DNA of 64,000 nucleotides from a virus. Its lineage: Duplodnaviria; Caudoviricetes. Of this stretch, positions 1 through 64,000 are shown in pieces. The DNA lies in IMG/VR virus record IMGVR_UViG_3300021387_003827, positions 64,001-128,000 of that record; one strand, given 5' to 3'. Both the position numbers and the translations under genes were made by a program. The notes beneath the pieces are model-generated. The model ran no database searches. It was given only the letters and a program-made list of their open reading frames with translations, and had not been told where the DNA came from. Position 1 is the stretch's first letter, and each line of letters begins with the position of its first letter.

Positions 1-1
1 A

Positions 2-1444
2 ACAGATATCGGGTCGGAGAGATGGTTTAAACTCGTTGCAGTTCCAAAGGAAGAAAAAGATTATTCTAGGTTAGGACAATACCCGACAGATATATCGTGG
101 GGAGATGTGGCTGGAGATTGGTATAAAATGAAAATGCTTCCGGAGCTCTATGAGAAATTTAGATCCCTAGGTATAAATAACTATACACTAAAACTAGTCC
201 CTGCCAAAGATAGAAACGATAAGGGACTAGATCTTGGAGATGGATATGGTGGTATTTATAAGTTCTATACCCTATCATCAAATGACATAGACCAGCTTGT
301 ATCTAAGTTTACAGGAAATAATGATACAAGAGTTGACTTGACTAATAAAAATTTCTCTGAGTCTATGGTATCCGCTCTAAATAGAGAAGTTATTGCCGGG
401 AGATATGACAGAGACGCTTTATCCCCTACCCATAATCTTGACATAGATCAAACATTCAGAGATTATGAGTATGTCCAAGGTGTTCATAATAATCTTCAGA
501 CAGAATTTGATGAAAACATGGATAATGCTCAATTTAAGGAAGCTTGGAAAAATATTAAAACCGGCTACTATGAGAGAATGCCACATACAAATTCAGATAG
601 AGAGTTCTTTAATGCATACTACGGACCGACGGTAGATTATCTCAAGAGAAATGGAATGTCTCAGGAAAATGCAGAAGAATTTGCCCTTCAGCTTATAAGT
701 CACTGGGCAATGGAAACCGGCAATGGTAAGCATATGTCCGCCAACTTCAACATGGGAAATATTCATGCTGGGGAGAATTGGAAAGGAGAAAGTGTAGCTG
801 GAACTGATACCGTAGCTGGAAAGGGAACTGCCCGATATAACACCTACTTCCGGAAATATAGAAGCCTTGATGAATATCTCGACGATAGTATGAAGCTCTT
901 GTCCAACTCTAACTATAATTATATAAATAGAGGAGAGAATGGACTAAGCTTCAGAAATGGAATGGGACCTGAAGATTACTTTGAAGCTCTCCAGGTAAGA
1001 AGTAAGTACCATTGGGCTGGAAAATGGAACGGGGATAATTGGAGAAAAAATTACCTAGGAAAATTTAGAACAGTCCGAGATGAATTGGCAGAGGAAAGAG
1101 CAGCCAGGAAAGCCCAGTATGTTCCAAGCCCCTATATAGACCAGGAGGGTAAATCTGTTCCATTCATGTGGGGAGATAGATTTATGTATAACCCGGCGAC
1201 ATTCTCTTCTGTCGGTTCTAGTGTATTACTTCCAACTCCAGAAGATATTACCTCTGGAACTAAGACTATGAGAACAAGAGCCAGTGTTGAGGAGGCTATG
1301 AAAAATATGCCAGAAACTCTAAATGATATCAGGAGCGCATTAATAGCCCAAGGACAGGTAAGCACACAATACTACGAAGACGAAACACAATTACTATCCG
1401 AGATGCTTGCAAAATTGGGTAGAAGAAAAGGAGATAATGAATGA
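2..1444 (+). CDS. 5'-truncated virion protein with GH73 glucosaminidase (FlgJ-like) peptidoglycan hydrolase domain; possibly C-terminus of a tape-measure/tail lysin
   Basis: Frame is open from base 2, so the gene starts before the window. Motifs HWAMETGNG, NFNMGNIHAG and FRKYRSLDEY resemble GH73. Lies directly before the baseplate genes. Confidence 0.7.
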   Translation, partial: TDIGSERWFKLVAVPKEEKDYSRLGQYPTDISWGDVAGDWYKMKMLPELYEKFRSLGINNYTLKLVPAKDRNDKGLDLGDGYGGIYKFYTLSSNDIDQLVSKFTGNNDTRVDLTNKNFSESMVSALNREVIAGRYDRDALSPTHNLDIDQTFRDYEYVQGVHNNLQTEFDENMDNAQFKEAWKNIKTGYYERMPHTNSDREFFNAYYGPTVDYLKRNGMSQENAEEFALQLISHWAMETGNGKHMSANFNMGNIHAGENWKGESVAGTDTVAGKGTARYNTYFRKYRSLDEYLDDSMKLLSNSNYNYINRGENGLSFRNGMGPEDYFEALQVRSKYHWAGKWNGDNWRKNYLGKFRTVRDELAEERAARKAQYVPSPYIDQEGKSVPFMWGDRFMYNPATFSSVGSSVLLPTPEDITSGTKTMRTRASVEEAMKNMPETLNDIRSALIAQGQVSTQYYEDETQLLSEMLAKLGRRKGDNE

Positions 1445-2643
1445 AAGAAAATAATTTATCAGGATGGTATTATGACCTCCAACGAGATAATGAAATAACC
1501 TCTGTAAAACTTCTAGCCAATACTTATAAAAGTAATGAGAAGAGAAAGAAGAATGTGTTTACAACTGACTCTGATGGGAATAAAATCTTTGCCACAGAGG
1601 GAGGAAGCAATAATACACTACTTTTCGAAGAAGAAGGAACAGGGGAGAATATTTGGAAAAAAGCCGTAGATGCGAAGGGAGAAAATCCGGAATGGTGGGA
1701 AGAAGATTCTGATGGATATAATAAACTTCTCTGTAAGTCCATTATATCTGAGGATTTTAATATATCTACTACCAACTCTTGGACTGACTTCGGAGGCGAT
1801 CCACTAGGTGCTGCATGGGAAGGAATAGCTAAACCTTTGGCACCATACGCTACTATGTTTAAAGATGCTCTAAATTCTTTGGTAGAAAAACAAAATATCA
1901 GGAAATCAAATGGGGCGGAAGAAGGTAAAGTTGCATCTCTCATGTCAAAGGCAACAGAATTAATGTCTACCTTCTCGAATAATAATTCCTTAAGTGAGTA
2001 CCTCAATAAATCTTTGGTTGTACAAGGAACAAGATTTACATATTATTCTGGAACAGGCATCTCATTTAATAACCTAGGAATGAGATTTACAATATTCCCG
2101 CGATATGACGAGAATGGAAAATTTATGTCAGTCCTGGATCAGATTGGAGATATTTTACCATATATCGTCGGAAGATTTGTACCATTTCATATAAGTGATA
2201 CTCAAACAGCCTCTTTAGTACAGAAATTTGTTGGAAATACAGCTATAAAAGATGTAGAGGCTTTTGTATCCCAATATGTAAATTGGCAAGAACCTCCTGG
2301 TGGATTTATGGCTAAGAATAAAGATGTAGATCAGACTGGTATAACTGATGCAGATTCTCCTCAATTTGGAACTCTTAAATTAAAAATAGGTGGACTCTAT
2401 GCCATAACTAATCTAGTCTGTGCAGATGCGTCTCTTACTTTTTCCAAGCAAATGGTAAAAGGTCCAAGCAGTGAAACCCCCTTAACACCACTCTACTGTG
2501 ATGTTAACCTCATGCTTAAGCCTGCCACTAAGTATTCCGATAAGTCCTTAATGAGATTTATAAATGGAAAGGCTATGGAAGGTGATCAGAATAGTATAAA
2601 GAAAAGATTAAAAGATGGCCTAGATGCAGCCAAGAAGAACTAA
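1441..2643 (+). CDS. putative baseplate/tail-tube initiator protein (T4 gp48/gp54-like)
   Basis: 400 aa, ATGA-coupled. YYSGTG..MRFTIFP segment and position before gp53-, hub- and spike-like genes. Confidence 0.45.
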   Translation: MKENNLSGWYYDLQRDNEITSVKLLANTYKSNEKRKKNVFTTDSDGNKIFATEGGSNNTLLFEEEGTGENIWKKAVDAKGENPEWWEEDSDGYNKLLCKSIISEDFNISTTNSWTDFGGDPLGAAWEGIAKPLAPYATMFKDALNSLVEKQNIRKSNGAEEGKVASLMSKATELMSTFSNNNSLSEYLNKSLVVQGTRFTYYSGTGISFNNLGMRFTIFPRYDENGKFMSVLDQIGDILPYIVGRFVPFHISDTQTASLVQKFVGNTAIKDVEAFVSQYVNWQEPPGGFMAKNKDVDQTGITDADSPQFGTLKLKIGGLYAITNLVCADASLTFSKQMVKGPSSETPLTPLYCDVNLMLKPATKYSDKSLMRFINGKAMEGDQNSIKKRLKDGLDAAKKN

Positions 2644-2645
2644 CT

Positions 2646-2951
2646 ATGTATAGAAAAAATAATACCATAGTTGGATCTAAAAATGAATTAGGGAATTATG
2701 TAGAGGGCGCTGATATCTACAACTCCGCCCTCTTATCCCTAATCGATGATCCAAATATACCTAAATCTCTATATACAATTACAATATATGAATACAGACC
2801 AGATCTCATAGCAAGAGAGTTTTATGGGTCTGAAGAATATCTTGGAATTCTTGTATATCAGGTTGGGATAGGCCTAGAGAATTATGTTAAAGGCACCGTT
2901 CTTAAGCTTATTCCTAAAGAAACTATTGATTTATTTATAAAGAATATATAA
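2646..2951 (+). CDS. baseplate wedge protein, gp53/LysM-like
   Basis: RPDLIAREFYGS motif typical of gp53/LysM-like baseplate proteins; gene order. Confidence 0.6.
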   Translation: MYRKNNTIVGSKNELGNYVEGADIYNSALLSLIDDPNIPKSLYTITIYEYRPDLIAREFYGSEEYLGILVYQVGIGLENYVKGTVLKLIPKETIDLFIKNI

Positions 2952-2952
2952 T

Positions 2953-3969
2953 ATGAAAAGTAATTCGTACGATATCTCCATTGATATAAGCCCTTGGACT
3001 TCTTGTGGATATTCTCTTAAGGAATTAAAACTAGTGGAGAAGATCGGCGGGGAACTTTCAAGTGGAGAGGCTGAATTTTTCATAGAAGATCTTACCTCAA
3101 ATAATGTTCTTTCACTATTAACAGATCTTAATACGGGGTCTATAACTCTTCGAAATGATAAAGAAGGTGGAATACAGTATGAGGATATTCCATTCTTTAT
3201 AACTTCCAGGGATTGGATTGAAAACCACCTTAAGATAGAATTCATATGTATTCCAGATCACCTCTTCTATGACGAATTTATAACAACAAGTTTTGAAGAT
3301 ATCAACGCAGCCTTAGGAATGTTATATCCTGGAAAAGCAAATATAGAGTCGACAAGTGATATAAATAATGGAATTCCTATCCTTCAGGCATATGAAAGTA
3401 ATTATAATCTTTGCACTAGGTTATGTCTTTCCTTTAAACATGATACTATCTTTGGTTATGGATGGGATGGATTATTTATAAAAGATATTCCTGGAGAACC
3501 TAAATATTCTGTTATGTCTGGTCTTGGAAATATGAGTATAATATCTCCATACTCCTTGAAATATTCTTATATCTTAAATACAGAACCTAAGGATATGGAA
3601 ATGGATACAGAAAATTCCAAGAGCATGCTTATAAATTATGAAGGCAAGGAACACTATATAATGGGAACAGACTATTATCATCTTGTCGAAAATTATGTAT
3701 GGAATAAGAGATTTTATGACGTAGGATTTAATTCCTCCATAAAACTTAAAGGAACTGATATGCCTTCTTATAGACTAGGAGATGTTGTTGAAGTTGGAAA
3801 TACAAAAGACGATCAAAAACTTCCATTCACAAAATTCCTGGTGGCCTCGAATGAATTATATTACTCCTTGCCAGAAAATAAAGATAGAGATGAATCCGGA
3901 TTAAAATTTTCCTGGACATCTGAGTTCTTTGGTCTGGATAAGGGAAAATGGAATGAAAACGAAGAATGA
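2953..3969 (+). CDS. putative baseplate hub protein (gp27/gpD-like)
   Basis: 338 aa, between the gp53-like and spike-like genes; mainly synteny. Confidence 0.4.
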   Translation: MKSNSYDISIDISPWTSCGYSLKELKLVEKIGGELSSGEAEFFIEDLTSNNVLSLLTDLNTGSITLRNDKEGGIQYEDIPFFITSRDWIENHLKIEFICIPDHLFYDEFITTSFEDINAALGMLYPGKANIESTSDINNGIPILQAYESNYNLCTRLCLSFKHDTIFGYGWDGLFIKDIPGEPKYSVMSGLGNMSIISPYSLKYSYILNTEPKDMEMDTENSKSMLINYEGKEHYIMGTDYYHLVENYVWNKRFYDVGFNSSIKLKGTDMPSYRLGDVVEVGNTKDDQKLPFTKFLVASNELYYSLPENKDRDESGLKFSWTSEFFGLDKGKWNENEE

Positions 3970-4544
3970 TTAATCCAGTATTTTATGTCGGGAGAATAAA
4001 AGAAGTTATAGACCCGAAAATATATATAGTCTCCGTAGAAGTTCCAGGTATCTTCGAGGAACTTAAAGCATTCCCAAGAAAGGGGCAACTAGATGAACCT
4101 AAACCTGGTGATCCCGTTGTACTTCTTGGCCTTGATCCTCTCTATAATTCCTACTATCTATGGGAAGGACTTAAAGAAACTGAATTTAGAGGAATACGTG
4201 TGGCTGGAAAAGAAATTACCTGGGACGAAGATAAGATAATGATTGGTGTATATAGTGGAGAAAACGAAGAGGATGGTAGTGAGGTTGATCCAGATAAAGC
4301 AATGATAACCCTAGATAAAGATGGGAACATAAAAATCAATGCTACGGCTGATGTTAATATAGAAGTCCAAGGAACAACCACACTGAAATCTACAAAAACT
4401 ATAATAAAGGGTCCGGGAAAACTTACAATCGAAAACGGTACAGTAATTCCAGATCCTTCCGGTGGACCATTTGTAGCAACTAAAGTAACACCGCCTCAAG
4501 GATCTCCGCTACCATCTGGAAATTCAATAATACTTGGAGGATAA
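3966..4544 (+). CDS. baseplate central spike (gp5/gpV-like OB fold plus beta-helix)
   Basis: N-terminal VGRIKEVIDP..V.V..PG..P..GD.V OB-fold pattern, then short beta-strand repeats (ITLDKDGNIKINATADVNIEV). Confidence 0.6.
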   Translation: MINPVFYVGRIKEVIDPKIYIVSVEVPGIFEELKAFPRKGQLDEPKPGDPVVLLGLDPLYNSYYLWEGLKETEFRGIRVAGKEITWDEDKIMIGVYSGENEEDGSEVDPDKAMITLDKDGNIKINATADVNIEVQGTTTLKSTKTIIKGPGKLTIENGTVIPDPSGGPFVATKVTPPQGSPLPSGNSIILGG

Positions 4545-4547
4545 GAT

Positions 4548-5270
4548 ATGGGACTAATAGATGGACTAAAGGAAGCCGTACTTAAAGAAATAGCGGACAA
4601 TCTCTTACCTTCGGTGGATATAAAAGATAAGTTTAGGGATTGGGATTCACTTTCCCCAGAACTTAAAGATGAATTTCTGGAGGACGAAGAGACAATAAAC
4701 TCAAACATAGAAGATCAAAAGGAACAGGTTATAAAAGGAATGGAACCGAAATGGAATAACCTGTCGTCCTCTTTAAATCTTCTTGTAAATTCTTCAACAC
4801 AATTTGTAACAAGGCTGGCAATGGTTCCTACGGCAATTATATCAACAACTCCCGTAGGTCCTGGTGTAGCGGCTGGAGCAATACCACAGGCAATAGCACA
4901 ATTAAAAAGTGATGGAGAGACTGTTGGAAAAGCTTATGATGATACTAAAAACTCTCTCTCTGAAATTCTTGGAGGTTATAGTGGGGATAGTACGATTATA
5001 ACCGACCTTAAGACCACCATAAGTACTCTCCTTGGAACTGCAGCAATAGCCTTAGCGGTTGTAGGAATTTCGAAGGATGGAGTTGAAGCACAGGAGCCAG
5101 AAGTACAAAGTCCTGTTGCTCTTCCTGAATACAAGGCCGGCGATTGTAAAAATTACCGGGAGATAGAACAGGAAGATCCGGTAGAATGTGAAAATTGTGA
5201 AAACTATAATGCTTTAAATCCTTCAGGGACGCGGGCATGTAATAATTGTACCCGCTATGAAAAAAGATAG
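4548..5270 (+). CDS. hypothetical virion-module protein with Cys-rich C-terminus
   Basis: 240-aa ORF ending C..Y/CENC/CNNC. Confidence 0.6.
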   Translation: MGLIDGLKEAVLKEIADNLLPSVDIKDKFRDWDSLSPELKDEFLEDEETINSNIEDQKEQVIKGMEPKWNNLSSSLNLLVNSSTQFVTRLAMVPTAIISTTPVGPGVAAGAIPQAIAQLKSDGETVGKAYDDTKNSLSEILGGYSGDSTIITDLKTTISTLLGTAAIALAVVGISKDGVEAQEPEVQSPVALPEYKAGDCKNYREIEQEDPVECENCENYNALNPSGTRACNNCTRYEKR

Positions 5271-5800
5271 TGGGATGGCTTATGGAGAGTGAAATTTCCA
5301 TAGGTCTCAAGTTGAAAACGCAGAGACTTGGGAGACGAAATCAAGATGAAACCCGAAGAAAAGCTGAGCGTTAGCGAAGTCTTTTCGAGTGGTTGAATAT
5401 TGATGAGTATCCTTAGGTAAAACAAAATCGAACCCCACCTCCATTTCATTCCGGTGGGCTCCGTTAAAGAAAAGAAATTGTGTGAAAGATATATAAATTA
5501 TTTTAAGAACAGCTGGCCCGAACCACAACTAACCCCGGAACGGAACGTTAGTGGAGTGGAGGGGTGTATGTTGGGGTGAAGGGGCCAGGTGTAATAAAAA
5601 ATAGTGACTTTACTTATATAAAGGTAATTTTTGTGGGTGTCAAAAAAAATTGTGACTTTTTTGGTTATTTTTGGACATTTTCGCAGAAAATGGACAAAAA
5701 TGTTAGAAAAACACCCAATTTTGCAGATAAATTTAATAGTATTCCTTATATATAGTAGAGGATGCTTCGCCTCCCAAGTGTGAAGCATCCTGAGATAAAA
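5271..5800. other. long structured non-coding region (multiple hairpins, A/T tracts); candidate replication origin or element end
   Basis: Hairpins at 5340-5404, 5434-5458, 5513-5588, 5668-5700 and 5759-5791, with GTTA/GNA loops and GA/GGA internal loops. No credible ORF. Confidence 0.6.
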
Positions 5801-5823
5801 TATTATTAAATTTATTATAATGT

Positions 5824-7842
5824 ATGATTAAATCTACAATTAATGTACCTAGAGGAATTAGATACATTAGCGAATGGCAAAATTTTAATATACCAGAAAA
5901 AATTTGCATCTTAAACAAAACTCTTACTGGATGTGGTTTCACCGAGTGGGTAATAACTAGTAATGAAAATGTAGTTTTATGTTCTCCCCGTAAAATCCTC
6001 CTAGAAAACAAAGAAGAACAACATCCTGAAGTATTCTATTTTAAGAATGAATTAGATTATGACATAAGAGTTGACAAGGATCTCACAAAAGAGTACTATA
6101 AGAAATACGATCAAATTCCTACTCCTCCAGCCGATGCACAAGAAAGGTTGGAAAATATGAAACAAGGCCTGAAGAATTATTGTTATTCTAGGATGATGAA
6201 GGGCCTACCAATAAAGATCCTTGTTACCTACGACTCCTTCAGAATTGTAAAGGAAGTGCTTAAGACTTCGTTACCAGATGTATATTTTAACATCTATATC
6301 GACGAGTTCCAGAGTATTTTCACGGACTCACGCTTTAAATCATCTACGGAAATTGTCTTTTTATCTCATCTTCAAGGCCTGGATAAAGTATGTTTTGTAT
6401 CCGCCACACCAATGATAGATAAATACCTGGAGATGTTGGATGAATTTAAAGATCTCCCATACTTTGAACTTGACTGGGGAGCGGAGGAACAATCTAGAAT
6501 CATAAAGCCGAATCTTGAGATTAAGGCCATCAATGGATCAATAACTTCCTATGTAAAAGCTATTACGGATAAATATTTGTCAGGAAATTTTGACAAGGCA
6601 ACATATAGAGATGAATCCGGAAGGATAGTTGAAATAGAGTCCAAAGAAGCTGTTATCTATGTAAATTCGGTAAAGAATATTTGTGATATAATCCGAAAAT
6701 GTGGGTTAAATATAAATAATACTAACGTTCTCTGTGCTAGAACCCCTGAAAATGAAAAGGATATAAAGAAAGCATTTGGACTTAAGGGGAAAGGCGTATC
6801 AGGAATAGGAAAAGTGCCGCTGAGGGGAGAACCTAGAAAAATGTTTACCCTTTGTACTAGGACCGTCTATCTTGGAGCTGACTTTTATTCCCCATGTGCC
6901 CAGAGTTTCATATTCTCTGATGCTAATATAGACTGTCTTTCGGTTGATATTACTACAGACCTTCCTCAGATTTTGGGACGACAAAGATTAGAAAGTAATC
7001 CTTGGAAAAATTCTGCCAGGTTATATTATAAGACTTTGGCAACAGATAAAGCTATAACTCAAGATGACTTCAACAATCACATTCAAAAGAAAGTTAGTGA
7101 TACAAATGATCTTCTGTCCCTCTATAATAGATCTGTAGGTAGTGAAAAATCTACTTTAGCTGAAAGATGTTTACACCTGGTTAAGAGTATGAATTATAGG
7201 TTAGATTATTTGGCCGTCAATGAAAGGGCTGGAAATGTTTTGGTTCCTGTCTTTAATAACCTTGTCCTTGTTTCAGAGCTTAGAACTTTCGAAATACAAC
7301 AGATAGAATATAAGGATAGATTCTCGGTTTTCAGTACAATAGTGAATAATGATCTTCTTGTTTTTGAAGAGAAGATAGACTCATTTGTAACTAAGTTTAA
7401 TTCTCTCATCCTATTTACTGATAAGATGAAGTATGTTTGTGATACATGTGAAGTATTAGGCGAAGATGAGGCTGACAGGTTTATTAATTCTATTCCATTG
7501 ATATATAAGAATTATTATCTAACTTTAGGACCTGAACGAATAAAAACATTCTCGTATCGAAAGGCATATCTTGAGGCTGAATATAGCAAACAATTTCAGC
7601 AGCAGAATACTATAACTGATCTTGATACTTTGATCTATTCTAGAATATCAATTGGAGATAGATATAGCAACCAAGAGCTTAAAGAATTGCTTAGGTCTTT
7701 ATATGAAATTGCTTCTTATCCTGCCAATCCAAAAGCTAGCGATATAGAAAAATGGTTTGAGATAAGGCCTTGTCAAATTACTAATAAAACGACAGGAAAG
7801 AAGGACCATGGCTTTGAAATTATAAAAAAGAAAGACAAATGA
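5824..7842 (+). CDS. SF2 helicase-like protein with altered Walker A and C-terminal putative DNA-binding domain
   Basis: Motifs in order: TGCGFT (I, K replaced by F), SPRK (Ia), IDEFQ (II), SATP (III), IYVNS (IV), TRTVYLGADF (V), QILGRQR (VI). Confidence 0.75.
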   Translation: MIKSTINVPRGIRYISEWQNFNIPEKICILNKTLTGCGFTEWVITSNENVVLCSPRKILLENKEEQHPEVFYFKNELDYDIRVDKDLTKEYYKKYDQIPTPPADAQERLENMKQGLKNYCYSRMMKGLPIKILVTYDSFRIVKEVLKTSLPDVYFNIYIDEFQSIFTDSRFKSSTEIVFLSHLQGLDKVCFVSATPMIDKYLEMLDEFKDLPYFELDWGAEEQSRIIKPNLEIKAINGSITSYVKAITDKYLSGNFDKATYRDESGRIVEIESKEAVIYVNSVKNICDIIRKCGLNINNTNVLCARTPENEKDIKKAFGLKGKGVSGIGKVPLRGEPRKMFTLCTRTVYLGADFYSPCAQSFIFSDANIDCLSVDITTDLPQILGRQRLESNPWKNSARLYYKTLATDKAITQDDFNNHIQKKVSDTNDLLSLYNRSVGSEKSTLAERCLHLVKSMNYRLDYLAVNERAGNVLVPVFNNLVLVSELRTFEIQQIEYKDRFSVFSTIVNNDLLVFEEKIDSFVTKFNSLILFTDKMKYVCDTCEVLGEDEADRFINSIPLIYKNYYLTLGPERIKTFSYRKAYLEAEYSKQFQQQNTITDLDTLIYSRISIGDRYSNQELKELLRSLYEIASYPANPKASDIEKWFEIRPCQITNKTTGKKDHGFEIIKKKDK

Positions 7843-8840
7843 TCTACCTTATTGAAGTAACGTATTATATCAAGGAAACCGGAGGAATTTTAGATCTTCT
7901 TAAAATTGGATTTACAGATAATAGTTCTAGAAGAATGTTAGCTTATAAATACCATAACCCTGGATTTAAACAGCTAGGGAAAATAGAAGACGGAACATTA
8001 CAAGACGAGACCAATCTACACTATCATTTCAGGAAGTATAAGTATCCTGATTTTGGAAATGAATGGTTTTTATATAATGATGAAATTGTCGAATTCTTTA
8101 AGACTCATAAAACATCTGAGTCTTTATACTACGACATAGATATAGAGCCAGAGGTAGATAAGAGGTATAGAGGGGACATACTTCAGGAGGGGATTAGGTT
8201 ATTAAATCGTGCCTATAATATTTTGGGTGTCGAGTTTAATGTTAATATTGACGAAGATATTTATAAGAAAGCTCAGGATTATTTAAGCCGGGTTCCCAAA
8301 GATATCAAGGAATTAAAGAAATTCATTGAAGAAGATTATAATATTACTTTCTCGGAGGAAGATTTTATATTAGACGATAGATTACAAAATATTATCAATG
8401 AATTTAACTCATTTCCTCAGTTTACAGATAAGATGAAGTATTTGTGTGATCTTTCTGAAGATCCTGAATTTGATAAGATCCTAGACTCTGTTCCGATATT
8501 ATACAAGAGCTACTATATTATCTTAGGACCTGAACGAATAAAAACATACTCATATAGGAGAGCTTATCTTGAGGCTGAGTATAATGTAAAGATTGGCAAA
8601 GAATGTACAATAGATGAGCTTACTTGCCTAGTTTATTCTACGATAGAGGTGGGGAAAAGATATAGTAACCAGGAACTTAAAGAGGCATTAAGATCTCTAT
8701 ATGAATCCATCTCTTATCCCGCTAATCCTAAAGCAACTGATATAGAAAAGTGGTTTGAAGTAAGGACCTGTCGAATTATTAATAAAGAAACAGGAAAGCG
8801 GGATTATGGATTCAAGATATTAAGAAAGAAAGATTTATGA
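7839..8840 (+). CDS. T5orf172/GIY-YIG-like nuclease domain protein whose C-terminal domain is paralogous to that of the upstream helicase
   Basis: IYLI..LLKIGFT..RR..Y...NP...E..LH..F...GNEWF pattern. The last ~145 aa align with the helicase C-terminus. Confidence 0.65.
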   Translation: MIYLIEVTYYIKETGGILDLLKIGFTDNSSRRMLAYKYHNPGFKQLGKIEDGTLQDETNLHYHFRKYKYPDFGNEWFLYNDEIVEFFKTHKTSESLYYDIDIEPEVDKRYRGDILQEGIRLLNRAYNILGVEFNVNIDEDIYKKAQDYLSRVPKDIKELKKFIEEDYNITFSEEDFILDDRLQNIINEFNSFPQFTDKMKYLCDLSEDPEFDKILDSVPILYKSYYIILGPERIKTYSYRRAYLEAEYNVKIGKECTIDELTCLVYSTIEVGKRYSNQELKEALRSLYESISYPANPKATDIEKWFEVRTCRIINKETGKRDYGFKILRKKDL

Positions 8841-9166
8841 TTTACTTACTGTCGAGCGGAAGAACTACAACACGTCTGGAATATTATGTGCTCGATTTAT
8901 TTAAAATTTACTTAACTGTCTACCCCGATGATATTCCAGGCGCTCCATCGATAGGGTTTGATTATATTATACAGGACACAAGAAAATCAGATCTTGTGGA
9001 TGCTGTAAGAAATAAAGTTTCAGGATTAGTGTCAAAGATATCTTCAAGAATTAATGACAGAGCGGAGATAACTATAGACTCCATTGAAATCCTGGATGAA
9101 ACAAAAGCAAGAATTACCGTAACCATAAATAAATTGGTTACAGATTCTATAGACTACAATTTATGA
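8837..9166 (+). CDS. baseplate wedge/sheath initiator, gp25-like
   Basis: 109 aa with L...P.DIPG.P.IG pattern, preceding a gp6-like gene. Confidence 0.5.
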   Translation: MIYLLSSGRTTTRLEYYVLDLFKIYLTVYPDDIPGAPSIGFDYIIQDTRKSDLVDAVRNKVSGLVSKISSRINDRAEITIDSIEILDETKARITVTINKLVTDSIDYNL

Positions 9167-10614
9167 AAACATTACAAGAATACAAGGATATTTATTCTGG
9201 TATTGCTTCCGAACTTGGAATAAGGGGAGACAGCGTTGAAGTATTGGTCGGATTACTGGCTAATGCTTCTTATATTTCTGAGGTTGAGAATGCTGTGTAT
9301 ATGAGGGAAGCATCATTAGGTAAGGCCACACTCTCTAATTCAAAGATTCAGAAATGTATGGATCAGATGTACTCGGTGTATCGTGGTGCTTGTCCAAGAA
9401 TTATACTTCATGTCAGATTTAAAACCTCTACAACCATTAAAAGATACGATGAAATAGTGTCTTCAAATAATTTCAAGGTATATTTTGATCTGGCCTGGAA
9501 TGGAAATGAGGAGCCGGAAAGTGGAGTACCTCTGTTGGAGAATTTTACCTTAGATATGATTCAACCTTCTCCTATGTCAGATTATTATATCTTAGGGTTT
9601 ATAGCTCCAAAGGTAGAAGAGATATCAGGATTTACATTATCTCCCACCCAGTTCTTTGTATCTACATCTGCCGACCAGGTTAATCTCTCGGCCGACATGT
9701 ATCTGATAGATGATAACTCTAAGGAAAGTATTGACGTAACAAGATCTTTCGGAGAGCATGTAAGAAGTGAGGGGAAGACTGTATTTGATCTTACGACTAC
9801 TTCTTTTGGATCAAGATTATATTTCACCCCTGGAGGAGATTCTAAGACATACACAGCACGATATTTTGTATATTCTCTTCTCTCTGATTATAATCCTGCG
9901 GAGCTTAGGAAAATTAAAATCAAAGATACGGACTCAATTCCTATTTCAGATTCAGATCCTTGGGCTTCTCGAAGAGGTGGTGTGGAAACAGAAAATGGTA
10001 TAGTTTTCATAGATTCCACACAAAGGGATTCTATGGACCAAATTCACTATCTCGCATCAAAGCAAAGATATACAAACCAAGTTATAAGGTCTAATTCGGA
10101 TATTTCAACTGTCCTAAAGAATGATGAAACAATAGGAAAATATATAAAACAGGTGACTTATCGTTTTGAATCGTCCCCTACACAAAGTGTTCTAAGTATA
10201 TATTATGTTCCATCTGAGGAGGGTGAAATTCCTGAAGAGAAAAAGGAAGAGTGGATAGCAGATGATTCTAAGAAGGCATATTTTGTTACTAATGATATAC
10301 GCTTGGAGACTGGAGATGAATACAAAGCTCAATTTAATATAAACCTTGTGATATATCGAGATCAATCGGCTGGTACAATTGGCGAAGATGTGTCAAAGAT
10401 ACTCAGACAATACGAAGATAAATTTGATATTGACTTTGATATCTTAGAAGAAGAAATTAAGGCTCATATATCAAAAATCTCTGCTGTCAAGAGTATTAAA
10501 GATTATTCCGTTCAATATTTTCATTCCGGGGCGCTATCTCCAAAACCAAATATCGGTGCTACAATTCCACCATATTTTGAAATTGAACTTAGATTAAATA
10601 TGATATTGTCATGA
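9163..10614 (+). CDS. baseplate wedge protein, gp6/gpJ-like
   Basis: N-terminal VLVGLLA..SY..E......REASL.KA pattern like gp6; synteny. Confidence 0.55.
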   Translation: MKTLQEYKDIYSGIASELGIRGDSVEVLVGLLANASYISEVENAVYMREASLGKATLSNSKIQKCMDQMYSVYRGACPRIILHVRFKTSTTIKRYDEIVSSNNFKVYFDLAWNGNEEPESGVPLLENFTLDMIQPSPMSDYYILGFIAPKVEEISGFTLSPTQFFVSTSADQVNLSADMYLIDDNSKESIDVTRSFGEHVRSEGKTVFDLTTTSFGSRLYFTPGGDSKTYTARYFVYSLLSDYNPAELRKIKIKDTDSIPISDSDPWASRRGGVETENGIVFIDSTQRDSMDQIHYLASKQRYTNQVIRSNSDISTVLKNDETIGKYIKQVTYRFESSPTQSVLSIYYVPSEEGEIPEEKKEEWIADDSKKAYFVTNDIRLETGDEYKAQFNINLVIYRDQSAGTIGEDVSKILRQYEDKFDIDFDILEEEIKAHISKISAVKSIKDYSVQYFHSGALSPKPNIGATIPPYFEIELRLNMILS

Positions 10615-11126
10615 TAAAGATATATGTACCCAAGCATCTTAGAAATCTTGAGATAGTAGATCAGATGTGTAGGATGATAGATGAATATGTTTCTAGGGGA
10701 GATCAAGATAGTGGGGAAGATAGTTTTAGTGATTATAATTCATATCTCTCCTCTGATCCCGTTCTAGAATTTATTGACTATATATATCCAGAGTCTGATA
10801 ACAGGGAAGATGAGATTATGTATCTGACTAATTATTTTTACTGTCTTAAGGGAACTCGTGAGGTTATAGATTCTATGTCTAAATATCTCCCACTTGAAGT
10901 AGAGGGTACATATTCGGTATCATCTCTTACATTAAGAATAGTTCCCTCAGGCATTACTGTAGATCAGACACGATTTAGGGAGCTTCTTAATGAGTTTCTT
11001 AGAAGTCTTTTATACTTTGGTGAAATTCAATCTGAGGCTGCATCTGTTCCATTAGATATAGACAGCACTATTGAAAAGGTAGTATATGTTTATGAGTTAA
11101 CAAGTTGGAAAGAATATAAATTATGA
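10611..11126 (+). CDS. putative baseplate wedge protein (gp7/gpI-like)
   Basis: FY.LKGT motif; follows the gp6-like gene. Confidence 0.45.
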   Translation: MIKIYVPKHLRNLEIVDQMCRMIDEYVSRGDQDSGEDSFSDYNSYLSSDPVLEFIDYIYPESDNREDEIMYLTNYFYCLKGTREVIDSMSKYLPLEVEGTYSVSSLTLRIVPSGITVDQTRFRELLNEFLRSLLYFGEIQSEAASVPLDIDSTIEKVVYVYELTSWKEYKL

Positions 11127-12721
11127 CGATTACTGAATTTGGTAATTATAATAGTATACGTAAAATTGAATTCTATGATTCAAATTCTGCCTGGCTGTCT
11201 ACTCAATTCTACTGTGGAACTCTAGATTCTGGCCTTATTGATTTCATAGAATACAAGTATATATATCATCCGGAAAGAGGTGATATATTAAACAAAATTG
11301 ATCTTCCATCACTTCTTCCACAAAATAGCAGTGATATAGAAAATTTTGATATTCCAGAAGAAGAGGCAGAGAAATTGAATTATATATTTCCAACGGAGTC
11401 TTCAGGAAATATTGACTATAATTTATTCTTTGGTTCTATAGATAAAGTCGAGCAGAAATTATATATCATTAGGGTTTCCGGAAAAGTAAAAATAATGAAA
11501 CTCTATAATGAGAGGCTTGAACATTTCGGAACCATAGAGTTTTCTCCTTTTAGTGATAGAGATGGATATTTTTCCTCACGACTTCTTCTTATAATTCAAA
11601 CTCCGACAGAACTTAGTGTTGAGAATCTTGGATATGACTTATGGATATATCGATCTTTAGATTCAGAGCAAAATAAAAAGAATTATGATGTTGCAATGAA
11701 TGATCTTGGCCCTGAATCTATTCTCTATAATCCAAAGAACACAGATATTATGTTTGATGCCACTTCTGATACTCTTCTTGGACTTAGGAAATCAACATCA
11801 TCTCCAATTCTTGATATGAAAAAGGTTCTATATATGAAGAGTACGTGGAAGCCTTGGTTTGTATATAAGAAAGGGGAGAAAGTAGAGTATAATGGAGAGG
11901 AGTGGATTTCATTAGATGACAATAATAACGAGACTCCAGATTATTCTTCTAAGTGGGTTTTATCATCTAGGGCAGGGAATCCATTAAATTATAGAATTCT
12001 TGTATCTACTTCTCCATATAATGCATCCAAAGTTGAACCATCCGGATATATAACCATGGAGCAAGGAGAAAAAGTAAGAATAGAAGTATCAGAGTATACA
12101 GCATATATATTCTCAGGACTATATTCTGCCGGACAAAAATTAACAGAGGGTGTGGATTATGTTTCTGGTATTGAGGAAAAGAGTGGAAATAGATATTATA
12201 TTGTAAATACTCCTCCCTCCGCCAATCTTATATTTAAGTATACAGAGAATCCAGACATTCATGTTACAAGAGAGTATACCGTAATAAAAAATGATGTGGC
12301 AGAATCATATACAACATCCCACGATATAGAAGTTCCAAGAGAATATTCTGTATCTAGAATATTGGCAGTATATACTCTTCCAGATGATTCAGAGAGAGAA
12401 GAAAATATAAATACGTCAGAACCAGTACGATATCTAGACGAATATGATCCAGGGTTTGCATATATTTCTGTAAGCATGAGAATTGTCCTTACCGGTAAAG
12501 TATGTACTGTTATACTTGAAACGCCTGACGAATTTATAGTAGATGCTCCCATACAATATATACAATATGGTGGAGATGTTACATTCAGATTATATTCTCA
12601 TACCGGAAGAGTGCCACAACTTCAATCTACCTTAGCTACATTGAGTGGACCAGATTCTGAGGGAATATATACGGTCTCTGCTACAAGAATAATGAATGAC
12701 TTAACTATTAAGGTTGTATAA
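11123..12721 (+). CDS. virion protein with carbohydrate-binding (ChtBD3/CBM5-12-like) motif
   Basis: WKPWFVYKKGEKVEYNGEEW...TPDYSSKW motif. Confidence 0.5.
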   Translation: MTITEFGNYNSIRKIEFYDSNSAWLSTQFYCGTLDSGLIDFIEYKYIYHPERGDILNKIDLPSLLPQNSSDIENFDIPEEEAEKLNYIFPTESSGNIDYNLFFGSIDKVEQKLYIIRVSGKVKIMKLYNERLEHFGTIEFSPFSDRDGYFSSRLLLIIQTPTELSVENLGYDLWIYRSLDSEQNKKNYDVAMNDLGPESILYNPKNTDIMFDATSDTLLGLRKSTSSPILDMKKVLYMKSTWKPWFVYKKGEKVEYNGEEWISLDDNNNETPDYSSKWVLSSRAGNPLNYRILVSTSPYNASKVEPSGYITMEQGEKVRIEVSEYTAYIFSGLYSAGQKLTEGVDYVSGIEEKSGNRYYIVNTPPSANLIFKYTENPDIHVTREYTVIKNDVAESYTTSHDIEVPREYSVSRILAVYTLPDDSEREENINTSEPVRYLDEYDPGFAYISVSMRIVLTGKVCTVILETPDEFIVDAPIQYIQYGGDVTFRLYSHTGRVPQLQSTLATLSGPDSEGIYTVSATRIMNDLTIKVV

Positions 12722-12723
12722 AT

Positions 12724-13653
12724 ATGAAAATCAATAATACAAGTGTCCAGGGAATATTTAAATATAACCCTTCCTTGGAATATGAAACCGGAGACTTTGT
12801 TATCCTCGAAGACAATACATTATGGGTAGCTAAGAAGGATGTTCCAGTCGGTGGTGATAAAGATGAGTACTTCGAACCATACCTTTCATCTAAAGTCTTG
12901 ACTATGGAAGAATATCAGGATGAGGAGAAAGATGGATTTATGAGTGCAGCCCTAGCGTATGAAGTTCTTGAATCAATGATGTTTGGGGTTACAACAACTG
13001 GTCTTAGTAATCCGCTGGAGTATAATCATCTATCTCCAGACGAACTTATGACTAGGAAAAATATAAACAACGCTATTGTTCATTTTCCAAGATCTACGTT
13101 TAAAAGTATTCTCTCAGAACAGGAGGGAAGTGATATTTTCATTCATCAGTATGCTTATAAGGTGGCATCTACGGGGAATACTATTAAAGTACAAGTAATG
13201 ATTGATCCGGAAGAGAGGACGATTCGACTTAGATCATATCTTGATAATCAAATAACTCCATGGACAGCATCATTAACCTCCACAACAAAAGAATTGGCAG
13301 AGATGGTAGAGGCTATTCAAACCTATTATACGGCCAGAGTGGAGGAACTTGATAATATTGTCAGGAGGTTTGATGATTATATATTACTTCAGAAGATTAA
13401 TGCCTCTGGTGTGGGGACTGGACAAGTAACTGGGACATTTAACGGTGACTACTATATAATGTTAACGTATACACCAGAAGGATCCTCAGTCTCAGAACAG
13501 TATAGCTTAGTTGTTGATACCTCATATATTCAGTCAAATCCGCTTTATATTCAAACCGGACCACTTCTTGTAAAAATAACTACCTCTTCAATAATGGTTT
13601 CTGGTCCGGCAACGGGTTCTTCGATTATATCGGGGGTATATTCAATTAATTAG
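12724..13653 (+). CDS. hypothetical virion protein
   Basis: 309 aa; N-terminal YNPSLEYETGDFV CBM-like motif. Confidence 0.55.
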   Translation: MKINNTSVQGIFKYNPSLEYETGDFVILEDNTLWVAKKDVPVGGDKDEYFEPYLSSKVLTMEEYQDEEKDGFMSAALAYEVLESMMFGVTTTGLSNPLEYNHLSPDELMTRKNINNAIVHFPRSTFKSILSEQEGSDIFIHQYAYKVASTGNTIKVQVMIDPEERTIRLRSYLDNQITPWTASLTSTTKELAEMVEAIQTYYTARVEELDNIVRRFDDYILLQKINASGVGTGQVTGTFNGDYYIMLTYTPEGSSVSEQYSLVVDTSYIQSNPLYIQTGPLLVKITTSSIMVSGPATGSSIISGVYSIN

Positions 13654-13655
13654 TT

Positions 13656-14429
13656 ATGAGACTTACGGCAATAAATACTGAGAATACTGACATAAATATA
13701 AAAGAGAAAGATTTATATATAGGCGAAGAAAATCTTATTCATTCCCCATTGTCTATCTTCCGACCTATCCGAAAATCTGAATTTAAAAACCTTCTTCGCT
13801 CTCGGGCATGGAATAAAGATATGTGCGTTGTATATAGTGATGGTGCATATTATCTGGGAATTTACAGAGACGGCTATTTTCCCTCTGGAGATATAGACTA
13901 TTTCAGTGAAGAGGAGATAGAAAAGGCTAAGGAATTTAAGATTGAGAGGGAGGATAGTTCTGATGATACCTATACCGGGAAGATTAAGGATGCATATGCT
14001 GAGATTCTTGGTGGAAAATATGGTAAAGACGATGACGATGGAAATCTTGATCCAAAGGAAGATTACTCGGAGGCAGAACAATTTATTAGTACCTGGTCCG
14101 ACCGGCAATATATTCGTCCGATAACCCAAGAATCTTATGTCAATTATATAAATCTTAACCCGTACATTCTCTTAGGACCTGGGATATATTGTGATGCATT
14201 TATATCAATCCTATATTCCATTGGGGGAGAGGTATGTCAGAGAAATAACTTAATGTCTATATATTCATGTGATTCTTCTGGTGAATTATCTATAAAGAAT
14301 ACATGTAATAGTATAGGTTCAGATATTAGAGTAGATTTTATGAATGGTGTTTTACAAGCTAATTCATTACATAATAAAATCGAAGAGTGTGTAATAAATC
14401 GATGTAGATTAATATATGGAAGAAAATAA
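13656..14429 (+). CDS. hypothetical protein
   Basis: 257-aa ORF in a tightly packed operon. Confidence 0.6.
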   Translation: MRLTAINTENTDINIKEKDLYIGEENLIHSPLSIFRPIRKSEFKNLLRSRAWNKDMCVVYSDGAYYLGIYRDGYFPSGDIDYFSEEEIEKAKEFKIEREDSSDDTYTGKIKDAYAEILGGKYGKDDDDGNLDPKEDYSEAEQFISTWSDRQYIRPITQESYVNYINLNPYILLGPGIYCDAFISILYSIGGEVCQRNNLMSIYSCDSSGELSIKNTCNSIGSDIRVDFMNGVLQANSLHNKIEECVINRCRLIYGRK

Positions 14430-15840
14430 CGTATCTCAGGGATATTATACTTATATCCTTGGAACAGTAGAAGAAATAAACCAGTGTCTTAGGATTGCAG
14501 TATATAATCGGAGAGCGTTTGACCAGATATCACTATACAATATAAACGAAATATATAATAGTCTGGGGGATGCTAAAATAGAATTAACCAGGAATGATAT
14601 ATCGTCTCCCTTCGAATATATAATTGGTGACCTAGAAAGTGGATTTAATGTTATAATATATCTTTCCGAGTATTCAATTCCTCTAGGATATACTGAATTT
14701 TATAGTGATCAAGGCACTGAATTTAGCGTAAATATTACTATAGGGCTACAGGATACTATTTCTGTTCAAGATAATGTTACTATAAATTTAGATCTTTCAA
14801 AGTACCTGCGGGGAACTGGAGATACATATAGACAATTTACCGGAAAGACTTTTAAAAGTATTTCAGACATTCTTGAAGAAAAGATTAAGAAAGACTTTAT
14901 TTATACGTCGGATCTTACAAATCATAAAAATATAATATATCAGGGTATAAGATCTAGTATAAATAATGAACTTTATGGTCTATATATAACAAGAGATGTA
15001 GATATAGATCCTAAGAAAATTGGATATAATAACTATAACTTTGGATTTAAGGGAAATGATATTGTTCTTTATTCTTGGACTTCTGAGGGGAAATATAGGG
15101 CTACTTCATTAACTAAGAATGATATTTTCGGTAATCCTCTACAATATTCTGCCGGAGAGTATACAGGAGATATTCAATATATGTCCGGTAGATATATCAT
15201 TGGGAACGACAGAATTTATAATTATCTGACGAAAGAGGAGACCTTGGGAGAATATATAATTGACCAACAGGATTGGACAGGAAAGGTAATCAAACATCCC
15301 GACTCTCTTGAATCTTATGAAGAAGTTATAGTAGATATTCCAGATCTTAAGAATATCTATATAGATCTTAAAACATTTATGAGCTATCAAACATTAAAAA
15401 TACATAGAAAAATTGGATCTTGGTGGATTTTAGAGCATACAGAAAGAGGTAGAAAAGCTTATGCAGTGACCGATTCTCGTGCCCTGATTTATATGACAAA
15501 AGAGGAAGTTTCTAATCTCTTTGTTATAAACTCAGGATCACTTCTTGTTAAAAATCAAGATACGTATAATTTATATATGATAGATAGCCCAGGATATTAT
15601 ATAACAGAATCTACAAAAAAATATATGAAAAATTCAAGTGGTTCATGGCAGCTTCCAAAGTACGTAAAATCTAAAAGCTTGCTCCAAGATCCATTTGAAA
15701 TAAAAGTTGGTGATGATCTATATAAGACTATGTTGTTTAATTATAGAATCGGACCGTATATAAACACAGTTCCTAATTTTATAGGCTCGATGTGTGGAGT
15801 ATTATTTTATAAAGAGGGTGATAATTTATTCTACTTATGA
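14416..15840 (+). CDS. hypothetical protein
   Basis: 474-aa ORF overlapping its neighbours. Confidence 0.65.
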   Translation: MEENNVSQGYYTYILGTVEEINQCLRIAVYNRRAFDQISLYNINEIYNSLGDAKIELTRNDISSPFEYIIGDLESGFNVIIYLSEYSIPLGYTEFYSDQGTEFSVNITIGLQDTISVQDNVTINLDLSKYLRGTGDTYRQFTGKTFKSISDILEEKIKKDFIYTSDLTNHKNIIYQGIRSSINNELYGLYITRDVDIDPKKIGYNNYNFGFKGNDIVLYSWTSEGKYRATSLTKNDIFGNPLQYSAGEYTGDIQYMSGRYIIGNDRIYNYLTKEETLGEYIIDQQDWTGKVIKHPDSLESYEEVIVDIPDLKNIYIDLKTFMSYQTLKIHRKIGSWWILEHTERGRKAYAVTDSRALIYMTKEEVSNLFVINSGSLLVKNQDTYNLYMIDSPGYYITESTKKYMKNSSGSWQLPKYVKSKSLLQDPFEIKVGDDLYKTMLFNYRIGPYINTVPNFIGSMCGVLFYKEGDNLFYL

Positions 15841-18800
15841 TATCAGTAAATCTTTTAAAAGAAAATGAGCTCTTAGAGGTAGACGACGTTATTACTCTAA
15901 GAAGCTATAATACCGAAACTGGGGTAAGTAAAAAACCTTTATCCGGGGTTTGGAATGGTGAGAAAAAAGAATTAACCTTGTGTATTCATGGATCTGTAAC
16001 TCCTGTTGAGGATACAAAATGGATAAAAATCTATGATACAAAAGACGAAGAGTTTTTAAGAATAGAGAGTTCAGAAAATATAAATCTTGTCAATATTAAT
16101 CTTTTTACTATAACGCTCGGAACTGGAAAAGGGAGAATAGAATTTGAAAATGAATCGGAGAATAAGAAATTTCTAGAGGACTTTGGAACTGCTCTTGGAG
16201 ACAACTTATATATTCCCTATGATAATCCTGAATCCCACTTGGCCCTGAAGAAACCAGCCTATAGATACTACAGAATTGAAAGTGTGTCTTCTCCGGAAAT
16301 GACTCTTGGATTTAAGCACTTAGATCCACGTACCGGAGAAGTGAAAGATCAATATATTTTACGAACATACTCAAATCTTGAAATAACTTGTGAAGGAGCG
16401 GAAGGTGATATTAGATTAGGACTTCCGATAGAGGGTGGAGTTATAGATATTCAAGGAACTGCAGAATATACAGATTATCTTATCATAGATGGTAAGATAA
16501 AAAATGTTGTTGGAACAGGGATTCTTAGTATATCCGAAATTCCTTCTTTTAGAATTTCCGAGGTATCTAATAATGGATTTAGATATAAGACCCACGGGAC
16601 AAGATTGGAATATTTATTTCCAGAGGATGGAATAAAGAGGCCCGTTCTTGTTATCCGAGGTACTGTGATGTATGAAGACATAAATGGAGACCCTATCACA
16701 GTTTCTTCTGATACTATGACCTTGTATCAAACTAAGGCTATCTCAATGTGGGAAATAAGAAATTCTACGACGGATTTCTATAATAGTTCTGAGACGACCT
16801 ATAATGAGGAGAGTAGCTATGTTAAGGATGGGTTGCGTGTGTATATTTTCCAATGGGATTCTTACTCAAATAATGATACCCACTCCTTTGATATATGTAT
16901 AAATCTTCAGCCTAAAACTCCAAAGATAACTTATAGTATTGATTCAAGGTATGGTTCTTCAGAATCCGCCGAAGATATATTCAATGAGTGGTTTAAAGTT
17001 GAATGTGGAGAGTGGGAAGATCCAGAAGGACAGAGACATTTCGAACTCCCTGTTACAATTACCGCACGGAAAAATTGGACAGGAGATACTAAACCATATT
17101 GGGCACCGTATTATAATGATAAAGGTCTTCTTGTCAAGGTTTCAATTGAGATAGAAGATATTGGTACGGAATCCTTCTATGTAATTATGTCTCCAAACCC
17201 TAATGTAACATATTCATCAACTTGGTATGCAAAAGATAATAAATTCTATACCAGTAATCCAACTACAATAACCGCCGAGCTTAGTGAAACAGTACAGTTA
17301 GAAGACGTATCAGAGTATTATGTGGGAATCACTGGGTCTACGCAGAAATATTCATACTGGAGAGTTTTATCAGCGGCCGGAGATACAGATTATTCGGTTA
17401 AGAATGACTACAATGAATATGCTTGGGGAAGTATTCCAGGTACTCAACCTCCATTTAGTGTGGGTGAAAAAATAAATCTTCTTCACTTGATCTGGGGAAA
17501 TGAAACTGGTATTAAGGATTATAAGATTATACTTGGTTTATATACAGATGTACAAGAAGCTAATCATGTTAAATATTATCACCCTGAGACATACAGCTGT
17601 ACACATTGGGATCTTATTGGCTCTACACCAACGCAGAGAATAACAATACAGAAAAGATTTGAAAATAGTATAGTTGAAGTAAAATCCTATGACTCTTCTT
17701 ATATGGATTATGGAAGAGGCGGTATAATAGCTTCGTCAGGTAGGTTTGATTTTGGTGAGGTAGGACTAAGACACATCACTTTTTCTACTAATACAGACTT
17801 TATTCTATCGGCAGAAGTTGCATCTGACATAGATACTACATATGATGGAAATGATTTCCAATATATGAAGGATAGGATTGAGTTTGTTTATATAGATCCA
17901 GTAACGGGAGAAGAATCAAGTGAAGTAACTTTAACAGAGGAAGAAAAGTCTAGTCTTTCTCCAGAAAATCCGACCGTAGATAAAGTAGTTACTGTAAGGT
18001 TTAAGTATAATTTATCTGCAAGATTTCCCAAAAGTGATTATTGGGACGAAAGTCCAGAAGTATATTATAAAAAATTTGGTTGGCTTTATATAAAAACAGA
18101 GTTATCTGGAACTTGGAATACTTTTAAGAAATTTGATCTCTGGTGGAAATGGATAAAACCAGAATATAGAATAGTTAATGGAGATGGGTTTATGAGAATC
18201 TATGGCACATCTTTCTCCAGGGAAACCGAGTTTTCCGGCTACACTCCTGGTGGTGGTACTTCATATGTAACTGCAAGGAATAACCATAATGATGAAATTA
18301 GATTTTATTCAAATGTAACTCCAAAGATTATTTATGTAGATAAATCTCCCGAAGGGTATCCAGAAGGAAATTTTGTACAGGGAGTTCTTAAGATAGAAAA
18401 CTTAAGAAGTTCGGATAAGTCTTTATACTCATACTCAGATTATTCAGTAAACTATAATTATTCATATTCAACTGCTTCTGTTCCTACAGCTATTCAAAAC
18501 TTTAAAGATGCATTCCCAAAAATTGTGGCCGGTCTTAGTCCAATTCCAATAACTGCCTTTGGATCTGTTCGTTTCTTATCAATGTGGGGTAGAGATGGTA
18601 CGGACTTCATATCAAATTATCTCTATGTTGTACCAAAACCCATAGAATTTATAATACACGATGAAGTTAGTACTCACATGGAATCCGGAAAGATAGTAGC
18701 GTATCTTGGCATCGCCAGTGGATATCCGGGAGGGGAAACTGGTATTTGGGCAGAATATGGTAAGAGCGACTTTGAAGTTCTTGAGTCAATGATAGATGAT

Positions 18801-20642
18801 CAAACAGGAGGTATAGAACTCGTAGATAGTGTACGATATAATGGTATTACTAATGGTATAGAGCCAGAGTTTGTGGCTTCTGAAGACAGAAATTATTATG
18901 CTAAAGTATCGTATAATCTTCATGGAATAAAGAAGGATGGAGTAAATAAATTAACAACCGACAATGGAACGCCAGAATTTTTATCTCAGGATCAACTTGA
19001 TGACCTGACTGGTTCTTCTTCTGGTATTTTCTACATATATCCTCCAAAGCGTCCCTTAGATATATATACAAATGATTATGGTGGAAACTATACTATCTTA
19101 AGTCCAGGAGAATTTACGTATATTGTCCAACCAAAAGTAGCGTTAAACATGGTTGGGTATACGTGGAGATATCCCATGACTGAAACTGGAACCGTGGTGG
19201 GATTTGGTGATTATACTTATGAGAATTTTCAACTTCAATGTAATACGCCGCCACATGAGAACGTGTTTAGTGTAGGTCCTGCCACGATTGTAACTCCTTT
19301 TGGACAAATTTCTGGAGATTATGGTCTTGGTCCTCTTGATCCGGATAGTGAAGTCTTAGATACCTTTAAGTATGAGTATGATGATCCAGATTCGAAAGGG
19401 TCTGCTAAAGCTGTGATTTCCGCCGAGCTTAATTATGTTTATCATGACCCTCATGGTTGGGATACAGAGGTTTCTGGTACTGCGACGGGTATATATAGAA
19501 TACCTCATATTTATGATTCATTACAGGTAACCTCCTCAAGCATACTTATACCAACTGGTGTATATCTTGGAAATATAGATACCACCACGGGGAGAAATGT
19601 TGTTACTGTCAATGTTCCAGCGACGGATTATAGGTGTAGTATTACTGTTTCTAATCTTCTCTTAGATCAGGGATATAGAAAGGATACTCCTATGTATCCA
19701 TATATGACTTCTGATTATGAAGGAACTATTATCCAGAGACCTACCGAAAATAATTTTGTAGTTAATTTTGGCCTTAATACAACGACCCAGGAAAGAGTAA
19801 TTAATCTTCTGATCAAGTCTTATTATCAAGAATCTCTAGGGTATGGTTCTGAATTATTGATAAAGATAGTACAAGCCCCAGGTGGGAATATAGAGGATAG
19901 ATATAAATTCCTCTCCACTGGCCACTTTTATGATACTACAAACGACGATATTGTACAAGAATTGTCTATAAATGTAGACCCCGTTGATTTTCCTGGAACA
20001 GAGGCAATTGTAGATCTTGACGGAAATAGTCTTAGAAACTCCATTAGTACTGTCGGATCTGTAGCAACTCTTACGATATATGATATGAAAGTGGAGGAAA
20101 ATATGTCTGCTTCGCCTAGAAATCATACCCTTACTATTCAAGGATCTTCAGACGAACCAATCATAATTAACTTAGAACAAGGATATTTCTCCGTTGGTGT
20201 TGTAGAAGGAACATCTCTTGATAATGGTACTTTCAATATATTATCTTCGGATGACTACCATTTTAATACCAGAGAAGTAGATGCCAGATCTAGTAATGAG
20301 GATCGTCTCGTATATCTCATAGGATTTAAGTGGAATGATGCTAAAGGATCAAGAGAGGGAGTGTTTTCAGATCGTTCTTTATGGGAGGTATCACATTCTT
20401 GGTGGAGCATAACCCCTGAGGATAGTCTTTATAATTATGAAACATTAGTTATAAAAGATGATACTACTTATGAAGATCCAGGCATAGAGAATATATATAC
20501 AGCAAAAGAAGATTTTATATCTCAAAATATTGATTTTTATGTAAATACTTGGCTCAGTATTAGATGGCCATATCTAATTGATGGTTCTGTATTGAGTGTA
20601 AATAAAAACCTAAACTTTAGTTATATTAAGAAGAATGGATGA
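15837..20642 (+). CDS. large beta-rich virion protein with Ig-like/BACON-like segments
   Basis: 1601 aa. Segments such as NTTTQERVINLLIK..IKIVQ and NMSASPRNHTLTIQ..INLEQ resemble BACON domain ends. Confidence 0.55.
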   Translation: MISVNLLKENELLEVDDVITLRSYNTETGVSKKPLSGVWNGEKKELTLCIHGSVTPVEDTKWIKIYDTKDEEFLRIESSENINLVNINLFTITLGTGKGRIEFENESENKKFLEDFGTALGDNLYIPYDNPESHLALKKPAYRYYRIESVSSPEMTLGFKHLDPRTGEVKDQYILRTYSNLEITCEGAEGDIRLGLPIEGGVIDIQGTAEYTDYLIIDGKIKNVVGTGILSISEIPSFRISEVSNNGFRYKTHGTRLEYLFPEDGIKRPVLVIRGTVMYEDINGDPITVSSDTMTLYQTKAISMWEIRNSTTDFYNSSETTYNEESSYVKDGLRVYIFQWDSYSNNDTHSFDICINLQPKTPKITYSIDSRYGSSESAEDIFNEWFKVECGEWEDPEGQRHFELPVTITARKNWTGDTKPYWAPYYNDKGLLVKVSIEIEDIGTESFYVIMSPNPNVTYSSTWYAKDNKFYTSNPTTITAELSETVQLEDVSEYYVGITGSTQKYSYWRVLSAAGDTDYSVKNDYNEYAWGSIPGTQPPFSVGEKINLLHLIWGNETGIKDYKIILGLYTDVQEANHVKYYHPETYSCTHWDLIGSTPTQRITIQKRFENSIVEVKSYDSSYMDYGRGGIIASSGRFDFGEVGLRHITFSTNTDFILSAEVASDIDTTYDGNDFQYMKDRIEFVYIDPVTGEESSEVTLTEEEKSSLSPENPTVDKVVTVRFKYNLSARFPKSDYWDESPEVYYKKFGWLYIKTELSGTWNTFKKFDLWWKWIKPEYRIVNGDGFMRIYGTSFSRETEFSGYTPGGGTSYVTARNNHNDEIRFYSNVTPKIIYVDKSPEGYPEGNFVQGVLKIENLRSSDKSLYSYSDYSVNYNYSYSTASVPTAIQNFKDAFPKIVAGLSPIPITAFGSVRFLSMWGRDGTDFISNYLYVVPKPIEFIIHDEVSTHMESGKIVAYLGIASGYPGGETGIWAEYGKSDFEVLESMIDDQTGGIELVDSVRYNGITNGIEPEFVASEDRNYYAKVSYNLHGIKKDGVNKLTTDNGTPEFLSQDQLDDLTGSSSGIFYIYPPKRPLDIYTNDYGGNYTILSPGEFTYIVQPKVALNMVGYTWRYPMTETGTVVGFGDYTYENFQLQCNTPPHENVFSVGPATIVTPFGQISGDYGLGPLDPDSEVLDTFKYEYDDPDSKGSAKAVISAELNYVYHDPHGWDTEVSGTATGIYRIPHIYDSLQVTSSSILIPTGVYLGNIDTTTGRNVVTVNVPATDYRCSITVSNLLLDQGYRKDTPMYPYMTSDYEGTIIQRPTENNFVVNFGLNTTTQERVINLLIKSYYQESLGYGSELLIKIVQAPGGNIEDRYKFLSTGHFYDTTNDDIVQELSINVDPVDFPGTEAIVDLDGNSLRNSISTVGSVATLTIYDMKVEENMSASPRNHTLTIQGSSDEPIIINLEQGYFSVGVVEGTSLDNGTFNILSSDDYHFNTREVDARSSNEDRLVYLIGFKWNDAKGSREGVFSDRSLWEVSHSWWSITPEDSLYNYETLVIKDDTTYEDPGIENIYTAKEDFISQNIDFYVNTWLSIRWPYLIDGSVLSVNKNLNFSYIKKNG

Positions 20643-21339
20643 GAATAAGATAACATTTATTGATAAGATATCCGATATCATTATCAAGATAGATCAATCC
20701 GTCGGCTTCAAAAATCTTCTTAGGTATGTTGTTCTCATATTGGTGTTGTTTGGAATATTTAATTTCAAAGCAATTGTCAAAGGGGGTATAGAGCTCGTCC
20801 AGGAAATTTCGGATGAGCTACATACTGAAAGATTAGAAAGACGTGATGAATTATTAAAGGACCTAGCACCTATCCTTCAAGAATATCGAGCGGCTACCGG
20901 AGCGGATAGGATATTATATTTTGAATATCATAACTCTAAGGAAAACTTAGTTGGTATTCCATTCAAGTATCTTGATCTGGTATTGCAAAACTCTCGGTAT
21001 GGGATTAGTCTTGTTTCAGAGTCCAGGTTCAAGGATGTAAATATTGGAATTATTAGCCCAATTTATGAAGGAATTAAGACGGGCGACGTAATCTATAGGA
21101 TGAACATGGAAGACGAATCTTTCCATTTTAAATACCCAGGAACATATGAGCTCTTTGACTCTGACGTATCTCAAGCCTTTATATCAATCCCCGGTATAAC
21201 CCAACCCGTCGGAATGATTATCTTAGAGTGGAAAAGAGATATGAATGAAGAAGACGTTCGCTGGGTAGAAGAATATTCATACGGACACAGTGGATACATC
21301 TCAAGAATAAATGGACTAATAATGTCTATGAGCTATTGA
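20635..21339 (+). CDS. putative holin, T4 gpT-like (one TM helix plus soluble GAF-like domain)
   Basis: Single hydrophobic helix (YVVLILVLFGIF) followed by GADRILYFEYHN. Confidence 0.55.
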   Translation: MDENKITFIDKISDIIIKIDQSVGFKNLLRYVVLILVLFGIFNFKAIVKGGIELVQEISDELHTERLERRDELLKDLAPILQEYRAATGADRILYFEYHNSKENLVGIPFKYLDLVLQNSRYGISLVSESRFKDVNIGIISPIYEGIKTGDVIYRMNMEDESFHFKYPGTYELFDSDVSQAFISIPGITQPVGMIILEWKRDMNEEDVRWVEEYSYGHSGYISRINGLIMSMSY

Positions 21340-21396
21340 TAATTGGGGTATGAGAAATATAAAACTTGTACCCCAAAAATATAAAGAAGTTAATTT

Positions 21397-22479
21397 ATGG
21401 CAACGACTATTAAGATATCTAGAAGCGCAAGTATAGAGGAATCAAGAGATGTTGCGCTAATTCGTCTTGATAAACATATAGAGCATCATCCAGGTCAGCC
21501 AGTTGAAGTATTATATCGTACAGAGACTAATACAATAGATTCCATAGTAGCTATTGGAGTTAAAGATGGATATGGTAGAGACTGTTACAGCATACTAGCT
21601 TCCAGAGGTGAAGTTGTAGTAAATGATGTTCTTTATGAATTAGAAGATGTATCAGAACTTATAAATGGTGGAAGATACATTGTTCTAGATAATAATGTCT
21701 GGAAACTGGAACTCTTAGGAGATGATGGGGTAATAAGGAATATAATCCCATTAGAGGATATTTCAGACGTTATGATATATAAAAATCTCCGTGACGGCTA
21801 TAATTGGTACTGGAGAGATAATATATTAAAGAGGGAAGATTCTTTTTATACAGATGAACAATTAACTGAAAAAGTACAAAATATGATAGATGAAAGTTCT
21901 TATGTAGATTTCTCAGTGATGTATTACGGAGAAACTAATTTATATGCACCTGACACAATTGTTACATCTCCGAAATTTATTGTAAAGCTGTCTGTAGGGT
22001 CTCATGACTACTTAGACAGAGCCACAATAAAGGTTTCTTCGTCAGAACATGAAGAAGAGGAAATTAAGTCTATAGAAGGAAATATACTCACACTATATGG
22101 TTCCTTTGATAAAGATGTTACATTTACATTTACAGTAAATTATTACGGAGTTACTTATACAGCTACGAGTGAGATTAGATTTATGAAGATGGCCAGATAT
22201 GGAAGTATTCATGATGGAGAAGATGTTCCTGAATATAATGATCTCTCGTTGAAGGTTGTATATTTTGATCCTAAGGTTGGAATAGATCTATCATATGATC
22301 TTCAGGATGCAAAAAGTCTGTTGATTGTTCCTGGTGATATTTCATTTAAGCGAATTCTTGATGAAAATAGCCTAGATTATATCTACGATTATACTTCCTA
22401 TAGTATGAATGGGTATACAATATATCTAAAGAAAACATCAACAACTATAAACAATTTTAAACAAGTATTTATTATATGA
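21397..22479 (+). CDS. virion protein, paralog of 35954-36640
   Basis: N-terminus ISRSASIEESRDVALIRLD matches LSRSRSVEESRAVALLRLD. Confidence 0.6.
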   Translation: MATTIKISRSASIEESRDVALIRLDKHIEHHPGQPVEVLYRTETNTIDSIVAIGVKDGYGRDCYSILASRGEVVVNDVLYELEDVSELINGGRYIVLDNNVWKLELLGDDGVIRNIIPLEDISDVMIYKNLRDGYNWYWRDNILKREDSFYTDEQLTEKVQNMIDESSYVDFSVMYYGETNLYAPDTIVTSPKFIVKLSVGSHDYLDRATIKVSSSEHEEEEIKSIEGNILTLYGSFDKDVTFTFTVNYYGVTYTATSEIRFMKMARYGSIHDGEDVPEYNDLSLKVVYFDPKVGIDLSYDLQDAKSLLIVPGDISFKRILDENSLDYIYDYTSYSMNGYTIYLKKTSTTINNFKQVFII

Positions 22480-25400
22480 GTGAAAAACAACTTAAAGGAA
22501 CTAATGTAGCATCGCCTATAATGCCGTTCTCCTCTGAAGATACCTACCCCACACATGAAGCTAAATATGGTAAAGGTGGTTTCAGAACAGTAGAGACCAT
22601 AGCTGAGAGGGATGCTATTCCCGAAGCCAGGAGAGAGGAAGGAATGCTTGTTTATGTTGTTAATGATCCTGAAAATATTAACACATATCAGTATTTAAAT
22701 TCTACCTGGCAAAAATCAAAAATAGGGGCTGGAGTTGAGAAAGTTCAAACCATAGAAGAAAGGGAAGAACTAAAGTCTGAGATTGGTGACTTAGTTTATG
22801 TCGAATCTGAGGGACAAGTCTTTATTAAGCTGTCTGAAGATGATTGGAGACCTATGTCCTTCGGAATTCCAATCTTCACTAAAGAGATTGCAGATAAACT
22901 AGAAGACATAGACAAACTTCCTGATGACTATATAACAATCCCAGACCCCGACGAACTTTCTCAAACGACTGATAAAACTGAATACGAGTCAACGGGAAAT
23001 GGATATTACTTAGATATAATCTTCTCCACTCTTAGGTCACTTCAGGCTGAGGTTGCTAAATTAAGAAACTCTTTCAACTATGGAATGTATTCTTATACTG
23101 GAAAAGAGACTGCAATGTCAAGAGTTGTAGGATCATATACAGCCCCAGAAGAAGAACCATTATGGGCAGTAGAAGAAGCAGACCTAAGCATTGTAACTGG
23201 AGTATATGTCGACCTTAATGATAATAATAGTTTAATTCCTAGTGAAAACGTTAAAGTAGGAGACAACTATCTTATTATAAATGGTGCTGCGTCTTGGTAT
23301 GATCCCCCGACTGGTTATGCAGAAGTATCAGATCCTAAACTTTTCCTATATCTAACTACTTCAAGTACGAATATTCAAATAGTATTTTCTAAAATTTCAG
23401 ATAGTGCTAGTAGACTTACATTAGATCTTTCCCAACTTGGACTTAAACAGTACGAGAATGGAAGATACAATATAATGATCTGTCTGGCAAGAAAAGTGGC
23501 TGATACTGGAGAATATTATGGAGAAAACTATGTTTGGGTAAGTGTAGGAAATTATACTACCGGGGAAAATGAGAATATGGGCTATTGGAATACGACAACC
23601 AATAAGCTTCAGCCTGGAATATTTAGAATAGATGATAGATATAGCTTCTATTCTGTAACCTTTAACGATCAAAATTTATATAAATTTGATGGATATTCGA
23701 AGTATCAGGATTTTTCTATTCAGGTAGATCCAGTTACTCCGACGGATGATAAATATAAATATAGAGTTGCTCATATTACTATCCGCTCAGTTAAGAATGA
23801 AACTGAACTACAGGATATAAAAGATCAACTACCAGCTAATGAATTAATTTACAATGAAACAACTGGAGTTCTTTGGATAAAAACTTCTTCTGGAAGTGTA
23901 AAGCCTATTTCTGGCTCCGGTGGACAAGATGATAAAGGTATGGAAAAAAGTGAAATCATTGAATGGCTTGCTCAAAATGGTATTATTGTTACTTCAGATG
24001 GATCAGAGAGTGTTAAACTTAATGATATTGCTGACATAACTTTCATACACCAGGAAACTGACCGAGCCTTTAAATTTACCGTTGATAGCGAAGGAAATTT
24101 AGTAAGCGAAGAAATTCCTAAGGACACAATAGAAGATAGAATGAGAGCTGCTAATTTCACGCTATCCACTGAAACTGTTAACTTTACTAATATAAGAGGC
24201 CTTGTCGGTTCTCTTGGATTACAGGAACAGCATACGGAAAATCCATCTAGTCAAATTGCGGAGAATAAGGATATAGGTCTTTACGCTGACCGAGTAAAGA
24301 TATCGGCTATATATGCTCCTTATTCCCAGGATCAGCCTAGTTATGGATGTTCCCACGCTTACATTGAATTAGAAAATACCGGAAATAAAGATCTCCCTCT
24401 TGATGGATTCTACTTACACTATGCAACCGGAACTTGTGCAACAGAATCTACTGGTACAGACTTTGTTTCTGTATATAGACTTGCTCTTCATGGTGCCATT
24501 CCAGCAGGAGGAACCTATCTAATTCGTGGTAAAAAATATGCTGATTATGATCAAGCCAATACATTCATTAAAGTAAGAACCTTTGATCAGGAGTGGTTTG
24601 TTAATGGAGATCTTATCGACCTTACTCAGAATCAAAATAATACTTTCCTTCTTACTTATGGACTTCCAGATGTTAGCTATTCCACGGTATTGGTGAAGAC
24701 AAATCAGGATACAAAAACTAATACAAATTTCCCGTATTATTACCACCCGAATTATGTCGACTCTGTATCAATTGGAGCTCACGTAACTTCTAAAGCTGCT
24801 AATGCTTGGGTTGGTACTGGTATGAAGTTATTTGATCCTAAGTGTGGCGTATATAGTTCTCCGGTTGATGTTATTTTCAAGAATACATTTGAACTTGATC
24901 CTGCAAAACAGGCTTATCAGAGTCTTAATAAAACAGACTCCTCCAGAGGAAGAAATGAGAATGTTCAGGACTATCAGTATGTTCTTCTTTCAAAAGATGT
25001 CATCGAATTTCCAAAAACCGAAGAGACATTCCCTATAGAGCATTATACTCCTATGGCTTCTTGGCAGCATAAAAATGTTTGCACTGATAAAACGAAGCTT
25101 GATAAAGAAAAGCCCAATATGGTTACTGCATCTTATGGTATTGATATGTATAAAACTAGGTGCTTTAACTGGATTTCTTGTGGTGCTTTCGACGAGTATA
25201 TTTGGATAAGACCTCAGGGATCCTCTTCATGGTCTGCCAGATTTGAGAGCTATAAGGATGGAACTGAGAATGATTATGTTGGCACCTCTGGAATGACTAA
25301 ACGTGTATTTGGTACTTTCTACAATAAGACCGTGGGAGATGAGAACTATCCTATCCAAAAGGTTATCTATAATAGGATGTTCGGTACTTTCCCGGCAGAT

Positions 25401-27233
25401 GGTACTAAATATACCTCTCACAAGTGTATTATAAATGTAGTGCCGGAAGCCGCTGAAACTGGAAAGACGGTGTACGAGTATATAGTTGGTAGGGCAGACA
25501 AGAATATGAATCCTGATCCGGAACATACTTCTTCTATTCAGACATTTACTCTATACTCTAAAGAATATACTCCGAGAATATTCCAAACAACTGACCAACA
25601 AGGATTCCATTGGGTAGAATATCAGTGTTGGGCTGCGGCGGCCGAGGAATTGAACAAAACTATAACTGAAACCTGTAACAGTATTAATGATCCAATTGAT
25701 GCACATAATCAAGAGGCACTAGAATACAATACGGCGCATGCAGAAGAAATTGCAAACGGAGAATTACAGCCGATGGAGTTTCAGACTGGAAAAATCTTTC
25801 CTGTCCTAATAAACACTGGCGACATGACTCAGAATGGTACAAGAATTAACGAGTGGTTTGACTATTATAATGCCGGCCACTGTTTATTCGATCATCTTGA
25901 GCAAACCAATTTAGTGGGGAATAATGACCTGTGTAATACCGATCCCGAAATGCTGGGGACTGGTGATGATAATGGTAAGTCTAATGGATATTATTTCCAT
26001 GTATTCTATTGTTATGAAATAGATGAGAGCATACTCCCCATTATATCCAATACGTATGCTACCAAATATGTTCCTTCTCTATATTATATCCAAGATAAGT
26101 CTTATAGATTTGTCATGCTTAATACAGAGATAACTGCAATTAACTGTAGAAACTGGTTCAAGCAGGTTAAGAATGATGCAAATGGTAATCCAGCTACGGT
26201 TAATGTGTATACTGGCTGGACGATTAAGAATTCTGGTGCTGCCGATAATTCTGTAGTGTACGATAATTCTTTCAAAACCGTTTACACTATGATTTATGAA
26301 ATGCTTGATGCACCAGACTATAATATTATCCCTGCCTGCCACGAAATGCCATTTACTGTTGTTACTAATGCCAACCTTATGACTGTTTCCTCTGGTTCCG
26401 TCGGTAATCAAGATATAGACAGAAGCCTTAAGGAGTCTCAGTCTGGATCTTTGGTTGGGTGTCACTGCAATAGAATGGGATACATGGATGTTAAGGGTAT
26501 CTACTGGTTAAGTAGATTGTTTGAACATTTTGGTATTAAGCTATGTATTGGTGGTCATAAACATACCTATGCATGCACCAACCCTCTTCGTGAGTTCTAC
26601 TATTATACTTCTGGGGATCAGCTAGTAAGCTCCTTGAATGGACCTATGCCCATGACTAATACCCTAGAAAACGATACTGCAGTATGGGTGACAGATATTT
26701 ATGCAGACCCTAGTAATCCAAACCACTTCGGCATAGATTACACTACGGGAGACTCGCTTGAATTTAATACTACAAAATTCCCGCTAATGTCCTCATCAGT
26801 AAGTGGCATTACGAGAACTTCTGCGGTATATTATCCATACTATGGTGTTCCTTCGCTTACCGGTGGCGTTGTTTACTTTATGTGTCAAGCAACCGGATAT
26901 AAGCTTAAATCTAATAAGGAGTTACCATCTCCTGAACAAAGGTTTTCTTATGTAATTCCTAAAACTAATGTTACTAGCTCAGGTGATAAACCGAATGCTA
27001 ATCAACAGAGGCCAATGTTTGCAGAAATAAAGTTAAATGGATCTAATTCTTATACCATCTATCTTTATAGAATTGAAAACATTATGAACGGAACTAATCT
27101 ATTCTCTCAGGTTGATCATTCCAATGCACCAGCTTCTTATCGTTGGTTAAAGGGAGATGAGGCACAGGGAACAGAACTTCCAATCTATGGTAACTGGAAT
27201 TATACTACCAAAACCGCATTAATAGAAATATAA
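22476..27233 (+). CDS. large protein with lamin-tail domain (LTD) and calcineurin-like/purple-acid-phosphatase metallophosphoesterase domain
   Basis: LTD motif YIELENTG..DLPLDGFYL..G.IPAGGTYLI. Metallophosphoesterase motifs DQQG, GDMTQNG, GNND, HEMP, GGHKH. Confidence 0.7.
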   Translation: MSEKQLKGTNVASPIMPFSSEDTYPTHEAKYGKGGFRTVETIAERDAIPEARREEGMLVYVVNDPENINTYQYLNSTWQKSKIGAGVEKVQTIEEREELKSEIGDLVYVESEGQVFIKLSEDDWRPMSFGIPIFTKEIADKLEDIDKLPDDYITIPDPDELSQTTDKTEYESTGNGYYLDIIFSTLRSLQAEVAKLRNSFNYGMYSYTGKETAMSRVVGSYTAPEEEPLWAVEEADLSIVTGVYVDLNDNNSLIPSENVKVGDNYLIINGAASWYDPPTGYAEVSDPKLFLYLTTSSTNIQIVFSKISDSASRLTLDLSQLGLKQYENGRYNIMICLARKVADTGEYYGENYVWVSVGNYTTGENENMGYWNTTTNKLQPGIFRIDDRYSFYSVTFNDQNLYKFDGYSKYQDFSIQVDPVTPTDDKYKYRVAHITIRSVKNETELQDIKDQLPANELIYNETTGVLWIKTSSGSVKPISGSGGQDDKGMEKSEIIEWLAQNGIIVTSDGSESVKLNDIADITFIHQETDRAFKFTVDSEGNLVSEEIPKDTIEDRMRAANFTLSTETVNFTNIRGLVGSLGLQEQHTENPSSQIAENKDIGLYADRVKISAIYAPYSQDQPSYGCSHAYIELENTGNKDLPLDGFYLHYATGTCATESTGTDFVSVYRLALHGAIPAGGTYLIRGKKYADYDQANTFIKVRTFDQEWFVNGDLIDLTQNQNNTFLLTYGLPDVSYSTVLVKTNQDTKTNTNFPYYYHPNYVDSVSIGAHVTSKAANAWVGTGMKLFDPKCGVYSSPVDVIFKNTFELDPAKQAYQSLNKTDSSRGRNENVQDYQYVLLSKDVIEFPKTEETFPIEHYTPMASWQHKNVCTDKTKLDKEKPNMVTASYGIDMYKTRCFNWISCGAFDEYIWIRPQGSSSWSARFESYKDGTENDYVGTSGMTKRVFGTFYNKTVGDENYPIQKVIYNRMFGTFPADGTKYTSHKCIINVVPEAAETGKTVYEYIVGRADKNMNPDPEHTSSIQTFTLYSKEYTPRIFQTTDQQGFHWVEYQCWAAAAEELNKTITETCNSINDPIDAHNQEALEYNTAHAEEIANGELQPMEFQTGKIFPVLINTGDMTQNGTRINEWFDYYNAGHCLFDHLEQTNLVGNNDLCNTDPEMLGTGDDNGKSNGYYFHVFYCYEIDESILPIISNTYATKYVPSLYYIQDKSYRFVMLNTEITAINCRNWFKQVKNDANGNPATVNVYTGWTIKNSGAADNSVVYDNSFKTVYTMIYEMLDAPDYNIIPACHEMPFTVVTNANLMTVSSGSVGNQDIDRSLKESQSGSLVGCHCNRMGYMDVKGIYWLSRLFEHFGIKLCIGGHKHTYACTNPLREFYYYTSGDQLVSSLNGPMPMTNTLENDTAVWVTDIYADPSNPNHFGIDYTTGDSLEFNTTKFPLMSSSVSGITRTSAVYYPYYGVPSLTGGVVYFMCQATGYKLKSNKELPSPEQRFSYVIPKTNVTSSGDKPNANQQRPMFAEIKLNGSNSYTIYLYRIENIMNGTNLFSQVDHSNAPASYRWLKGDEAQGTELPIYGNWNYTTKTALIEI

Positions 27234-27245
27234 TATTAATTTATA

Positions 27246-30200
27246 ATGAGACATAAAGGTCAGAAAATTATCACAGACAAAGACATAGAAATGACTGGTG
27301 AAGGATTCCAGGGAGAAGAACTCTCTGGGGTCCTATCCGGCCATGAAGATCGTCTGGATATGCTTGAAAGTAATCTTAAATGGATTTATAAAAATGGCGC
27401 CGTTGGAACTGGCGGCGGTGGCGGAGGCGGCGGAAGCACTACCTCCTGGAAAGTTGTTGTGTCTAGAGGAGATACTGGCCAAACTATAGTCAATGGTAGT
27501 ACAATTAACTTCTCTGGGCCCGGCAACTACACCATCAAAGTCCAAGTATATGGTGGTGGAACTAGTACCTTCAAGGTTACCTATTCATGGGTTAACTCTA
27601 GAGGCGCTCAAACCAAAAATGTTGTTATTTCTAGAGACGAATCCTTTCTATCACAGGAGTCTCTATTGCTTGATACTAATGGCTCTTTCAGTATTGTTAT
27701 ATTGAATCAGGATACACAAGAGCCCATAACATACAATGTAGATTATGTTGTAACTTCTTATGTCTTTAATCTGTATTATGTATATGCAGATGACAAGACT
27801 AGGTATACCCCCAGTAATAATACTATATTTATGGCTGATGTTAAGACTAAAGGACTTATGGCAGCTTTAGATTATAGTGTATCGGTTGGAATTACTGCTT
27901 CTTCATATTCCTTCACTGATTGGGATGGAAATACTATAAGCAGCCTTAACCTTGGAGAGGATTACCAGATTAAAGAGAAGACAGCAAGTATAATCTATCT
28001 CCCTCTTTGTGAGGATATTATAGCATTTTTGTCAGACAATGAAAATGCTAAATATAAACAATTCTCTTTACGAATAAATCTTTTGCTTGAGGGTAATACA
28101 AAAACTGAAGATATAGAGCCGATGTATCTTAGAGATAATCTGATTCCCGCTGACATGTATCTTAAGGTTACTACTTCTGGTGGTGGTCTTTTCGATAGTA
28201 GTCAGCTTACCCCTGGTGTAGACCCTTCAACAGGTCAGCCAATCATAATTAATAATTATCCAGAGGAATCCAGATTTGCTTTAGGTACGGCAGCATTTCA
28301 GCTCACGCCATACTACAATTCTTTAAAGCCCACACGAACTTATGTACTTCAAGTTTTCCTAGATGATGTACAACTTGGGAACTTGGACGTTACTACGCTT
28401 AAGGATCAAAGTACTCAGGCAGTGTCTATTCCTCTTACTTCTAGTGGTGAGCATAGGTTGAGATTTAGAATTACAGCCGAGGGCGTATCTTATTCAGTGG
28501 AGTATTATCTCTTTGTAAAGGAGTCAACTTCTTCCTTTACTTGGTATCCTCTTCAGAGAGTATCCCCCGAATATACTTCCTATTATAGGAGATATTTCGG
28601 TGTTGAGGCCGTATCTGGAATTAGTCAGGAGGAGACTGTATCAATGACAGTAAACTCTGATCAAAAGACTTATACGTTTACTTCAGCAGCCGCTTCTTCG
28701 TATAATGATTATGATCAGCTACTTTGCGTCGGTTTACAATTTACTACAATTAATGATATTGAAAGCCCTATATGTTCCTTTAATATAGGAAATACATATG
28801 AGCAAGCAATATTCATTTATCAAGATAAAGTTGTAATTTCTTCTGCAAGTTCTATAACTGATTTTAAGAAGATTCAAGGAAGCTCTAGAGAGATATTCTT
28901 CCCTAAGGTGGATAAACTGGATGATACTAATCCTACAAACTATCATCTTATTTCAATTTATAAAAGATTGGAGTATAGGGAGGGTGGAAACTATTGGAAA
29001 GGTATTTATATATTCATCGATGGTGTTCTTGAGGGAGTGTTTAAAGAGTTTACTACTGTTCATGACCGTTATAGTGGAATAACCTTCTATCCAAATAATT
29101 ATTACTCCAATCTCTTTGAGTCCACTTGCTTCCGTCACGTGTCAGGAAGTGATGAATTAACTTATCTAACGGACCATGACATCCTCGGATATTACTATAC
29201 CTACTATGAGAAGCTTCTTGGTGGTAATATATCCGATAAAGAGATTGCACTCTATGACGCATTTGGATCTTTCAGAATAGGAAGTGATAACTATGTCTAT
29301 ACTAACGACACTACGATAAGAAATATTGCTCTTAATTCGGATGTTCCTGTCCTAATGATGACCTACACCGACAATGAAGGAAGAATTAATCCTACTATTG
29401 GTGGATGGAATCAGGATAACTTTAAAATCTGGATGGAGAAGTCTTATTCTGAAAATGCAAACATAGAGATACTTCCTGTCACCGTAGAATGGTCCCCTGG
29501 TGGTCAAGATATTAGAACCATAACTAAACAAGGTCAGGCAAATGCTGCTCAGTTTAAGATTACACCTCAAGGTTCATCTACCCTTGGTTATAGGTGTAAG
29601 AACTGGGAACTTTATGCGCCAGATGCTTCCGATAATACGAAAAAATGTCTGTATTCTCCGAACTTCAATCCGACAGATACTACAACATTTTTACCGGAGG
29701 AATCATTCACTCTAAAAGCTGATGTTGTAGACTCTAGTCATACGAATAATAATGCCATCGCTTCCTTCGTAAATGATGTAAGCACTCCATTCTTAAGATC
29801 AAGACAGGAGGGGATGTATAAAGACTACATTAAGAATTGTCTGTCTGGTTTTCCTGTTCTTGTATTCTTGCATTCACGATATAAGACAGCAGCCGAATCA
29901 GAGAGCGCCGATAACGAAAACTTCTACTTCCTTGGTATTTATAACTTCAACTTAGGTAGAAAATCATACTACAATCTTGGATATAGTGATAATAATAATC
30001 TTAGGTATTTACATCTAACTCAAGGATTTAATATTTATGAAATTTCCGAAACTGACAACACTCTCCTTAATGGAGTTGAAGTAGCTGAGATTCAAGGTAA
30101 TAATAAATACTTTGACTTCTCTCAGTACGACCCGACCATCTTATTCCAAAGAAACGAGGGAGATATTACGTACATGTTTGGAGATGCTGTTACGATTAGC

Positions 30201-33200
30201 GAGGATAGATGGACAAGAAACCTAGAGAAACTTGTAGAACAAACATCTAAAGCTGGAGGTTATACATTTAATCAGGTTGGTAAGAGATTCTCAACCACCA
30301 TAGATGATAACTATGGATACAATGATGGCTATTCTGCAGTTGATGGAAGTGGTATTCCTAAAAATCAAGTTCCAAATTATAAATTTCAAGCAAAACGTAT
30401 TAATGAAGGTGGTATAACTAGGTATGAATTCACCGAAAAAGAAGCTGGCTCTGAAAGTGATCTGACAGACCTTATTCTTGGCGATACCAGTGAAGAAGTA
30501 CAAGAGTTTACCCCCACGCTGGATTATACTAGCTTGTGTGAGTATTATACTATCTGTATGGCATTTGGTTTGGTTGACTCTGTTCAGAAAAACCTTAACA
30601 TTAAAACTTGGAATGCTGACGAAGAATATCCACTCTGGTATCTTGCATTCTATGATATGGATACTTGTCTTGGTGTATCTAACTCTGGTTCTAGGATTTC
30701 TTACTTTGCCTTCTCGGATTATTGGACATCTTCTTTAGATGAGAACAATAGATTGGGAGAGACTATAATATATCGTGACTATTCTCCTGTAGAAAGCGGC
30801 GTTAGCGAAGATTCTGGTAGCTCATATTATGATACTCCCTCTTCTTATATCTTTGCGGTTGCCAAATATGCATATAGCGTTCTTCCAGAGGCTTTACGAA
30901 AAGATCTAATCCGCCACCCCTCTAATCTCTGGGGTGCATGGAGAAATGGAACTAGAGTAACCCACCCAATTACTGCTATAGATAAGCAAAAAGGTTGTTT
31001 AAGTAGCTCTAATTACTTCCTTGAAACATATTATACTCACCATCTTAAGAATGTTCCTCAGGCTGCATTTAATTTTAATTATAGATATAAATATTTAGTT
31101 ATTTCTCCTGATGCACAAAACCAATTTGATAATACCAATTTCCCTAAGTTTTATGGAAAAAAGGTAGCATATACTAAAGACTGGCTTGATGGTAGATTTC
31201 ATATTCTTGATGCCTATTTCAACATTAACTCCGTAAATGATGTAATGAATGTTATAGGTGATACTCAAATCCTAGCTCCATCTACGAGCAGTGAGTATAA
31301 AGATTCAAGTAATACTGATATTTATGTTCTTAAGGATATCTTTTCTAGTAATGCTCAAGGTAACCAATACGCCAACTTGAATTATGACGTAACCATTAAA
31401 GCAAGGCCGTATTCCCCTTTAATTGCTGTGGGAACTAATGCAACTCATAGATATATTTTCCCAAGTGTGGCTAATGATTGTATAGTTAATCTTAGCTCTT
31501 CAGGAAACCAATATGTTCTATTTGGTGGCTCTTCTTTGTGGACCGAGCTTAGCACTGTTAATCCATTCATAACTTCGACAGCTGCTCTTAATATTGATTC
31601 AAGTTATTTTACTAACCTTTCTGGTAATGGTGGAACTTGTAGAACTTGGAGTATTAAGACACCAGCTCTCCGTACAATATCGCTTACCAATAATGCAAAC
31701 TATACCGGAGAATTAAGATTTGAATCTACGGATACAAGTAGTAATTTCCCTAACCTGCAGACAATAAATATATCTGGTACGGCCCTTGAACTTATTATAG
31801 CTAAAGCATCTCCTACAACTATTATTGCGAATAATATGAGGGGAGGTAAATTAAATATAATCAATGTTTCAACCCTTACCAATGTGTCTGTTTCTGGAAC
31901 ACTTGACTCAATTACTGTTCCAGCCTGGAAAAAGAATATTACTTTCCCTACAACTAGTGGTAGTACACTAAACTGTAGAGAGATATCTGTTACAAATGAT
32001 ATAAGCAAGTATCCGGGAAGTACATTAAATATAAGTAATAATAGTGTTCTTGAAACAGTTACCGTATCTGGGTTTGAAACAGTTATAATTAGTGGGTGTC
32101 CTAAGTTAAATACAATCAATATAAATGATTCCGGAGTTCTTAAGACGCTGAATGTGGTTATTCCTCCATCTACGTCAACGGATGCTCCAAAGATGTTCAC
32201 AATTGGTTCTGAAACTGGTGTTGTTAATCTAAGTAATCAAAGTGCTCTAGAATCCATAAAACTTCAAAGAGCCCTGATGACTAAGATCATAATGCCAGAT
32301 AAATCGGTAAATCTTTATTCTGAAGCTTTTAGATATTGTGAGAATTTAAGATATTTCGATGGAAACGGAACGTATACTATCACAGGAACATATACTTTTG
32401 CAGACTGTACGGACTTCACTCTTAGACAGAGCAATGGAGCCTGGAGTAATATCAAGGTGCCATCTTCATTGGGTGATATAAGTTACACTTTCTATATAGG
32501 AAATACTAATATTCGAGGATCTATAGACCTTTCTGCGGCCCAACAGTTCCTTAGTGTATGTTGTGCGGGAGCTAATAATGTTATTAATGCTTCATATCTA
32601 TTCTATAATCAAAGTATTGAGTATAGTAAAGAGAGATTCCTTTCAGAGTATAATAATCAAACTTGTTCTCTAAATCTTAGACAACTTAGGAATTGTAGAA
32701 ATTATGAAAGGGCCTTCTATAATTGTCCGATAGATGCATATAATAGATTTATGTTCCAGGGATGCACTCCTTCTTATATAAATCTGTCATATATGATTGG
32801 AGAGTATACAGCAAAGAACCCTTCAGCGACTGCAATTAGGGGCTGGGAAATTGTAGGTAGTGGAAAACAGCATGTTATATACGCTACCACAGACTTTCTT
32901 TATGAGATAGTAAGTATTCTAAGCTCTATATCTCTATTTGATTATAATCAAGATAGTCTACACCTATGTTTCCTTAATCCTGAAACGAGAGGTATTCTAG
33001 ATAAGGTTGAAGTATCTAATGTATTTAATCCATTTGGCATAGTAGATGATGGTGCACAAAAATTCCCGTCTGTTCTGGGGTCTATTTCAAATTTTGAATT
33101 TTATACCCAACATGAGTTTGATTTTTCAGATACCTTTACTTCTTCATGGACTACAGCAAAAGCAAACGGTCTGAATATTTCTACTTTCATGTATTATGAT

Positions 33201-35063
33201 TCTTACTCTCATATCACGGACGGAACTTTAGATAGATTATTCTTCTATGTTCCTCTTGGCTCTGTTTCGTTATTCTTGAGAAATGCTCCAGGATATACGA
33301 GTAGGGTTGATATGAGTGAGTTTATAGATTGGGAACAGATCGGAAAATGTACTAATCTCTTCTATAGTGGTAATGATTATCAGAGTCTTGGATTCCCTAA
33401 GAAGATAGATGCAGATAGGTTCTTAGAGGTTTGGGATAATATCTTAAGAAAGATGAGGAGTTTCAATTCTAGTACTAGTTATGGTATAGGATATATATTT
33501 AAGAACTGCTATGTTTACGGGTGGAGAAATGATGAATTTTTCTTAACTGAAGATAGCTCTCTTGTTAATACTACTATACGATACACTGGTCACCTTTTCG
33601 ATGGTTGTAGATTCTTGGATAATGAGACAACTTCAATAGAACAGGAAAGATATGTCTCCATTACTCATGACTTCTTAAAACCTCTGCCGAGTCTTGTAAC
33701 TGCATTTTATGACTTCGCTAATATGGCTTGGGAGCACACTATTCCGTTTGATTTCTTCCAAAAAAGAAAAAAGAATACTCAAACCGTATATATCCAGCCT
33801 GCCGGAACTACTACTGCAGATCAAAGAAAAACAGCAACCCTAACGTATTATACTTATACTAAAGATATGAGCTCCATAAGTGCTTGTTTCTATAATATAA
33901 AGTTACATTACGGTGAAGGTTTTGATCCTAATGCTGAATATAATAAGAATAGTTTTGTTATGGCTACTGTCATAGGAGATGAAGACGGGATTTCTTATTC
34001 CTCCTATTATACCAGTAAGACAGCAACTAGAGCAACCCAACTTGAACAGGGAACGGAAATTTCAGATTGTCGTGAGGTTCAAAGCTATTATATTCAAACA
34101 GTCCGACCTTCTGGATGGAGCCGAGATCTTACTAACTATCAGAATGTAGATGGAAGTGGTAGATTATTTGTTGCACCTGATGTTTTATATGGTTTCCAGG
34201 AGAACACTACGGTATATATTACAAGTCTCTTTGGAAGCGGTTTGGGAGACAATGCCACAGTATTTACAGGAGTTATCCCTGAACACTTCCTAAAGCAGGT
34301 TAAAACTTCAAATATAAGTGGTATGTTCTCTAACCTGAACATAACTCCTAGAAAGCTTGGAGAAATTACCGTTCAGGAAACAATAGCTGGAGAACTTCAA
34401 TCAGTAACCCACGAATATTATTACTATATTCCTTCCAATTTTACAAACTATACAAATCTAGCTGGAACCTTTAATTTTCACCTTATTATTCCAGAAGTTC
34501 ATAGGATTCACTTCTACCTCTTCCTGAATGATTCTCTACCTGCCGGAGTTACATCCCTTAATAACTCTCTTCCGGATACTTCCAAGAGTTCTTTAATTGG
34601 CAATGACTCTGGTGATTATAGGTCTTGGAATGTAGACAGAGATATCAACTATGGAATTATGGTTACCCCGGAAATGAATGGATCTACTCTGGTTAGTGTT
34701 GATGATGGTATAAATATGTCTAATTTTAAATCATTAAAGTTAGATAACCTAATTGGACCCGGTTTAGCGACATTCTTGAGAGGAAAACTGTTCACTGGTT
34801 CTTCTGATCCTGGAGTTTCATGGAGTTCTGCCACATATCTTGCTAATCCTTCTTCGAATTATGTTATTTCGGTGGGATACTCTAATTATGGTGGACTATC
34901 ATACTCATTCCAACTCAGCTTACCGCTCTCAAATCAACACTTCTTAAGAAATACCGGCAGTGGTAACGGATGTTCTATACATTCAAATAGTGTTCTTAAC
35001 TTTAGTAGTCAGTCTATTACGGTTTGGGGACAAAGGTATTCTGGCGTAACATTTATAGAATAA
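27246..35063 (+). CDS. giant (2605 aa) virion protein with CotH-like kinase domain and leucine-rich repeats
   Basis: TLKAD, LGIYNFNLG, DSVQKN and FYDMDTCLG motifs, followed by LxxLxI/LxxVxI repeats (e.g. NLQTINISGT, IISGCPKLNTINI). Confidence 0.6.
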   Translation: MRHKGQKIITDKDIEMTGEGFQGEELSGVLSGHEDRLDMLESNLKWIYKNGAVGTGGGGGGGGSTTSWKVVVSRGDTGQTIVNGSTINFSGPGNYTIKVQVYGGGTSTFKVTYSWVNSRGAQTKNVVISRDESFLSQESLLLDTNGSFSIVILNQDTQEPITYNVDYVVTSYVFNLYYVYADDKTRYTPSNNTIFMADVKTKGLMAALDYSVSVGITASSYSFTDWDGNTISSLNLGEDYQIKEKTASIIYLPLCEDIIAFLSDNENAKYKQFSLRINLLLEGNTKTEDIEPMYLRDNLIPADMYLKVTTSGGGLFDSSQLTPGVDPSTGQPIIINNYPEESRFALGTAAFQLTPYYNSLKPTRTYVLQVFLDDVQLGNLDVTTLKDQSTQAVSIPLTSSGEHRLRFRITAEGVSYSVEYYLFVKESTSSFTWYPLQRVSPEYTSYYRRYFGVEAVSGISQEETVSMTVNSDQKTYTFTSAAASSYNDYDQLLCVGLQFTTINDIESPICSFNIGNTYEQAIFIYQDKVVISSASSITDFKKIQGSSREIFFPKVDKLDDTNPTNYHLISIYKRLEYREGGNYWKGIYIFIDGVLEGVFKEFTTVHDRYSGITFYPNNYYSNLFESTCFRHVSGSDELTYLTDHDILGYYYTYYEKLLGGNISDKEIALYDAFGSFRIGSDNYVYTNDTTIRNIALNSDVPVLMMTYTDNEGRINPTIGGWNQDNFKIWMEKSYSENANIEILPVTVEWSPGGQDIRTITKQGQANAAQFKITPQGSSTLGYRCKNWELYAPDASDNTKKCLYSPNFNPTDTTTFLPEESFTLKADVVDSSHTNNNAIASFVNDVSTPFLRSRQEGMYKDYIKNCLSGFPVLVFLHSRYKTAAESESADNENFYFLGIYNFNLGRKSYYNLGYSDNNNLRYLHLTQGFNIYEISETDNTLLNGVEVAEIQGNNKYFDFSQYDPTILFQRNEGDITYMFGDAVTISEDRWTRNLEKLVEQTSKAGGYTFNQVGKRFSTTIDDNYGYNDGYSAVDGSGIPKNQVPNYKFQAKRINEGGITRYEFTEKEAGSESDLTDLILGDTSEEVQEFTPTLDYTSLCEYYTICMAFGLVDSVQKNLNIKTWNADEEYPLWYLAFYDMDTCLGVSNSGSRISYFAFSDYWTSSLDENNRLGETIIYRDYSPVESGVSEDSGSSYYDTPSSYIFAVAKYAYSVLPEALRKDLIRHPSNLWGAWRNGTRVTHPITAIDKQKGCLSSSNYFLETYYTHHLKNVPQAAFNFNYRYKYLVISPDAQNQFDNTNFPKFYGKKVAYTKDWLDGRFHILDAYFNINSVNDVMNVIGDTQILAPSTSSEYKDSSNTDIYVLKDIFSSNAQGNQYANLNYDVTIKARPYSPLIAVGTNATHRYIFPSVANDCIVNLSSSGNQYVLFGGSSLWTELSTVNPFITSTAALNIDSSYFTNLSGNGGTCRTWSIKTPALRTISLTNNANYTGELRFESTDTSSNFPNLQTINISGTALELIIAKASPTTIIANNMRGGKLNIINVSTLTNVSVSGTLDSITVPAWKKNITFPTTSGSTLNCREISVTNDISKYPGSTLNISNNSVLETVTVSGFETVIISGCPKLNTININDSGVLKTLNVVIPPSTSTDAPKMFTIGSETGVVNLSNQSALESIKLQRALMTKIIMPDKSVNLYSEAFRYCENLRYFDGNGTYTITGTYTFADCTDFTLRQSNGAWSNIKVPSSLGDISYTFYIGNTNIRGSIDLSAAQQFLSVCCAGANNVINASYLFYNQSIEYSKERFLSEYNNQTCSLNLRQLRNCRNYERAFYNCPIDAYNRFMFQGCTPSYINLSYMIGEYTAKNPSATAIRGWEIVGSGKQHVIYATTDFLYEIVSILSSISLFDYNQDSLHLCFLNPETRGILDKVEVSNVFNPFGIVDDGAQKFPSVLGSISNFEFYTQHEFDFSDTFTSSWTTAKANGLNISTFMYYDSYSHITDGTLDRLFFYVPLGSVSLFLRNAPGYTSRVDMSEFIDWEQIGKCTNLFYSGNDYQSLGFPKKIDADRFLEVWDNILRKMRSFNSSTSYGIGYIFKNCYVYGWRNDEFFLTEDSSLVNTTIRYTGHLFDGCRFLDNETTSIEQERYVSITHDFLKPLPSLVTAFYDFANMAWEHTIPFDFFQKRKKNTQTVYIQPAGTTTADQRKTATLTYYTYTKDMSSISACFYNIKLHYGEGFDPNAEYNKNSFVMATVIGDEDGISYSSYYTSKTATRATQLEQGTEISDCREVQSYYIQTVRPSGWSRDLTNYQNVDGSGRLFVAPDVLYGFQENTTVYITSLFGSGLGDNATVFTGVIPEHFLKQVKTSNISGMFSNLNITPRKLGEITVQETIAGELQSVTHEYYYYIPSNFTNYTNLAGTFNFHLIIPEVHRIHFYLFLNDSLPAGVTSLNNSLPDTSKSSLIGNDSGDYRSWNVDRDINYGIMVTPEMNGSTLVSVDDGINMSNFKSLKLDNLIGPGLATFLRGKLFTGSSDPGVSWSSATYLANPSSNYVISVGYSNYGGLSYSFQLSLPLSNQHFLRNTGSGNGCSIHSNSVLNFSSQSITVWGQRYSGVTFIE

Positions 35064-35893
35064 TGATTAGAATAGGAACTAACTTTTCGTATAACGGAAG
35101 GCAGTATCTAGATGATCGTCAAGGTTTAGCCGATAATGCTCAAGATCTTCTGGGATGGGATATACTCGTCCCAGAGGGTTTTGAAGTATTTATGGGAGGC
35201 ACTTGGTATGTTTACGATAGTAATTATAATTCTCCACTCACCGGTCATTTTAAATTAAGACCTGGATTTGAAGAGTATAACGAACTTGCAAATGAAGTTT
35301 TTCCACTTTCATTCTCTTCATTTTCTGGAGGAGGAACTTTCGAAATAGGAAAAACTGACGTGCTTCCTAAAATTGATTGGGAACTAGAAAGAAAAGGAGA
35401 GCCAGTTTCTCCGATAAGTTCTACAGTTAATGGCTCTACTGATGGTGTGAATAGAGAGACTCTGTTATCTTTCGTATCTCCAGTTTATATATCAGAAAAT
35501 ACAAATTATATAGTACAATCTATAATTGGAACTGGAGCCAAAGCTACTAGAACTGCATCCTATAATTTCTACTATAAGAAATATTATGGTGTAAGTGCTA
35601 ATGAATCTCTAACTAATGAAGAAATTTTAGCTCTCTCTTCTACTTGGGCAACCTCTTGGACTATGTCTGATACTGTATTTGATTGTACAGGGGGAAAATA
35701 TCCATATTATATAATTCCTTCTGAGTTATATAGTGAGTCTACGTTTAAGGTATGGATAGGCGGTCTTAGAAACACTGATCTTGTTATATCTGATCAAGAC
35801 GTAACCAACTCATATGGTGTTTCCCATTCATATAAGATCATAAGACTTGGAACCCTACAGAGAGGAGTACTAAGTATAAGATTTTCTTCGTAA
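35063..35893 (+). CDS. hypothetical virion/tail protein
   Basis: ATG at 35063 overlaps the previous TAA and is in frame with the track ORF. Confidence 0.6.
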   Translation: MIRIGTNFSYNGRQYLDDRQGLADNAQDLLGWDILVPEGFEVFMGGTWYVYDSNYNSPLTGHFKLRPGFEEYNELANEVFPLSFSSFSGGGTFEIGKTDVLPKIDWELERKGEPVSPISSTVNGSTDGVNRETLLSFVSPVYISENTNYIVQSIIGTGAKATRTASYNFYYKKYYGVSANESLTNEEILALSSTWATSWTMSDTVFDCTGGKYPYYIIPSELYSESTFKVWIGGLRNTDLVISDQDVTNSYGVSHSYKIIRLGTLQRGVLSIRFSS

Positions 35894-35900
35894 AAAATAT

Positions 35901-35937
35901 AGAGCCCTTTCTTCACATAAGAGGATTGGGCTCTTTT
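35901..35937 (+). terminator. probable intrinsic terminator
   Basis: AGAGCCC...GGGCTCT stem followed by TTT. Confidence 0.5.
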
Positions 35938-35953
35938 AATAAAATTGAAAATA

Positions 35954-36640
35954 ATGTCTAGAATTACTTTATCAAGATCTAGGAGTGTAGAGGAATCAAG
36001 GGCTGTTGCTCTCCTAAGACTAGATCAATATGAATTTAAACAAGGCGAGCCAGTTGTTGTATACTATCGAGACGGAGATAGCGTAGATTATATTTATGCT
36101 ATCGGTACAGGCGAAGGCAAAGGGTGGTATAAGATAATAACAACCGGACAACAAACTATAATTTGGTCTGTCGAAACTTCCCTTCCGGACATTTCTACAC
36201 TCATACACGGAGAAGTTAGACTATACAATGATGAAAATGGAGACTGGTATACTGTCCGTGCCATAGAAGATGAAACTACCGGAGATACCATTCGACAAAT
36301 AAGAATTCTATCTTCTGTCCCAAAGATCTTTATTAATATTCAAGACAACAGTATATGGGTATCTGATGAAGATAGAAAAGCAAGAAGAATAAACTCAATA
36401 TATACAAAGGAGGAAATAAATGAACTCCTTAGTGAAATTAAGTCTATAACCCTCGGAGATTTTAGTGAGGTTGCAGAGAAAGCTGATCGAGCCTATGCAA
36501 TGTCTACTGAGGCTAGAAGAGACGTTATTGATCTTACACAGAGAGTGGATGCAGCCGAAGGAGAGGTAAATATCATTAGTGAAAAGGTAGATGATATTCT
36601 TCCTATCGGATTAGACGAATTAGAGGAGGTATTAGTATGA
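35954..36640 (+). CDS. tail-associated protein, paralog of 21397-22479
   Basis: Shared N-terminal domain; C-terminal coiled coil; ATG at 35954. Confidence 0.6.
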   Translation: MSRITLSRSRSVEESRAVALLRLDQYEFKQGEPVVVYYRDGDSVDYIYAIGTGEGKGWYKIITTGQQTIIWSVETSLPDISTLIHGEVRLYNDENGDWYTVRAIEDETTGDTIRQIRILSSVPKIFINIQDNSIWVSDEDRKARRINSIYTKEEINELLSEIKSITLGDFSEVAEKADRAYAMSTEARRDVIDLTQRVDAAEGEVNIISEKVDDILPIGLDELEEVLV

Positions 36641-37443
36641 AATTTCTAAATATAGAAGGTGTTCGCCTGTTATGGTCTAGGGTTAAAGAATTATCCGCTT
36701 CAGAAAATACAGAGATATCCTGGGTTGATGATGCTCACTCTGGCCTTAAAATAACTCTTGTAACAGCAGAGGATGGACATAAGGTATATAATTTTGACAT
36801 ATCCGACGTTCAATCTATTAGTGAGTTCCAAAGTATCATAGCAAATTATATGACTTCCGCCGAGATAGAGAGCGAACTAGGAGAACTAGATTCAAAGATA
36901 GACTCTTCTGTTGGCGGAGTAGAAACTAAAGTTAACACCTTAATTGCCGATGATACTGGGAAAAGTGCTAGGGTTATTGCCGCCGAAGAATTATCTCGCC
37001 TATTAATTCCTGAAGGTGCTAAGGAGTCTCTGGATACGCTTCAAGAAATAGCAGATTGGATTCAGCAACACCCAGATGATGCTTCTGCAATGAATCAGGC
37101 CATTGAAAATCTCAAGACTTTTGTTGGAATTATTCCTCCTGGGGCATCGGCAACTACGGTAACTGAATATGCAGCAGAACTAGTTAGTGCCGAGAGATCA
37201 AGAGCAGAAGGAGTTGAGTCAGGGCATGGTACGAGAATAGGGGACCTAGAGACAAAAGTCGGATCTTCTTCTGTATCAGATCAAATCACCTCGGCTATCG
37301 GAGAATTAGATTGGGATGCAAAATCTTCTTCTGACAACCACTTCCTCACTGATATTAAGGTGGAAAATGGAAAGATGATTTCAAAATCTGATGTTGAAAT
37401 AAGACCGATATCAGAAGAATATTTAAATAGTGTTTTAGTATGA
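36637..37443 (+). CDS. tail fibre shaft-like coiled-coil protein
   Basis: GA.ESLDTLQEIADWI motif common in phage fibre proteins. Confidence 0.6.
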   Translation: MKFLNIEGVRLLWSRVKELSASENTEISWVDDAHSGLKITLVTAEDGHKVYNFDISDVQSISEFQSIIANYMTSAEIESELGELDSKIDSSVGGVETKVNTLIADDTGKSARVIAAEELSRLLIPEGAKESLDTLQEIADWIQQHPDDASAMNQAIENLKTFVGIIPPGASATTVTEYAAELVSAERSRAEGVESGHGTRIGDLETKVGSSSVSDQITSAIGELDWDAKSSSDNHFLTDIKVENGKMISKSDVEIRPISEEYLNSVLV

Positions 37444-38735
37444 TAGAGTATTTAAGTAAAGAAGGTATAAGTATTCTTTGGTCTAAGATTAAAAATAAGT
37501 TCTTAGATAAAGATGCTAAATATACTAAAGCTGAAATTGATAATATCATTGGAGAGATAGATTTCTTTTACATTGACCAAAACCTAAATACGCCGGGTAA
37601 AAGAATTATAACCAACACTTCCAGCCCGGTTCTTACAAAACTTAGACTAAGATCGCATAGATACTCTGGACATTACAAAAATTCGGTGATGTATGTATGT
37701 CAGCTTCTTGATTCTAATACATCATTGTTCTTTGACGGAACTACAAGCTCTTCCAACTATATAAATGGTAGACTTGACTGTGATGTGTGGATGAGACTTC
37801 CAGAATTTTGGTGGAAAGTATCTGAGATCTCTGTGGATAAGTGGATTCTTGGTATATCAACCTCGCCAATAGAAGGTTGGAATCATTGGGATGGAAATCA
37901 TCTTATTGGTGTTTATGAGGCATATTCTTCAACGCGGAATACGAGTGATACCGGATTTAAAACTGGATATAATTCTATCTCTATCGATGGAGAACTTCAT
38001 TCTTGGTCTGGAGTTGTATCTTCTGGTGCTATCTGTCAGGATTCATTTAAAATCCAGGCTAGAAATAGGGGAATTGGATTTTCTCTTGTAACTTGGGAAG
38101 AGCATTGTATCATGGCATCTTTGTTCTTCATGTGGTATGGTACAACTAATTCACAGGAAAAGTGTGGCTCAGGAACAGATGAATATAGAAAATCCTGTGG
38201 AAGAACAAATAGTTTAGGAATGACAGACACTGATTCAGAGACAGAAGGAAGTATAAATTTCTGGGGTCTAGAGAATTGGTGGGGAAATAAAGCTGAATAT
38301 ATAGATAACATATATTCATACCTGGAGGATAATACTCTCAAATCTGAAATCTGGGACATAGGAGGTACAAAATCTAGAATTTTGGAATTATCATCCTCTC
38401 AACCAATCTCCTCTGGATATAAATGCATCCTTGGAGAAAATCTAGACTATCTACCATCTGAAAATTCCGGATATTCTGATTCTCGTGGATATTGTGATGA
38501 AATAAAAGTATCTGGAGAAGAAAAACAGATACACATGATTGGAACCAGACAAGAATCAAGACCAGGGTATATCGGGAAAAGGTCAGGAAGGAATATAGAC
38601 ATTTCCGGAGGTATCTTATATTTAGACATGAGTTATCTTCAAGGATCTTCCTCTGACTATACCGGATCTCGACTCTCTTTCCATGGTAATATAGAAGAGC
38701 TCTCTGTGGCTGATTATATATCAATAGTACAGTAA
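37440..38735 (+). CDS. tail fibre/receptor-binding protein with C-type lectin (FGE/Mtd-like) fold
   Basis: IGVYEA, WGLENWWGNKAEYID and terminal GSRLSF motifs. Confidence 0.6.
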   Translation: MIEYLSKEGISILWSKIKNKFLDKDAKYTKAEIDNIIGEIDFFYIDQNLNTPGKRIITNTSSPVLTKLRLRSHRYSGHYKNSVMYVCQLLDSNTSLFFDGTTSSSNYINGRLDCDVWMRLPEFWWKVSEISVDKWILGISTSPIEGWNHWDGNHLIGVYEAYSSTRNTSDTGFKTGYNSISIDGELHSWSGVVSSGAICQDSFKIQARNRGIGFSLVTWEEHCIMASLFFMWYGTTNSQEKCGSGTDEYRKSCGRTNSLGMTDTDSETEGSINFWGLENWWGNKAEYIDNIYSYLEDNTLKSEIWDIGGTKSRILELSSSQPISSGYKCILGENLDYLPSENSGYSDSRGYCDEIKVSGEEKQIHMIGTRQESRPGYIGKRSGRNIDISGGILYLDMSYLQGSSSDYTGSRLSFHGNIEELSVADYISIVQ

Positions 38736-38739
38736 GATT

Positions 38740-39642
38740 ATGGATAATTACAAATATTTTTCCGCCGAGGAAATATCATATCTTCTTGGGAAATTAATGC
38801 AAAAATTTGGTCCTCTTGCTGAACTAGAAGAGTTAACCAAAATTTTAAGAAGAAACCAGGGCATTGTAGTCTCAGGGAAAAATGAAATTTCCTTTGGTAA
38901 ATTTAATTCGACGGGAAATAATGAAATATTTTCTATCGGAGTAGGAACAGATGATGATCATAGAAAAAATGCTCTGGCGGTCCGGGAAGATGGGACTATT
39001 TTGGTAGGAGATTCGATTATAAGTGAGCCCCTTGTTATAACTACTGCCGAAAATCTAGAAACTTTAGCCATAGGTCATAAATTAATTCCTGGGACAATCT
39101 ATTATATAGAGAATTTTATAACCTCTACATCTCAGAGCGGTACAAAGTCTCTGGAATCACCACTAAATCTTATCCTTAGGGCGGCTACCGACAGTTCAAT
39201 TTTTGAAGATGGAATTGGAATATATGGACAAGAGATTCTAGATATAAAATATTCCTTAAATCTTGATGATAGATATTTGTGGTCCCCTAGTGGTGTTATA
39301 TATTGGATGAAGGATAAGAACGGAAACGAGGCACCATATGATTTTAAAAACATACAATTTTCTGATTCTATGGGTGGGTGGCACTATACTTTTGACGTAG
39401 GTATCTATAAAGACTGCAAAATAAAAAGCTCGCACCTATTCTATAACCTTCCTTCCACCTACCTATATTCTTCTCAGTCCTCCGATACTATATATGGTGT
39501 TTCAGTTGACTCCGGTGTTCGTGGGAAAGGCGTTAATGTGACAGTTCTCTCCGGGAATTCGTATGAGGTAAGAGTGAGTCTAAGATCGGACGGAAGTGTT
39601 GTCATGTATTGTGAGGCCGATTTAATAGATAATACAATTTAA
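38740..39642 (+). CDS. tail fibre-related protein
   Basis: FSIGVGTDDDHRKNALAV and KDKNGNEAPYDFKNIQF motifs typical of phage fibres. Confidence 0.55.
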   Translation: MDNYKYFSAEEISYLLGKLMQKFGPLAELEELTKILRRNQGIVVSGKNEISFGKFNSTGNNEIFSIGVGTDDDHRKNALAVREDGTILVGDSIISEPLVITTAENLETLAIGHKLIPGTIYYIENFITSTSQSGTKSLESPLNLILRAATDSSIFEDGIGIYGQEILDIKYSLNLDDRYLWSPSGVIYWMKDKNGNEAPYDFKNIQFSDSMGGWHYTFDVGIYKDCKIKSSHLFYNLPSTYLYSSQSSDTIYGVSVDSGVRGKGVNVTVLSGNSYEVRVSLRSDGSVVMYCEADLIDNTI

Positions 39643-39643
39643 T

Positions 39644-40942
39644 ATGGAGAAAATATATAATACAAAATCAGAATGGAATTCAGAAACAAAAACAGAACCA
39701 ACTATAGGATTAATAAAACAAACAGGAGAAGTTTTATATTCTGGCGGGATTAACTTTTGTACTTCCAGCCCGAAAATAGGAGATGCTTTATATCTTGATT
39801 CTGATGGTAAGCCTAAGGCAATTACTTTAGAATCATATACTCCAGCATCAATTCCTTCGGGCTGGACCCCCGTTGGATCTGTATATAATGTCACCGGGAA
39901 AGAGATTTGGGTTGTTGCTAAAGATGGTGCCTCAAAAAAATGGGCAGCTATACGACTTTGGGAAGTAAGTGGATATAATCTCGATGAGGCAAGTCATACA
40001 GCTACTTTCACCTTCTGTAATTCTTCGTCTGTTCGAACTGAATATCCATTCACATATTCAGCTACAACCAAGGAAGAGTTTTGTAACCAGCTTGATACGT
40101 GGCTTAGGGAAAATAATCCAGAGAATTATAAACCGAGGGCATATATAAAAGATGGTTATGTGTATCTTGCAGCTGACAATTATGCTTGGTGGCAACAGGA
40201 CTCATATACAACCTGTAGTGGATTAACTCTCACCCACTGGAGTACGCCTATTTCTAGAATTCCGGCAATATCACGTACACCACAAAATAATACTTTCAAG
40301 AATGTATATTGTATAGTTAATAAAGAAAGAATTAAACAGTGGGGAGGAAGAACGCCGTCCTCCAATGTAAGTCTCTCTGCAGTAGATACTCCAGTATCTA
40401 AAAACGCATTTAAAACTTCCTCATACTGTGATCTTATTCGGAACACATATGGAGACTATGATACATATCTAGATGCTGTTACGGCTCAACACCCGGCATC
40501 TAATGGATCTGTCTCATGGAGGAATGTCGGTCATGCAAAAACTCAGGAGTGGTGTTCCTTTACATACATAACTTCTTCAGGGAGCGAGGCACTTCTTTTC
40601 ACGGCGGCTAATTATGCAAATGATTATGGAATCCCTGACAGTCAATACTTTGCACCAGGAAATTGGTGGGTACCGGACGTAGACGAGATAATGTATATGA
40701 TGAAAAACATTACATATGGCTTATCTGGAGTCTCTATGGCTGATGCGGATCCGGTGAATAGGTGCCTGTATTTTATGGGAGGCACCGGAATAAGTTGCGC
40801 CGCTAGCAGATGGAGTTCTGTTCGTTACTACAGTTACAATTGCTGGTATTGTAACGGTAATGGTTACTTGAACGGCGTCAGCTTCAGTAGCTCGTTAATG
40901 GTGTCCCCGGTTTCCCGCCTTCTGAAAAGCGACCTCGATTAG
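39644..40942 (+). CDS. DGR target protein 1 (putative receptor-binding protein, C-terminal CLec-type variable domain)
   Basis: 3' end carries VR1; paralog of 41375-42664. Confidence 0.85.
   Translation: MEKIYNTKSEWNSETKTEPTIGLIKQTGEVLYSGGINFCTSSPKIGDALYLDSDGKPKAITLESYTPASIPSGWTPVGSVYNVTGKEIWVVAKDGASKKWAAIRLWEVSGYNLDEASHTATFTFCNSSSVRTEYPFTYSATTKEEFCNQLDTWLRENNPENYKPRAYIKDGYVYLAADNYAWWQQDSYTTCSGLTLTHWSTPISRIPAISRTPQNNTFKNVYCIVNKERIKQWGGRTPSSNVSLSAVDTPVSKNAFKTSSYCDLIRNTYGDYDTYLDAVTAQHPASNGSVSWRNVGHAKTQEWCSFTYITSSGSEALLFTAANYANDYGIPDSQYFAPGNWWVPDVDEIMYMMKNITYGLSGVSMADADPVNRCLYFMGGTGISCAASRWSSVRYYSYNCWYCNGNGYLNGVSFSSSLMVSPVSRLLKSDLD
40799..40917 (+). repeat. DGR variable repeat VR1
   Basis: 119 bp colinear with TR 43514-43632; 14 mismatches, all at TR adenines. 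Confidence 0.95.
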
Positions 40943-41030
40943 AGGGAGCGTCTCTGATTTAGTCGAGCGTTAGCGAAGACTTCTGAGGAGCGAATTGTAT
41001 GAGCGACGATAGTTAAATAAATATAAAATT

Positions 41031-41378
41031 ATGAATATAAAAAAAGTTCTAAGTGGGATAAAAACCTACATAGATAAAGTAATATCTAAACTATCCACCA
41101 CAGATTTAGTTGTCCCTACTGCCTATAAAGATTTAGATGAAAGGATAAAATCATTAGAAAATATACTTCTCTCTGGATCTTCGCGTGCAGGCGACTTAAA
41201 AGCAGATTCTTTGGATGGAAATGAAATAACTAGATTTGGTAAGAGTATAGTTCTTTATGGTTCTGGTGCCCCCACAGTAATTCCTGACTTTATCGGTCAG
41301 TTTTATGTGAACATGTCAGGACCAGCTCTATACTACGCAACTGGAACGGACTCAACCTCTAATTGGAAACAAGCATGA
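41031..41378 (+). CDS. small tail-fibre-associated protein
   Basis: 115 aa; GSGAPT.IPDFIGQFYVN...LYYATG....WK motif. Confidence 0.6.
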   Translation: MNIKKVLSGIKTYIDKVISKLSTTDLVVPTAYKDLDERIKSLENILLSGSSRAGDLKADSLDGNEITRFGKSIVLYGSGAPTVIPDFIGQFYVNMSGPALYYATGTDSTSNWKQA

Positions 41379-42664
41379 TAGAAAAATATGAAAATGAGGC
41401 AGCCTGGAATTCCGCAGAGAAGACAGAAAATACATTAGGCCTTATTCAAAATACTGGAGAAATAAAAACAAAAGGATTTAATATAATAACTAAAAGTCCT
41501 AAAGTTGGTGATGCTATATATCTAGACCCGAATAACGATATTAGGGCAATAGAACTTGACTCTCTTACACCATCACTTCTCTCTGACTGGACTTCTGTTG
41601 GCTCTGTTTATCATACGGAAGGAGATAATATATGGATAGTTGCGAAAAATGGTGGGTCTTATAAATGGGCAGCTGTTGCTATATGGCGAGTGACTGGATA
41701 TACTTTAGATGGAACTTCTAGGACTGGAGTATGGGAATCCTATCAGGCGGCATCAACAACCACAGACAATACTTTTACATATTCAGCAACAACAAAAGAA
41801 GACTTTGCATCTCAACTTCATACCTTTATCTCTGCCATAGACTCGAGTATATATAACTACAGTGCTTATGTAAATACCGATGGTGAGGTTGTAATTCAGG
41901 CCAATATATATAATTCATATTGGCAGAATTATCCTTCATTTACATCTGGCCTATCAAGTACTATTTTTTATAATAACCCTAACCCCACAATAACATGGAG
42001 TCCAACTATGGATGGATTTCATATTATATATTCCACCTGTAATAAAAAAAGAATTAAACAGTGGGGAGGAAGAAATGCGCCGACTTCAGAGGTTCCTTGT
42101 CCGAATAATACACCAATATCAAAGGCCAGTTTCGAAGCTAATTCTAATTATGTATCTAGGTATGGAGATTATGAAACCTACTTAGACCAAAACCAATCTA
42201 GATGTCCTTCTGGTTGTGGGGCAGTATCACATAGAGATAAAGGAAAAGAGTATACAAATGCTCTTATCGGAAAAACCTATATAGATACCTCTGGGACGAC
42301 AAGGCCATTTTATTCGGCGGCAGAATATGCTGTTGGATATGGATTTTCGGGGAATACAAAACTATCGGCCGGGAAATGGTGGGTACCCGATCTTGAAGAA
42401 ATAGTTTATATGATGAGAGACACTACTTATGGTCTTTCTGGGGTTTCTGCTGCAAATGCCGACCCTGTGAATAGATGTTTAAACCTCATGGGTGGATCTC
42501 TTATTTCAGCGACCGCTTACAGATGGAGTTCTGTTCGTTGCGACAGTTACCATTGCTGGAGTTATGACAGTATTGGTTACTTGTACATCGACAACTTCTA
42601 TAACTCGTTTATGGTGTCCCCGGTTTCCCGCCTTTTGAAAAGCGAATTGTATGAGCGACGATAG
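41375..42664 (+). CDS. DGR target protein 2 (putative receptor-binding protein)
   Basis: ATG at 41375 is ATGA-coupled. 3' end carries VR2. Paralog of target 1. Confidence 0.85.
   Translation: MIEKYENEAAWNSAEKTENTLGLIQNTGEIKTKGFNIITKSPKVGDAIYLDPNNDIRAIELDSLTPSLLSDWTSVGSVYHTEGDNIWIVAKNGGSYKWAAVAIWRVTGYTLDGTSRTGVWESYQAASTTTDNTFTYSATTKEDFASQLHTFISAIDSSIYNYSAYVNTDGEVVIQANIYNSYWQNYPSFTSGLSSTIFYNNPNPTITWSPTMDGFHIIYSTCNKKRIKQWGGRNAPTSEVPCPNNTPISKASFEANSNYVSRYGDYETYLDQNQSRCPSGCGAVSHRDKGKEYTNALIGKTYIDTSGTTRPFYSAAEYAVGYGFSGNTKLSAGKWWVPDLEEIVYMMRDTTYGLSGVSAANADPVNRCLNLMGGSLISATAYRWSSVRCDSYHCWSYDSIGYLYIDNFYNSFMVSPVSRLLKSELYERR
42509..42630 (+). repeat. DGR variable repeat VR2
   Basis: 122 bp colinear with TR 43511-43632; 14 mismatches, all at TR adenines. 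Confidence 0.95.
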
Positions 42665-42689
42665 TCCTGCGCAGTTGTACGCGCAGGAC
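42664..42689 (+). promoter_or_regulatory. GC-rich hairpin downstream of VR2 (DGR target-recognition stem-loop candidate)
   Basis: GTCCTGCGC-agttgtac-GCGCAGGAC, a perfect 9-bp stem. Confidence 0.7.
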
Positions 42690-42731
42690 CTGATAAATCG
42701 TGGAAATAATATCTATTAAAATTGTTTCATT

Positions 42732-43397
42732 ATGAACAAGAATAACAGTCCACTATCTTCTAAAGTGGCGGGATTTAGAAAAAGTATTAAGAAAAGAAGC
42801 AGAACCACTAGATTACCAAAACCAAAGACAGGGGTAGACCTTGTTGTGGAAATGAAAGCAATGCATAAATTATTACGTGGCTTAATATCTAAGAATTTAA
42901 TTACTTATGATAGAGAGCACCTACTAAAAGATATGATCGAATATTGTCTTAATATTATTTTCAGATTAGAACAATGGAGAACAGTAAAAGCTAAAGATGT
43001 TAAAGAAAGATTTAGAGTGTGCGAAATTTCCTATAATGAGTATGTAAAATTAAAATACTCACTTAGGTTAATTGTAGAAGACCCAGACCTTCATTTAAGA
43101 GGCCAGAAAAACCAAATAATTGCAGAAGTCTTAAATATTATATCAAGAGCTGATGAAGGTTTTAAGAAATGGTATACATACTCTTATGAAACATATTATA
43201 AAGCTTTTAGTGTCCCGTTTGGATTTAGTGATGTTTCGCCTATATCTAATCCAACAGTAAATAGCCAGACTGGTTCTAATATTAATCCCTTTTTATGTCG
43301 AAGTGAATCAAATGCTATAGCAGGGAAATCCTTCGACTATAATCAATCTGGCATAGTAAACGGTGGAGATGGAGAATCCACCGAGGATATAGACTAA
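42732..43397 (+). CDS. avd: DGR accessory protein, Avd-like four-helix bundle with C-terminal extension
   Basis: Located between VR2 and TR; basic and helical; LKYSLRLI...EGFKKW ending resembles Avd. Confidence 0.6.
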   Translation: MNKNNSPLSSKVAGFRKSIKKRSRTTRLPKPKTGVDLVVEMKAMHKLLRGLISKNLITYDREHLLKDMIEYCLNIIFRLEQWRTVKAKDVKERFRVCEISYNEYVKLKYSLRLIVEDPDLHLRGQKNQIIAEVLNIISRADEGFKKWYTYSYETYYKAFSVPFGFSDVSPISNPTVNSQTGSNINPFLCRSESNAIAGKSFDYNQSGIVNGGDGESTEDID

Positions 43398-43510
43398 GTT
43401 CTATATTCGACATTGAAACAAATCCTTATTAAATAATAATGGGAATCATAGGTAGCAACAACACTGATTTTACATTAAGTTGACCCTACCAACATCAAAT
43501 TTGATTGGGA

Positions 43511-43632
43511 ACGACCGCTAACAGATGGAGTTCTGTTCGTTACAACAGTAACAATTGCTGGAATTATAACAGTAATGGTTACTTGAACAACAACAACTTC
43601 AATAACTCGTTAATGGTGTCCCCGGTTTCCCG
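43511..43632 (+). ncRNA. DGR template repeat (TR)
   Basis: 38 adenines and 13 AAY codons; matches both VRs except at A positions; lies between the avd-like and RT-remnant genes. Confidence 0.95.
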
Positions 43633-43645
43633 ACATTATTATATT

Positions 43646-43957
43646 ATGGATATTATAAGTCTCCTTGAGGCCTACAAGATAGCTAGAAAATCTAATATAG
43701 CTAAAGCATTTGTTTCCATAGATAACTTAAACAAAATACCAAATAAAGAAGATAGAGTAATTGATTTTCTCCAAACTGTTAATTCTTATCTTGGTATGCT
43801 TAGGAATCGGAATAGTTATGGTGCACTCTTAGAACTACTACGATATGTAGACCCTGAATGGTGGTTATACTTTACTATAGCAATAGATAAGAATACTAAG
43901 AAAATTAAGAAGGTTGTCTTGAAGGATCAATATAAAAAGAAAAGAATTATAGTATGA
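43646..43957 (+). pseudogene. internally deleted DGR reverse transcriptase (N-terminal helix fused in frame to thumb/C-terminus; 103 aa)
   Basis: Starts LLEAYKIARK (DGR-RT N-terminus) and continues into VNSYLGMLRNRNSY...PEWWLY (thumb). No YxDD or other core motifs. Sits where the RT is expected, 13 bp after TR. Confidence 0.75.
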
Positions 43958-44160
43958 AAAGCGCAGAAACCAGAATTCATGAGGCCCAAGAATACCTTAA
44001 TGCAACTGATTATAAAGTAATCAAGTGGGCAGAGGGTGTAGAAGAGCCAGATGAAGAAATAAAAAGAAAACGTCAGAAAGCCAGGGACACTATAAATGAG
44101 TGTCTGAATGAAATCAAGTCTAGGCCGGTGGATCCTGATGAATTTCTTAGAGAGGTGTAA
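43954..44160 (+). CDS. small phage protein (often found next to tail fibres)
   Basis: L.ATDYKVIK.AEG...KRQ.ARD.IN motif; ATGA-coupled. Confidence 0.6.
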   Translation: MKSAETRIHEAQEYLNATDYKVIKWAEGVEEPDEEIKRKRQKARDTINECLNEIKSRPVDPDEFLREV

Positions 44161-44176
44161 AAACCTCTCTTCTTTT
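44149..44176 (+). terminator. intrinsic terminator ending the virion/DGR operon
   Basis: AGAGAGGT-gtaaaa-ACCTCTCT followed by TCTTTT. Confidence 0.6.
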
Positions 44177-44225
44177 CTTCCCACCCCCAGACTCTTATAA
44201 TTGAAACTATAAAATAATACAAAAT

Positions 44226-45512
44226 ATGCCAAAGAAAATTACATGGATTAAAAACGGATCAACTTTTACTAGAGCAGAAGGAGAAGTATCTGCTCTATCT
44301 AAGTTACCAAAAGCAATTTATACAATAAACTTCAATCCGATGGCGGGTTGGTCTATTGAACATTTTGCAGATAAGTTTGAATTTGGTTATAAGATTTACG
44401 GTCTTCAGGAGGAATTCATTAAGTACATTATTAATACCTGGGAGAATACTACAGGAAATCTTGGTATACTCCTTAATGGAATCCGTGGAACTGGTAAAAC
44501 TGTAACAGCAAAGATACTCTGTAATACTATTCCTGATCTTCCCGTTATTTTAATTAAGAATATGGGAAATTATAATCAGGGTATGATAGAGTATATCGGC
44601 GCATTTAATTTTGACTGTATTCTCCTGATAGACGAGTTTGAGAAAGAATTTAGTAAGGAAGACTCCACTATTCTTCAGCTAATGGATGGTGTTTACACGA
44701 GTGGTCATAGAAAAATATGCCTTCTCACGACTAACACTTTATCTGTGAATGAGAATCTCCTGGATCGTCCTACGCGAGTGAGATATGTAAAGAAGTTTGG
44801 AAATATTGATCTGAAATCCGCGACAGAGTACCTTGAGGATAATCTTAATGATAAATCTCTGATTAATGAGATTATATCCTACACAGATACCCTGAAGATC
44901 TCAACCATCGATATTCTGAAGATGATTGTGGAGGAGATCAATATTCATGGTATAGATGAATTTAGAAAATCAAAGAATTTCCTTAATATCTCTACAAACG
45001 ACTACTCTTATAGGACTATATATTGTTCAATTGAAGGTGGAGAAGGAATTAAGAAAGTACAAACCTACTGTAATGAGAAAGGCTGGGCACTGAAAGACTT
45101 CTTCAAAGCCACACTAATGACGAGGAAAAATCCAATGTATAGTCCATATATCAAAGACGAGGACAACGTAACAAAGGCTGAGAAGGAGAAACTAGAAAAA
45201 TATCAAGAATGGTGTGCTCTTAGAGCAGAACTACAGAGAATGTGTATTATTAGCCCAGGATATAACACCATAGAAACTGAAAGAAAAATCAATAACTATA
45301 AAGTTGGTGATATTTTCATTCAACGCATAGATGATTATGATCCTGATGAGTCTTATGTTGAGAAAATTATATATCTCGAAAAAGATTTTATTATATCTCA
45401 GCAAGAGTATAAGGATGGTAGAGTTTATCTGAATGGATACATTATTGAATCCTATTCTCAGAGCAGTATTTATGGAACCGGCGGCCCTGGAGCTATAATT
45501 AACGTTTTATAA
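44226..45512 (+). CDS. AAA+ ATPase
   Basis: Walker A GIRGTGKT, Walker B LLIDEFEK, sensor TTN and arginine finger DRPTR. Confidence 0.85.
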   Translation: MPKKITWIKNGSTFTRAEGEVSALSKLPKAIYTINFNPMAGWSIEHFADKFEFGYKIYGLQEEFIKYIINTWENTTGNLGILLNGIRGTGKTVTAKILCNTIPDLPVILIKNMGNYNQGMIEYIGAFNFDCILLIDEFEKEFSKEDSTILQLMDGVYTSGHRKICLLTTNTLSVNENLLDRPTRVRYVKKFGNIDLKSATEYLEDNLNDKSLINEIISYTDTLKISTIDILKMIVEEINIHGIDEFRKSKNFLNISTNDYSYRTIYCSIEGGEGIKKVQTYCNEKGWALKDFFKATLMTRKNPMYSPYIKDEDNVTKAEKEKLEKYQEWCALRAELQRMCIISPGYNTIETERKINNYKVGDIFIQRIDDYDPDESYVEKIIYLEKDFIISQQEYKDGRVYLNGYIIESYSQSSIYGTGGPGAIINVL

Positions 45513-45513
45513 T

Positions 45514-47634
45514 ATGAAAGACCTACTTCAAAAACAATTCGACAAGCTTCAAGAGACAGGAATGCTCTTTAGAAGCGAGATTTCTGGAGATAAACTCTGG
45601 GAACTATATATGAAAGGATTTGGACAGGATCCTATATATCTATGTCCAGATTCCAGTGAGCATAATTGTAATAATTGTCATAATTTTATCAGAAGATACG
45701 GAAATATCGTAGCTCTTGATAAGGACTTAAACATTATGACATTATTCGATAACTGTTCCGATCCAGAGTACAAGAACTCCTTTGATCTTATGTCCTCTGA
45801 ACTTAAAGGTGCAAAGATTCAAAGAGTATTCAAAGAAACGTGGGACATGCTTAATAAGCTGCCCTATGAAAGAATCACCAAGAGAAATACTAAGTATCAG
45901 CTTGGTGTAGCTTCGAATGTAAGAGTCTTTACTCCTGAGGATGTTAAGAAATATGGGTCTGTAGTTAAAGCCGGGAGCACGACAACCTTTGAGCACTTGT
46001 CCATGGTCGTTGACTCCATTTATGTGGATACAACAGGGGCTAGTATAGAAAATATCGAGGCTAGATATCGGGAAGATAAAAATGTCTTCAAGAGAGCGCT
46101 AGACGAAATCCCGGTTGATACATTACTTCTTGTAAAGGATCTTATCAATCAGGGGTCTCTCTTAGATGGAACGGCTCATCTGCATAAGATAGAGGCCATG
46201 ATTCCAATCGCTCAGGAATATGAAAACGTTCCGAAAGACAAAGAAGACAACTGGGCCTGGGTACAATCATATGAATTTAAGTACGCCAGATTTAGAAATG
46301 AGCTGATCGGGGTATTATGCTCTGACTTAGCACAGGGAGTAGAACTCAATAAGGCCGTACAGGATTGGAACAAGAGAGTAGATCCTGCAAATTATATGAA
46401 GGCTACTGCTCCTATCACCAAGCAAATGATTTCTGAAGCAAAGAAATTCATTGAGGACAACGGATACGCCGAGTCATTTACACGTAGGGTAGCTACAATA
46501 GATGATATCAAAGCTTCTGACATCCTTCACATAAACTCTGGTGATGGGAAAATTAACCCAGTATCTGTGCTTGATTCTCTTGCTCCGACCGCACCCACAA
46601 GACATAAGAAGTCTGAGTTTGACGGGGTAGAAACCGTGTCCATAGACAAGTTTATGAAGGATATTCTACCAGGGTGTACCAGTGTTGAAGTATATTTGCA
46701 GTCTAAGCACGCAAAGAATTTCGTTACATTGACTACGGCAGAGAATAAAGACTCCAAGCCTATATTTAAATGGCCAAATAATTTCTCGTGGACTTACACC
46801 GGAGGCCTCGCTGGTAAGAGCCAAATTAAAGAAGCGGTTAAGAAAGCCGGTGGATTTGTAGATGCCCCGTTCCGATTCTCTATAATGTGGAATGAAGACG
46901 GAAGAAGTATCGTGGATCTTGACGCGCATGCTATAGAAGGAGGCGGTGGCGGACATATCTATTATGGAAGCTTTAGGTCTCCCAACCATACGAATTTTGG
47001 TGGCACTCTTGATGTTGATATGATTCGACCTACGGAGGTTGGTGTAGAAAATATTTTCTGGAATGACATGTCAAGAGTGGCCGATGGAACATACAAGTTC
47101 TTCATTAGAAACTTCGATGGAGGAAATTGTAGTGGAGCAAAAGCGGAAATCGCAATTGGTGACTCGGTATTTCAGTACTTTGTTCCAGGATGTGATCTTC
47201 ATGGACACGTTGATGCTCAAATTGCAGAAGTTACTATCAAAGATGGAGATCTCTCCTCGATTAAGCAATCCAAGTATCTTACTTCAGAAGATGCCGTAGG
47301 TATTGAAATATTTGGTCTAAAGACCGGAGAATTCCAAAAGGTAAATCTAATTTGCCTTAGTCCAAATCATTGGGACAGTCCTGTAGGAAATAAACACTAT
47401 TTCTTTATGTTGGATGGTGCAAAGAGTCCAGAATCAATCAGAACCTTCCACAATGAGAACCTAATTCCTGAACTTCTCAACCACAGAAAGGTCATGGAAG
47501 TCTTAGGAAATACAACTAAGGCTGAATCAGTGAAGGGTCAATTATCCGGACTTGGATTTGACTCCACAGTACGAGACGAGGTTATTCTTCGACTTAAAGG
47601 ATCATTCAAACGTTTAATAAAAGTAACATTCTAA
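45514..47634 (+). CDS. conserved phage protein with YfaP/DUF2135-like domain
   Basis: 706 aa; DLDAH..HIYY..GGTLDVDM..GVENIFW motif; N-terminal HNCNNC. Confidence 0.55.
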   Translation: MKDLLQKQFDKLQETGMLFRSEISGDKLWELYMKGFGQDPIYLCPDSSEHNCNNCHNFIRRYGNIVALDKDLNIMTLFDNCSDPEYKNSFDLMSSELKGAKIQRVFKETWDMLNKLPYERITKRNTKYQLGVASNVRVFTPEDVKKYGSVVKAGSTTTFEHLSMVVDSIYVDTTGASIENIEARYREDKNVFKRALDEIPVDTLLLVKDLINQGSLLDGTAHLHKIEAMIPIAQEYENVPKDKEDNWAWVQSYEFKYARFRNELIGVLCSDLAQGVELNKAVQDWNKRVDPANYMKATAPITKQMISEAKKFIEDNGYAESFTRRVATIDDIKASDILHINSGDGKINPVSVLDSLAPTAPTRHKKSEFDGVETVSIDKFMKDILPGCTSVEVYLQSKHAKNFVTLTTAENKDSKPIFKWPNNFSWTYTGGLAGKSQIKEAVKKAGGFVDAPFRFSIMWNEDGRSIVDLDAHAIEGGGGGHIYYGSFRSPNHTNFGGTLDVDMIRPTEVGVENIFWNDMSRVADGTYKFFIRNFDGGNCSGAKAEIAIGDSVFQYFVPGCDLHGHVDAQIAEVTIKDGDLSSIKQSKYLTSEDAVGIEIFGLKTGEFQKVNLICLSPNHWDSPVGNKHYFFMLDGAKSPESIRTFHNENLIPELLNHRKVMEVLGNTTKAESVKGQLSGLGFDSTVRDEVILRLKGSFKRLIKVTF

Positions 47635-47638
47635 AGTT

Positions 47639-48046
47639 ATGTACAGAAAAGCATTAAAATTAAAACTCAGATTCATGTCGGCTCAGGGCCCTCTTACTAC
47701 AGAGATGCTCTTTGATGTGAAAATTACAACCTTAGCTAAGATGGTTAAGGATCAAAGAGACGAGGTCAAGAGATTACAGGGGTCCGATGACTCAGAGCTT
47801 GACTTCTTGGAAGAAAAAGAAGTCTCTGAAGAACTCGCCATTGCAAAGCTCAAGTTTGACGTTCTGAAAGATGTGTATGTCTCGAGGCGTGATGAAATGG
47901 AAAGTGCCAGAAAAGCTGAATCAAAGAAAGAAGAAATCAAGAAACTGGCGGAGCTCATCGAAAAGAAAAAGAATCAAGAGCTCGAAAATCTCTCCGTCGA
48001 CGAGCTGGAGCAAAAGATGCGCGAACTTCAAGGCGAAGGAAAATAA
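47639..48046 (+). CDS. coiled-coil hypothetical protein
   Basis: 135 aa, highly charged. Confidence 0.7.
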   Translation: MYRKALKLKLRFMSAQGPLTTEMLFDVKITTLAKMVKDQRDEVKRLQGSDDSELDFLEEKEVSEELAIAKLKFDVLKDVYVSRRDEMESARKAESKKEEIKKLAELIEKKKNQELENLSVDELEQKMRELQGEGK

Positions 48047-48050
48047 AATT

Positions 48051-48075
48051 AGAGAGGGTAATCCCTCTCTTTTTT
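48051..48075 (+). terminator. intrinsic terminator
   Basis: AGAGAGGG-taat-CCCTCTCT followed by TTTTT. Confidence 0.75.
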
Positions 48076-48085
48076 CTTATATATG
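48074..48085 (+). promoter_or_regulatory. putative phage promoter motif (TTCTTATATATG)
   Basis: Recurring motif, 2 nt before the ATG at 48088. Confidence 0.5.
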
Positions 48086-48087
48086 AT

Positions 48088-48420
48088 ATGATGACAACTG
48101 TAATATACTATGAAAGAAGAGGCCATGAAGACAAAGGGGTATTCGGAGGATTGTCTGGATGGATTGAAGATAGTACAGATTGGTGTAAGATATATGATAT
48201 AATAAAACAACTACAAGAGAATACTCCCGGACTGATAGATGATAACACGGTTGTATATACGAACTCTGGTATTTATTATGTATATGGATATTCAGAAAAA
48301 GATCTAGAGTCTTATGCATTTGTAAAGTGTAATAAGAGACTACCAGCCAGAGAAAAAGTTATGTCTTGGTTGATGGAAAACTTTAATGTAATAAAGGAAT
48401 GCTGGAAAAAGAAGAAATAG
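48088..48420 (+). CDS. hypothetical protein
   Basis: 110-aa ORF, last gene before the strand switch. Confidence 0.6.
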   Translation: MMTTVIYYERRGHEDKGVFGGLSGWIEDSTDWCKIYDIIKQLQENTPGLIDDNTVVYTNSGIYYVYGYSEKDLESYAFVKCNKRLPAREKVMSWLMENFNVIKECWKKKK

Positions 48421-48459
48421 TACTCACACAAGGAATACTATTTCTCTTTATTTTTTTTT
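48413..48459. terminator. terminator between convergent transcription units
   Basis: AGAAATAGTA...TACTATTTCT stem plus T tract at the strand switch. Confidence 0.55.
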
Positions 48460-49099
48460 AGTTCTCTCTATTCTCTTTTTCGAGTTCTAAGAGTCTAAAA
48501 TATCTATCAACTGCAGCATATGAAGTAAGATGATATTGTAATCTATCCTTAACTTCATTATCTGAACCATAAGATATAATAAGATCCTCAAAATCTATTA
48601 CAGAATCTTTAAGAACTAATTGCAATGTCTCTGAATCAAGATATTTCTGGGCGGTACCAGGATTTAACTCAGCCAGGGTAAGATGTGGAGTATAAGAATC
48701 AAACTTACTTGGTACTTCATACTTTACTGCAAGGCCTTTATTGATTAATCTTAGATACTTAAATAACCCAAAATCTTCCTTCATTTTCAGAACAACATAA
48801 TCAGACTCGTTCTCAAACTTTCCCAAGTCAAATATATCAAGGACATTTTCTTCCCTCTCCTCCTCAAGATATTTAAGAAATTCTGTGGTATCATCATAAC
48901 CAAGAATATCTTTAATATCGTTTAGAAGATTAGTTCTGGGAATATCTCTTCCTTGAGCATACAAGAGAGTTATATGGGAATCGAGCTCTATTCCGGTATC
49001 CTTAAGATCGGAATCATCAAAAATAGCCGACAAGGACACAGGAGTTTGTAAATTAGCCGTTAACATTAAACAGCTATTCAGATTTCCTTTATTTTCCAT
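48458..49099 (-). CDS. 2H phosphoesterase, Acb1/T4 gp57B-like (candidate anti-CBASS nuclease)
   Basis: Two HxT motifs: SHITLLY and FDSYTPHLTLA. Confidence 0.7.
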   Translation of the reverse strand: MENKGNLNSCLMLTANLQTPVSLSAIFDDSDLKDTGIELDSHITLLYAQGRDIPRTNLLNDIKDILGYDDTTEFLKYLEEEREENVLDIFDLGKFENESDYVVLKMKEDFGLFKYLRLINKGLAVKYEVPSKFDSYTPHLTLAELNPGTAQKYLDSETLQLVLKDSVIDFEDLIISYGSDNEVKDRLQYHLTSYAAVDRYFRLLELEKENREN

Positions 49100-49105
49100 A
49101 ATTCA

Positions 49106-52100
49106 CTATTTTTGATTCTTAAGACGAAACTTAGTCTTCATCTTATTTAGATCAGACTTAAGACTAGATCCACCTTGATTATATCCAGCATCGTTCTTCA
49201 CAGCCATACCAAGACCAAGGAGATTATTAAGGAACAATTGATTCTGTTCTTTTGCAGACTCATTTCTTGCTTCGTTTATATAATCTTTGGCATTTCTAGC
49301 TAGAAGAACGCTCAATTCCATCTCACCGATCTTCTGTCCGGTGGTCCTATATCTACCCTTTCCTAAGATTGGTTCATCTTTTCTAGGGGATATGTCGACG
49401 CCGTATAGAGATGTTGTTACTTTATTAGAATATGATGGAATATGATATAGCTCTTCCAAAGTCATCCAACCAACCTGTAAGGGCTTATCAACTTTTGTAT
49501 ACTTTCCTTGAAGATTTTTTACTATCTTATCATACTCTTCTTCACTTAGATTTTCCTTGAGCTCGTCCATATCAGTTACCTGTATAGACGGCATAAGAAT
49601 TTCGCTCTGAGACTCTAAACCTAAATCCTCCATCCACCCTTGAACTTTGGCTGGGGTGAAATCAGAGAAGCAACCTACATTAAAGTAGTATACCTCCTCG
49701 ATTGGCTTAGTTTCATGAAGTTTTATAAAATCCTCAACATCCATCTTAGTATATCGGCCGGGATAATACTTTTCAAGAAGCGGCATTATTTTCTTTTGAC
49801 CAGTCTTTGTCTTTCTATACTCATCAACTAGATCGTATAATTTATGAGCTATGTTTCCCAAAGACTGCTCAAGAAGGACACCAGCAATTTTTCGGTTAAT
49901 GGTTGAGTAAGGATTCATAACAACCTCTACCCTATATTGTTTACCAGTACCTTTCTCTACCATAATAGGCATAAGTTCATCAGGGAATACCTTTGAAACT
50001 ACACCTTTACCGCCATATCTATTAGTGACCTTTGAACCAACCATTAAGATAGTTTTCTTTATAAGACGAATTCTGACGGTGTATACAACCTTATAATCTT
50101 TAGAATCCATTATAATTGGATCTAAACGATCTGATGCTATATACTCAGGGAATTTGTCATATATAATTTTCCTATCTTTAGTTGATTCGTACTCTGAGAT
50201 AACATGTTCCGACTGACGAGAGAAAGAATAGTCTGGTTTCTTTACTGACTTAGGAATAGTAGGATTTTTCATTTCCTGGAAGATAACATCAGATACATAG
50301 GCTTCATCAATGTTATTTGGAACTTTCATACTTCCCTCTACCGTATATTCAGTAAGATCTTTTCCCTGTTCTCCAAATAAGCCACCAAGTTTATCATTAA
50401 GGGCTTTATTTATCTCATCCAGTCGAACAGCCTTAAAAAATGTAACTATAGAATCTCCAGACTTGACTCTCGTACCAATAGGAACAACCCACTTAAGAGC
50501 TGCACTATTCTTTACGTTAAATGTCAGGTCTATGATAGAGTAGTGTGCCATTCTGTTAGCATAGGATTCAGAAACAACAAGGGCATCTTCATTTACAAGA
50601 CCAAATTCAGCATGGAAGAGAACCAAAGTATTCAATCCGGCCTTGTATGTATTATCACCTAGTCCCACTGCTCCAGTTATGATATCTCCCTTCTTGACAG
50701 TCTGACCTTTCTTAACTTTCGGTTGGGTATAGACAGAGACATCATTTATGGACTGAATTGCTGTTCTCCTCAGCACATCTACCTCAGATTTATCCGGAAG
50801 TTCGATAATAACCTTATCCTCTGTGATATCCTTAACTTTTCCCTCAGGATAGTTAAATCTTTCATTTAAGATGTTATCATCAAGCTCCATAGAATTTCCG
50901 GTATCTACTAAGGGTCTCTGTGCATGAACTAGAGGAATACTTTGTTTAAGCATTGAAGTACCCATAGACATACGAACAGAGTCAGTATAGTTTATGAATG
51001 GAATACGCCTTGTTGTTTCACTAAGGCGATAATCAGGGTGCAGGTCTAAGAGTTCCACCTCTTCAACCGGAACCATAATTCTCTTCATTCTATACTTAAC
51101 TTCTACTTGACCCTTATCATCCGGCTTTATAGTATTGGTGTTATAGTCAAGATATTCTGAAGCACATACCTTTGAATTGAGATAGTCTATATAAGGAATC
51201 TCAACAACAGCCCAATCCTTAGTCATCACCTTAAACATAACACCCTCATCTGTAATCCTGGTAGACACAGTAAGAGCATTCTGTAGGTTAGTATTCTGGT
51301 TGATTGGAGTATCTACGATATCTATAAGATCTGAAAAGGTATTATTAAAGGCTACAGTTTCTGGAATAACTATTTTACTTCCTACACTTTGAAGATTTAT
51401 AGCATTTACACCAGAAGCAATCTGTAGGTTAGAGTCGCCCTTACTATTATTATCTCCTTTAAAGAATCTAAATGCAAGTGTAGATATTGGTCTTATTTCA
51501 TCTTGTAGTTTAGAGTTCTTGGTCCAGTATGAAGTAATTCGTTTTCTAGCACTATAATAATTCTTTTTATTATTACTGCGGAAAAGATACTGCATAAAAG
51601 CCACAGGAACTGATTCTACAGTTTTATCGATAATAAGGTCCTTTAATCTATCATCTCCAAATGCTAAACACTCCTGAATCAACTGTTGGGTAATATATTC
51701 TGGAACATAGTTTAGATCAAGTTTAATCTGAAATTTCTTACTCTGATACTCGGTCAATTTCAATGCCTCTCTGTCGGGATATGAATCTATCTTGTCAAAA
51801 GGTATTTCAGTTTTCCATCGAGTAGCAAAAGGATTATCTTGATCTTTCATCTTGAGAACTCCTTTCTTGATGTCGTATCGCCTCATAAAGTCAAAATTAA
51901 CAATATGCTCACCTGTACCAGACATCTTAATACGACAATCATAGTCAGAGCCCATCCTGTTAGTATTGATTCTATATGCTCCCTCTAGAATGAATGCTCC
52001 ATCGATTTCTCTAGGAACTTCAAAATAGGACTGATATATTGTAGGATCATCATTAATCGTATAATCTAGAATGACACGAAAGACGGCAGTTAGCTCATTC

Positions 52101-52258
52101 TCAATATAATATGAGGCAGGCTGAACCGGATCGTCTGCTATGTGCCATTTAAGGCTTGTCAATTTAGCCTTAGGATTATATATATCAGTTGCATTAAAGA
52201 ATCTATTTACTATTATATCTGCTCCTTGATTTTTAAAATATTCGTTAAAACTACTCAT
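49106..52258 (-). CDS. rpoB: phage multisubunit RNA polymerase beta subunit
   Basis: SMLKQSIPL, NEDALVVS, GSKVTNRYGGKGVVS, VMNPYS and GQKIGEMEL motifs. Confidence 0.92.
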   Translation of the reverse strand: MSSFNEYFKNQGADIIVNRFFNATDIYNPKAKLTSLKWHIADDPVQPASYYIENELTAVFRVILDYTINDDPTIYQSYFEVPREIDGAFILEGAYRINTNRMGSDYDCRIKMSGTGEHIVNFDFMRRYDIKKGVLKMKDQDNPFATRWKTEIPFDKIDSYPDREALKLTEYQSKKFQIKLDLNYVPEYITQQLIQECLAFGDDRLKDLIIDKTVESVPVAFMQYLFRSNNKKNYYSARKRITSYWTKNSKLQDEIRPISTLAFRFFKGDNNSKGDSNLQIASGVNAINLQSVGSKIVIPETVAFNNTFSDLIDIVDTPINQNTNLQNALTVSTRITDEGVMFKVMTKDWAVVEIPYIDYLNSKVCASEYLDYNTNTIKPDDKGQVEVKYRMKRIMVPVEEVELLDLHPDYRLSETTRRIPFINYTDSVRMSMGTSMLKQSIPLVHAQRPLVDTGNSMELDDNILNERFNYPEGKVKDITEDKVIIELPDKSEVDVLRRTAIQSINDVSVYTQPKVKKGQTVKKGDIITGAVGLGDNTYKAGLNTLVLFHAEFGLVNEDALVVSESYANRMAHYSIIDLTFNVKNSAALKWVVPIGTRVKSGDSIVTFFKAVRLDEINKALNDKLGGLFGEQGKDLTEYTVEGSMKVPNNIDEAYVSDVIFQEMKNPTIPKSVKKPDYSFSRQSEHVISEYESTKDRKIIYDKFPEYIASDRLDPIIMDSKDYKVVYTVRIRLIKKTILMVGSKVTNRYGGKGVVSKVFPDELMPIMVEKGTGKQYRVEVVMNPYSTINRKIAGVLLEQSLGNIAHKLYDLVDEYRKTKTGQKKIMPLLEKYYPGRYTKMDVEDFIKLHETKPIEEVYYFNVGCFSDFTPAKVQGWMEDLGLESQSEILMPSIQVTDMDELKENLSEEEYDKIVKNLQGKYTKVDKPLQVGWMTLEELYHIPSYSNKVTTSLYGVDISPRKDEPILGKGRYRTTGQKIGEMELSVLLARNAKDYINEARNESAKEQNQLFLNNLLGLGMAVKNDAGYNQGGSSLKSDLNKMKTKFRLKNQK

Positions 52259-52608
52259 TATAATAGTGTTTTAATATTGATTTGTTTATATTCACAATCT
52301 ACCGAATTAAAAAACTCCTCCATCTCTTCTCTTATCTTGTCCTTTAAATCTCTAGCAGCAACATATTCTTCCATAGGTAAATTTCCTTGGCACCTTATAA
52401 AAGCATCAAAGGAAACTAGGTAATTATACGTGTCTTTGAGTTGATATAGGACAAGCTTTACAGAAAATCTCTCATATTTTTCCGGAATACAGGTCTTAAG
52501 GGATTCATAGAAAATATCCCTTGCCTTTTTTATATCCGGTTCCTGAGAGTCTAAGATGTTATATGGAATTTCATAAGCCAAGGATATTTTATAATAATTA
52601 TTACTCAT
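52258..52608 (-). CDS. hypothetical protein in the RNAP operon
   Basis: 116-aa ORF abutting the beta gene. Confidence 0.65.
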   Translation of the reverse strand: MSNNYYKISLAYEIPYNILDSQEPDIKKARDIFYESLKTCIPEKYERFSVKLVLYQLKDTYNYLVSFDAFIRCQGNLPMEEYVAARDLKDKIREEMEEFFNSVDCEYKQINIKTLL

Positions 52609-52612
52609 AATC

Positions 52613-52846
52613 TTAAAAATTATCCAAATTCATTAGGTTTCCTCCAACCAACTTCCCCGCTGGCTTATCTGGAGTATTCCCCTCTGACTTATTACTTTCT
52701 ACCTTCTTCTTTTTTGTAGATTCAGGTACATTCTTAACTAAAGAAGGGGAGGTGGAAGTGTTACAAACCACCTCTCCATCTCTTCTTATTGTAATGTTGA
52801 TACTGAGCTCTCTTTCAAACTCAGGCACTTCAAATTCTATCTTCAT
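52613..52846 (-). CDS. hypothetical protein in the RNAP operon
   Basis: 77-aa ORF coupled to the beta' stop codon. Confidence 0.55.
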   Translation of the reverse strand: MKIEFEVPEFERELSINITIRRDGEVVCNTSTSPSLVKNVPESTKKKKVESNKSEGNTPDKPAGKLVGGNLMNLDNF

Positions 52847-54052
52847 TACTTTATATCTAATTGATCCTGAAGTAATAGACCGAGGATAGTATTTGTCATG
52901 ACGTCACCCTCAAGATGGATTTCTCCCTTAAGAGCTTTATCAACAATACGAGAGCTATAACCATAAGATAGCGCAGTATAGAATGAATCTCTATTAAGAA
53001 CACTCTGCTGAGTTCCCTGATATTCAATTTCTTCTATCTTTGATGTCTTAGGATCATATACTACTTTAGTTAATCCAGTAAACAAGAGTTCTATAATTTC
53101 TTCCTGAGTTGAGGAATATGATGAAATTCCGGTCTTAGCGAAATCACCATCAGTAAGTGAATATAGTTGTTTTCTGAAGATTAGATAGATTGTATTAAGA
53201 TCAGTTCCCAGCTCTGATATCACATGAGGCATATTTTCAACGCCAGAACATATCCTATCATACTTAGATACGGAAGCTCCATCTGGGAAATAGTACATAC
53301 ACAAAGGATTGTACTGATACTCTCTACCATTAATCGTAACTTTTATATCACCACGATCAGTTTCTTCATAGTGTATAGTTCCTGACTCTAGAGCATAGCA
53401 ATCGGAAACTATAACATTTTCTTTTTCGAAATACTTAAGGCCAACACTTCCTTTAGCTCTCATCAAGGATACCATTGCATTAAGTTTATAGATAGGAGAA
53501 GTCGTATTATAAGCAACACAAACATTTTCGCCTTTCTCAAACTTATCTTTATTTAGAGTAACTAAATTATCGGGACGGGGATATTTTAATTCTTCCCCAC
53601 CACGGACTCTAAGGTAAATCCATCTTCCCTCCTCTCGGAAAGTACAGGATTTAGGAGCAACAAGATATCCAGTTCTATCAAGGACTCGCTCGTGACCACC
53701 ATGCTTTAATCCAAGAGCAGCCTGAGTAGTTCCTTCAGAGAATGATGTAGCTAATGATAACCCAATAGCACTGCCGTCTGTAAAATCAGTCATCTTATAC
53801 CCGAGAAGATCTGGAGTAACTACACTTAAGTTTCCTTTATTCTTAGTTACAATAGATCGGACGGGTACTAGATCATCTTCATTAGGTTTAGCAATTGGAG
53901 TTGTTGGATATTTCTTACCGTTGGGAGCTGTTCTTCCTAAGGCTTTATACCTAGGAATCATAAGTCCCGGATTGTCAGGATCTTCTCCATCATGATAAAC
54001 AAAATTATTAAGAAGGAAAGATATCTGACGAGTTAAGTAACCAGACGACGGA
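52846..54052 (-). CDS. rpoC: RNA polymerase beta' subunit, exon 2
   Basis: Frame is open upstream of the track ORF and reads PSSGYLTRQ (bridge-helix end). Also contains the trigger-loop motif SEGTTQAALGLKHGG. Confidence 0.88.
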
Positions 54053-54415
54053 CATGTAGAAATTTTAGGAGAGGATTATATTTCTACCTCGGCTATATTT
54101 CTATAACCTATTAGACTATACCATGAACCCGCTATATGGTCCCATTAGTACTTAGTCGTTGAGCTTATTATTCTTCTCGCTAGAAGAATTCTTAAGGCGA
54201 TAAAATTCATTGATTTCGCCCATTAATTTCGACATAGCCAAAATAACTGTAACTAGTGCCGAAGAAACTTTTACAAAAACTTCTATTCTATTCATTTAAT
54301 AATAAGTTGCTGATTTAATTTGTAGGGCCTGATTACATTTACCACCCTATCACCTTATTCCAGCATTTTTCTAATGTTTTATAGTGACGCTCCGTTTATT
54401 TCCGTCAGTTACTAA
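54053..54415 (-). ncRNA. group I self-splicing intron (363 nt) in the beta' gene
   Basis: Minus strand has P AATGCTGGAA, Q AATCAGCA, R CTCAACGACTA and S GGTATAGTCT. P3 CATTAG/CTAATG, P7 GACTA/TAGTC. P1 GGCGU/GCGUC with a U.G at the 5' splice site, P10 GACGGA/TCCGTC, terminal G. Splicing restores ..QSGV-PSSGYLTR. Confidence 0.9.
54152..54295 (-). CDS. intron-internal small ORF (47 aa, hydrophobic N-terminal half)
   Basis: ATG..TAA reading MNRIEVFVKVSSALVTVILAMSKLMGEINEFYRLKNSSSEKNNKLND, between the Q and R elements. Confidence 0.35.
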   Translation of the reverse strand: MNRIEVFVKVSSALVTVILAMSKLMGEINEFYRLKNSSSEKNNKLND

Positions 54416-56559
54416 ACGCCACTTTGCTTAATCGATTGCAAAGATCTATTTTCAATAGCATGAAATCTATATTCATCCTCAGTCATACCACTAAGAAGTG
54501 ATCCATGTGTTATGATTGGCTGTTCATCTACACCACTAATAATAAGTTGTGGCATATTCATAGATGATATAGAAGAAATCTTTACACGACCTGCACGATT
54601 AAGCTCATTCTTTAGGTCGTCGGAGAATGTTGCCTCTACTTCCTTTTGATATTGGTCATAAAGTGGAGTAATTAAGGCAGTTTTTTGTTGGTCCGTGAGA
54701 TCCGGAGAATCAACAATTTTTCTAAGCTTTTGATATGTCTCAGTGTTTGTGTCCGTAAATAGGGTATCAAAAGAGAAAGTAACTACACCTGCCAGAGACA
54801 CTACACGAAGACAAAACTTCTGTAATTCTCTTCTCTTTTCAATACCATCTTCAGGGAAATCACATAGATATGCAGAAAGCTTGGTTGCAGCCTTAGCATC
54901 CATTCGTGTATACATATCTTTGGTAAAACCGAGATCATCCATATCCCTCTCAAGAATCTTAGATATTCTGATTTTACCATAAGTCGTAATCTTACTTTGA
55001 TAATCTACCTTACCAGCTTTTCCTGTAAATACAATAGGCGTACCAACCTTAATTGTATGATCAACCTCCACATCACGAAGAAGTTTCACATAATCATCAT
55101 AGAAATATCTTGGTTCCTTTAACTCTTCTGGATCTTCTGGAGTCCATTCAGTGGCTACGGCAAGACCATTTAATGTTTCATGATTTATAGTTGGAATAGG
55201 AGCACCATTCTTTTTATAGAATGTTACATACCTTGGAGACATTTGTCTATATGTATCTTCTTTGGCAGATTCAGGAACAAGCTGAATTGAAATAGTATCA
55301 CCATCGAAGTCAGCATTTAAAGGAGTACAAATACTAATAGGAAATTTCAAAGCATACTCGTCGTCTACCAATCTTACCTTAAGACAGAACATACTGTACT
55401 CATGAAGAGAAGGCTGGCGGTTAGCTAAGACTACCTGATTTTCCGCGTACTCTTTAAATAACTTTTGGGTCTCTGGATTGAAAGCCTCCAATTTAGTTGC
55501 CTTAAGTGCTTCTTTCTTCGTGAAATTAAGCTTGCTCATTAGATATTCACAGAATCCCTCTCTCATCATCTCATAAGCGATGTGAGTAGGAACACCGATC
55601 TCATCAATAGCCAGGTCAACAGAAGGAACAATTGGACAACGGGCAGAGTTTTTGGTACGTACCGCATAAAGGTTTCGTGCTAAATTCTTTTTTGAGGTAT
55701 TAAGAAGCTCAGTCGCCTCTGTTTTACCAGTATTAAGGAATGCTCGAAGTAGTGCTGTATACCTAACCCTTTCTCCAGGAGTCTCCAGAGAATTCATAAT
55801 GTCTTCATAGTTCATTGAATTAGATACCTTGTCTTCGACACAACAAAGTCTAATCACAATACTATACCATACAGACATTGGGTGAGTTCCCATTACTTTC
55901 TTATCCCCCTTATATCCAACTGTGAAAGGACGCATCATAGCTGGGAGTACAAGATAGTAACGATTAATTAGTTTCATAAATCCCGTGAGCCTGTCGGGAA
56001 AATGTTCAGAGATAATTTTAATTAATCCTTCATAAGAACATTTATTTTCATCAGTTATAAATTCAGATATTTTAAGCTCTTTCTTAGTTGGATTGTAATC
56101 AAACTGACAAGAATCAAATACCTTAATTCCTAACTTCTTGGCTCCTCTGCTGCTATATCCTCCCCTCTTAAGATCATCGGCCGCAAAATCAAGGACAATC
56201 TTCGTATCCGAGAATATATCATCAAAAGTTGCTTTAAAGATATCAAATCTAAGCTCGTTGAGATAATAAAAGGGAAGTTCTATTCTAGCAAATCTTCTTA
56301 AACCTTCTTCCATAGTAAATACCCTGGCACCACAATTAGGGCAAGGTTCAGAAGAAGGTTGTCTAATTTTACCACATATACATCTATCCGCAATAGGTGA
56401 TCCAAAGACATCCACGTCGTAAACACCACCAGGAATAGGTTGTGGGGTATTAAACTTTAGATTTAAATCTCGATGGTCGAAAAGAATTCTATCTTTACCA
56501 TCACTTCTAGAATAATCTACAATAGCCTCATCTGTTAATAGTTCAAGAGATACTGGCAT
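54416..56559 (-). CDS. rpoC: RNA polymerase beta' subunit, exon 1
   Basis: N-terminal Zn finger (C.CG..CPNCG), NRQPSLH and catalytic NADFDGD. Spliced product is 1116 aa. Confidence 0.92.
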
Positions 56560-56561
56560 AC

Positions 56562-57671
56562 TTAATTATTTATAACTGGTTCCATATCTTTCCAAATTAC
56601 TCGAGAAGCAACCTCAGAGTCAACGGGAGTATTATTCTTAGCCCACTCCTTATAGACCTGTTTTACATCTGCTATAGCATCAGATCTAGTTTTATCCTTG
56701 AGCTTTTCATAAACTCCTGCTTCTTCATCTATGACTACTTCTATATAATCGGAAATGACATCTTGCGTAATAGCTTTAGAGGTGTTAGTAAATCTACCTC
56801 TATACTCTCTATAAACAACCACATCATCATAAGTAAGATCGAGGTCACTATACTCAGATGATGTACGGATTTCGGCGGGTTCTTTTACAAACCAGGCGAG
56901 CTGCATTTTTCTAACCCTATCTGCAACTTTCTGTCTACCTAAATCTTCATATTTTCTTGCTAACTCTTCTACAACATCATACTTTGCCTTGGTTATTTCC
57001 TCCATAGCCCTAGAAATCTGATCTTGATATACTTTAGGCATGGTAGGACAATTAATAACCAGGTCGTACATTCCTGAAGAGAATAAGAAAATAATAAACG
57101 CCGGGATTTGACGCTGTTTTCTCTTTTTAGACACAACGGAATCTTTAGATAGATCTCTGTTTGCAAGATAATCAATGAATCGTGCAATCTGTTCTCTAGC
57201 TTCTTCTGCAAAAACTCTATTAAATCCATAATCTTCATCAAGGTCAAGGTCTATATCAAGATCTTCACCCTTTAATGGAGTATCAGGAGTATAAATAGAA
57301 TTAGACATTCTAGAGTGACCTTGTTTTCCAAACATCTCATTAACAATTAATGATATTGTCGACTGAGATGTATGCCTTGGATTTGCTGACACCACTGTAT
57401 AAGCCGCATCAAGAATCGCATTTTCACTTTTCTTACCTGCGGCTACTACATCATCATAAGCAGTAATAAGCCAGGCCTCTCTTTTGGTCAGTTTATTCTT
57501 ATACTTAGATACATCAATGTCATTTGGACTACTCTTTTCGTCATCATCAGAATCGCTAGAACTGTCAGAATCATCGTCATCATCATCAGGGGGCTTAGGA
57601 GCATCTTGTGGACCATAAAATCCATCTTCGATCAGCTCTTCGTCATCTTCTAACAAATAATCATCTTCCAT
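56562..57671 (-). CDS. hypothetical protein with acidic N-terminus, first gene of the RNAP operon
   Basis: 369 aa; D/E-rich N-terminus; ends 2 bp before the beta' start. Confidence 0.75.
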   Translation of the reverse strand: MEDDYLLEDDEELIEDGFYGPQDAPKPPDDDDDDSDSSSDSDDDEKSSPNDIDVSKYKNKLTKREAWLITAYDDVVAAGKKSENAILDAAYTVVSANPRHTSQSTISLIVNEMFGKQGHSRMSNSIYTPDTPLKGEDLDIDLDLDEDYGFNRVFAEEAREQIARFIDYLANRDLSKDSVVSKKRKQRQIPAFIIFLFSSGMYDLVINCPTMPKVYQDQISRAMEEITKAKYDVVEELARKYEDLGRQKVADRVRKMQLAWFVKEPAEIRTSSEYSDLDLTYDDVVVYREYRGRFTNTSKAITQDVISDYIEVVIDEEAGVYEKLKDKTRSDAIADVKQVYKEWAKNNTPVDSEVASRVIWKDMEPVINN

Positions 57672-57732
57672 ATTCTTTTAATTCATATTTAAAAATTTAA
57701 TAATCAGGGGCAGAAAAACTCTGCTCCACTAT

Positions 57733-57744
57733 CATATATCAGGA
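57733..57744 (-). promoter_or_regulatory. putative phage promoter motif (TCCTGATATATG)
   Basis: Variant of the recurring motif, ~60 nt upstream of the RNAP operon. Confidence 0.45.
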
Positions 57745-57798
57745 TTTATCGTCCCCAGAAGCGCGTTTTTTCAATTTGGACGAAAAAAAAACAAGTTG

Positions 57799-58113
57799 CT
57801 ATGGACAACCTTGTGGTGTTCTTTCTATTTTTTCTTTGAGGAGATACATTCCATTCACAACAGCATCTCTAAATGCATTGAAGGATTTTTCATAAAACTC
57901 TGACTCTTTATATGAATCAGTTTCTTTATCCAGGGCCTTTGAATAATATTTGTTTCTGTAAAGATTATACTGAATAAAAACTTCTATGCCATTTTCACTC
58001 AAGAAGTCAAATATCTCTGCATATGTAATTTCATCTATATTTCCTGATATTTGAACCCCAGAATCAATAATAGATTCCTTTGATACATTATCTAATTTTC
58101 TAGTGTACTCCAC
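57799..58113 (-). CDS. hypothetical protein
   Basis: 104-aa ORF. Confidence 0.6.
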   Translation of the reverse strand: MEYTRKLDNVSKESIIDSGVQISGNIDEITYAEIFDFLSENGIEVFIQYNLYRNKYYSKALDKETDSYKESEFYEKSFNAFRDAVVNGMYLLKEKIERTPQGCP

Positions 58114-58325
58114 CGTGTTAAAATTAATTCCTGTAGTTGAGGAGGTATCCCCACTTCTTGAAGACTAATTTCCTTCTTCGTCTCGGGCAGCTCTAGATAT
58201 AAAACTGTTTCTGCCTCGGGGAAAAACATAATCTTCTGCCCTATAAAATCTGAATAATTTTCAGGAGGAATAGAAAACATATGTAATCCTCCCTCCTGAT
58301 TTTTCTCTATATAAAACGATATCAC
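58092..58325 (-). CDS. hypothetical protein
   Basis: 77-aa ORF. Confidence 0.5.
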   Translation of the reverse strand: MISFYIEKNQEGGLHMFSIPPENYSDFIGQKIMFFPEAETVLYLELPETKKEISLQEVGIPPQLQELILTRWSTLEN

Positions 58326-58328
58326 TTT

Positions 58329-58697
58329 TTACTGTTCATTTCTTTCTTCCCACCGTTTCTGCTTTTCGGCGCGTCTCTCCATTTCTTTCGGAAGATATTC
58401 ATCGCGCAAAGGAGACACAACAGTAGCATAGAAATAATTCCAAAGACTGTCAGGCAATCCAAATTTTACTTTATTTGAAATACCGGTCCACTTCTGTTTA
58501 ATCTGATCTACGGCATTCTGAAATCCCTTAACATTCTCCCCATCTCTGTTATATTCTGATGTTCCGGGGAGATTAACTTTAAAATACTCCAGTGCTGATT
58601 TGAACTCTTTAGTGATATCCTCAAGAAACTTATCTTGTTTCTTAGTAGCCCAACCATTTCCCAGGTTGTATTTCTTTATAAAATCTAATGGTTTCAT
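58329..58697 (-). CDS. hypothetical protein
   Basis: 122-aa ORF preceded by the recurring motif. Confidence 0.65.
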   Translation of the reverse strand: MKPLDFIKKYNLGNGWATKKQDKFLEDITKEFKSALEYFKVNLPGTSEYNRDGENVKGFQNAVDQIKQKWTGISNKVKFGLPDSLWNYFYATVVSPLRDEYLPKEMERRAEKQKRWEERNEQ

Positions 58698-58699
58698 AT

Positions 58700-58711
58700 C
58701 ATTAATAAGGA
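58700..58711 (-). promoter_or_regulatory. putative phage promoter motif (TCCTTATTAATG)
   Basis: 2 nt before the ATG at 58697. Confidence 0.5.
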
Positions 58712-58813
58712 ATTCGTAGGAATAAATTTCCTAGCTGCAATATAACATTTCCTATAAATATTATCATAGTGCCAATAATTATAAAGGGCGCTGCGATAAG
58801 AAATGATAATATT

Positions 58814-59056
58814 TTAAGAATTGAATTTAAGAATCGCATCTTCCAGGTTTCTAGTTTCATATATAGCCTCGGCGTGATCTTCTATATAAAAGCTTACGCT
58901 GGGTACTTCTTCTATATGCGTAACAGATATAAGCTTTCTTCCGTTCCCGTTAGAAGCTATAACATTTTCAATACTACAAATAAGATCTTCTATTTTAACC
59001 ATAACTTCATTGTTCTTTAAATACTTCACACGCGATACATAATCATAATTCACCAC
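58814..59056 (-). CDS. hypothetical protein
   Basis: 80-aa ORF in a chain of small genes. Confidence 0.55.
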   Translation of the reverse strand: MVNYDYVSRVKYLKNNEVMVKIEDLICSIENVIASNGNGRKLISVTHIEEVPSVSFYIEDHAEAIYETRNLEDAILKFNS

Positions 59057-59264
59057 TCTCTTTCGCGTGTTTTAAAGCTTCCCAAAAACCTATTGAGGGA
59101 TCACATCGCAATTCCCAAAACCCAACATTTGTCGAGTCTTCAATATTTGTAATTGGGTAGTCTGGTTGTGCATGTCCTCCCATATTTATCATAATAAAGT
59201 CATCATCATCAACCTTCTCAAGTTCTTTAAGTAACTCTCGTTTAGTAAATTTATAATATCCCAT
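59043..59264 (-). CDS. hypothetical protein
   Basis: 73-aa ORF. Confidence 0.55.
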   Translation of the reverse strand: MGYYKFTKRELLKELEKVDDDDFIMINMGGHAQPDYPITNIEDSTNVGFWELRCDPSIGFWEALKHAKESGEL

Positions 59265-59267
59265 AAT

Positions 59268-59453
59268 TTAGTTTTTATCTCTGTGTCTGTTACGCCATAT
59301 TTCGGACACTTTACAAAAATCATCATCATTCAGCGTCCAGATAACACACTCAAATAATAGTTGCCTTTTCTTTGGAACTATTGCTATTACTCTATCAACA
59401 TCAAGTTCACATTCACCATACTGTGGATGTGTAATTGTAACTATTCTATCCAT
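59268..59453 (-). CDS. hypothetical protein
   Basis: 61-aa ORF. Confidence 0.55.
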   Translation of the reverse strand: MDRIVTITHPQYGECELDVDRVIAIVPKKRQLLFECVIWTLNDDDFCKVSEIWRNRHRDKN

Positions 59454-59456
59454 TTT

Positions 59457-59690
59457 TTAATACATTTCTATTGCTAAAAGATAAGCCAATATAGTGATAG
59501 GCCAGAAAGCTATTAATAACCCGTCAACAAATAACTCTATAAAATCATTTGTGTCATATAATATCCCTAACTTATCACAAATTATCGTTCCTAACAATGA
59601 ATATAGAAGGAATGCCAAAATAATCAATACTATCATATCACTATAAAAGGCTTTTACCTCTCTTCTCTTCTCTTTATAGAGACTATACAT
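59457..59690 (-). CDS. small membrane protein (two TM helices)
   Basis: Two hydrophobic stretches; FWPI motif. Confidence 0.55.
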   Translation of the reverse strand: MYSLYKEKRREVKAFYSDMIVLIILAFLLYSLLGTIICDKLGILYDTNDFIELFVDGLLIAFWPITILAYLLAIEMY

Positions 59691-60879
59691 CTCTCATCTC
59701 CAGTTTTATACCTTCGCCCTTATTATATGGTCCCCACATAGTTAGCTCCAAATCGAAAGAACAGCCGTCTACAAAGGTACAATTAATAATTGGATTTGGA
59801 TTTTTAATTATCTCGCATCGATTAAGCAACTCTTTATCGGTCAAGTTTATGTAATCGTACGAAGAATTCTTTATTTCGTTTTTATAGAACTTTAAAATTT
59901 CCTTCTTATTTCCTAAGTACTTCCAATAGCTGTCAGTAATCTTAACTCTTCCATCAACAACTTTATACGTAAACACGCTAGCATCAGCGAATGTATGACG
60001 ATAGCTGGTTGAAGCAAATAGTTCTAAGATTTCAATAACTCCATTATCATGCTTCTTTACAAAAAATGCAGTCCTTCTATAAACATCCCAGTAGGTAGTA
60101 TTTGGAATAGTAGTAAAGGTCTTTATATCGAAGTCTTCTTTTGAGCTAATAGCGACATTAGGATTTATCTCTATTTTCACTACATTCTTTCCATCACTCT
60201 CGAATACGGACCCAACAAGTCGATCCTGGGCTGCCTTAAGCAAATCAAGATCTGCCGGGTGCTGTTTATCAACTACCCAACATAAGGTCTCAAGTCGATT
60301 GTTGTAACAGAAGATGATTATCTCCATGGTATCAGGATCAACCCAAAGATCTATTGTGGATGTGCTGCGAGAGGTTATAGTGTTTGGAGTGGTAGTCTTC
60401 CCGATATATACAAGCTCCTTGTCAATATCCTTCTCTGCACAGCCAGAAGCTCTGATATGGTATCTATTCCCAGGAACTAATTCCTTTTCACTTGAAATAG
60501 TTTCTACAACTTTCATGGATTTAGTAATCGGGACAAGTCCTATATCATTCTGGTGTAAGCCAGGGAACCAGAAGTGATTATTGTATTCGGCTATAGAGTA
60601 TTGTATCTCACTATCGATTACTCCATTATTGATACTAGAATGTTTTACTAGATCTATAAAATCATTATAATCTATAACAACATGAAATCCTCTTGGATCC
60701 ACCAGTCTTATGAATGGAGCATATTCTTCTCCACCATAGAAACATCTAGGTTCAAACATGGGAAAATTAGCCACCACGCCGGAGACCGGAATATTACGAA
60801 ATTTTTTCTTTTCCCCTTTTATGAATACCTCTATAAATTCAGGTATCTCTTTTACTTTAATAAAATCTTTACTTTTCAT
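59683..60879 (-). CDS. hypothetical protein, DPRGF-motif family, paralog of 61323-62486
   Basis: NIPVSG...DPRGF; likely ATG at 60879, right after the promoter-like motif. Confidence 0.7.
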   Translation of the reverse strand: MKSKDFIKVKEIPEFIEVFIKGEKKKFRNIPVSGVVANFPMFEPRCFYGGEEYAPFIRLVDPRGFHVVIDYNDFIDLVKHSSINNGVIDSEIQYSIAEYNNHFWFPGLHQNDIGLVPITKSMKVVETISSEKELVPGNRYHIRASGCAEKDIDKELVYIGKTTTPNTITSRSTSTIDLWVDPDTMEIIIFCYNNRLETLCWVVDKQHPADLDLLKAAQDRLVGSVFESDGKNVVKIEINPNVAISSKEDFDIKTFTTIPNTTYWDVYRRTAFFVKKHDNGVIEILELFASTSYRHTFADASVFTYKVVDGRVKITDSYWKYLGNKKEILKFYKNEIKNSSYDYINLTDKELLNRCEIIKNPNPIINCTFVDGCSFDLELTMWGPYNKGEGIKLEMRDV

Positions 60880-60880
60880 A

Positions 60881-60892
60881 CATAAATAAGGA
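60881..60892 (-). promoter_or_regulatory. putative phage promoter motif (TCCTTATTTATG)
   Basis: 1 nt before the ATG at 60879, just downstream of a terminator-like hairpin. Confidence 0.5.
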
Positions 60893-60897
60893 AACAA

Positions 60898-60921
60898 AGA
60901 GAGGATCTAGATATCCTCTCT
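60898..60921 (-). terminator. intrinsic terminator
   Basis: AGAGAGGAT-ctagat-ATCCTCTCT inverted repeat, followed by TTGTTT on the minus strand. Confidence 0.6.
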
Positions 60922-60931
60922 AATGTTTTTT

Positions 60932-61318
60932 TTACAGAGTCTTGAGAATCTCATCAACGGCGTGATCTTCCGTGTAATGCTTCTCTAACTCGGCCTTTTT
61001 CTCCTGGAGTGATCTTCTCTCAGCATTGATGTTATTGAGGGCTACCTGAGTCTTGATCCCGGTTTTCCACTCTGAGATCTTGTAGCCGTCAATCTCTAAC
61101 TCGTCCTCTGTCATGCCAAGTTCAGCTTTGGCCGTTGCATACTTCTTCTCCAGATCGTCCATCTCGATATACTTCCTGGCGAGATCGGAGTTTTTGTGCA
61201 TGACGGACAGCGAAGAAATCTCCTGTTTCGGGAGTGCTTTCTTCTTGTCTTCCAGTTCTTTCAGTTTAGCGTCAATTTTAGCTACGCCACCTTGGATTTT
61301 TGTGTCTCTTGTTTCCAT
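60932..61318 (-). CDS. coiled-coil hypothetical protein
   Basis: 128-aa charged helical ORF. Confidence 0.7.
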   Translation of the reverse strand: METRDTKIQGGVAKIDAKLKELEDKKKALPKQEISSLSVMHKNSDLARKYIEMDDLEKKYATAKAELGMTEDELEIDGYKISEWKTGIKTQVALNNINAERRSLQEKKAELEKHYTEDHAVDEILKTL

Positions 61319-61322
61319 TGTC

Positions 61323-62486
61323 TTAGAAATCTAAATATTGTGTTAATAAGTTTTCTCCTGATACTATATTTCCGTTACTAAGTATACAATCACAGTAGGA
61401 ACACCAGCCACAAACCTGAACATTCTCAAGATTGGCACATTCCACACTATTATCATCTATAGTCCTATTTAATTTTTTACTAAGACTATTTATCAGATCA
61501 ACTTTTGAGAAATCGGAACCACAGTCTACCGTTCCACTAGTAAAATACTTACCCTTAGTTAAATAGCCATTCTTAATCTCTATAACATGTAGGGTAACAT
61601 CCACCATAAAATGGGCGGGAAGTAATTCATATTCCGTCGTCATTAAATACGGAGAGCGCGGTTTAGTATCTCTCTCAACAAGCCCCGTCAGATGAATCAC
61701 CTCGATTATGTCTGATTTCACCCGATTTATAAGTACTACCTTGCCCGTCACTCTCTGTCCGTAACTATCCATATCAATGCCAGACGGGAAGAGAGTTGGA
61801 ATAATCTTTGAAAAATCTATTCGAGGTAAATCTGATCTTATTCTTAATCCAATAACCGCTATATCCTTGTTTCCTTTGTAGGATGATTTTAATGCTCCTA
61901 ACGCTTCAGAATACAGATCGGGATCATCCACTTCTGTATCCTTAAAAACCGAAGCATCCTGTATTGATACTGCAGCTATATATCTTTCTTCGGGGTAAGC
62001 AAATATATGACGATCCCTGAATACTCTATCATAGTCAGATCTCCATGGAAGACGGCCGAGATATACGACCGTTTGAAAATCATCAAGCGTATATACTTCC
62101 CCTGGCCTTAAATCTTCCACTGACTTTAATACTTTCCCAATCTCATCAATCATCTTAGGGGTCAGTAATATCCAGGAATTACTTCGGTCGTTAGGTCGGC
62201 CATAAATCAAATCCTCCTGAATCACTCCCCTCTCTATCGTTATCTCCGGAAATAATTCATCCAGATTCGATATAATACAAGAGAATCCACGAGGATCTTT
62301 GACAATTACAGATTTAAAAGTATTGATTCTGGTGATAACAATTCCAGAAGTAGGCACATTATTTATTTCGCTTTTTCTTTCATCAGGGGCGAATTTAGAT
62401 ATGTTATCCTCTAACCACAAATCATCGTCCCTACCGTGCCGTTCAAAACTAATTATTTTTAACTTTTCTAATATAATTCTTCTCAT
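61323..62486 (-). CDS. hypothetical protein, DPRGF-motif family
   Basis: NVPTSG...DPRGF...VYLG; 387 aa. Confidence 0.7.
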   Translation of the reverse strand: MRRIILEKLKIISFERHGRDDDLWLEDNISKFAPDERKSEINNVPTSGIVITRINTFKSVIVKDPRGFSCIISNLDELFPEITIERGVIQEDLIYGRPNDRSNSWILLTPKMIDEIGKVLKSVEDLRPGEVYTLDDFQTVVYLGRLPWRSDYDRVFRDRHIFAYPEERYIAAVSIQDASVFKDTEVDDPDLYSEALGALKSSYKGNKDIAVIGLRIRSDLPRIDFSKIIPTLFPSGIDMDSYGQRVTGKVVLINRVKSDIIEVIHLTGLVERDTKPRSPYLMTTEYELLPAHFMVDVTLHVIEIKNGYLTKGKYFTSGTVDCGSDFSKVDLINSLSKKLNRTIDDNSVECANLENVQVCGWCSYCDCILSNGNIVSGENLLTQYLDF

Positions 62487-62488
62487 TA

Positions 62489-62500
62489 CATATATAAGGA
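62489..62500 (-). promoter_or_regulatory. putative phage promoter motif (TCCTTATATATG)
   Basis: 2 nt before the ATG at 62486. Confidence 0.5.
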
Positions 62501-62509
62501 AAAGAGATA

Positions 62510-62938
62510 TTAGACATACATTCCAGCCGGCGCCTCTAAAGCTAAGCCTTTTTCAATCAAGCCACGATAATCAAAATGATGAGAGTTAAGAAAATCAAGT
62601 TGTCTTAATGGATAAAACATATAAAGCCCGTCATGAGATAGCCCATGTCCATCAAGAATAAATTTTGCATATTTTGACAAATCTTCATCGCATAGTTTTC
62701 TTAACTCTTTTTTCTCTTCTTCAGTCATACTTGACATAGGACGCAAGTATGGTCTAACAGTTTTTATGTCTACTAAATTATTTCCAATAGTGGCCCAACC
62801 AATATACCACCCTTTGAATGTTCCAAAAACTCTTTTTAAACTTCCATCCATTTGTTTTAAAATGCCACTACAATTAACTCCATAAGGTACTCTTGCATAA
62901 ATGTCTGCGAGGAGCATTTGTCTTTCTTCTAGTGTCAT
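62510..62938 (-). CDS. conserved Bacteroidales-phage hypothetical protein
   Basis: ARVPYGV...PYLRPMSSMTEEE...HHFDYRGLIEKGLA pattern. Confidence 0.7.
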   Translation of the reverse strand: MTLEERQMLLADIYARVPYGVNCSGILKQMDGSLKRVFGTFKGWYIGWATIGNNLVDIKTVRPYLRPMSSMTEEEKKELRKLCDEDLSKYAKFILDGHGLSHDGLYMFYPLRQLDFLNSHHFDYRGLIEKGLALEAPAGMYV

Positions 62939-62994
62939 ATTACATTAATTCCTCCTTTATTGCGTTTTTCCAAGTTCAAAGATTAGTTTCATAA

Positions 62995-63246
62995 TCACTT
63001 AAAATATGAAAATTCATCTTTGATTCCTAATGCTATATCTATAAAATATTTTGCATCATCCAATTGCATCCAATCAAATGAATTTCCTTCACACTCATAA
63101 ATGCCGCTAAGTGCCTTTTCTCTTAATTCTTCATTATCAGATACAGCTTTTATAGCTTTCTCTACTCTTGTAATATGAACATATAAGCCAGATTGTGTAT
63201 TAGATGACGCTTCTTCTAAAAAATTATATGCTTCTTCTCTTGTCAT
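62995..63246 (-). CDS. hypothetical protein
   Basis: 83-aa ORF starting MTREEA. Confidence 0.6.
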   Translation of the reverse strand: MTREEAYNFLEEASSNTQSGLYVHITRVEKAIKAVSDNEELREKALSGIYECEGNSFDWMQLDDAKYFIDIALGIKDEFSYFK

Positions 63247-63321
63247 ATCTATTCATCCTTTCTTGCATTAAGCCTATCAAGTTCTACTTTCAACTCATGT
63301 TCTTCAATGTATTTCATAAGA

Positions 63322-63465
63322 TTAAATGTGATTTTCAAGTATTTCAATCGCCTTTTTAAGACCATCCTTGAAGCCTTCTGTATAGGCACTTCCACTCATC
63401 ATAATAGGTGCATTCTCGATGGCTTCTTCAATTTCTTCTCGCCACCCATCTGAAATAAAATCCAT
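63322..63465 (-). CDS. small hypothetical protein (47 aa, not in the ORF track)
   Basis: MDFISDGWREEIEEAIENAPIMMSGSAYTEGFKDGLKKAIEILENHI; starts 3 nt after the previous stop. Confidence 0.5.
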   Translation of the reverse strand: MDFISDGWREEIEEAIENAPIMMSGSAYTEGFKDGLKKAIEILENHI

Positions 63466-63468
63466 ATC

Positions 63469-63999
63469 CTAAAGTAATTTTTGAAGGTCAGCATAAAGGT
63501 CTGTTAACGCGTTCCACGCATCAGAACCTTTTTCTGCATTTTTAATGGCTCTTCTCAGTCCTTGAAAGTGTTCCTCTCTGGGCTTCCAATTATTCGGTGA
63601 TTTCATACGACGGTGGAGGGATTCGAGCCAGTCAATACATTTATATAAATCGTTTGCATCAAGACAACTCGCATTAATATATCCTATGCAATGATCCATG
63701 ATTCTCTCATCTTCCTCGCTCCACTCTTGATTTGACTGAGGACGGAGGGATTTGAGGAATTTAGCCGTGCGACTCTCTGTGCCCCATTCCTTTTCCGCAG
63801 CAAGAATTGCATTATTAAGGTGAAGTTTATCATCCTCACTCCACTCTGCGGGCTTCTGATTTTTCTCCATTTCGTACATTGCCTCCTCTTTCCCAGCCTG
63901 AATACCGAGATTAAATTGTTTCTGTGCCTCGTCTTTCTGCTTTTCGAGATAGGCAACAGCTTCGTCTTCTGTAACACCATTAATAAGTGTTCCATCCTG
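63469..63999 (-). CDS. 5'-truncated WSEEDE-repeat phage protein
   Basis: Frame is open to the window end; YLEKQK, EWSEDD, EWSEEDE and WKPREE repeats. Confidence 0.7.
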   Translation of the reverse strand, partial: QDGTLINGVTEDEAVAYLEKQKDEAQKQFNLGIQAGKEEAMYEMEKNQKPAEWSEDDKLHLNNAILAAEKEWGTESRTAKFLKSLRPQSNQEWSEEDERIMDHCIGYINASCLDANDLYKCIDWLESLHRRMKSPNNWKPREEHFQGLRRAIKNAEKGSDAWNALTDLYADLQKLL

Positions 64000-64000
64000 G

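Follow-up and report, generated by a model that had tools for sequence, protein, structure and literature searches.

A structured DNA block and lysine-less SF2-helicase-like gene in a large phage: a candidate origin-initiator unit apparently invaded by a homing nuclease gene

How replication starts in phage genomes of 200-400 kb is, to our knowledge, largely unexplained. The locus described here raises the question in a concrete form. It lies in a stretch of 64,000 nucleotides (positions 64,001 to 128,000 of the IMG/VR virus record IMGVR_UViG_3300021387_003827, Caudoviricetes), which we call the window. A structured spacer (5271-5823) is followed by an open reading frame of 672 aa (5824-7842, + strand) and another of 333 aa (7839-8840, + strand), joined by an ATGA stop/start overlap at 7839-7842, and both proteins share their C-terminal domain. 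Do the three parts act together on one site, or does the shared domain have another source? The account that we favor, and hold to be moderately probable, has two layers: an origin-initiator unit made of the spacer and the helicase-like gene, and the invasion of that gene by a homing nuclease.

Parts of the locus

A preliminary description had recognized a hairpin-rich spacer, a 672-aa SF2 helicase-like gene and a 333-aa T5orf172/GIY-YIG-like gene, and all three are borne out by fold calculations, AlphaFold modeling and Pfam searches (Table 1). The names 'spike' and 'gp25-like' that it used for flanking genes received no HMM backing when ten flanking proteins were compared with PHROGs and Pfam; these genes are conserved in synteny only. 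A blastn search of positions 4500-9500 against 50,697 phage records gave zero matches.

Table 1. Features of the spacer, the helicase-like gene and the nuclease gene (window coordinates; assignments are predictions)
Feature	Position	Strand	Remarks
GC-richer, hairpin-rich half of spacer	5271..5600	.	GC 0.43 vs 0.36 for the window
Hairpins in GC-richer half	around 5340-5404, 5429-5463, 5501-5600		flanking an AT-rich stretch, ~5465-5510
24-nt direct repeat, two copies	5588-5611, 5636-5659	+	88% identical, 48 nt apart
General promoter-like motif of the phage (yCTTATAnnTG/A type)	5742..5755	+	start codon of helicase-like gene ~80 nt downstream
Perfect 10-bp stem hairpin, presumed 5' leader of helicase mRNA	5759..5791	+	comparable hairpin there in most homologous loci
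Helicase-like gene, core (residues 1-511)	5824..7356	+	two RecA-like domains; K32...TGCGFT, DEFQ, SATP, QILGRQR
Helicase-like gene, C-terminal domain (residues 512-672)	7357..7842	+	helical bundle and winged-helix-like end
Nuclease gene, mobile part (residues 1-175)	7839..8363	+	T5orf172/GIY-YIG catalytic domain and helical linker
Nuclease gene, C-terminal domain (residues 176-333)	8364..8840	+	last ~70 residues of winged-helix topology

The spacer is 553 bp long, rich in inverted repeats and holds only short antisense ORFs. Its calculated fold has an energy of -168 kcal/mol, with z scores against shuffled sequences of -7.5 for the + strand and -5.7 for the - strand. Scanning the region for tRNA and tmRNA genes found none, and an Rfam search (E<=1) gave no match. 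The two 24-nt repeats bracket a promoter-like motif at 5610-5623, and in a 97%-identical relative (locus L014) the two copies differ from those of the window by a parallel base change; we regard the repeats (5588-5659) as candidate protein-binding sites. The yCTTATAnnTG/A-type motif closer to the helicase-like gene is a general one, preceding many genes genome-wide.

A structured spacer of 400-630 bp stands upstream of the helicase-like gene in every homologous locus examined, and across 39 loci the folding energy averages -19 kcal/mol relative to shuffles. Covariation can be read within the ~370-kb clade only, because spacers are not alignable across lineages (37% column identity in the cross-lineage alignment). 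In that clade, the spacer forms a dyad, with two arms of ~87 nt on either side of an AT-rich center; a single covariance model fits both arms, on opposite strands, and compensatory changes are found in 7 pairs. The covariance model built from this element (R1) matches its own clade only and gave no match in the window or among 30 further loci. The motif AAAGAGATATnAGG is confined to helicase spacers, where it occurs both in the window's record and in a distant clade, and some spacers have a conserved promoter-like motif 5' of the structured part. A search for universal iterons found direct repeats in 17 of 43 spacers, compared with 19% of shuffles, and a layout of an A-tract plus a word ~49 nt apart is common to four loci only.

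For the 672-aa protein (P0001), Pfam and PHROGs returned nothing usable and a profile search of PDB sequences gave no match. In its AlphaFold model (pLDDT 85.6), residues 3-511 match SF2 helicases with Z scores of 16-18 and form the tandem RecA-like domains of that superfamily. The model aligns to Prp2, eIF4A, DbpA, BLM and WRN (Z 15-18 over 300-358 residues, rmsd ~4.2), the top matches being RNA helicases. SF2 motifs II (DExx, D160-E161-F-Q163), III (SAT, S193-A-T-P196) and VI (QxxGRxxR, Q382-I-L-G385-R-Q-R388) are present, and K32, D160, E161, S193, P196, Q382, G385, R386, Q387 and R388 are invariant in 51 sequences of the family. Motif I lacks the lysine of the Walker A consensus GxGK[ST]: it reads TGCG[F/Y]T across the family, and the invariant K32, which might substitute for that lysine, precedes its expected position by 7 residues. 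The protein was at first called degenerate, and the TGCGFT of the window does lack the lysine, but this is a conserved family trait and so not decay. Purifying selection on the core is very strong (pN/pS 0.005, window vs L014). With the P-loop lacking its canonical lysine, ATPase activity is putative.

Residues 11-85 of the 333-aa protein match MUG113 (23.4 bits, cut-off 22.3) and T5orf172 (22.5 bits, cut-off 20; Pfam PF10544 and PF13455), and its relatives bear the same Pfam labels. The GIY-YIG-type residues Y3, K22-I23-G24, R32, Y36 and E75 are invariant in 46 sequences, and we take the protein to be a predicted nuclease. A Foldseek search with the whole two-domain model gave no match below E 0.1. 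Residues 176-332 of this protein (P0002) align with residues 512-671 of the helicase-like protein at E 1e-62, with 58% identity in protein and 67% in nucleotide sequence; the shared C-terminal domain noted earlier is thus real, with a length of ~160 aa rather than ~145 aa. Its assignment to the winged-helix fold comes with weak Z scores (4.7-5.9). The nuclease copy is under purifying selection (pN/pS 0.06, window vs L014).

Copy number and spacing of the spacer-helicase unit

The helicase family is viral only and unnamed, with 1,594 clusters when grouped at 50% identity and >4,600 proteins at E<=1e-3. Each of the four long records that we examined has it: this record of 183 kb contains at least 3 copies and the others 3, 6 and 7, the 6-7 copies being those of relatives of 367-401 kb. 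The copy number of the unit scales with genome size. Gaps between copies measure 33-87 kb, with a spacing of about 50-70 kb and a coefficient of variation of 0.15-0.36; this is far more even than chance, with a combined p of about 3e-7. The spacer and the helicase gene form a conserved core unit that is multi-copy and evenly spaced. The nuclease is an optional part of the cassette, found in about one third of cases (1 of 3 in this record, 3 of 6 and 1 of 7 in two others, G002 and G003). Co-occurrence of all three parts in homologous loci, which had been proposed as a check on their being one module, fails in this respect: the spacer and the helicase gene are constant, the nuclease is missing from ~2/3 of cassettes, and only two parts co-occur.

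At the site of the window's cassette, all five related contigs that we found also have a helicase cassette, in either orientation and with different helicase lineages, and none of the five has both flanking genes adjacent without one. The earlier suggestion of a selfish or mobile unit inserted into a structural operon holds insofar as a selfish element is involved; the cassette as a whole, however, is not a recent insertion.

What might such a unit do? The other early suggestion, an origin with an SF2 initiator, is reasonable, and it is strengthened by the even spacing, by the scaling of copy number with genome size and by relatives fused to primase-type domains: homologues of 937-967 aa add a BT4734-like_N domain (AEP-type), with a PriCT_1 primase-type domain in one of four. 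The function is nevertheless one that we infer, and we put the chances that each spacer-helicase unit serves as an origin of replication and supplies the initiator for it at close to even, or slightly lower. In such a unit, the helicase-like gene, with its own phage promoter and leader hairpin, stands behind a structured block rich in inverted repeats; the C-terminal domain of its product would bind that block, and the SF2-fold ATPase would either melt the DNA or bring in the replisome, a role like that of herpesvirus UL9 at oriS and oriL. A large, virus-only family that marks evenly spaced non-coding blocks supplies concrete candidates for origins and initiators.

Two further signs of an origin were looked for. 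GC skew, suggested at the outset as a check, tracks gene direction and has its extremes at 32 and 113 kb, away from the cassettes; gene orientation likewise shows no divergence from the cassettes. Both results count against the origin reading. So do the lysine-less P-loop, the weak winged-helix scores, folds that are slightly better on the sense strand and include G-U pairs there, and pairwise identities of helicase tail and promoter-proximal spacer that covary no more than linkage.

Probable insertion of the nuclease gene into the helicase-like gene

The relation between the two genes is best read from alleles with and without the nuclease. Tail-bearing nuclease genes lie directly 3' of a helicase gene in 31 of 31 cases. 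Four allele pairs from relatives differ by an insertion of ~1 kb at the junction of helicase core and tail, consisting of a replacement tail, a stop codon and a nuclease head that is in frame with the native tail. Between loci L032 and L042, the insertion at the junction measures 1,044 nt; identity is 98-100% in the native tail and the DNA that follows it, but only 45-98% (mostly 63-86%) in the helicase core. The right-hand junction recurs in L083/L047, L074/L051 and L052/L053, with 98-99.5% identity in the native tail and downstream DNA, and in the first two of these pairs the helicase core is more diverged (76-80%). Junctions in the relatives fall at helicase residue ~509 and nuclease residue ~185, in agreement with 512 and 176 in the window. 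When invaded and uninvaded alleles are compared, divergence sets in precisely where the structured element ends on its 3' side, ~195 nt ahead of the ATG, and the divergent tract spans the whole helicase gene up to the native tail.

Comparison of the tails themselves depends on sampling. The well-sampled clade has 12 distinct nucleases: 9 of them have a tail that matches a partnerless helicase allele at 83-100% identity, and the other 3 do so at 70-74%, whereas identity to the tail of the nuclease's own partner is only 53-77%. In sparsely sampled lineages, the nearest match of a nuclease tail is the tail of the partner helicase.

For the cassette of the window itself, we found no allele lacking the nuclease; its sole close relative (L014) has the nuclease too. 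The architecture seen in the four allele pairs is extended to the window by homology. A free-standing homing-endonuclease gene of T5orf172/GIY-YIG type would have invaded the helicase gene at the core/tail junction (about 7357-8363). The inserted piece would have brought a foreign replacement tail and a stop codon for the helicase, followed by the catalytic head of the nuclease, whose frame would continue into the native helicase tail at 8364-8840. Thus, the C-terminal domain of the present helicase-like gene appears to be the replacement that came with the nuclease gene, and that of the nuclease gene the displaced native tail, read in frame.

Both proteins would then end in the same domain because the nuclease frame runs into the native helicase tail after the insertion. 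The preliminary description had taken the domain to aim both enzymes at one site; with the nuclease tail being the displaced native helicase tail in well-sampled relatives, the shared domain is, as far as the sequences tell, an insertion footprint rather than evidence of a common target. The nuclease now probably uses the captured tail as a DNA-binding module. For annotation, the case is a warning that a domain common to neighboring genes can be the scar of an insertion and not a sign of shared function.

Known systems and rival explanations

The free-standing GIY-YIG homing endonucleases Seg and Mob of T4-like phages have DNA-binding domains of their own. As here, a small GIY-YIG gene lies between or in conserved phage genes, is present or absent among close relatives, and co-converts its flanks. 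We know of no Seg or Mob enzyme that brings a replacement end for the invaded gene or is fused to the displaced end, whereas the nuclease described here appears to have done both. A layout of that kind is found in mitochondrial mORFs, endonuclease ORFs that bring along a foreign version of the host gene's C-terminus (Allomyces atp6; Glomus atp6, atp9, cox2 and nad3); uninvaded relatives match the native copy almost perfectly, divergence is much greater in the inserted copy, and one GIY-YIG case is reported (PMC3630166). In both systems, the host-gene core is followed by an inserted, diverged C-terminus, the endonuclease ORF and the native C-terminus. Unlike in mORFs, the host is a phage and the invaded gene is helicase-like, the native C-terminus is translated as the nuclease's own domain under purifying selection rather than left decaying, and the whole helicase core was apparently co-converted. 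The 'mobile ORF with replacement C-terminus' strategy of fungal mitochondria thus seems to operate in phages too.

The Odn nuclease (Gp88) of phage ICP1 is an origin-directed T5orf172 nuclease that arose by fusion of initiator coding sequence with a gene resembling a homing endonuclease (PMC8263062). It resembles the nuclease described here in joining a T5orf172/GIY-YIG domain to a domain of an initiator-like protein, with the initiator and DNA-binding roles being putative in our case. Odn, however, is encoded by an enemy of the replicon that it cuts and has an N-terminal DNA-binding domain of RepA_N type; here the nuclease lies in cis, beside the initiator-like gene, and the shared domain is C-terminal. 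Recruitment of a displaced host-gene end as a working nuclease domain would be a natural route to chimeric, retargeted nucleases such as Odn.

For the origin-initiator layer, herpesviruses and archaea offer comparisons. The herpesvirus genome of 152 kb contains three origins served by UL9 (oriS/oriL), all of them dyads with an AT-rich center. UL9 also combines an SF2 core with a C-terminal domain, DNA-binding in UL9 and putatively so here, and several origins per genome are candidates here as well. No specific relationship of sequence or fold to UL9 was found, however: the HSV-1 protein (OBP, 9hgi_B) ranks 33rd in Foldseek (E 3e-8) among generic SF2 matches, no better than dozens of other SF2 helicases. 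The P-loop here is without lysine, and each module has a paralogous gene, where UL9 is one gene for all origins. In archaeal multi-origin chromosomes, an orc1/cdc6 gene lies beside each origin and encodes an AAA+ initiator ending in a winged-helix domain. The candidate origins here are likewise dispersed, each adjoining its own paralogous initiator-like gene with a winged-helix-like end, in a phage rather than a cell and with an SF2 fold rather than AAA+.

Several other readings have to be weighed against the two-layer account. That the shared domain recruits unwinding and nicking to the adjacent structured DNA, the three parts forming one functional unit such as a nicked and unwound origin, fits the homology of the two tails, the purifying selection on both, their winged-helix-like end and the match of nuclease tail to partner in sparsely sampled lineages. 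The absence of the nuclease from ~2/3 of cassettes, the match of densely sampled nuclease tails to nuclease-free alleles instead of the partner, and junctions that account for the duplication without a common target make it very unlikely. A different link between nuclease and origin would be a homing drive like that of ICP1 Odn: the native-type tail would bind the initiator sites of rival, nuclease-free cassettes, the nuclease would cut there, and repair from the invaded allele would copy in new binding sites, the helicase with its changed tail and the nuclease. Odn, whose initiator-derived DNA-binding domain directs it to cut that initiator's origin, is a precedent (PMC8263062); the exact start of the divergent tract at the end of the structured element and the parallel change of the 24-nt repeats between the window and L014 point the same way. 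The tract is explained equally well, though, by ordinary co-conversion if the cut lies at the core/tail junction, and the helicase tail shows no specific covariation with the promoter-proximal spacer (pairwise identities covary no more than linkage), so we regard both the targeted cutting and the subsequent replacement as unlikely.

The spacer might alternatively be a structured RNA or long regulatory leader, and the SF2 protein a transcription or RNA factor working with a phage multisubunit RNA polymerase (compare poxvirus VETF and Rad25-type helicases). The phage does encode beta- and beta'-like RNA polymerase subunits, RNA helicases are the best structural matches, some spacers have the promoter-like motif 5' of the structured part, and the sense-strand fold is slightly stronger in 30 of the 39 loci, with G-U pairs on that strand. 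The strand asymmetry is mostly compositional, however, with an excess of -2.9 kcal/mol; the element is a dyad at the DNA level, one model matching both strands; Rfam is without a match; relatives are fused to primase-type domains; and a transcription-factor gene would have no reason to be evenly spaced. This reading, too, is improbable. The entire cassette of spacer and helicase could also be a purely selfish element that multiplies in giant phages without a phage function. The helicase paralogues have expanded in a lineage-specific manner, the cassettes form opposite-strand islands found in either orientation at the same site, helicase lineages differ at that conserved site, and spacer sequences are homogenized within a genome. 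Even spacing is unexpected from random insertion, though, and neither the occurrence of the family in all four long records nor the strength of selection on the helicase core favors this idea, which we rate as quite remote.

Taken furthest, the two-layer account would have giant rumen and gut phages replicate from origins set at even distances, roughly one for every 50-70 kb, with a dyad block and a lysine-less SF2-fold initiator for each, and homing nucleases would swap the tails of the initiators while retaining the old tail for targeting. This extended form is tentative, possible rather than probable; if true, it would amount to multi-origin replication such as no phage has been described to have, coupled to an inbuilt parasite by which origin specificity is rewritten.

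Searches of the record for DnaB_C, DNA_pol_A, DNA_pol_B and Helicase_C gave no match. Their absence says little, because the phage is too divergent and because a genome of ~370 kb may be only half covered by the record (CheckV estimate 49%). The 88-bp 'terminal repeat' of the record is situated within a spacer.

The cassette and its two proteins

The preliminary description reported structured DNA followed by a helicase-like gene and a nuclease-like gene (products P0001 and P0002) with a common C-terminal domain. The open reading frames confirm this observation, as do the fold of the spacer (-168 kcal/mol, z -7.5 on the + strand; -132.6 kcal/mol, z -5.7 on the - strand) and the last ~160 residues of the two proteins, which are 58% identical (E 1e-62). 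The window is bases 64,001-128,000 of a 182,986-bp IMG/VR record. In it the cassette lies between a 240-aa gene, whose last base is 5270, and a 109-aa gene that begins at 8837; the spacer contains no tRNA and no Rfam match.

Features of the cassette and of related loci (positions in the window unless marked as genome)
Feature	Position	Strand	Remarks
Spacer	5271-5823		553 bp, non-coding
GC-richer spacer half	5271-5600		GC 0.43, packed with hairpins
AT-rich spacer half			GC 0.28; direct repeat, promoter-like motifs, leader hairpin
24-nt direct repeat, two copies	5588-5611 and 5636-5659
Promoter-like motif, two copies	5610-5623 and 5742-5755
Perfect 10-bp hairpin	5759-5791		Immediately before helicase-like gene
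Helicase-like gene (P0001)	5824-7842		672 aa
Nuclease-like gene (P0002)	7839-8840		333 aa; ATG overlaps P0001 stop codon
Helicase paralogue, copy 2	genome 133,899-135,986		695 aa
Helicase paralogue, copy 3	genome 180,517-182,565		682 aa
Promoter-like motif elsewhere	44193, 48075, 62499		About 25 further sites in whole genome
RNA polymerase beta-/beta'-like genes	49106-52258 and 54412-56559	-	Rpb2 domain 6 and Rpb1 domain 2 matches; products about 1,050 and about 715 aa

The promoter-like motif recurs genome-wide and the phage encodes its own RNA polymerase subunits, so an ordinary phage promoter and leader make up the final ~80 nt of the spacer. The motif, (T-rich)yCTTATAnnTG, precedes many genes on both strands, usually 12-13 nt from the ATG, and resembles the T4 late promoter, TATAAATA. 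The phage's own RNA polymerase, a multisubunit enzyme, probably recognises this motif; the enzyme's beta- and beta'-like subunits are the products of the two genes with Rpb matches.

P0001 has no match in Pfam or PHROGs. In an AlphaFold model built from 51 relatives (pLDDT 85.6, pTM 0.78), residues 3-511 form a two-RecA SF2 helicase core, and the model matches Prp2, eIF4A, DbpA, BLM and WRN with Z scores of 15-18. SF2 motifs II, III and VI are invariant, and throughout the family motif I reads TGCG[F/Y]T, with no lysine; an invariant lysine (K32) lies seven residues upstream of the position expected for that of motif I. The helicase had been called degenerate, but since the other motifs are invariant and the lysine-less motif I is family-wide, it is a conserved variant rather than a product of decay. 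The N-terminal part of P0002 is a T5orf172/MUG113 domain (GIY-YIG superfamily) that scores barely above the Pfam cut-offs; its catalytic-type residues are invariant among 46 relatives. In its model (pLDDT 88), the final ~70 residues are ordered helix-strand-helix-helix-strand-strand, as in a winged helix, and align weakly (Z 4.7-5.9) with RFX/RFX5 DNA-binding domains and the NrS-1 C-terminal region.

The shared tail as the probable footprint of an insertion

The nuclease gene is present in about a third of cassettes, and each of the 31 T5orf172 genes with this tail is the immediate 3' neighbour of a helicase gene. Where lineages are sparsely sampled, the tail of the nuclease is nearest to that of the partner helicase, which resembles co-evolution. 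A densely sampled clade shows the reverse: nuclease tails are 83-100% identical to the tail of a partnerless helicase allele for nine of 12 distinct nucleases (70-74% for the other three), against only 53-77% to that of their own partner.

Nucleotide alignment of an invaded allele, which carries the nuclease gene (L032), with an uninvaded one (L042) places a 1,044-nt insertion exactly at the boundary between helicase core and tail. The distal spacer is 92-100% identical, and the native tail with the 5 kb that follow it 98-100%; the core and promoter-proximal spacer are only 45-98% identical (mostly 63-86%), a tract like that left by co-conversion. The right-hand junction recurs in three more allele pairs (native tail and downstream DNA 98-99.5% identical), two of them with a distinctly more diverged core (76-80%). 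In these relatives, the inserted DNA encodes a replacement tail ended by a stop codon, then a nuclease head (about 184 aa) that reads in frame into the native tail. Mitochondrial mobile endonuclease ORFs that supply the invaded gene with a foreign C-terminus are built in this way (PMC3630166). The match of nuclease tails to uninvaded alleles, together with the L032/L042 junctions, leads us to replace the earlier idea of a common targeting module with the footprint of a homing-endonuclease insertion.

The junctions in the window fall at helicase residue 512 and nuclease residue 176, in agreement with L032 (about 509 and 185), and we therefore infer that 7357-8363 is the inserted element and 8364-8840 the native helicase tail. 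No uninvaded allele of the window's cassette was found; L014, the sole close relative, is invaded too. At a further locus, L013:3955-5999, the helicase gene beside a nuclease gene is split by gene calls into pieces of 101 and 478 aa and may be a broken copy.

Selection was estimated from the window and L014 only; pS is 0.09-0.19 across the cassette (5824-8840) and 0.03-0.10 in the downstream genes (8837-11126), which hints that the cassette's history differs from that of its flanks. The pN/pS ratio is 0.005 for the helicase core, 0.08 for the helicase tail and 0.06 for both nuclease head and nuclease tail; given this last value, the displaced tail is not decaying. It is also the only candidate DNA-binding domain in the nuclease. 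ICP1 Odn, a T5orf172 nuclease, carries a copy of the DNA-binding domain of a replication initiator and cleaves the origin served by that initiator (PMC8263062). With this precedent and a retained tail, a similar drive, in which the nuclease would cut sites bound by the native-type initiators of uninvaded rivals, stays a live sub-hypothesis. It is compatible with a divergent tract whose start coincides exactly with the structured element's 3' end and with parallel changes in both 24-nt repeats between the window and L014, but in a crude test tail-to-spacer covariation was no greater than linkage.

An old site and a possible replication origin

Five related contigs with a homologue of the 483-aa downstream gene were found, and in all five a helicase cassette occupies the space between these two flanking genes, so this is not a recent insertion into an operon. 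(The names 'spike' and 'gp25-like' given to the flanking genes are unsupported by any HMM.) The cassette is oriented as in the window in L095, L097 and L099 and inverted in L015 and L016, and the accessory genes beside it vary. In a helicase tree with long branches, paralogues expand within lineages; the window's gene groups with those of L015, L016 and L021, and L095 and L097 group with copy 3 of this genome. Because all five contigs carry the cassette, yet the helicases that share the site are not one clade, the site is old and conserved and its occupant has been exchanged.

The helicase family is unnamed and comprises >4,600 proteins at E<=1e-3 (1,594 clusters at 50% identity), almost all viral, from contigs (up to ~400 kb) of rumen and gut metagenomes. 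A long spacer was found at every helicase locus opened, and across 39 non-redundant loci it folds on average 19 kcal/mol better than shuffled sequence. Both further paralogues in this record have the P0001-type tail and a GC-rich, hairpin-rich upstream spacer of 400-580 bp. Spacers of different lineages could not be aligned; within one genome, they are homogenised between paralogues. In this genome, motif AAAGAGATATnAGG is confined to the copy 2 and copy 3 spacers; spacers of a distant clade have it too. Spacers of the densely sampled ~370-kb clade hold hairpins and nested inverted repeats (TGGTTCTT...AAGAACCA and AGGTTCAC...GTGAACCT), with seven base pairs preserved via double changes. The left arm also fits, on the opposite strand, the covariance model built for the right arm (49 bits); this element is therefore a dyad at the DNA level, with AT-rich sequence at its centre.

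A replication origin with an SF2 initiator had been proposed; that proposal is unproven, although better supported now, and we put the chance that the spacer and helicase-like gene are an origin and its own initiator at even or a shade below. Even spacing, primase fusions and a UL9-like architecture speak for it. Copy number scales with genome size in four records, and copies are evenly spread relative to random placement: three in this record (gaps of 64, 49 and 70 kb, p = 0.027), three in the 184-kb relative G001 (p = 0.16), six in the complete 400,901-bp relative G002 (gaps of 56-87 kb, p = 4.6e-4) and seven in the 367-kb relative G003 (gaps of 38-66 kb, p = 7.5e-5), for a combined p of 3e-7. 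Homologues of 937-967 aa keep core and tail and add a BT4734-like_N (AEP-type) domain and, in one of four, PriCT_1; both are primase-type domains, and the longer contigs with such fusions show phage gene contexts. An SF2 core with a C-terminal winged-helix-like domain, beside a dyad with an AT-rich centre, recalls UL9 and herpesvirus origins. Against the origin reading, the cassettes are unmarked by GC skew or gene orientation, UL9 is not a privileged structural match to the P0001 model and the P-loop is unorthodox. There is also a slight excess of folding energy on the sense strand (30 of 39 loci), which, with sense-strand G-U pairs, would suit RNA as well.

Record ends and neighbouring genes

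CheckV puts the record at 49% completeness. Its 88-bp 'direct terminal repeat' falls within the copy 3 spacer, which is rich in hairpins (genome 1-245 and 182,566-182,986, outside the window); the contig start carries on with similar hairpin-rich sequence. The repeat may thus mark an assembly break at a repeated spacer and not a true genome end, and the record may be half of a ~370-kb genome broken at such spacers; this would explain why no DNA polymerase or DnaB-type helicase was found in it. Either way there is a spacer at both record ends, and therefore the ~50-70 kb spacing holds.

Elsewhere in the window, 12500-13000 and 17250-18750 differ from the ~97%-identical L014 by 130-180 mismatches per 250 nt (with no gap correction), far above the rest; they may represent indels or exchanged segments within large structural genes. 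After the structural block come three very large ORFs (1,601, 1,585 and 2,605 aa; 15837-35063). The ORF entering from the left edge (2-1444) has a weak, below-cut-off match to a glucosaminidase domain (E 1.3e-4), and its product may be a virion-associated cell-wall hydrolase.

Follow-up and report, generated by a model that had tools for sequence, protein, structure and literature searches.

An in-frame deletion of the reverse transcriptase core in the diversity-generating retroelement of a large ruminant-gut phage: a probable case of recent inactivation

The DGR cassette and its repeats

The window analysed in this work, the whole 64,000-nt stretch of phage DNA introduced above, carries on its plus strand the cassette of a diversity-generating retroelement (DGR) belonging to a large ruminant-gut phage. 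The components of the cassette are arranged in the order target gene 1, a gene for a 115-aa protein, target gene 2, a gene for a 221-aa protein, the template repeat (TR), an ORF of 103 aa and a gene for a 68-aa protein (Table 1). The two variable repeats, VR1 and VR2, are contained within the last 50 codons of their respective target genes.

Table 1. Positions of the cassette features in the window and, in the last four lines, of reverse transcriptase (RT) remnants on other phage contigs
Feature	Position	Strand	Description
DGR target gene 1	39644..40942	+	432 aa; VR1 at C-terminus; ORF call
VR1	40800..40917	+	118 nt aligned to TR
DGR target gene 2	41375..42664	+	429 aa from the gene callers' ATG; VR2 at C-terminus
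VR2	42513..42630	+	118 nt aligned to TR
GC-rich hairpin	42664..42689	+	9-bp arms, 8-nt loop, 34 nt 3' of VR2
Gene for 221-aa protein	42732..43397	+	between target gene 2 and TR, where Avd sits
TR, intact	43515..43632	+	118 nt, 36 A
RT remnant	43646..43957	+	103 aa, ATG start, TGA stop, 13 nt 3' of TR
Deletion junction	43695..43697	+	868 nt of the relatives replaced by single T at 43696
Gene for 68-aa protein	43954..44160	+	ATG overlaps stop codon of the RT remnant (ATGA)
P0136	L077:4837-5403		Avd N-terminus fused in frame to RT C-terminus
P0138	L076:1299-1937		Avd N-terminus fused in frame to RT C-terminus
P0144	L079:2027-2614		Avd N-terminus fused in frame to RT C-terminus
P0150	L080:1462-2061, also L081		Avd N-terminus fused in frame to RT C-terminus

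The TR differs from VR1 at 13 positions and from VR2 likewise at 13, and all 26 mismatches fall on adenines of the TR with none elsewhere, exactly as the preliminary description of this DNA had it when reporting zero non-adenine mismatches in both VRs. The probability of obtaining 26 of 26 at adenines by chance is about (36/118)^26, or roughly 4e-14. Such confinement of TR/VR differences to adenines is the hallmark of DGRs; it is present here, and chance is ruled out as its source.

A further line of evidence comes from the comparison of the TR with that of related phages (described below), from which it differs only at position 43624, occupied by G in the window, by C in L003 and L065-L072, and by T in L002, whose TR has one further differing site. 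This non-adenine marker is G in the window's TR and at the matching positions of VR1 (40909) and VR2 (42622), and C in both the TR and the VRs of L003 and L065; in every genome with known VRs, these match the base of their own TR. A lineage-specific base common to the TR and its own VRs shows transfer from TR to VR in this group of phages.

Both target proteins are related to each other (47% identity). The product of target gene 1 is probably a tail-fibre or receptor-binding protein: the gene is surrounded by tail-like genes, among them a neighbour at 37440-38735 with matches to phrog_5302 and phrog_14959. Profile scans of the protein itself returned zero Pfam or PHROG matches, and its structure model, with a pLDDT of 45, was too poor for a fold search or for a judgement on a C-type lectin-like fold. 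As regards target gene 2, its start depends on the prediction method, TTG at 41363 in the ORF list and ATG at 41375 according to gene callers. At the far end of the cassette, the 68-aa protein weakly resembles tail fibre assembly proteins (phrog_4912, E 2e-5), and its gene occupies the same position in the relatives, following the full-length RT.

The 221-aa protein is encoded where an accessory Avd protein would be expected by analogy with known cassettes, and matched no Pfam (including bAvd) or PHROG family. Its single-sequence AF2 model (pLDDT 59) has four long helices at residues 34-158 and a disordered tail; a Foldseek search with this model gave no significant match, Bordetella Avd (4dwl_C) being ranked 24th with E 0.43. 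The protein is accordingly described here as a predicted helical bundle and an Avd candidate by position only.

The GC-rich hairpin downstream of VR2 may be a counterpart of the target-site hairpin of the Bordetella DGR; a similar hairpin was looked for in the region 3' of VR1 and was not found there. It should also be mentioned that in one related contig (L067:1-2725) the gene at the Avd position comes immediately after target gene 1 and its VR, the 115-aa gene and target gene 2 being absent. This gap reflects either a loss between the 34-nt repeats situated after both VRs (40980-41013 and 42632-42665 in the window) or an assembly collapse.

The reverse transcriptase remnant and its full-length counterparts

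Taken alone, the 103-aa ORF matched no Pfam or PHROG family, and it could therefore be identified only through comparison with relatives. The decisive sequence was a 2.3-kb contig from ENA, L002, which is 95-97% identical to positions 42847-44238 of the window and in which the two halves of the ORF are separated by 867 additional bases that encode an RVT_1 domain. A search with the RT core of L002 led to a cluster of 392-aa RTs, and a full RT was located at the same site in contigs 95-97% identical to the window, namely L002 (where it is frameshifted), L003 and L065-L072.

The preliminary description had read the ORF as the beginning of a DGR RT followed by the thumb and C-terminus, and had proposed an alignment to RTs in which a split match would support that reading. 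This alignment was run against the 392-aa RT P0122 with BLASTP and gave a split match of 16 + 87 residues, whereby ORF residues 1-16 correspond to RT residues 1-16 with 100% identity and ORF residues 17-103 to RT residues 306-392 with 97% identity (E 7e-57). The remnant is thus composed of RT residues 1-16, a junction codon AAT and RT residues 307-392, i.e. thumb and C-terminus. In the intact RT the RVT_1 domain spans residues 62-295, and the loss of residues 17-306 leaves nothing of the fingers, the palm or the catalytic aspartates (RFVDD). A cassette RT with an RVT_1 core is present in the relatives (L003, L065-L072) and absent from the window, where the single chain uniting N-terminal extension, fingers, palm and thumb is reduced to the 16 N-terminal and the last 86 residues. 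The earlier statement that the catalytic core is missing, with start, frame and stop intact, was hence confirmed.

Two comparisons connect these sequences with characterised or catalogued DGR enzymes. In a tblastn search of phage records, residues 25-78 of the ORF matched the C-terminus of a 473-aa DGR RT in MT835523.1, which is more distant than those of the relatives. Furthermore, the intact RT of the relatives matched the solved Bordetella DGR RT (8ub7) with E 2e-15; the alignment pairs its N-terminal LLEAYKIARKSK with LLDAYRKTSHGK of that enzyme (bRT).

At the breakpoints (slashes) the relatives read ...AAATCTAA/AGCGAG...(868 nt)...AGAACC/ATAGC, and the window reads ...AAATCTAA-T-ATAGC. 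The net loss amounts to 867 nt, or 289 codons, and is in frame, the junction codon AAT (Asn) being formed by the first two bases of Lys17 and the one T. No repeat that could explain assembly collapse or slippage was found at the breakpoints, which share at most 2 nt. We also considered microhomology as the source of the deletion but discarded it, as the nearest ATCTAAA repeats lie 857 nt apart and would not yield the junction seen. Three window-specific changes were counted in the remnant, the junction base and two synonymous substitutions, which are too few for a test of selection.

RT-intact relatives were encountered in many ruminant-gut samples from at least 10 studies, and eight contigs that come from different ENA samples share the RT allele P0122 without a single difference in 1179 nt. 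In three runs of other studies (cattle 2019, sheep 2023 and one of 2025), contigs exit the window at 43695 into AGCGAGAACCGAAGG... and re-enter it at 43697 from ...CTAAATAATAGAACC, these two sequences being the outer ends of the RT core. The deleted form, on the other side, was found with identical sequence in the IMG/VR record, in a Logan contig of SRR873601, probably the source run, in a 3.2-kb JGI contig and in contigs of 317-319 kb. The Logan contig (37,032 nt, depth 25) spans the junction and both VRs with zero differences and no loose end, and sampled words of the stretch were complete in one run only.

Two contig collections were queried as well. The junction string had no match in metagenome_contigs or viral_contigs, from which the records of the window itself may be missing; viral_contigs searched with the RT core, the protein at the Avd position and an RNAP-like protein contained no close relatives, and a search for related loci in metagenome_contigs returned only RTs at 48% identity or less. 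Throughout, the evidence on the junction and the VRs consists of assembled contigs, in which a full-length allele at low frequency or slight variation in the VRs of the source sample could go unseen, and the assemblies bearing the deleted form may all derive from the same reads.

With a full-length RT common among relatives and the deletion occurring in one sample lineage, the deletion is private and derived. It is real and, among the data searched, confined to that lineage. The question raised in the preliminary description, whether related phages have a full-length RT or a conserved mini form, was answered by these relatives: they have the full-length RT at the same site and no mini form.

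As a separate observation, the RT of L002 is split at L002:1585-1625 into ORFs of 280 aa and 96 aa by one missing A in a run of A, so that it reads YKI* where other relatives read YKNIGCTV. The depth of this contig is 2.6x, and the frameshift may be a sequence error or a second, independent inactivation.

Activity of the cassette and origin of the deletion

Relatives with an identical RT gene were found to possess at least four different VR2 sequences, which differ only at sites of TR adenines. Five of the eight contigs of these relatives end in or beside a VR, and in three other runs VR2 is covered by no contig, all of them restarting at 42641. Contig breaks at the VRs of relatives are the usual sign of VR variation within a sample, to which low depth (2-9x) may contribute. 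The RT-intact relatives thus diversify actively. The deleted genome was assembled straight through both VRs in every assembly; an unbroken source contig across the two VRs is compatible with an absence of diversification and is no proof of it.

The timing of the event can be approached through the substitutions specific to the window, of which there are 20 in 1314 nt, and through the 246 non-adenine sites in the TR and the two VRs, at which zero mismatches were counted. From these figures, the last homing occurred within approximately the last 80% of the window-specific branch, and the 'pristine' look of the TR and VRs dates the inactivation only loosely.

We consider it likely, with a probability of roughly 0.8, that the cassette is a DGR that died recently and whose two receptor variants are frozen, a state brought about by one 867-nt in-frame deletion in the RT gene. 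In this scenario, the single deletion inside the RT gene would have inactivated the element by removing together RT residues 17-306 and the RNA from about 64 nt after the TR. Without polymerase no cDNA would be made from the TR, and VR1 and VR2 would therefore be fixed at the state of their last homing. The 103-aa ORF would be a leftover, in which the RT start codon was kept and which reads to the original stop overlapping the next gene; the VRs would no longer be changing, and the remnant would have no function of its own. That a recent deletion froze two receptor variants was one of two possibilities given in the preliminary description, and it is supported by the full RT in the relatives, by the restriction of the deletion to one lineage and by the assembly through both VRs.

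Loss of the RT might also have been selected, as the 'off-switch after adaptation' of the preliminary description would imply; it would then be a heritable off-switch that followed the emergence of a well-fitting pair of receptor variants and prevented their overwriting. The deleted genome was abundant enough in its sample to be assembled at 20-25x, and other phage contigs harbour independent remnants in which only the 3' end of the RT is left, one of them in two samples, both of which would suit such a switch. However, the deletion was seen in one sample lineage, as opposed to RT-intact relatives in at least 10 studies, the remnant and its flanks have similar numbers of lineage-specific changes, and nothing separates selection from drift or hitch-hiking. 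We therefore regard a selected switch as unlikely.

The other remnants were revealed by querying 1.8 billion representative proteins with the remnant from the window, which yielded four further cases, P0136, P0138, P0144 and P0150. All are rare, being present on one or two contigs each, and are located on unrelated phage contigs. An overlap between the RT 3' end and the next gene exists for no fewer than three of them (P0136, P0138 and P0150), and P0136 and P0138, the two compared in this respect, lie directly 3' of homologues of the target genes; a TR was looked for on their contigs, L077 and L076, and was not found. The fusions resemble the window in belonging to the same RT family, in having lost the core and in keeping the RT 3' end in frame. 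They differ in that their deletions begin inside avd and the TR is also gone, whereas the window has an intact TR, an intact gene at the Avd position and a deletion restricted to the RT gene.

Deletions that take away the RT core but spare the 3' end consequently occur repeatedly. Since a protein search finds in-frame fusions only, no bias towards in-frame deletions can be claimed, and as a random deletion preserves the frame with a chance of one in three, the frame requires no explanation. The overlap of the remnant's stop codon with the start of the 68-aa gene may be the reason why an in-frame deletion was tolerated. A more far-reaching idea would see in-frame loss of the RT core as a recurrent, selected lock of DGRs, with the 3' end kept translated for the sake of the overlapping gene and the thumb leftover possibly hampering the DGRs of co-infecting relatives; we hold this to be very unlikely.

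To appreciate whether the cassette could still be served by an RT from elsewhere, the extent of the phage genome has to be taken into account. The IMG/VR record comprises 182,986 nt, of which the window is 64001-128000, and its 'direct terminal repeat' measures 88 nt. The ENA contig ERZ12302816 NODE_16, of 317,399 nt and with identical sequence, runs upstream past the first base of the record into DNA that the record lacks; the last gene of the record is situated 182 kb further along this contig, with 181.5 kb between the last and first bases of the record. This layout implies a genome of about 365 kb, about half of which is represented by the record, in agreement with the CheckV completeness of 49% and with a 355-kb scaffold of a relative. 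Within the 183-kb record, or about half of the ~365-kb genome, no RVT_1 match was obtained, and tblastn with a DGR RT found the remnant only.

The RNA downstream of the TR is relevant to the same question. In the Bordetella DGR, RNA of the TR alone is not copied, and 140 nt after the TR, which contain the priming adenosine and RT-binding elements, are required in cis; moreover, Avd is contacted by the N-terminal extension of the RT (bioRxiv 10.1101/2023.10.23.563531). The intact relatives studied here have a perfect 14-bp hairpin 71-104 nt after the TR, within RT codons 20-31 (L003:6060-6091), which is removed by the deletion in the window. Unlike in BPP-1, the RT starts 13 nt after the TR, so that a spacer-like RNA, if there is one, would share sequence with the RT coding region. 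Strong hairpins are frequent within the first 50 codons of distant RTs of the family (48% identity or less), although their positions vary, and hairpins in the 5' part of these RT genes may represent spacer-like RNA elements overlapping the coding sequence. A scan of the intact cassette against Rfam produced chance-level matches only.

With these data, it appears highly improbable that the cassette is non-autonomous and still active, an RT being supplied in trans by the host, by a co-infecting relative or by the part of the phage genome beyond the record, while the 103-aa protein acts on the Avd-RT complex as adaptor or inhibitor. The TR, both VRs and the gene at the Avd position are intact, the start, frame and stop of the remnant are preserved, the roughly 181 kb of genome outside the record could hold another RT, and RT-intact related phages inhabit the same habitat. 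Nevertheless, no other RT was detected in the 183 kb searched by either method, and the source contig is unbroken through both VRs. By analogy with Bordetella, the loss of the RNA from about 63-64 nt after the TR, together with the 14-bp hairpin, may deprive the TR transcript of a segment needed in cis, and only 16 residues are left of the N-terminal part that would contact Avd. The mini form was present in no relative, the only other member of its cluster being the C-terminal ORF of the frameshifted RT of L002. The second possibility of the preliminary description, a DGR using an RT in trans, gained no support from the RT search and would, if the Bordetella requirement holds here, be at odds with the loss of the RNA after the TR; its suggestion of an adaptor or inhibitor role fared no better, given the absence of the mini form from relatives and the 16 N-terminal residues remaining.

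That the deletion might be an assembly artefact or a minor variant picked by the assembler is hardly credible, for although all deleted copies may stem from one data set and contigs drop rare variants, the identical junction occurs in the IMG/VR record, the Logan contig, a SPAdes-style ENA contig of 317 kb and the JGI contig, the depth is 20-25x, contigs of the source run lack RT-core ends, and the junction offers no collapsible repeat.

Relation to known DGR systems

Among experimentally studied systems, the DGR of Bordetella phage BPP-1 (8ub7) has the same gene order of target, accessory gene, TR and RT, and the same adenine-specific mutagenesis. It differs from the present cassette in that RT identity between the two is low, the accessory protein here is a 221-aa one without detectable similarity to Avd, and there are two targets.

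Closer parallels are provided by the DiGReF survey (Schillinger et al. 2012, PMC3521204), in which cassettes were described where the RT is disabled and the TR/VR differences are still adenine-only, and which were judged to be very recent inactivations. The DiGReF cases had been caused by transposon insertions, nonsense mutations and frameshifts (PMC3521204), whereas here we are dealing with a clean in-frame deletion of 289 codons, which leaves a mini-ORF of N- and C-terminal parts, and with near-identical RT-intact genomes at hand. As a recently inactivated DGR, the case is of a kind known since 2012 and constitutes no new type of system.

In crAss-like phages, too, DGR cassettes and fragmentary cassettes are reported (PMC12386605 and the work cited there), and these are likewise aimed at tail-fibre genes of gut phages. 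In comparison with such fragments, the cassette in the window is complete except for the RT core.

The accepted view of DGR function is unchanged by this case. Its significance lies in a natural on/off pair: nearly identical phages of the same kind of habitat, of which some have a functional DGR RT and others lack one. In combination with raw reads or time series, such a pair could give the turnover rate of receptor variants when the element is on, and it could tell whether inactivation is neutral or advantageous.

Finally, in-frame stops were noticed in RT genes of distant members of the family, TGA in place of TGG in L008 (RT region 5001-6065) and TAG in place of CAG in L051; these could be due to stop-codon recoding or could mark broken genes.
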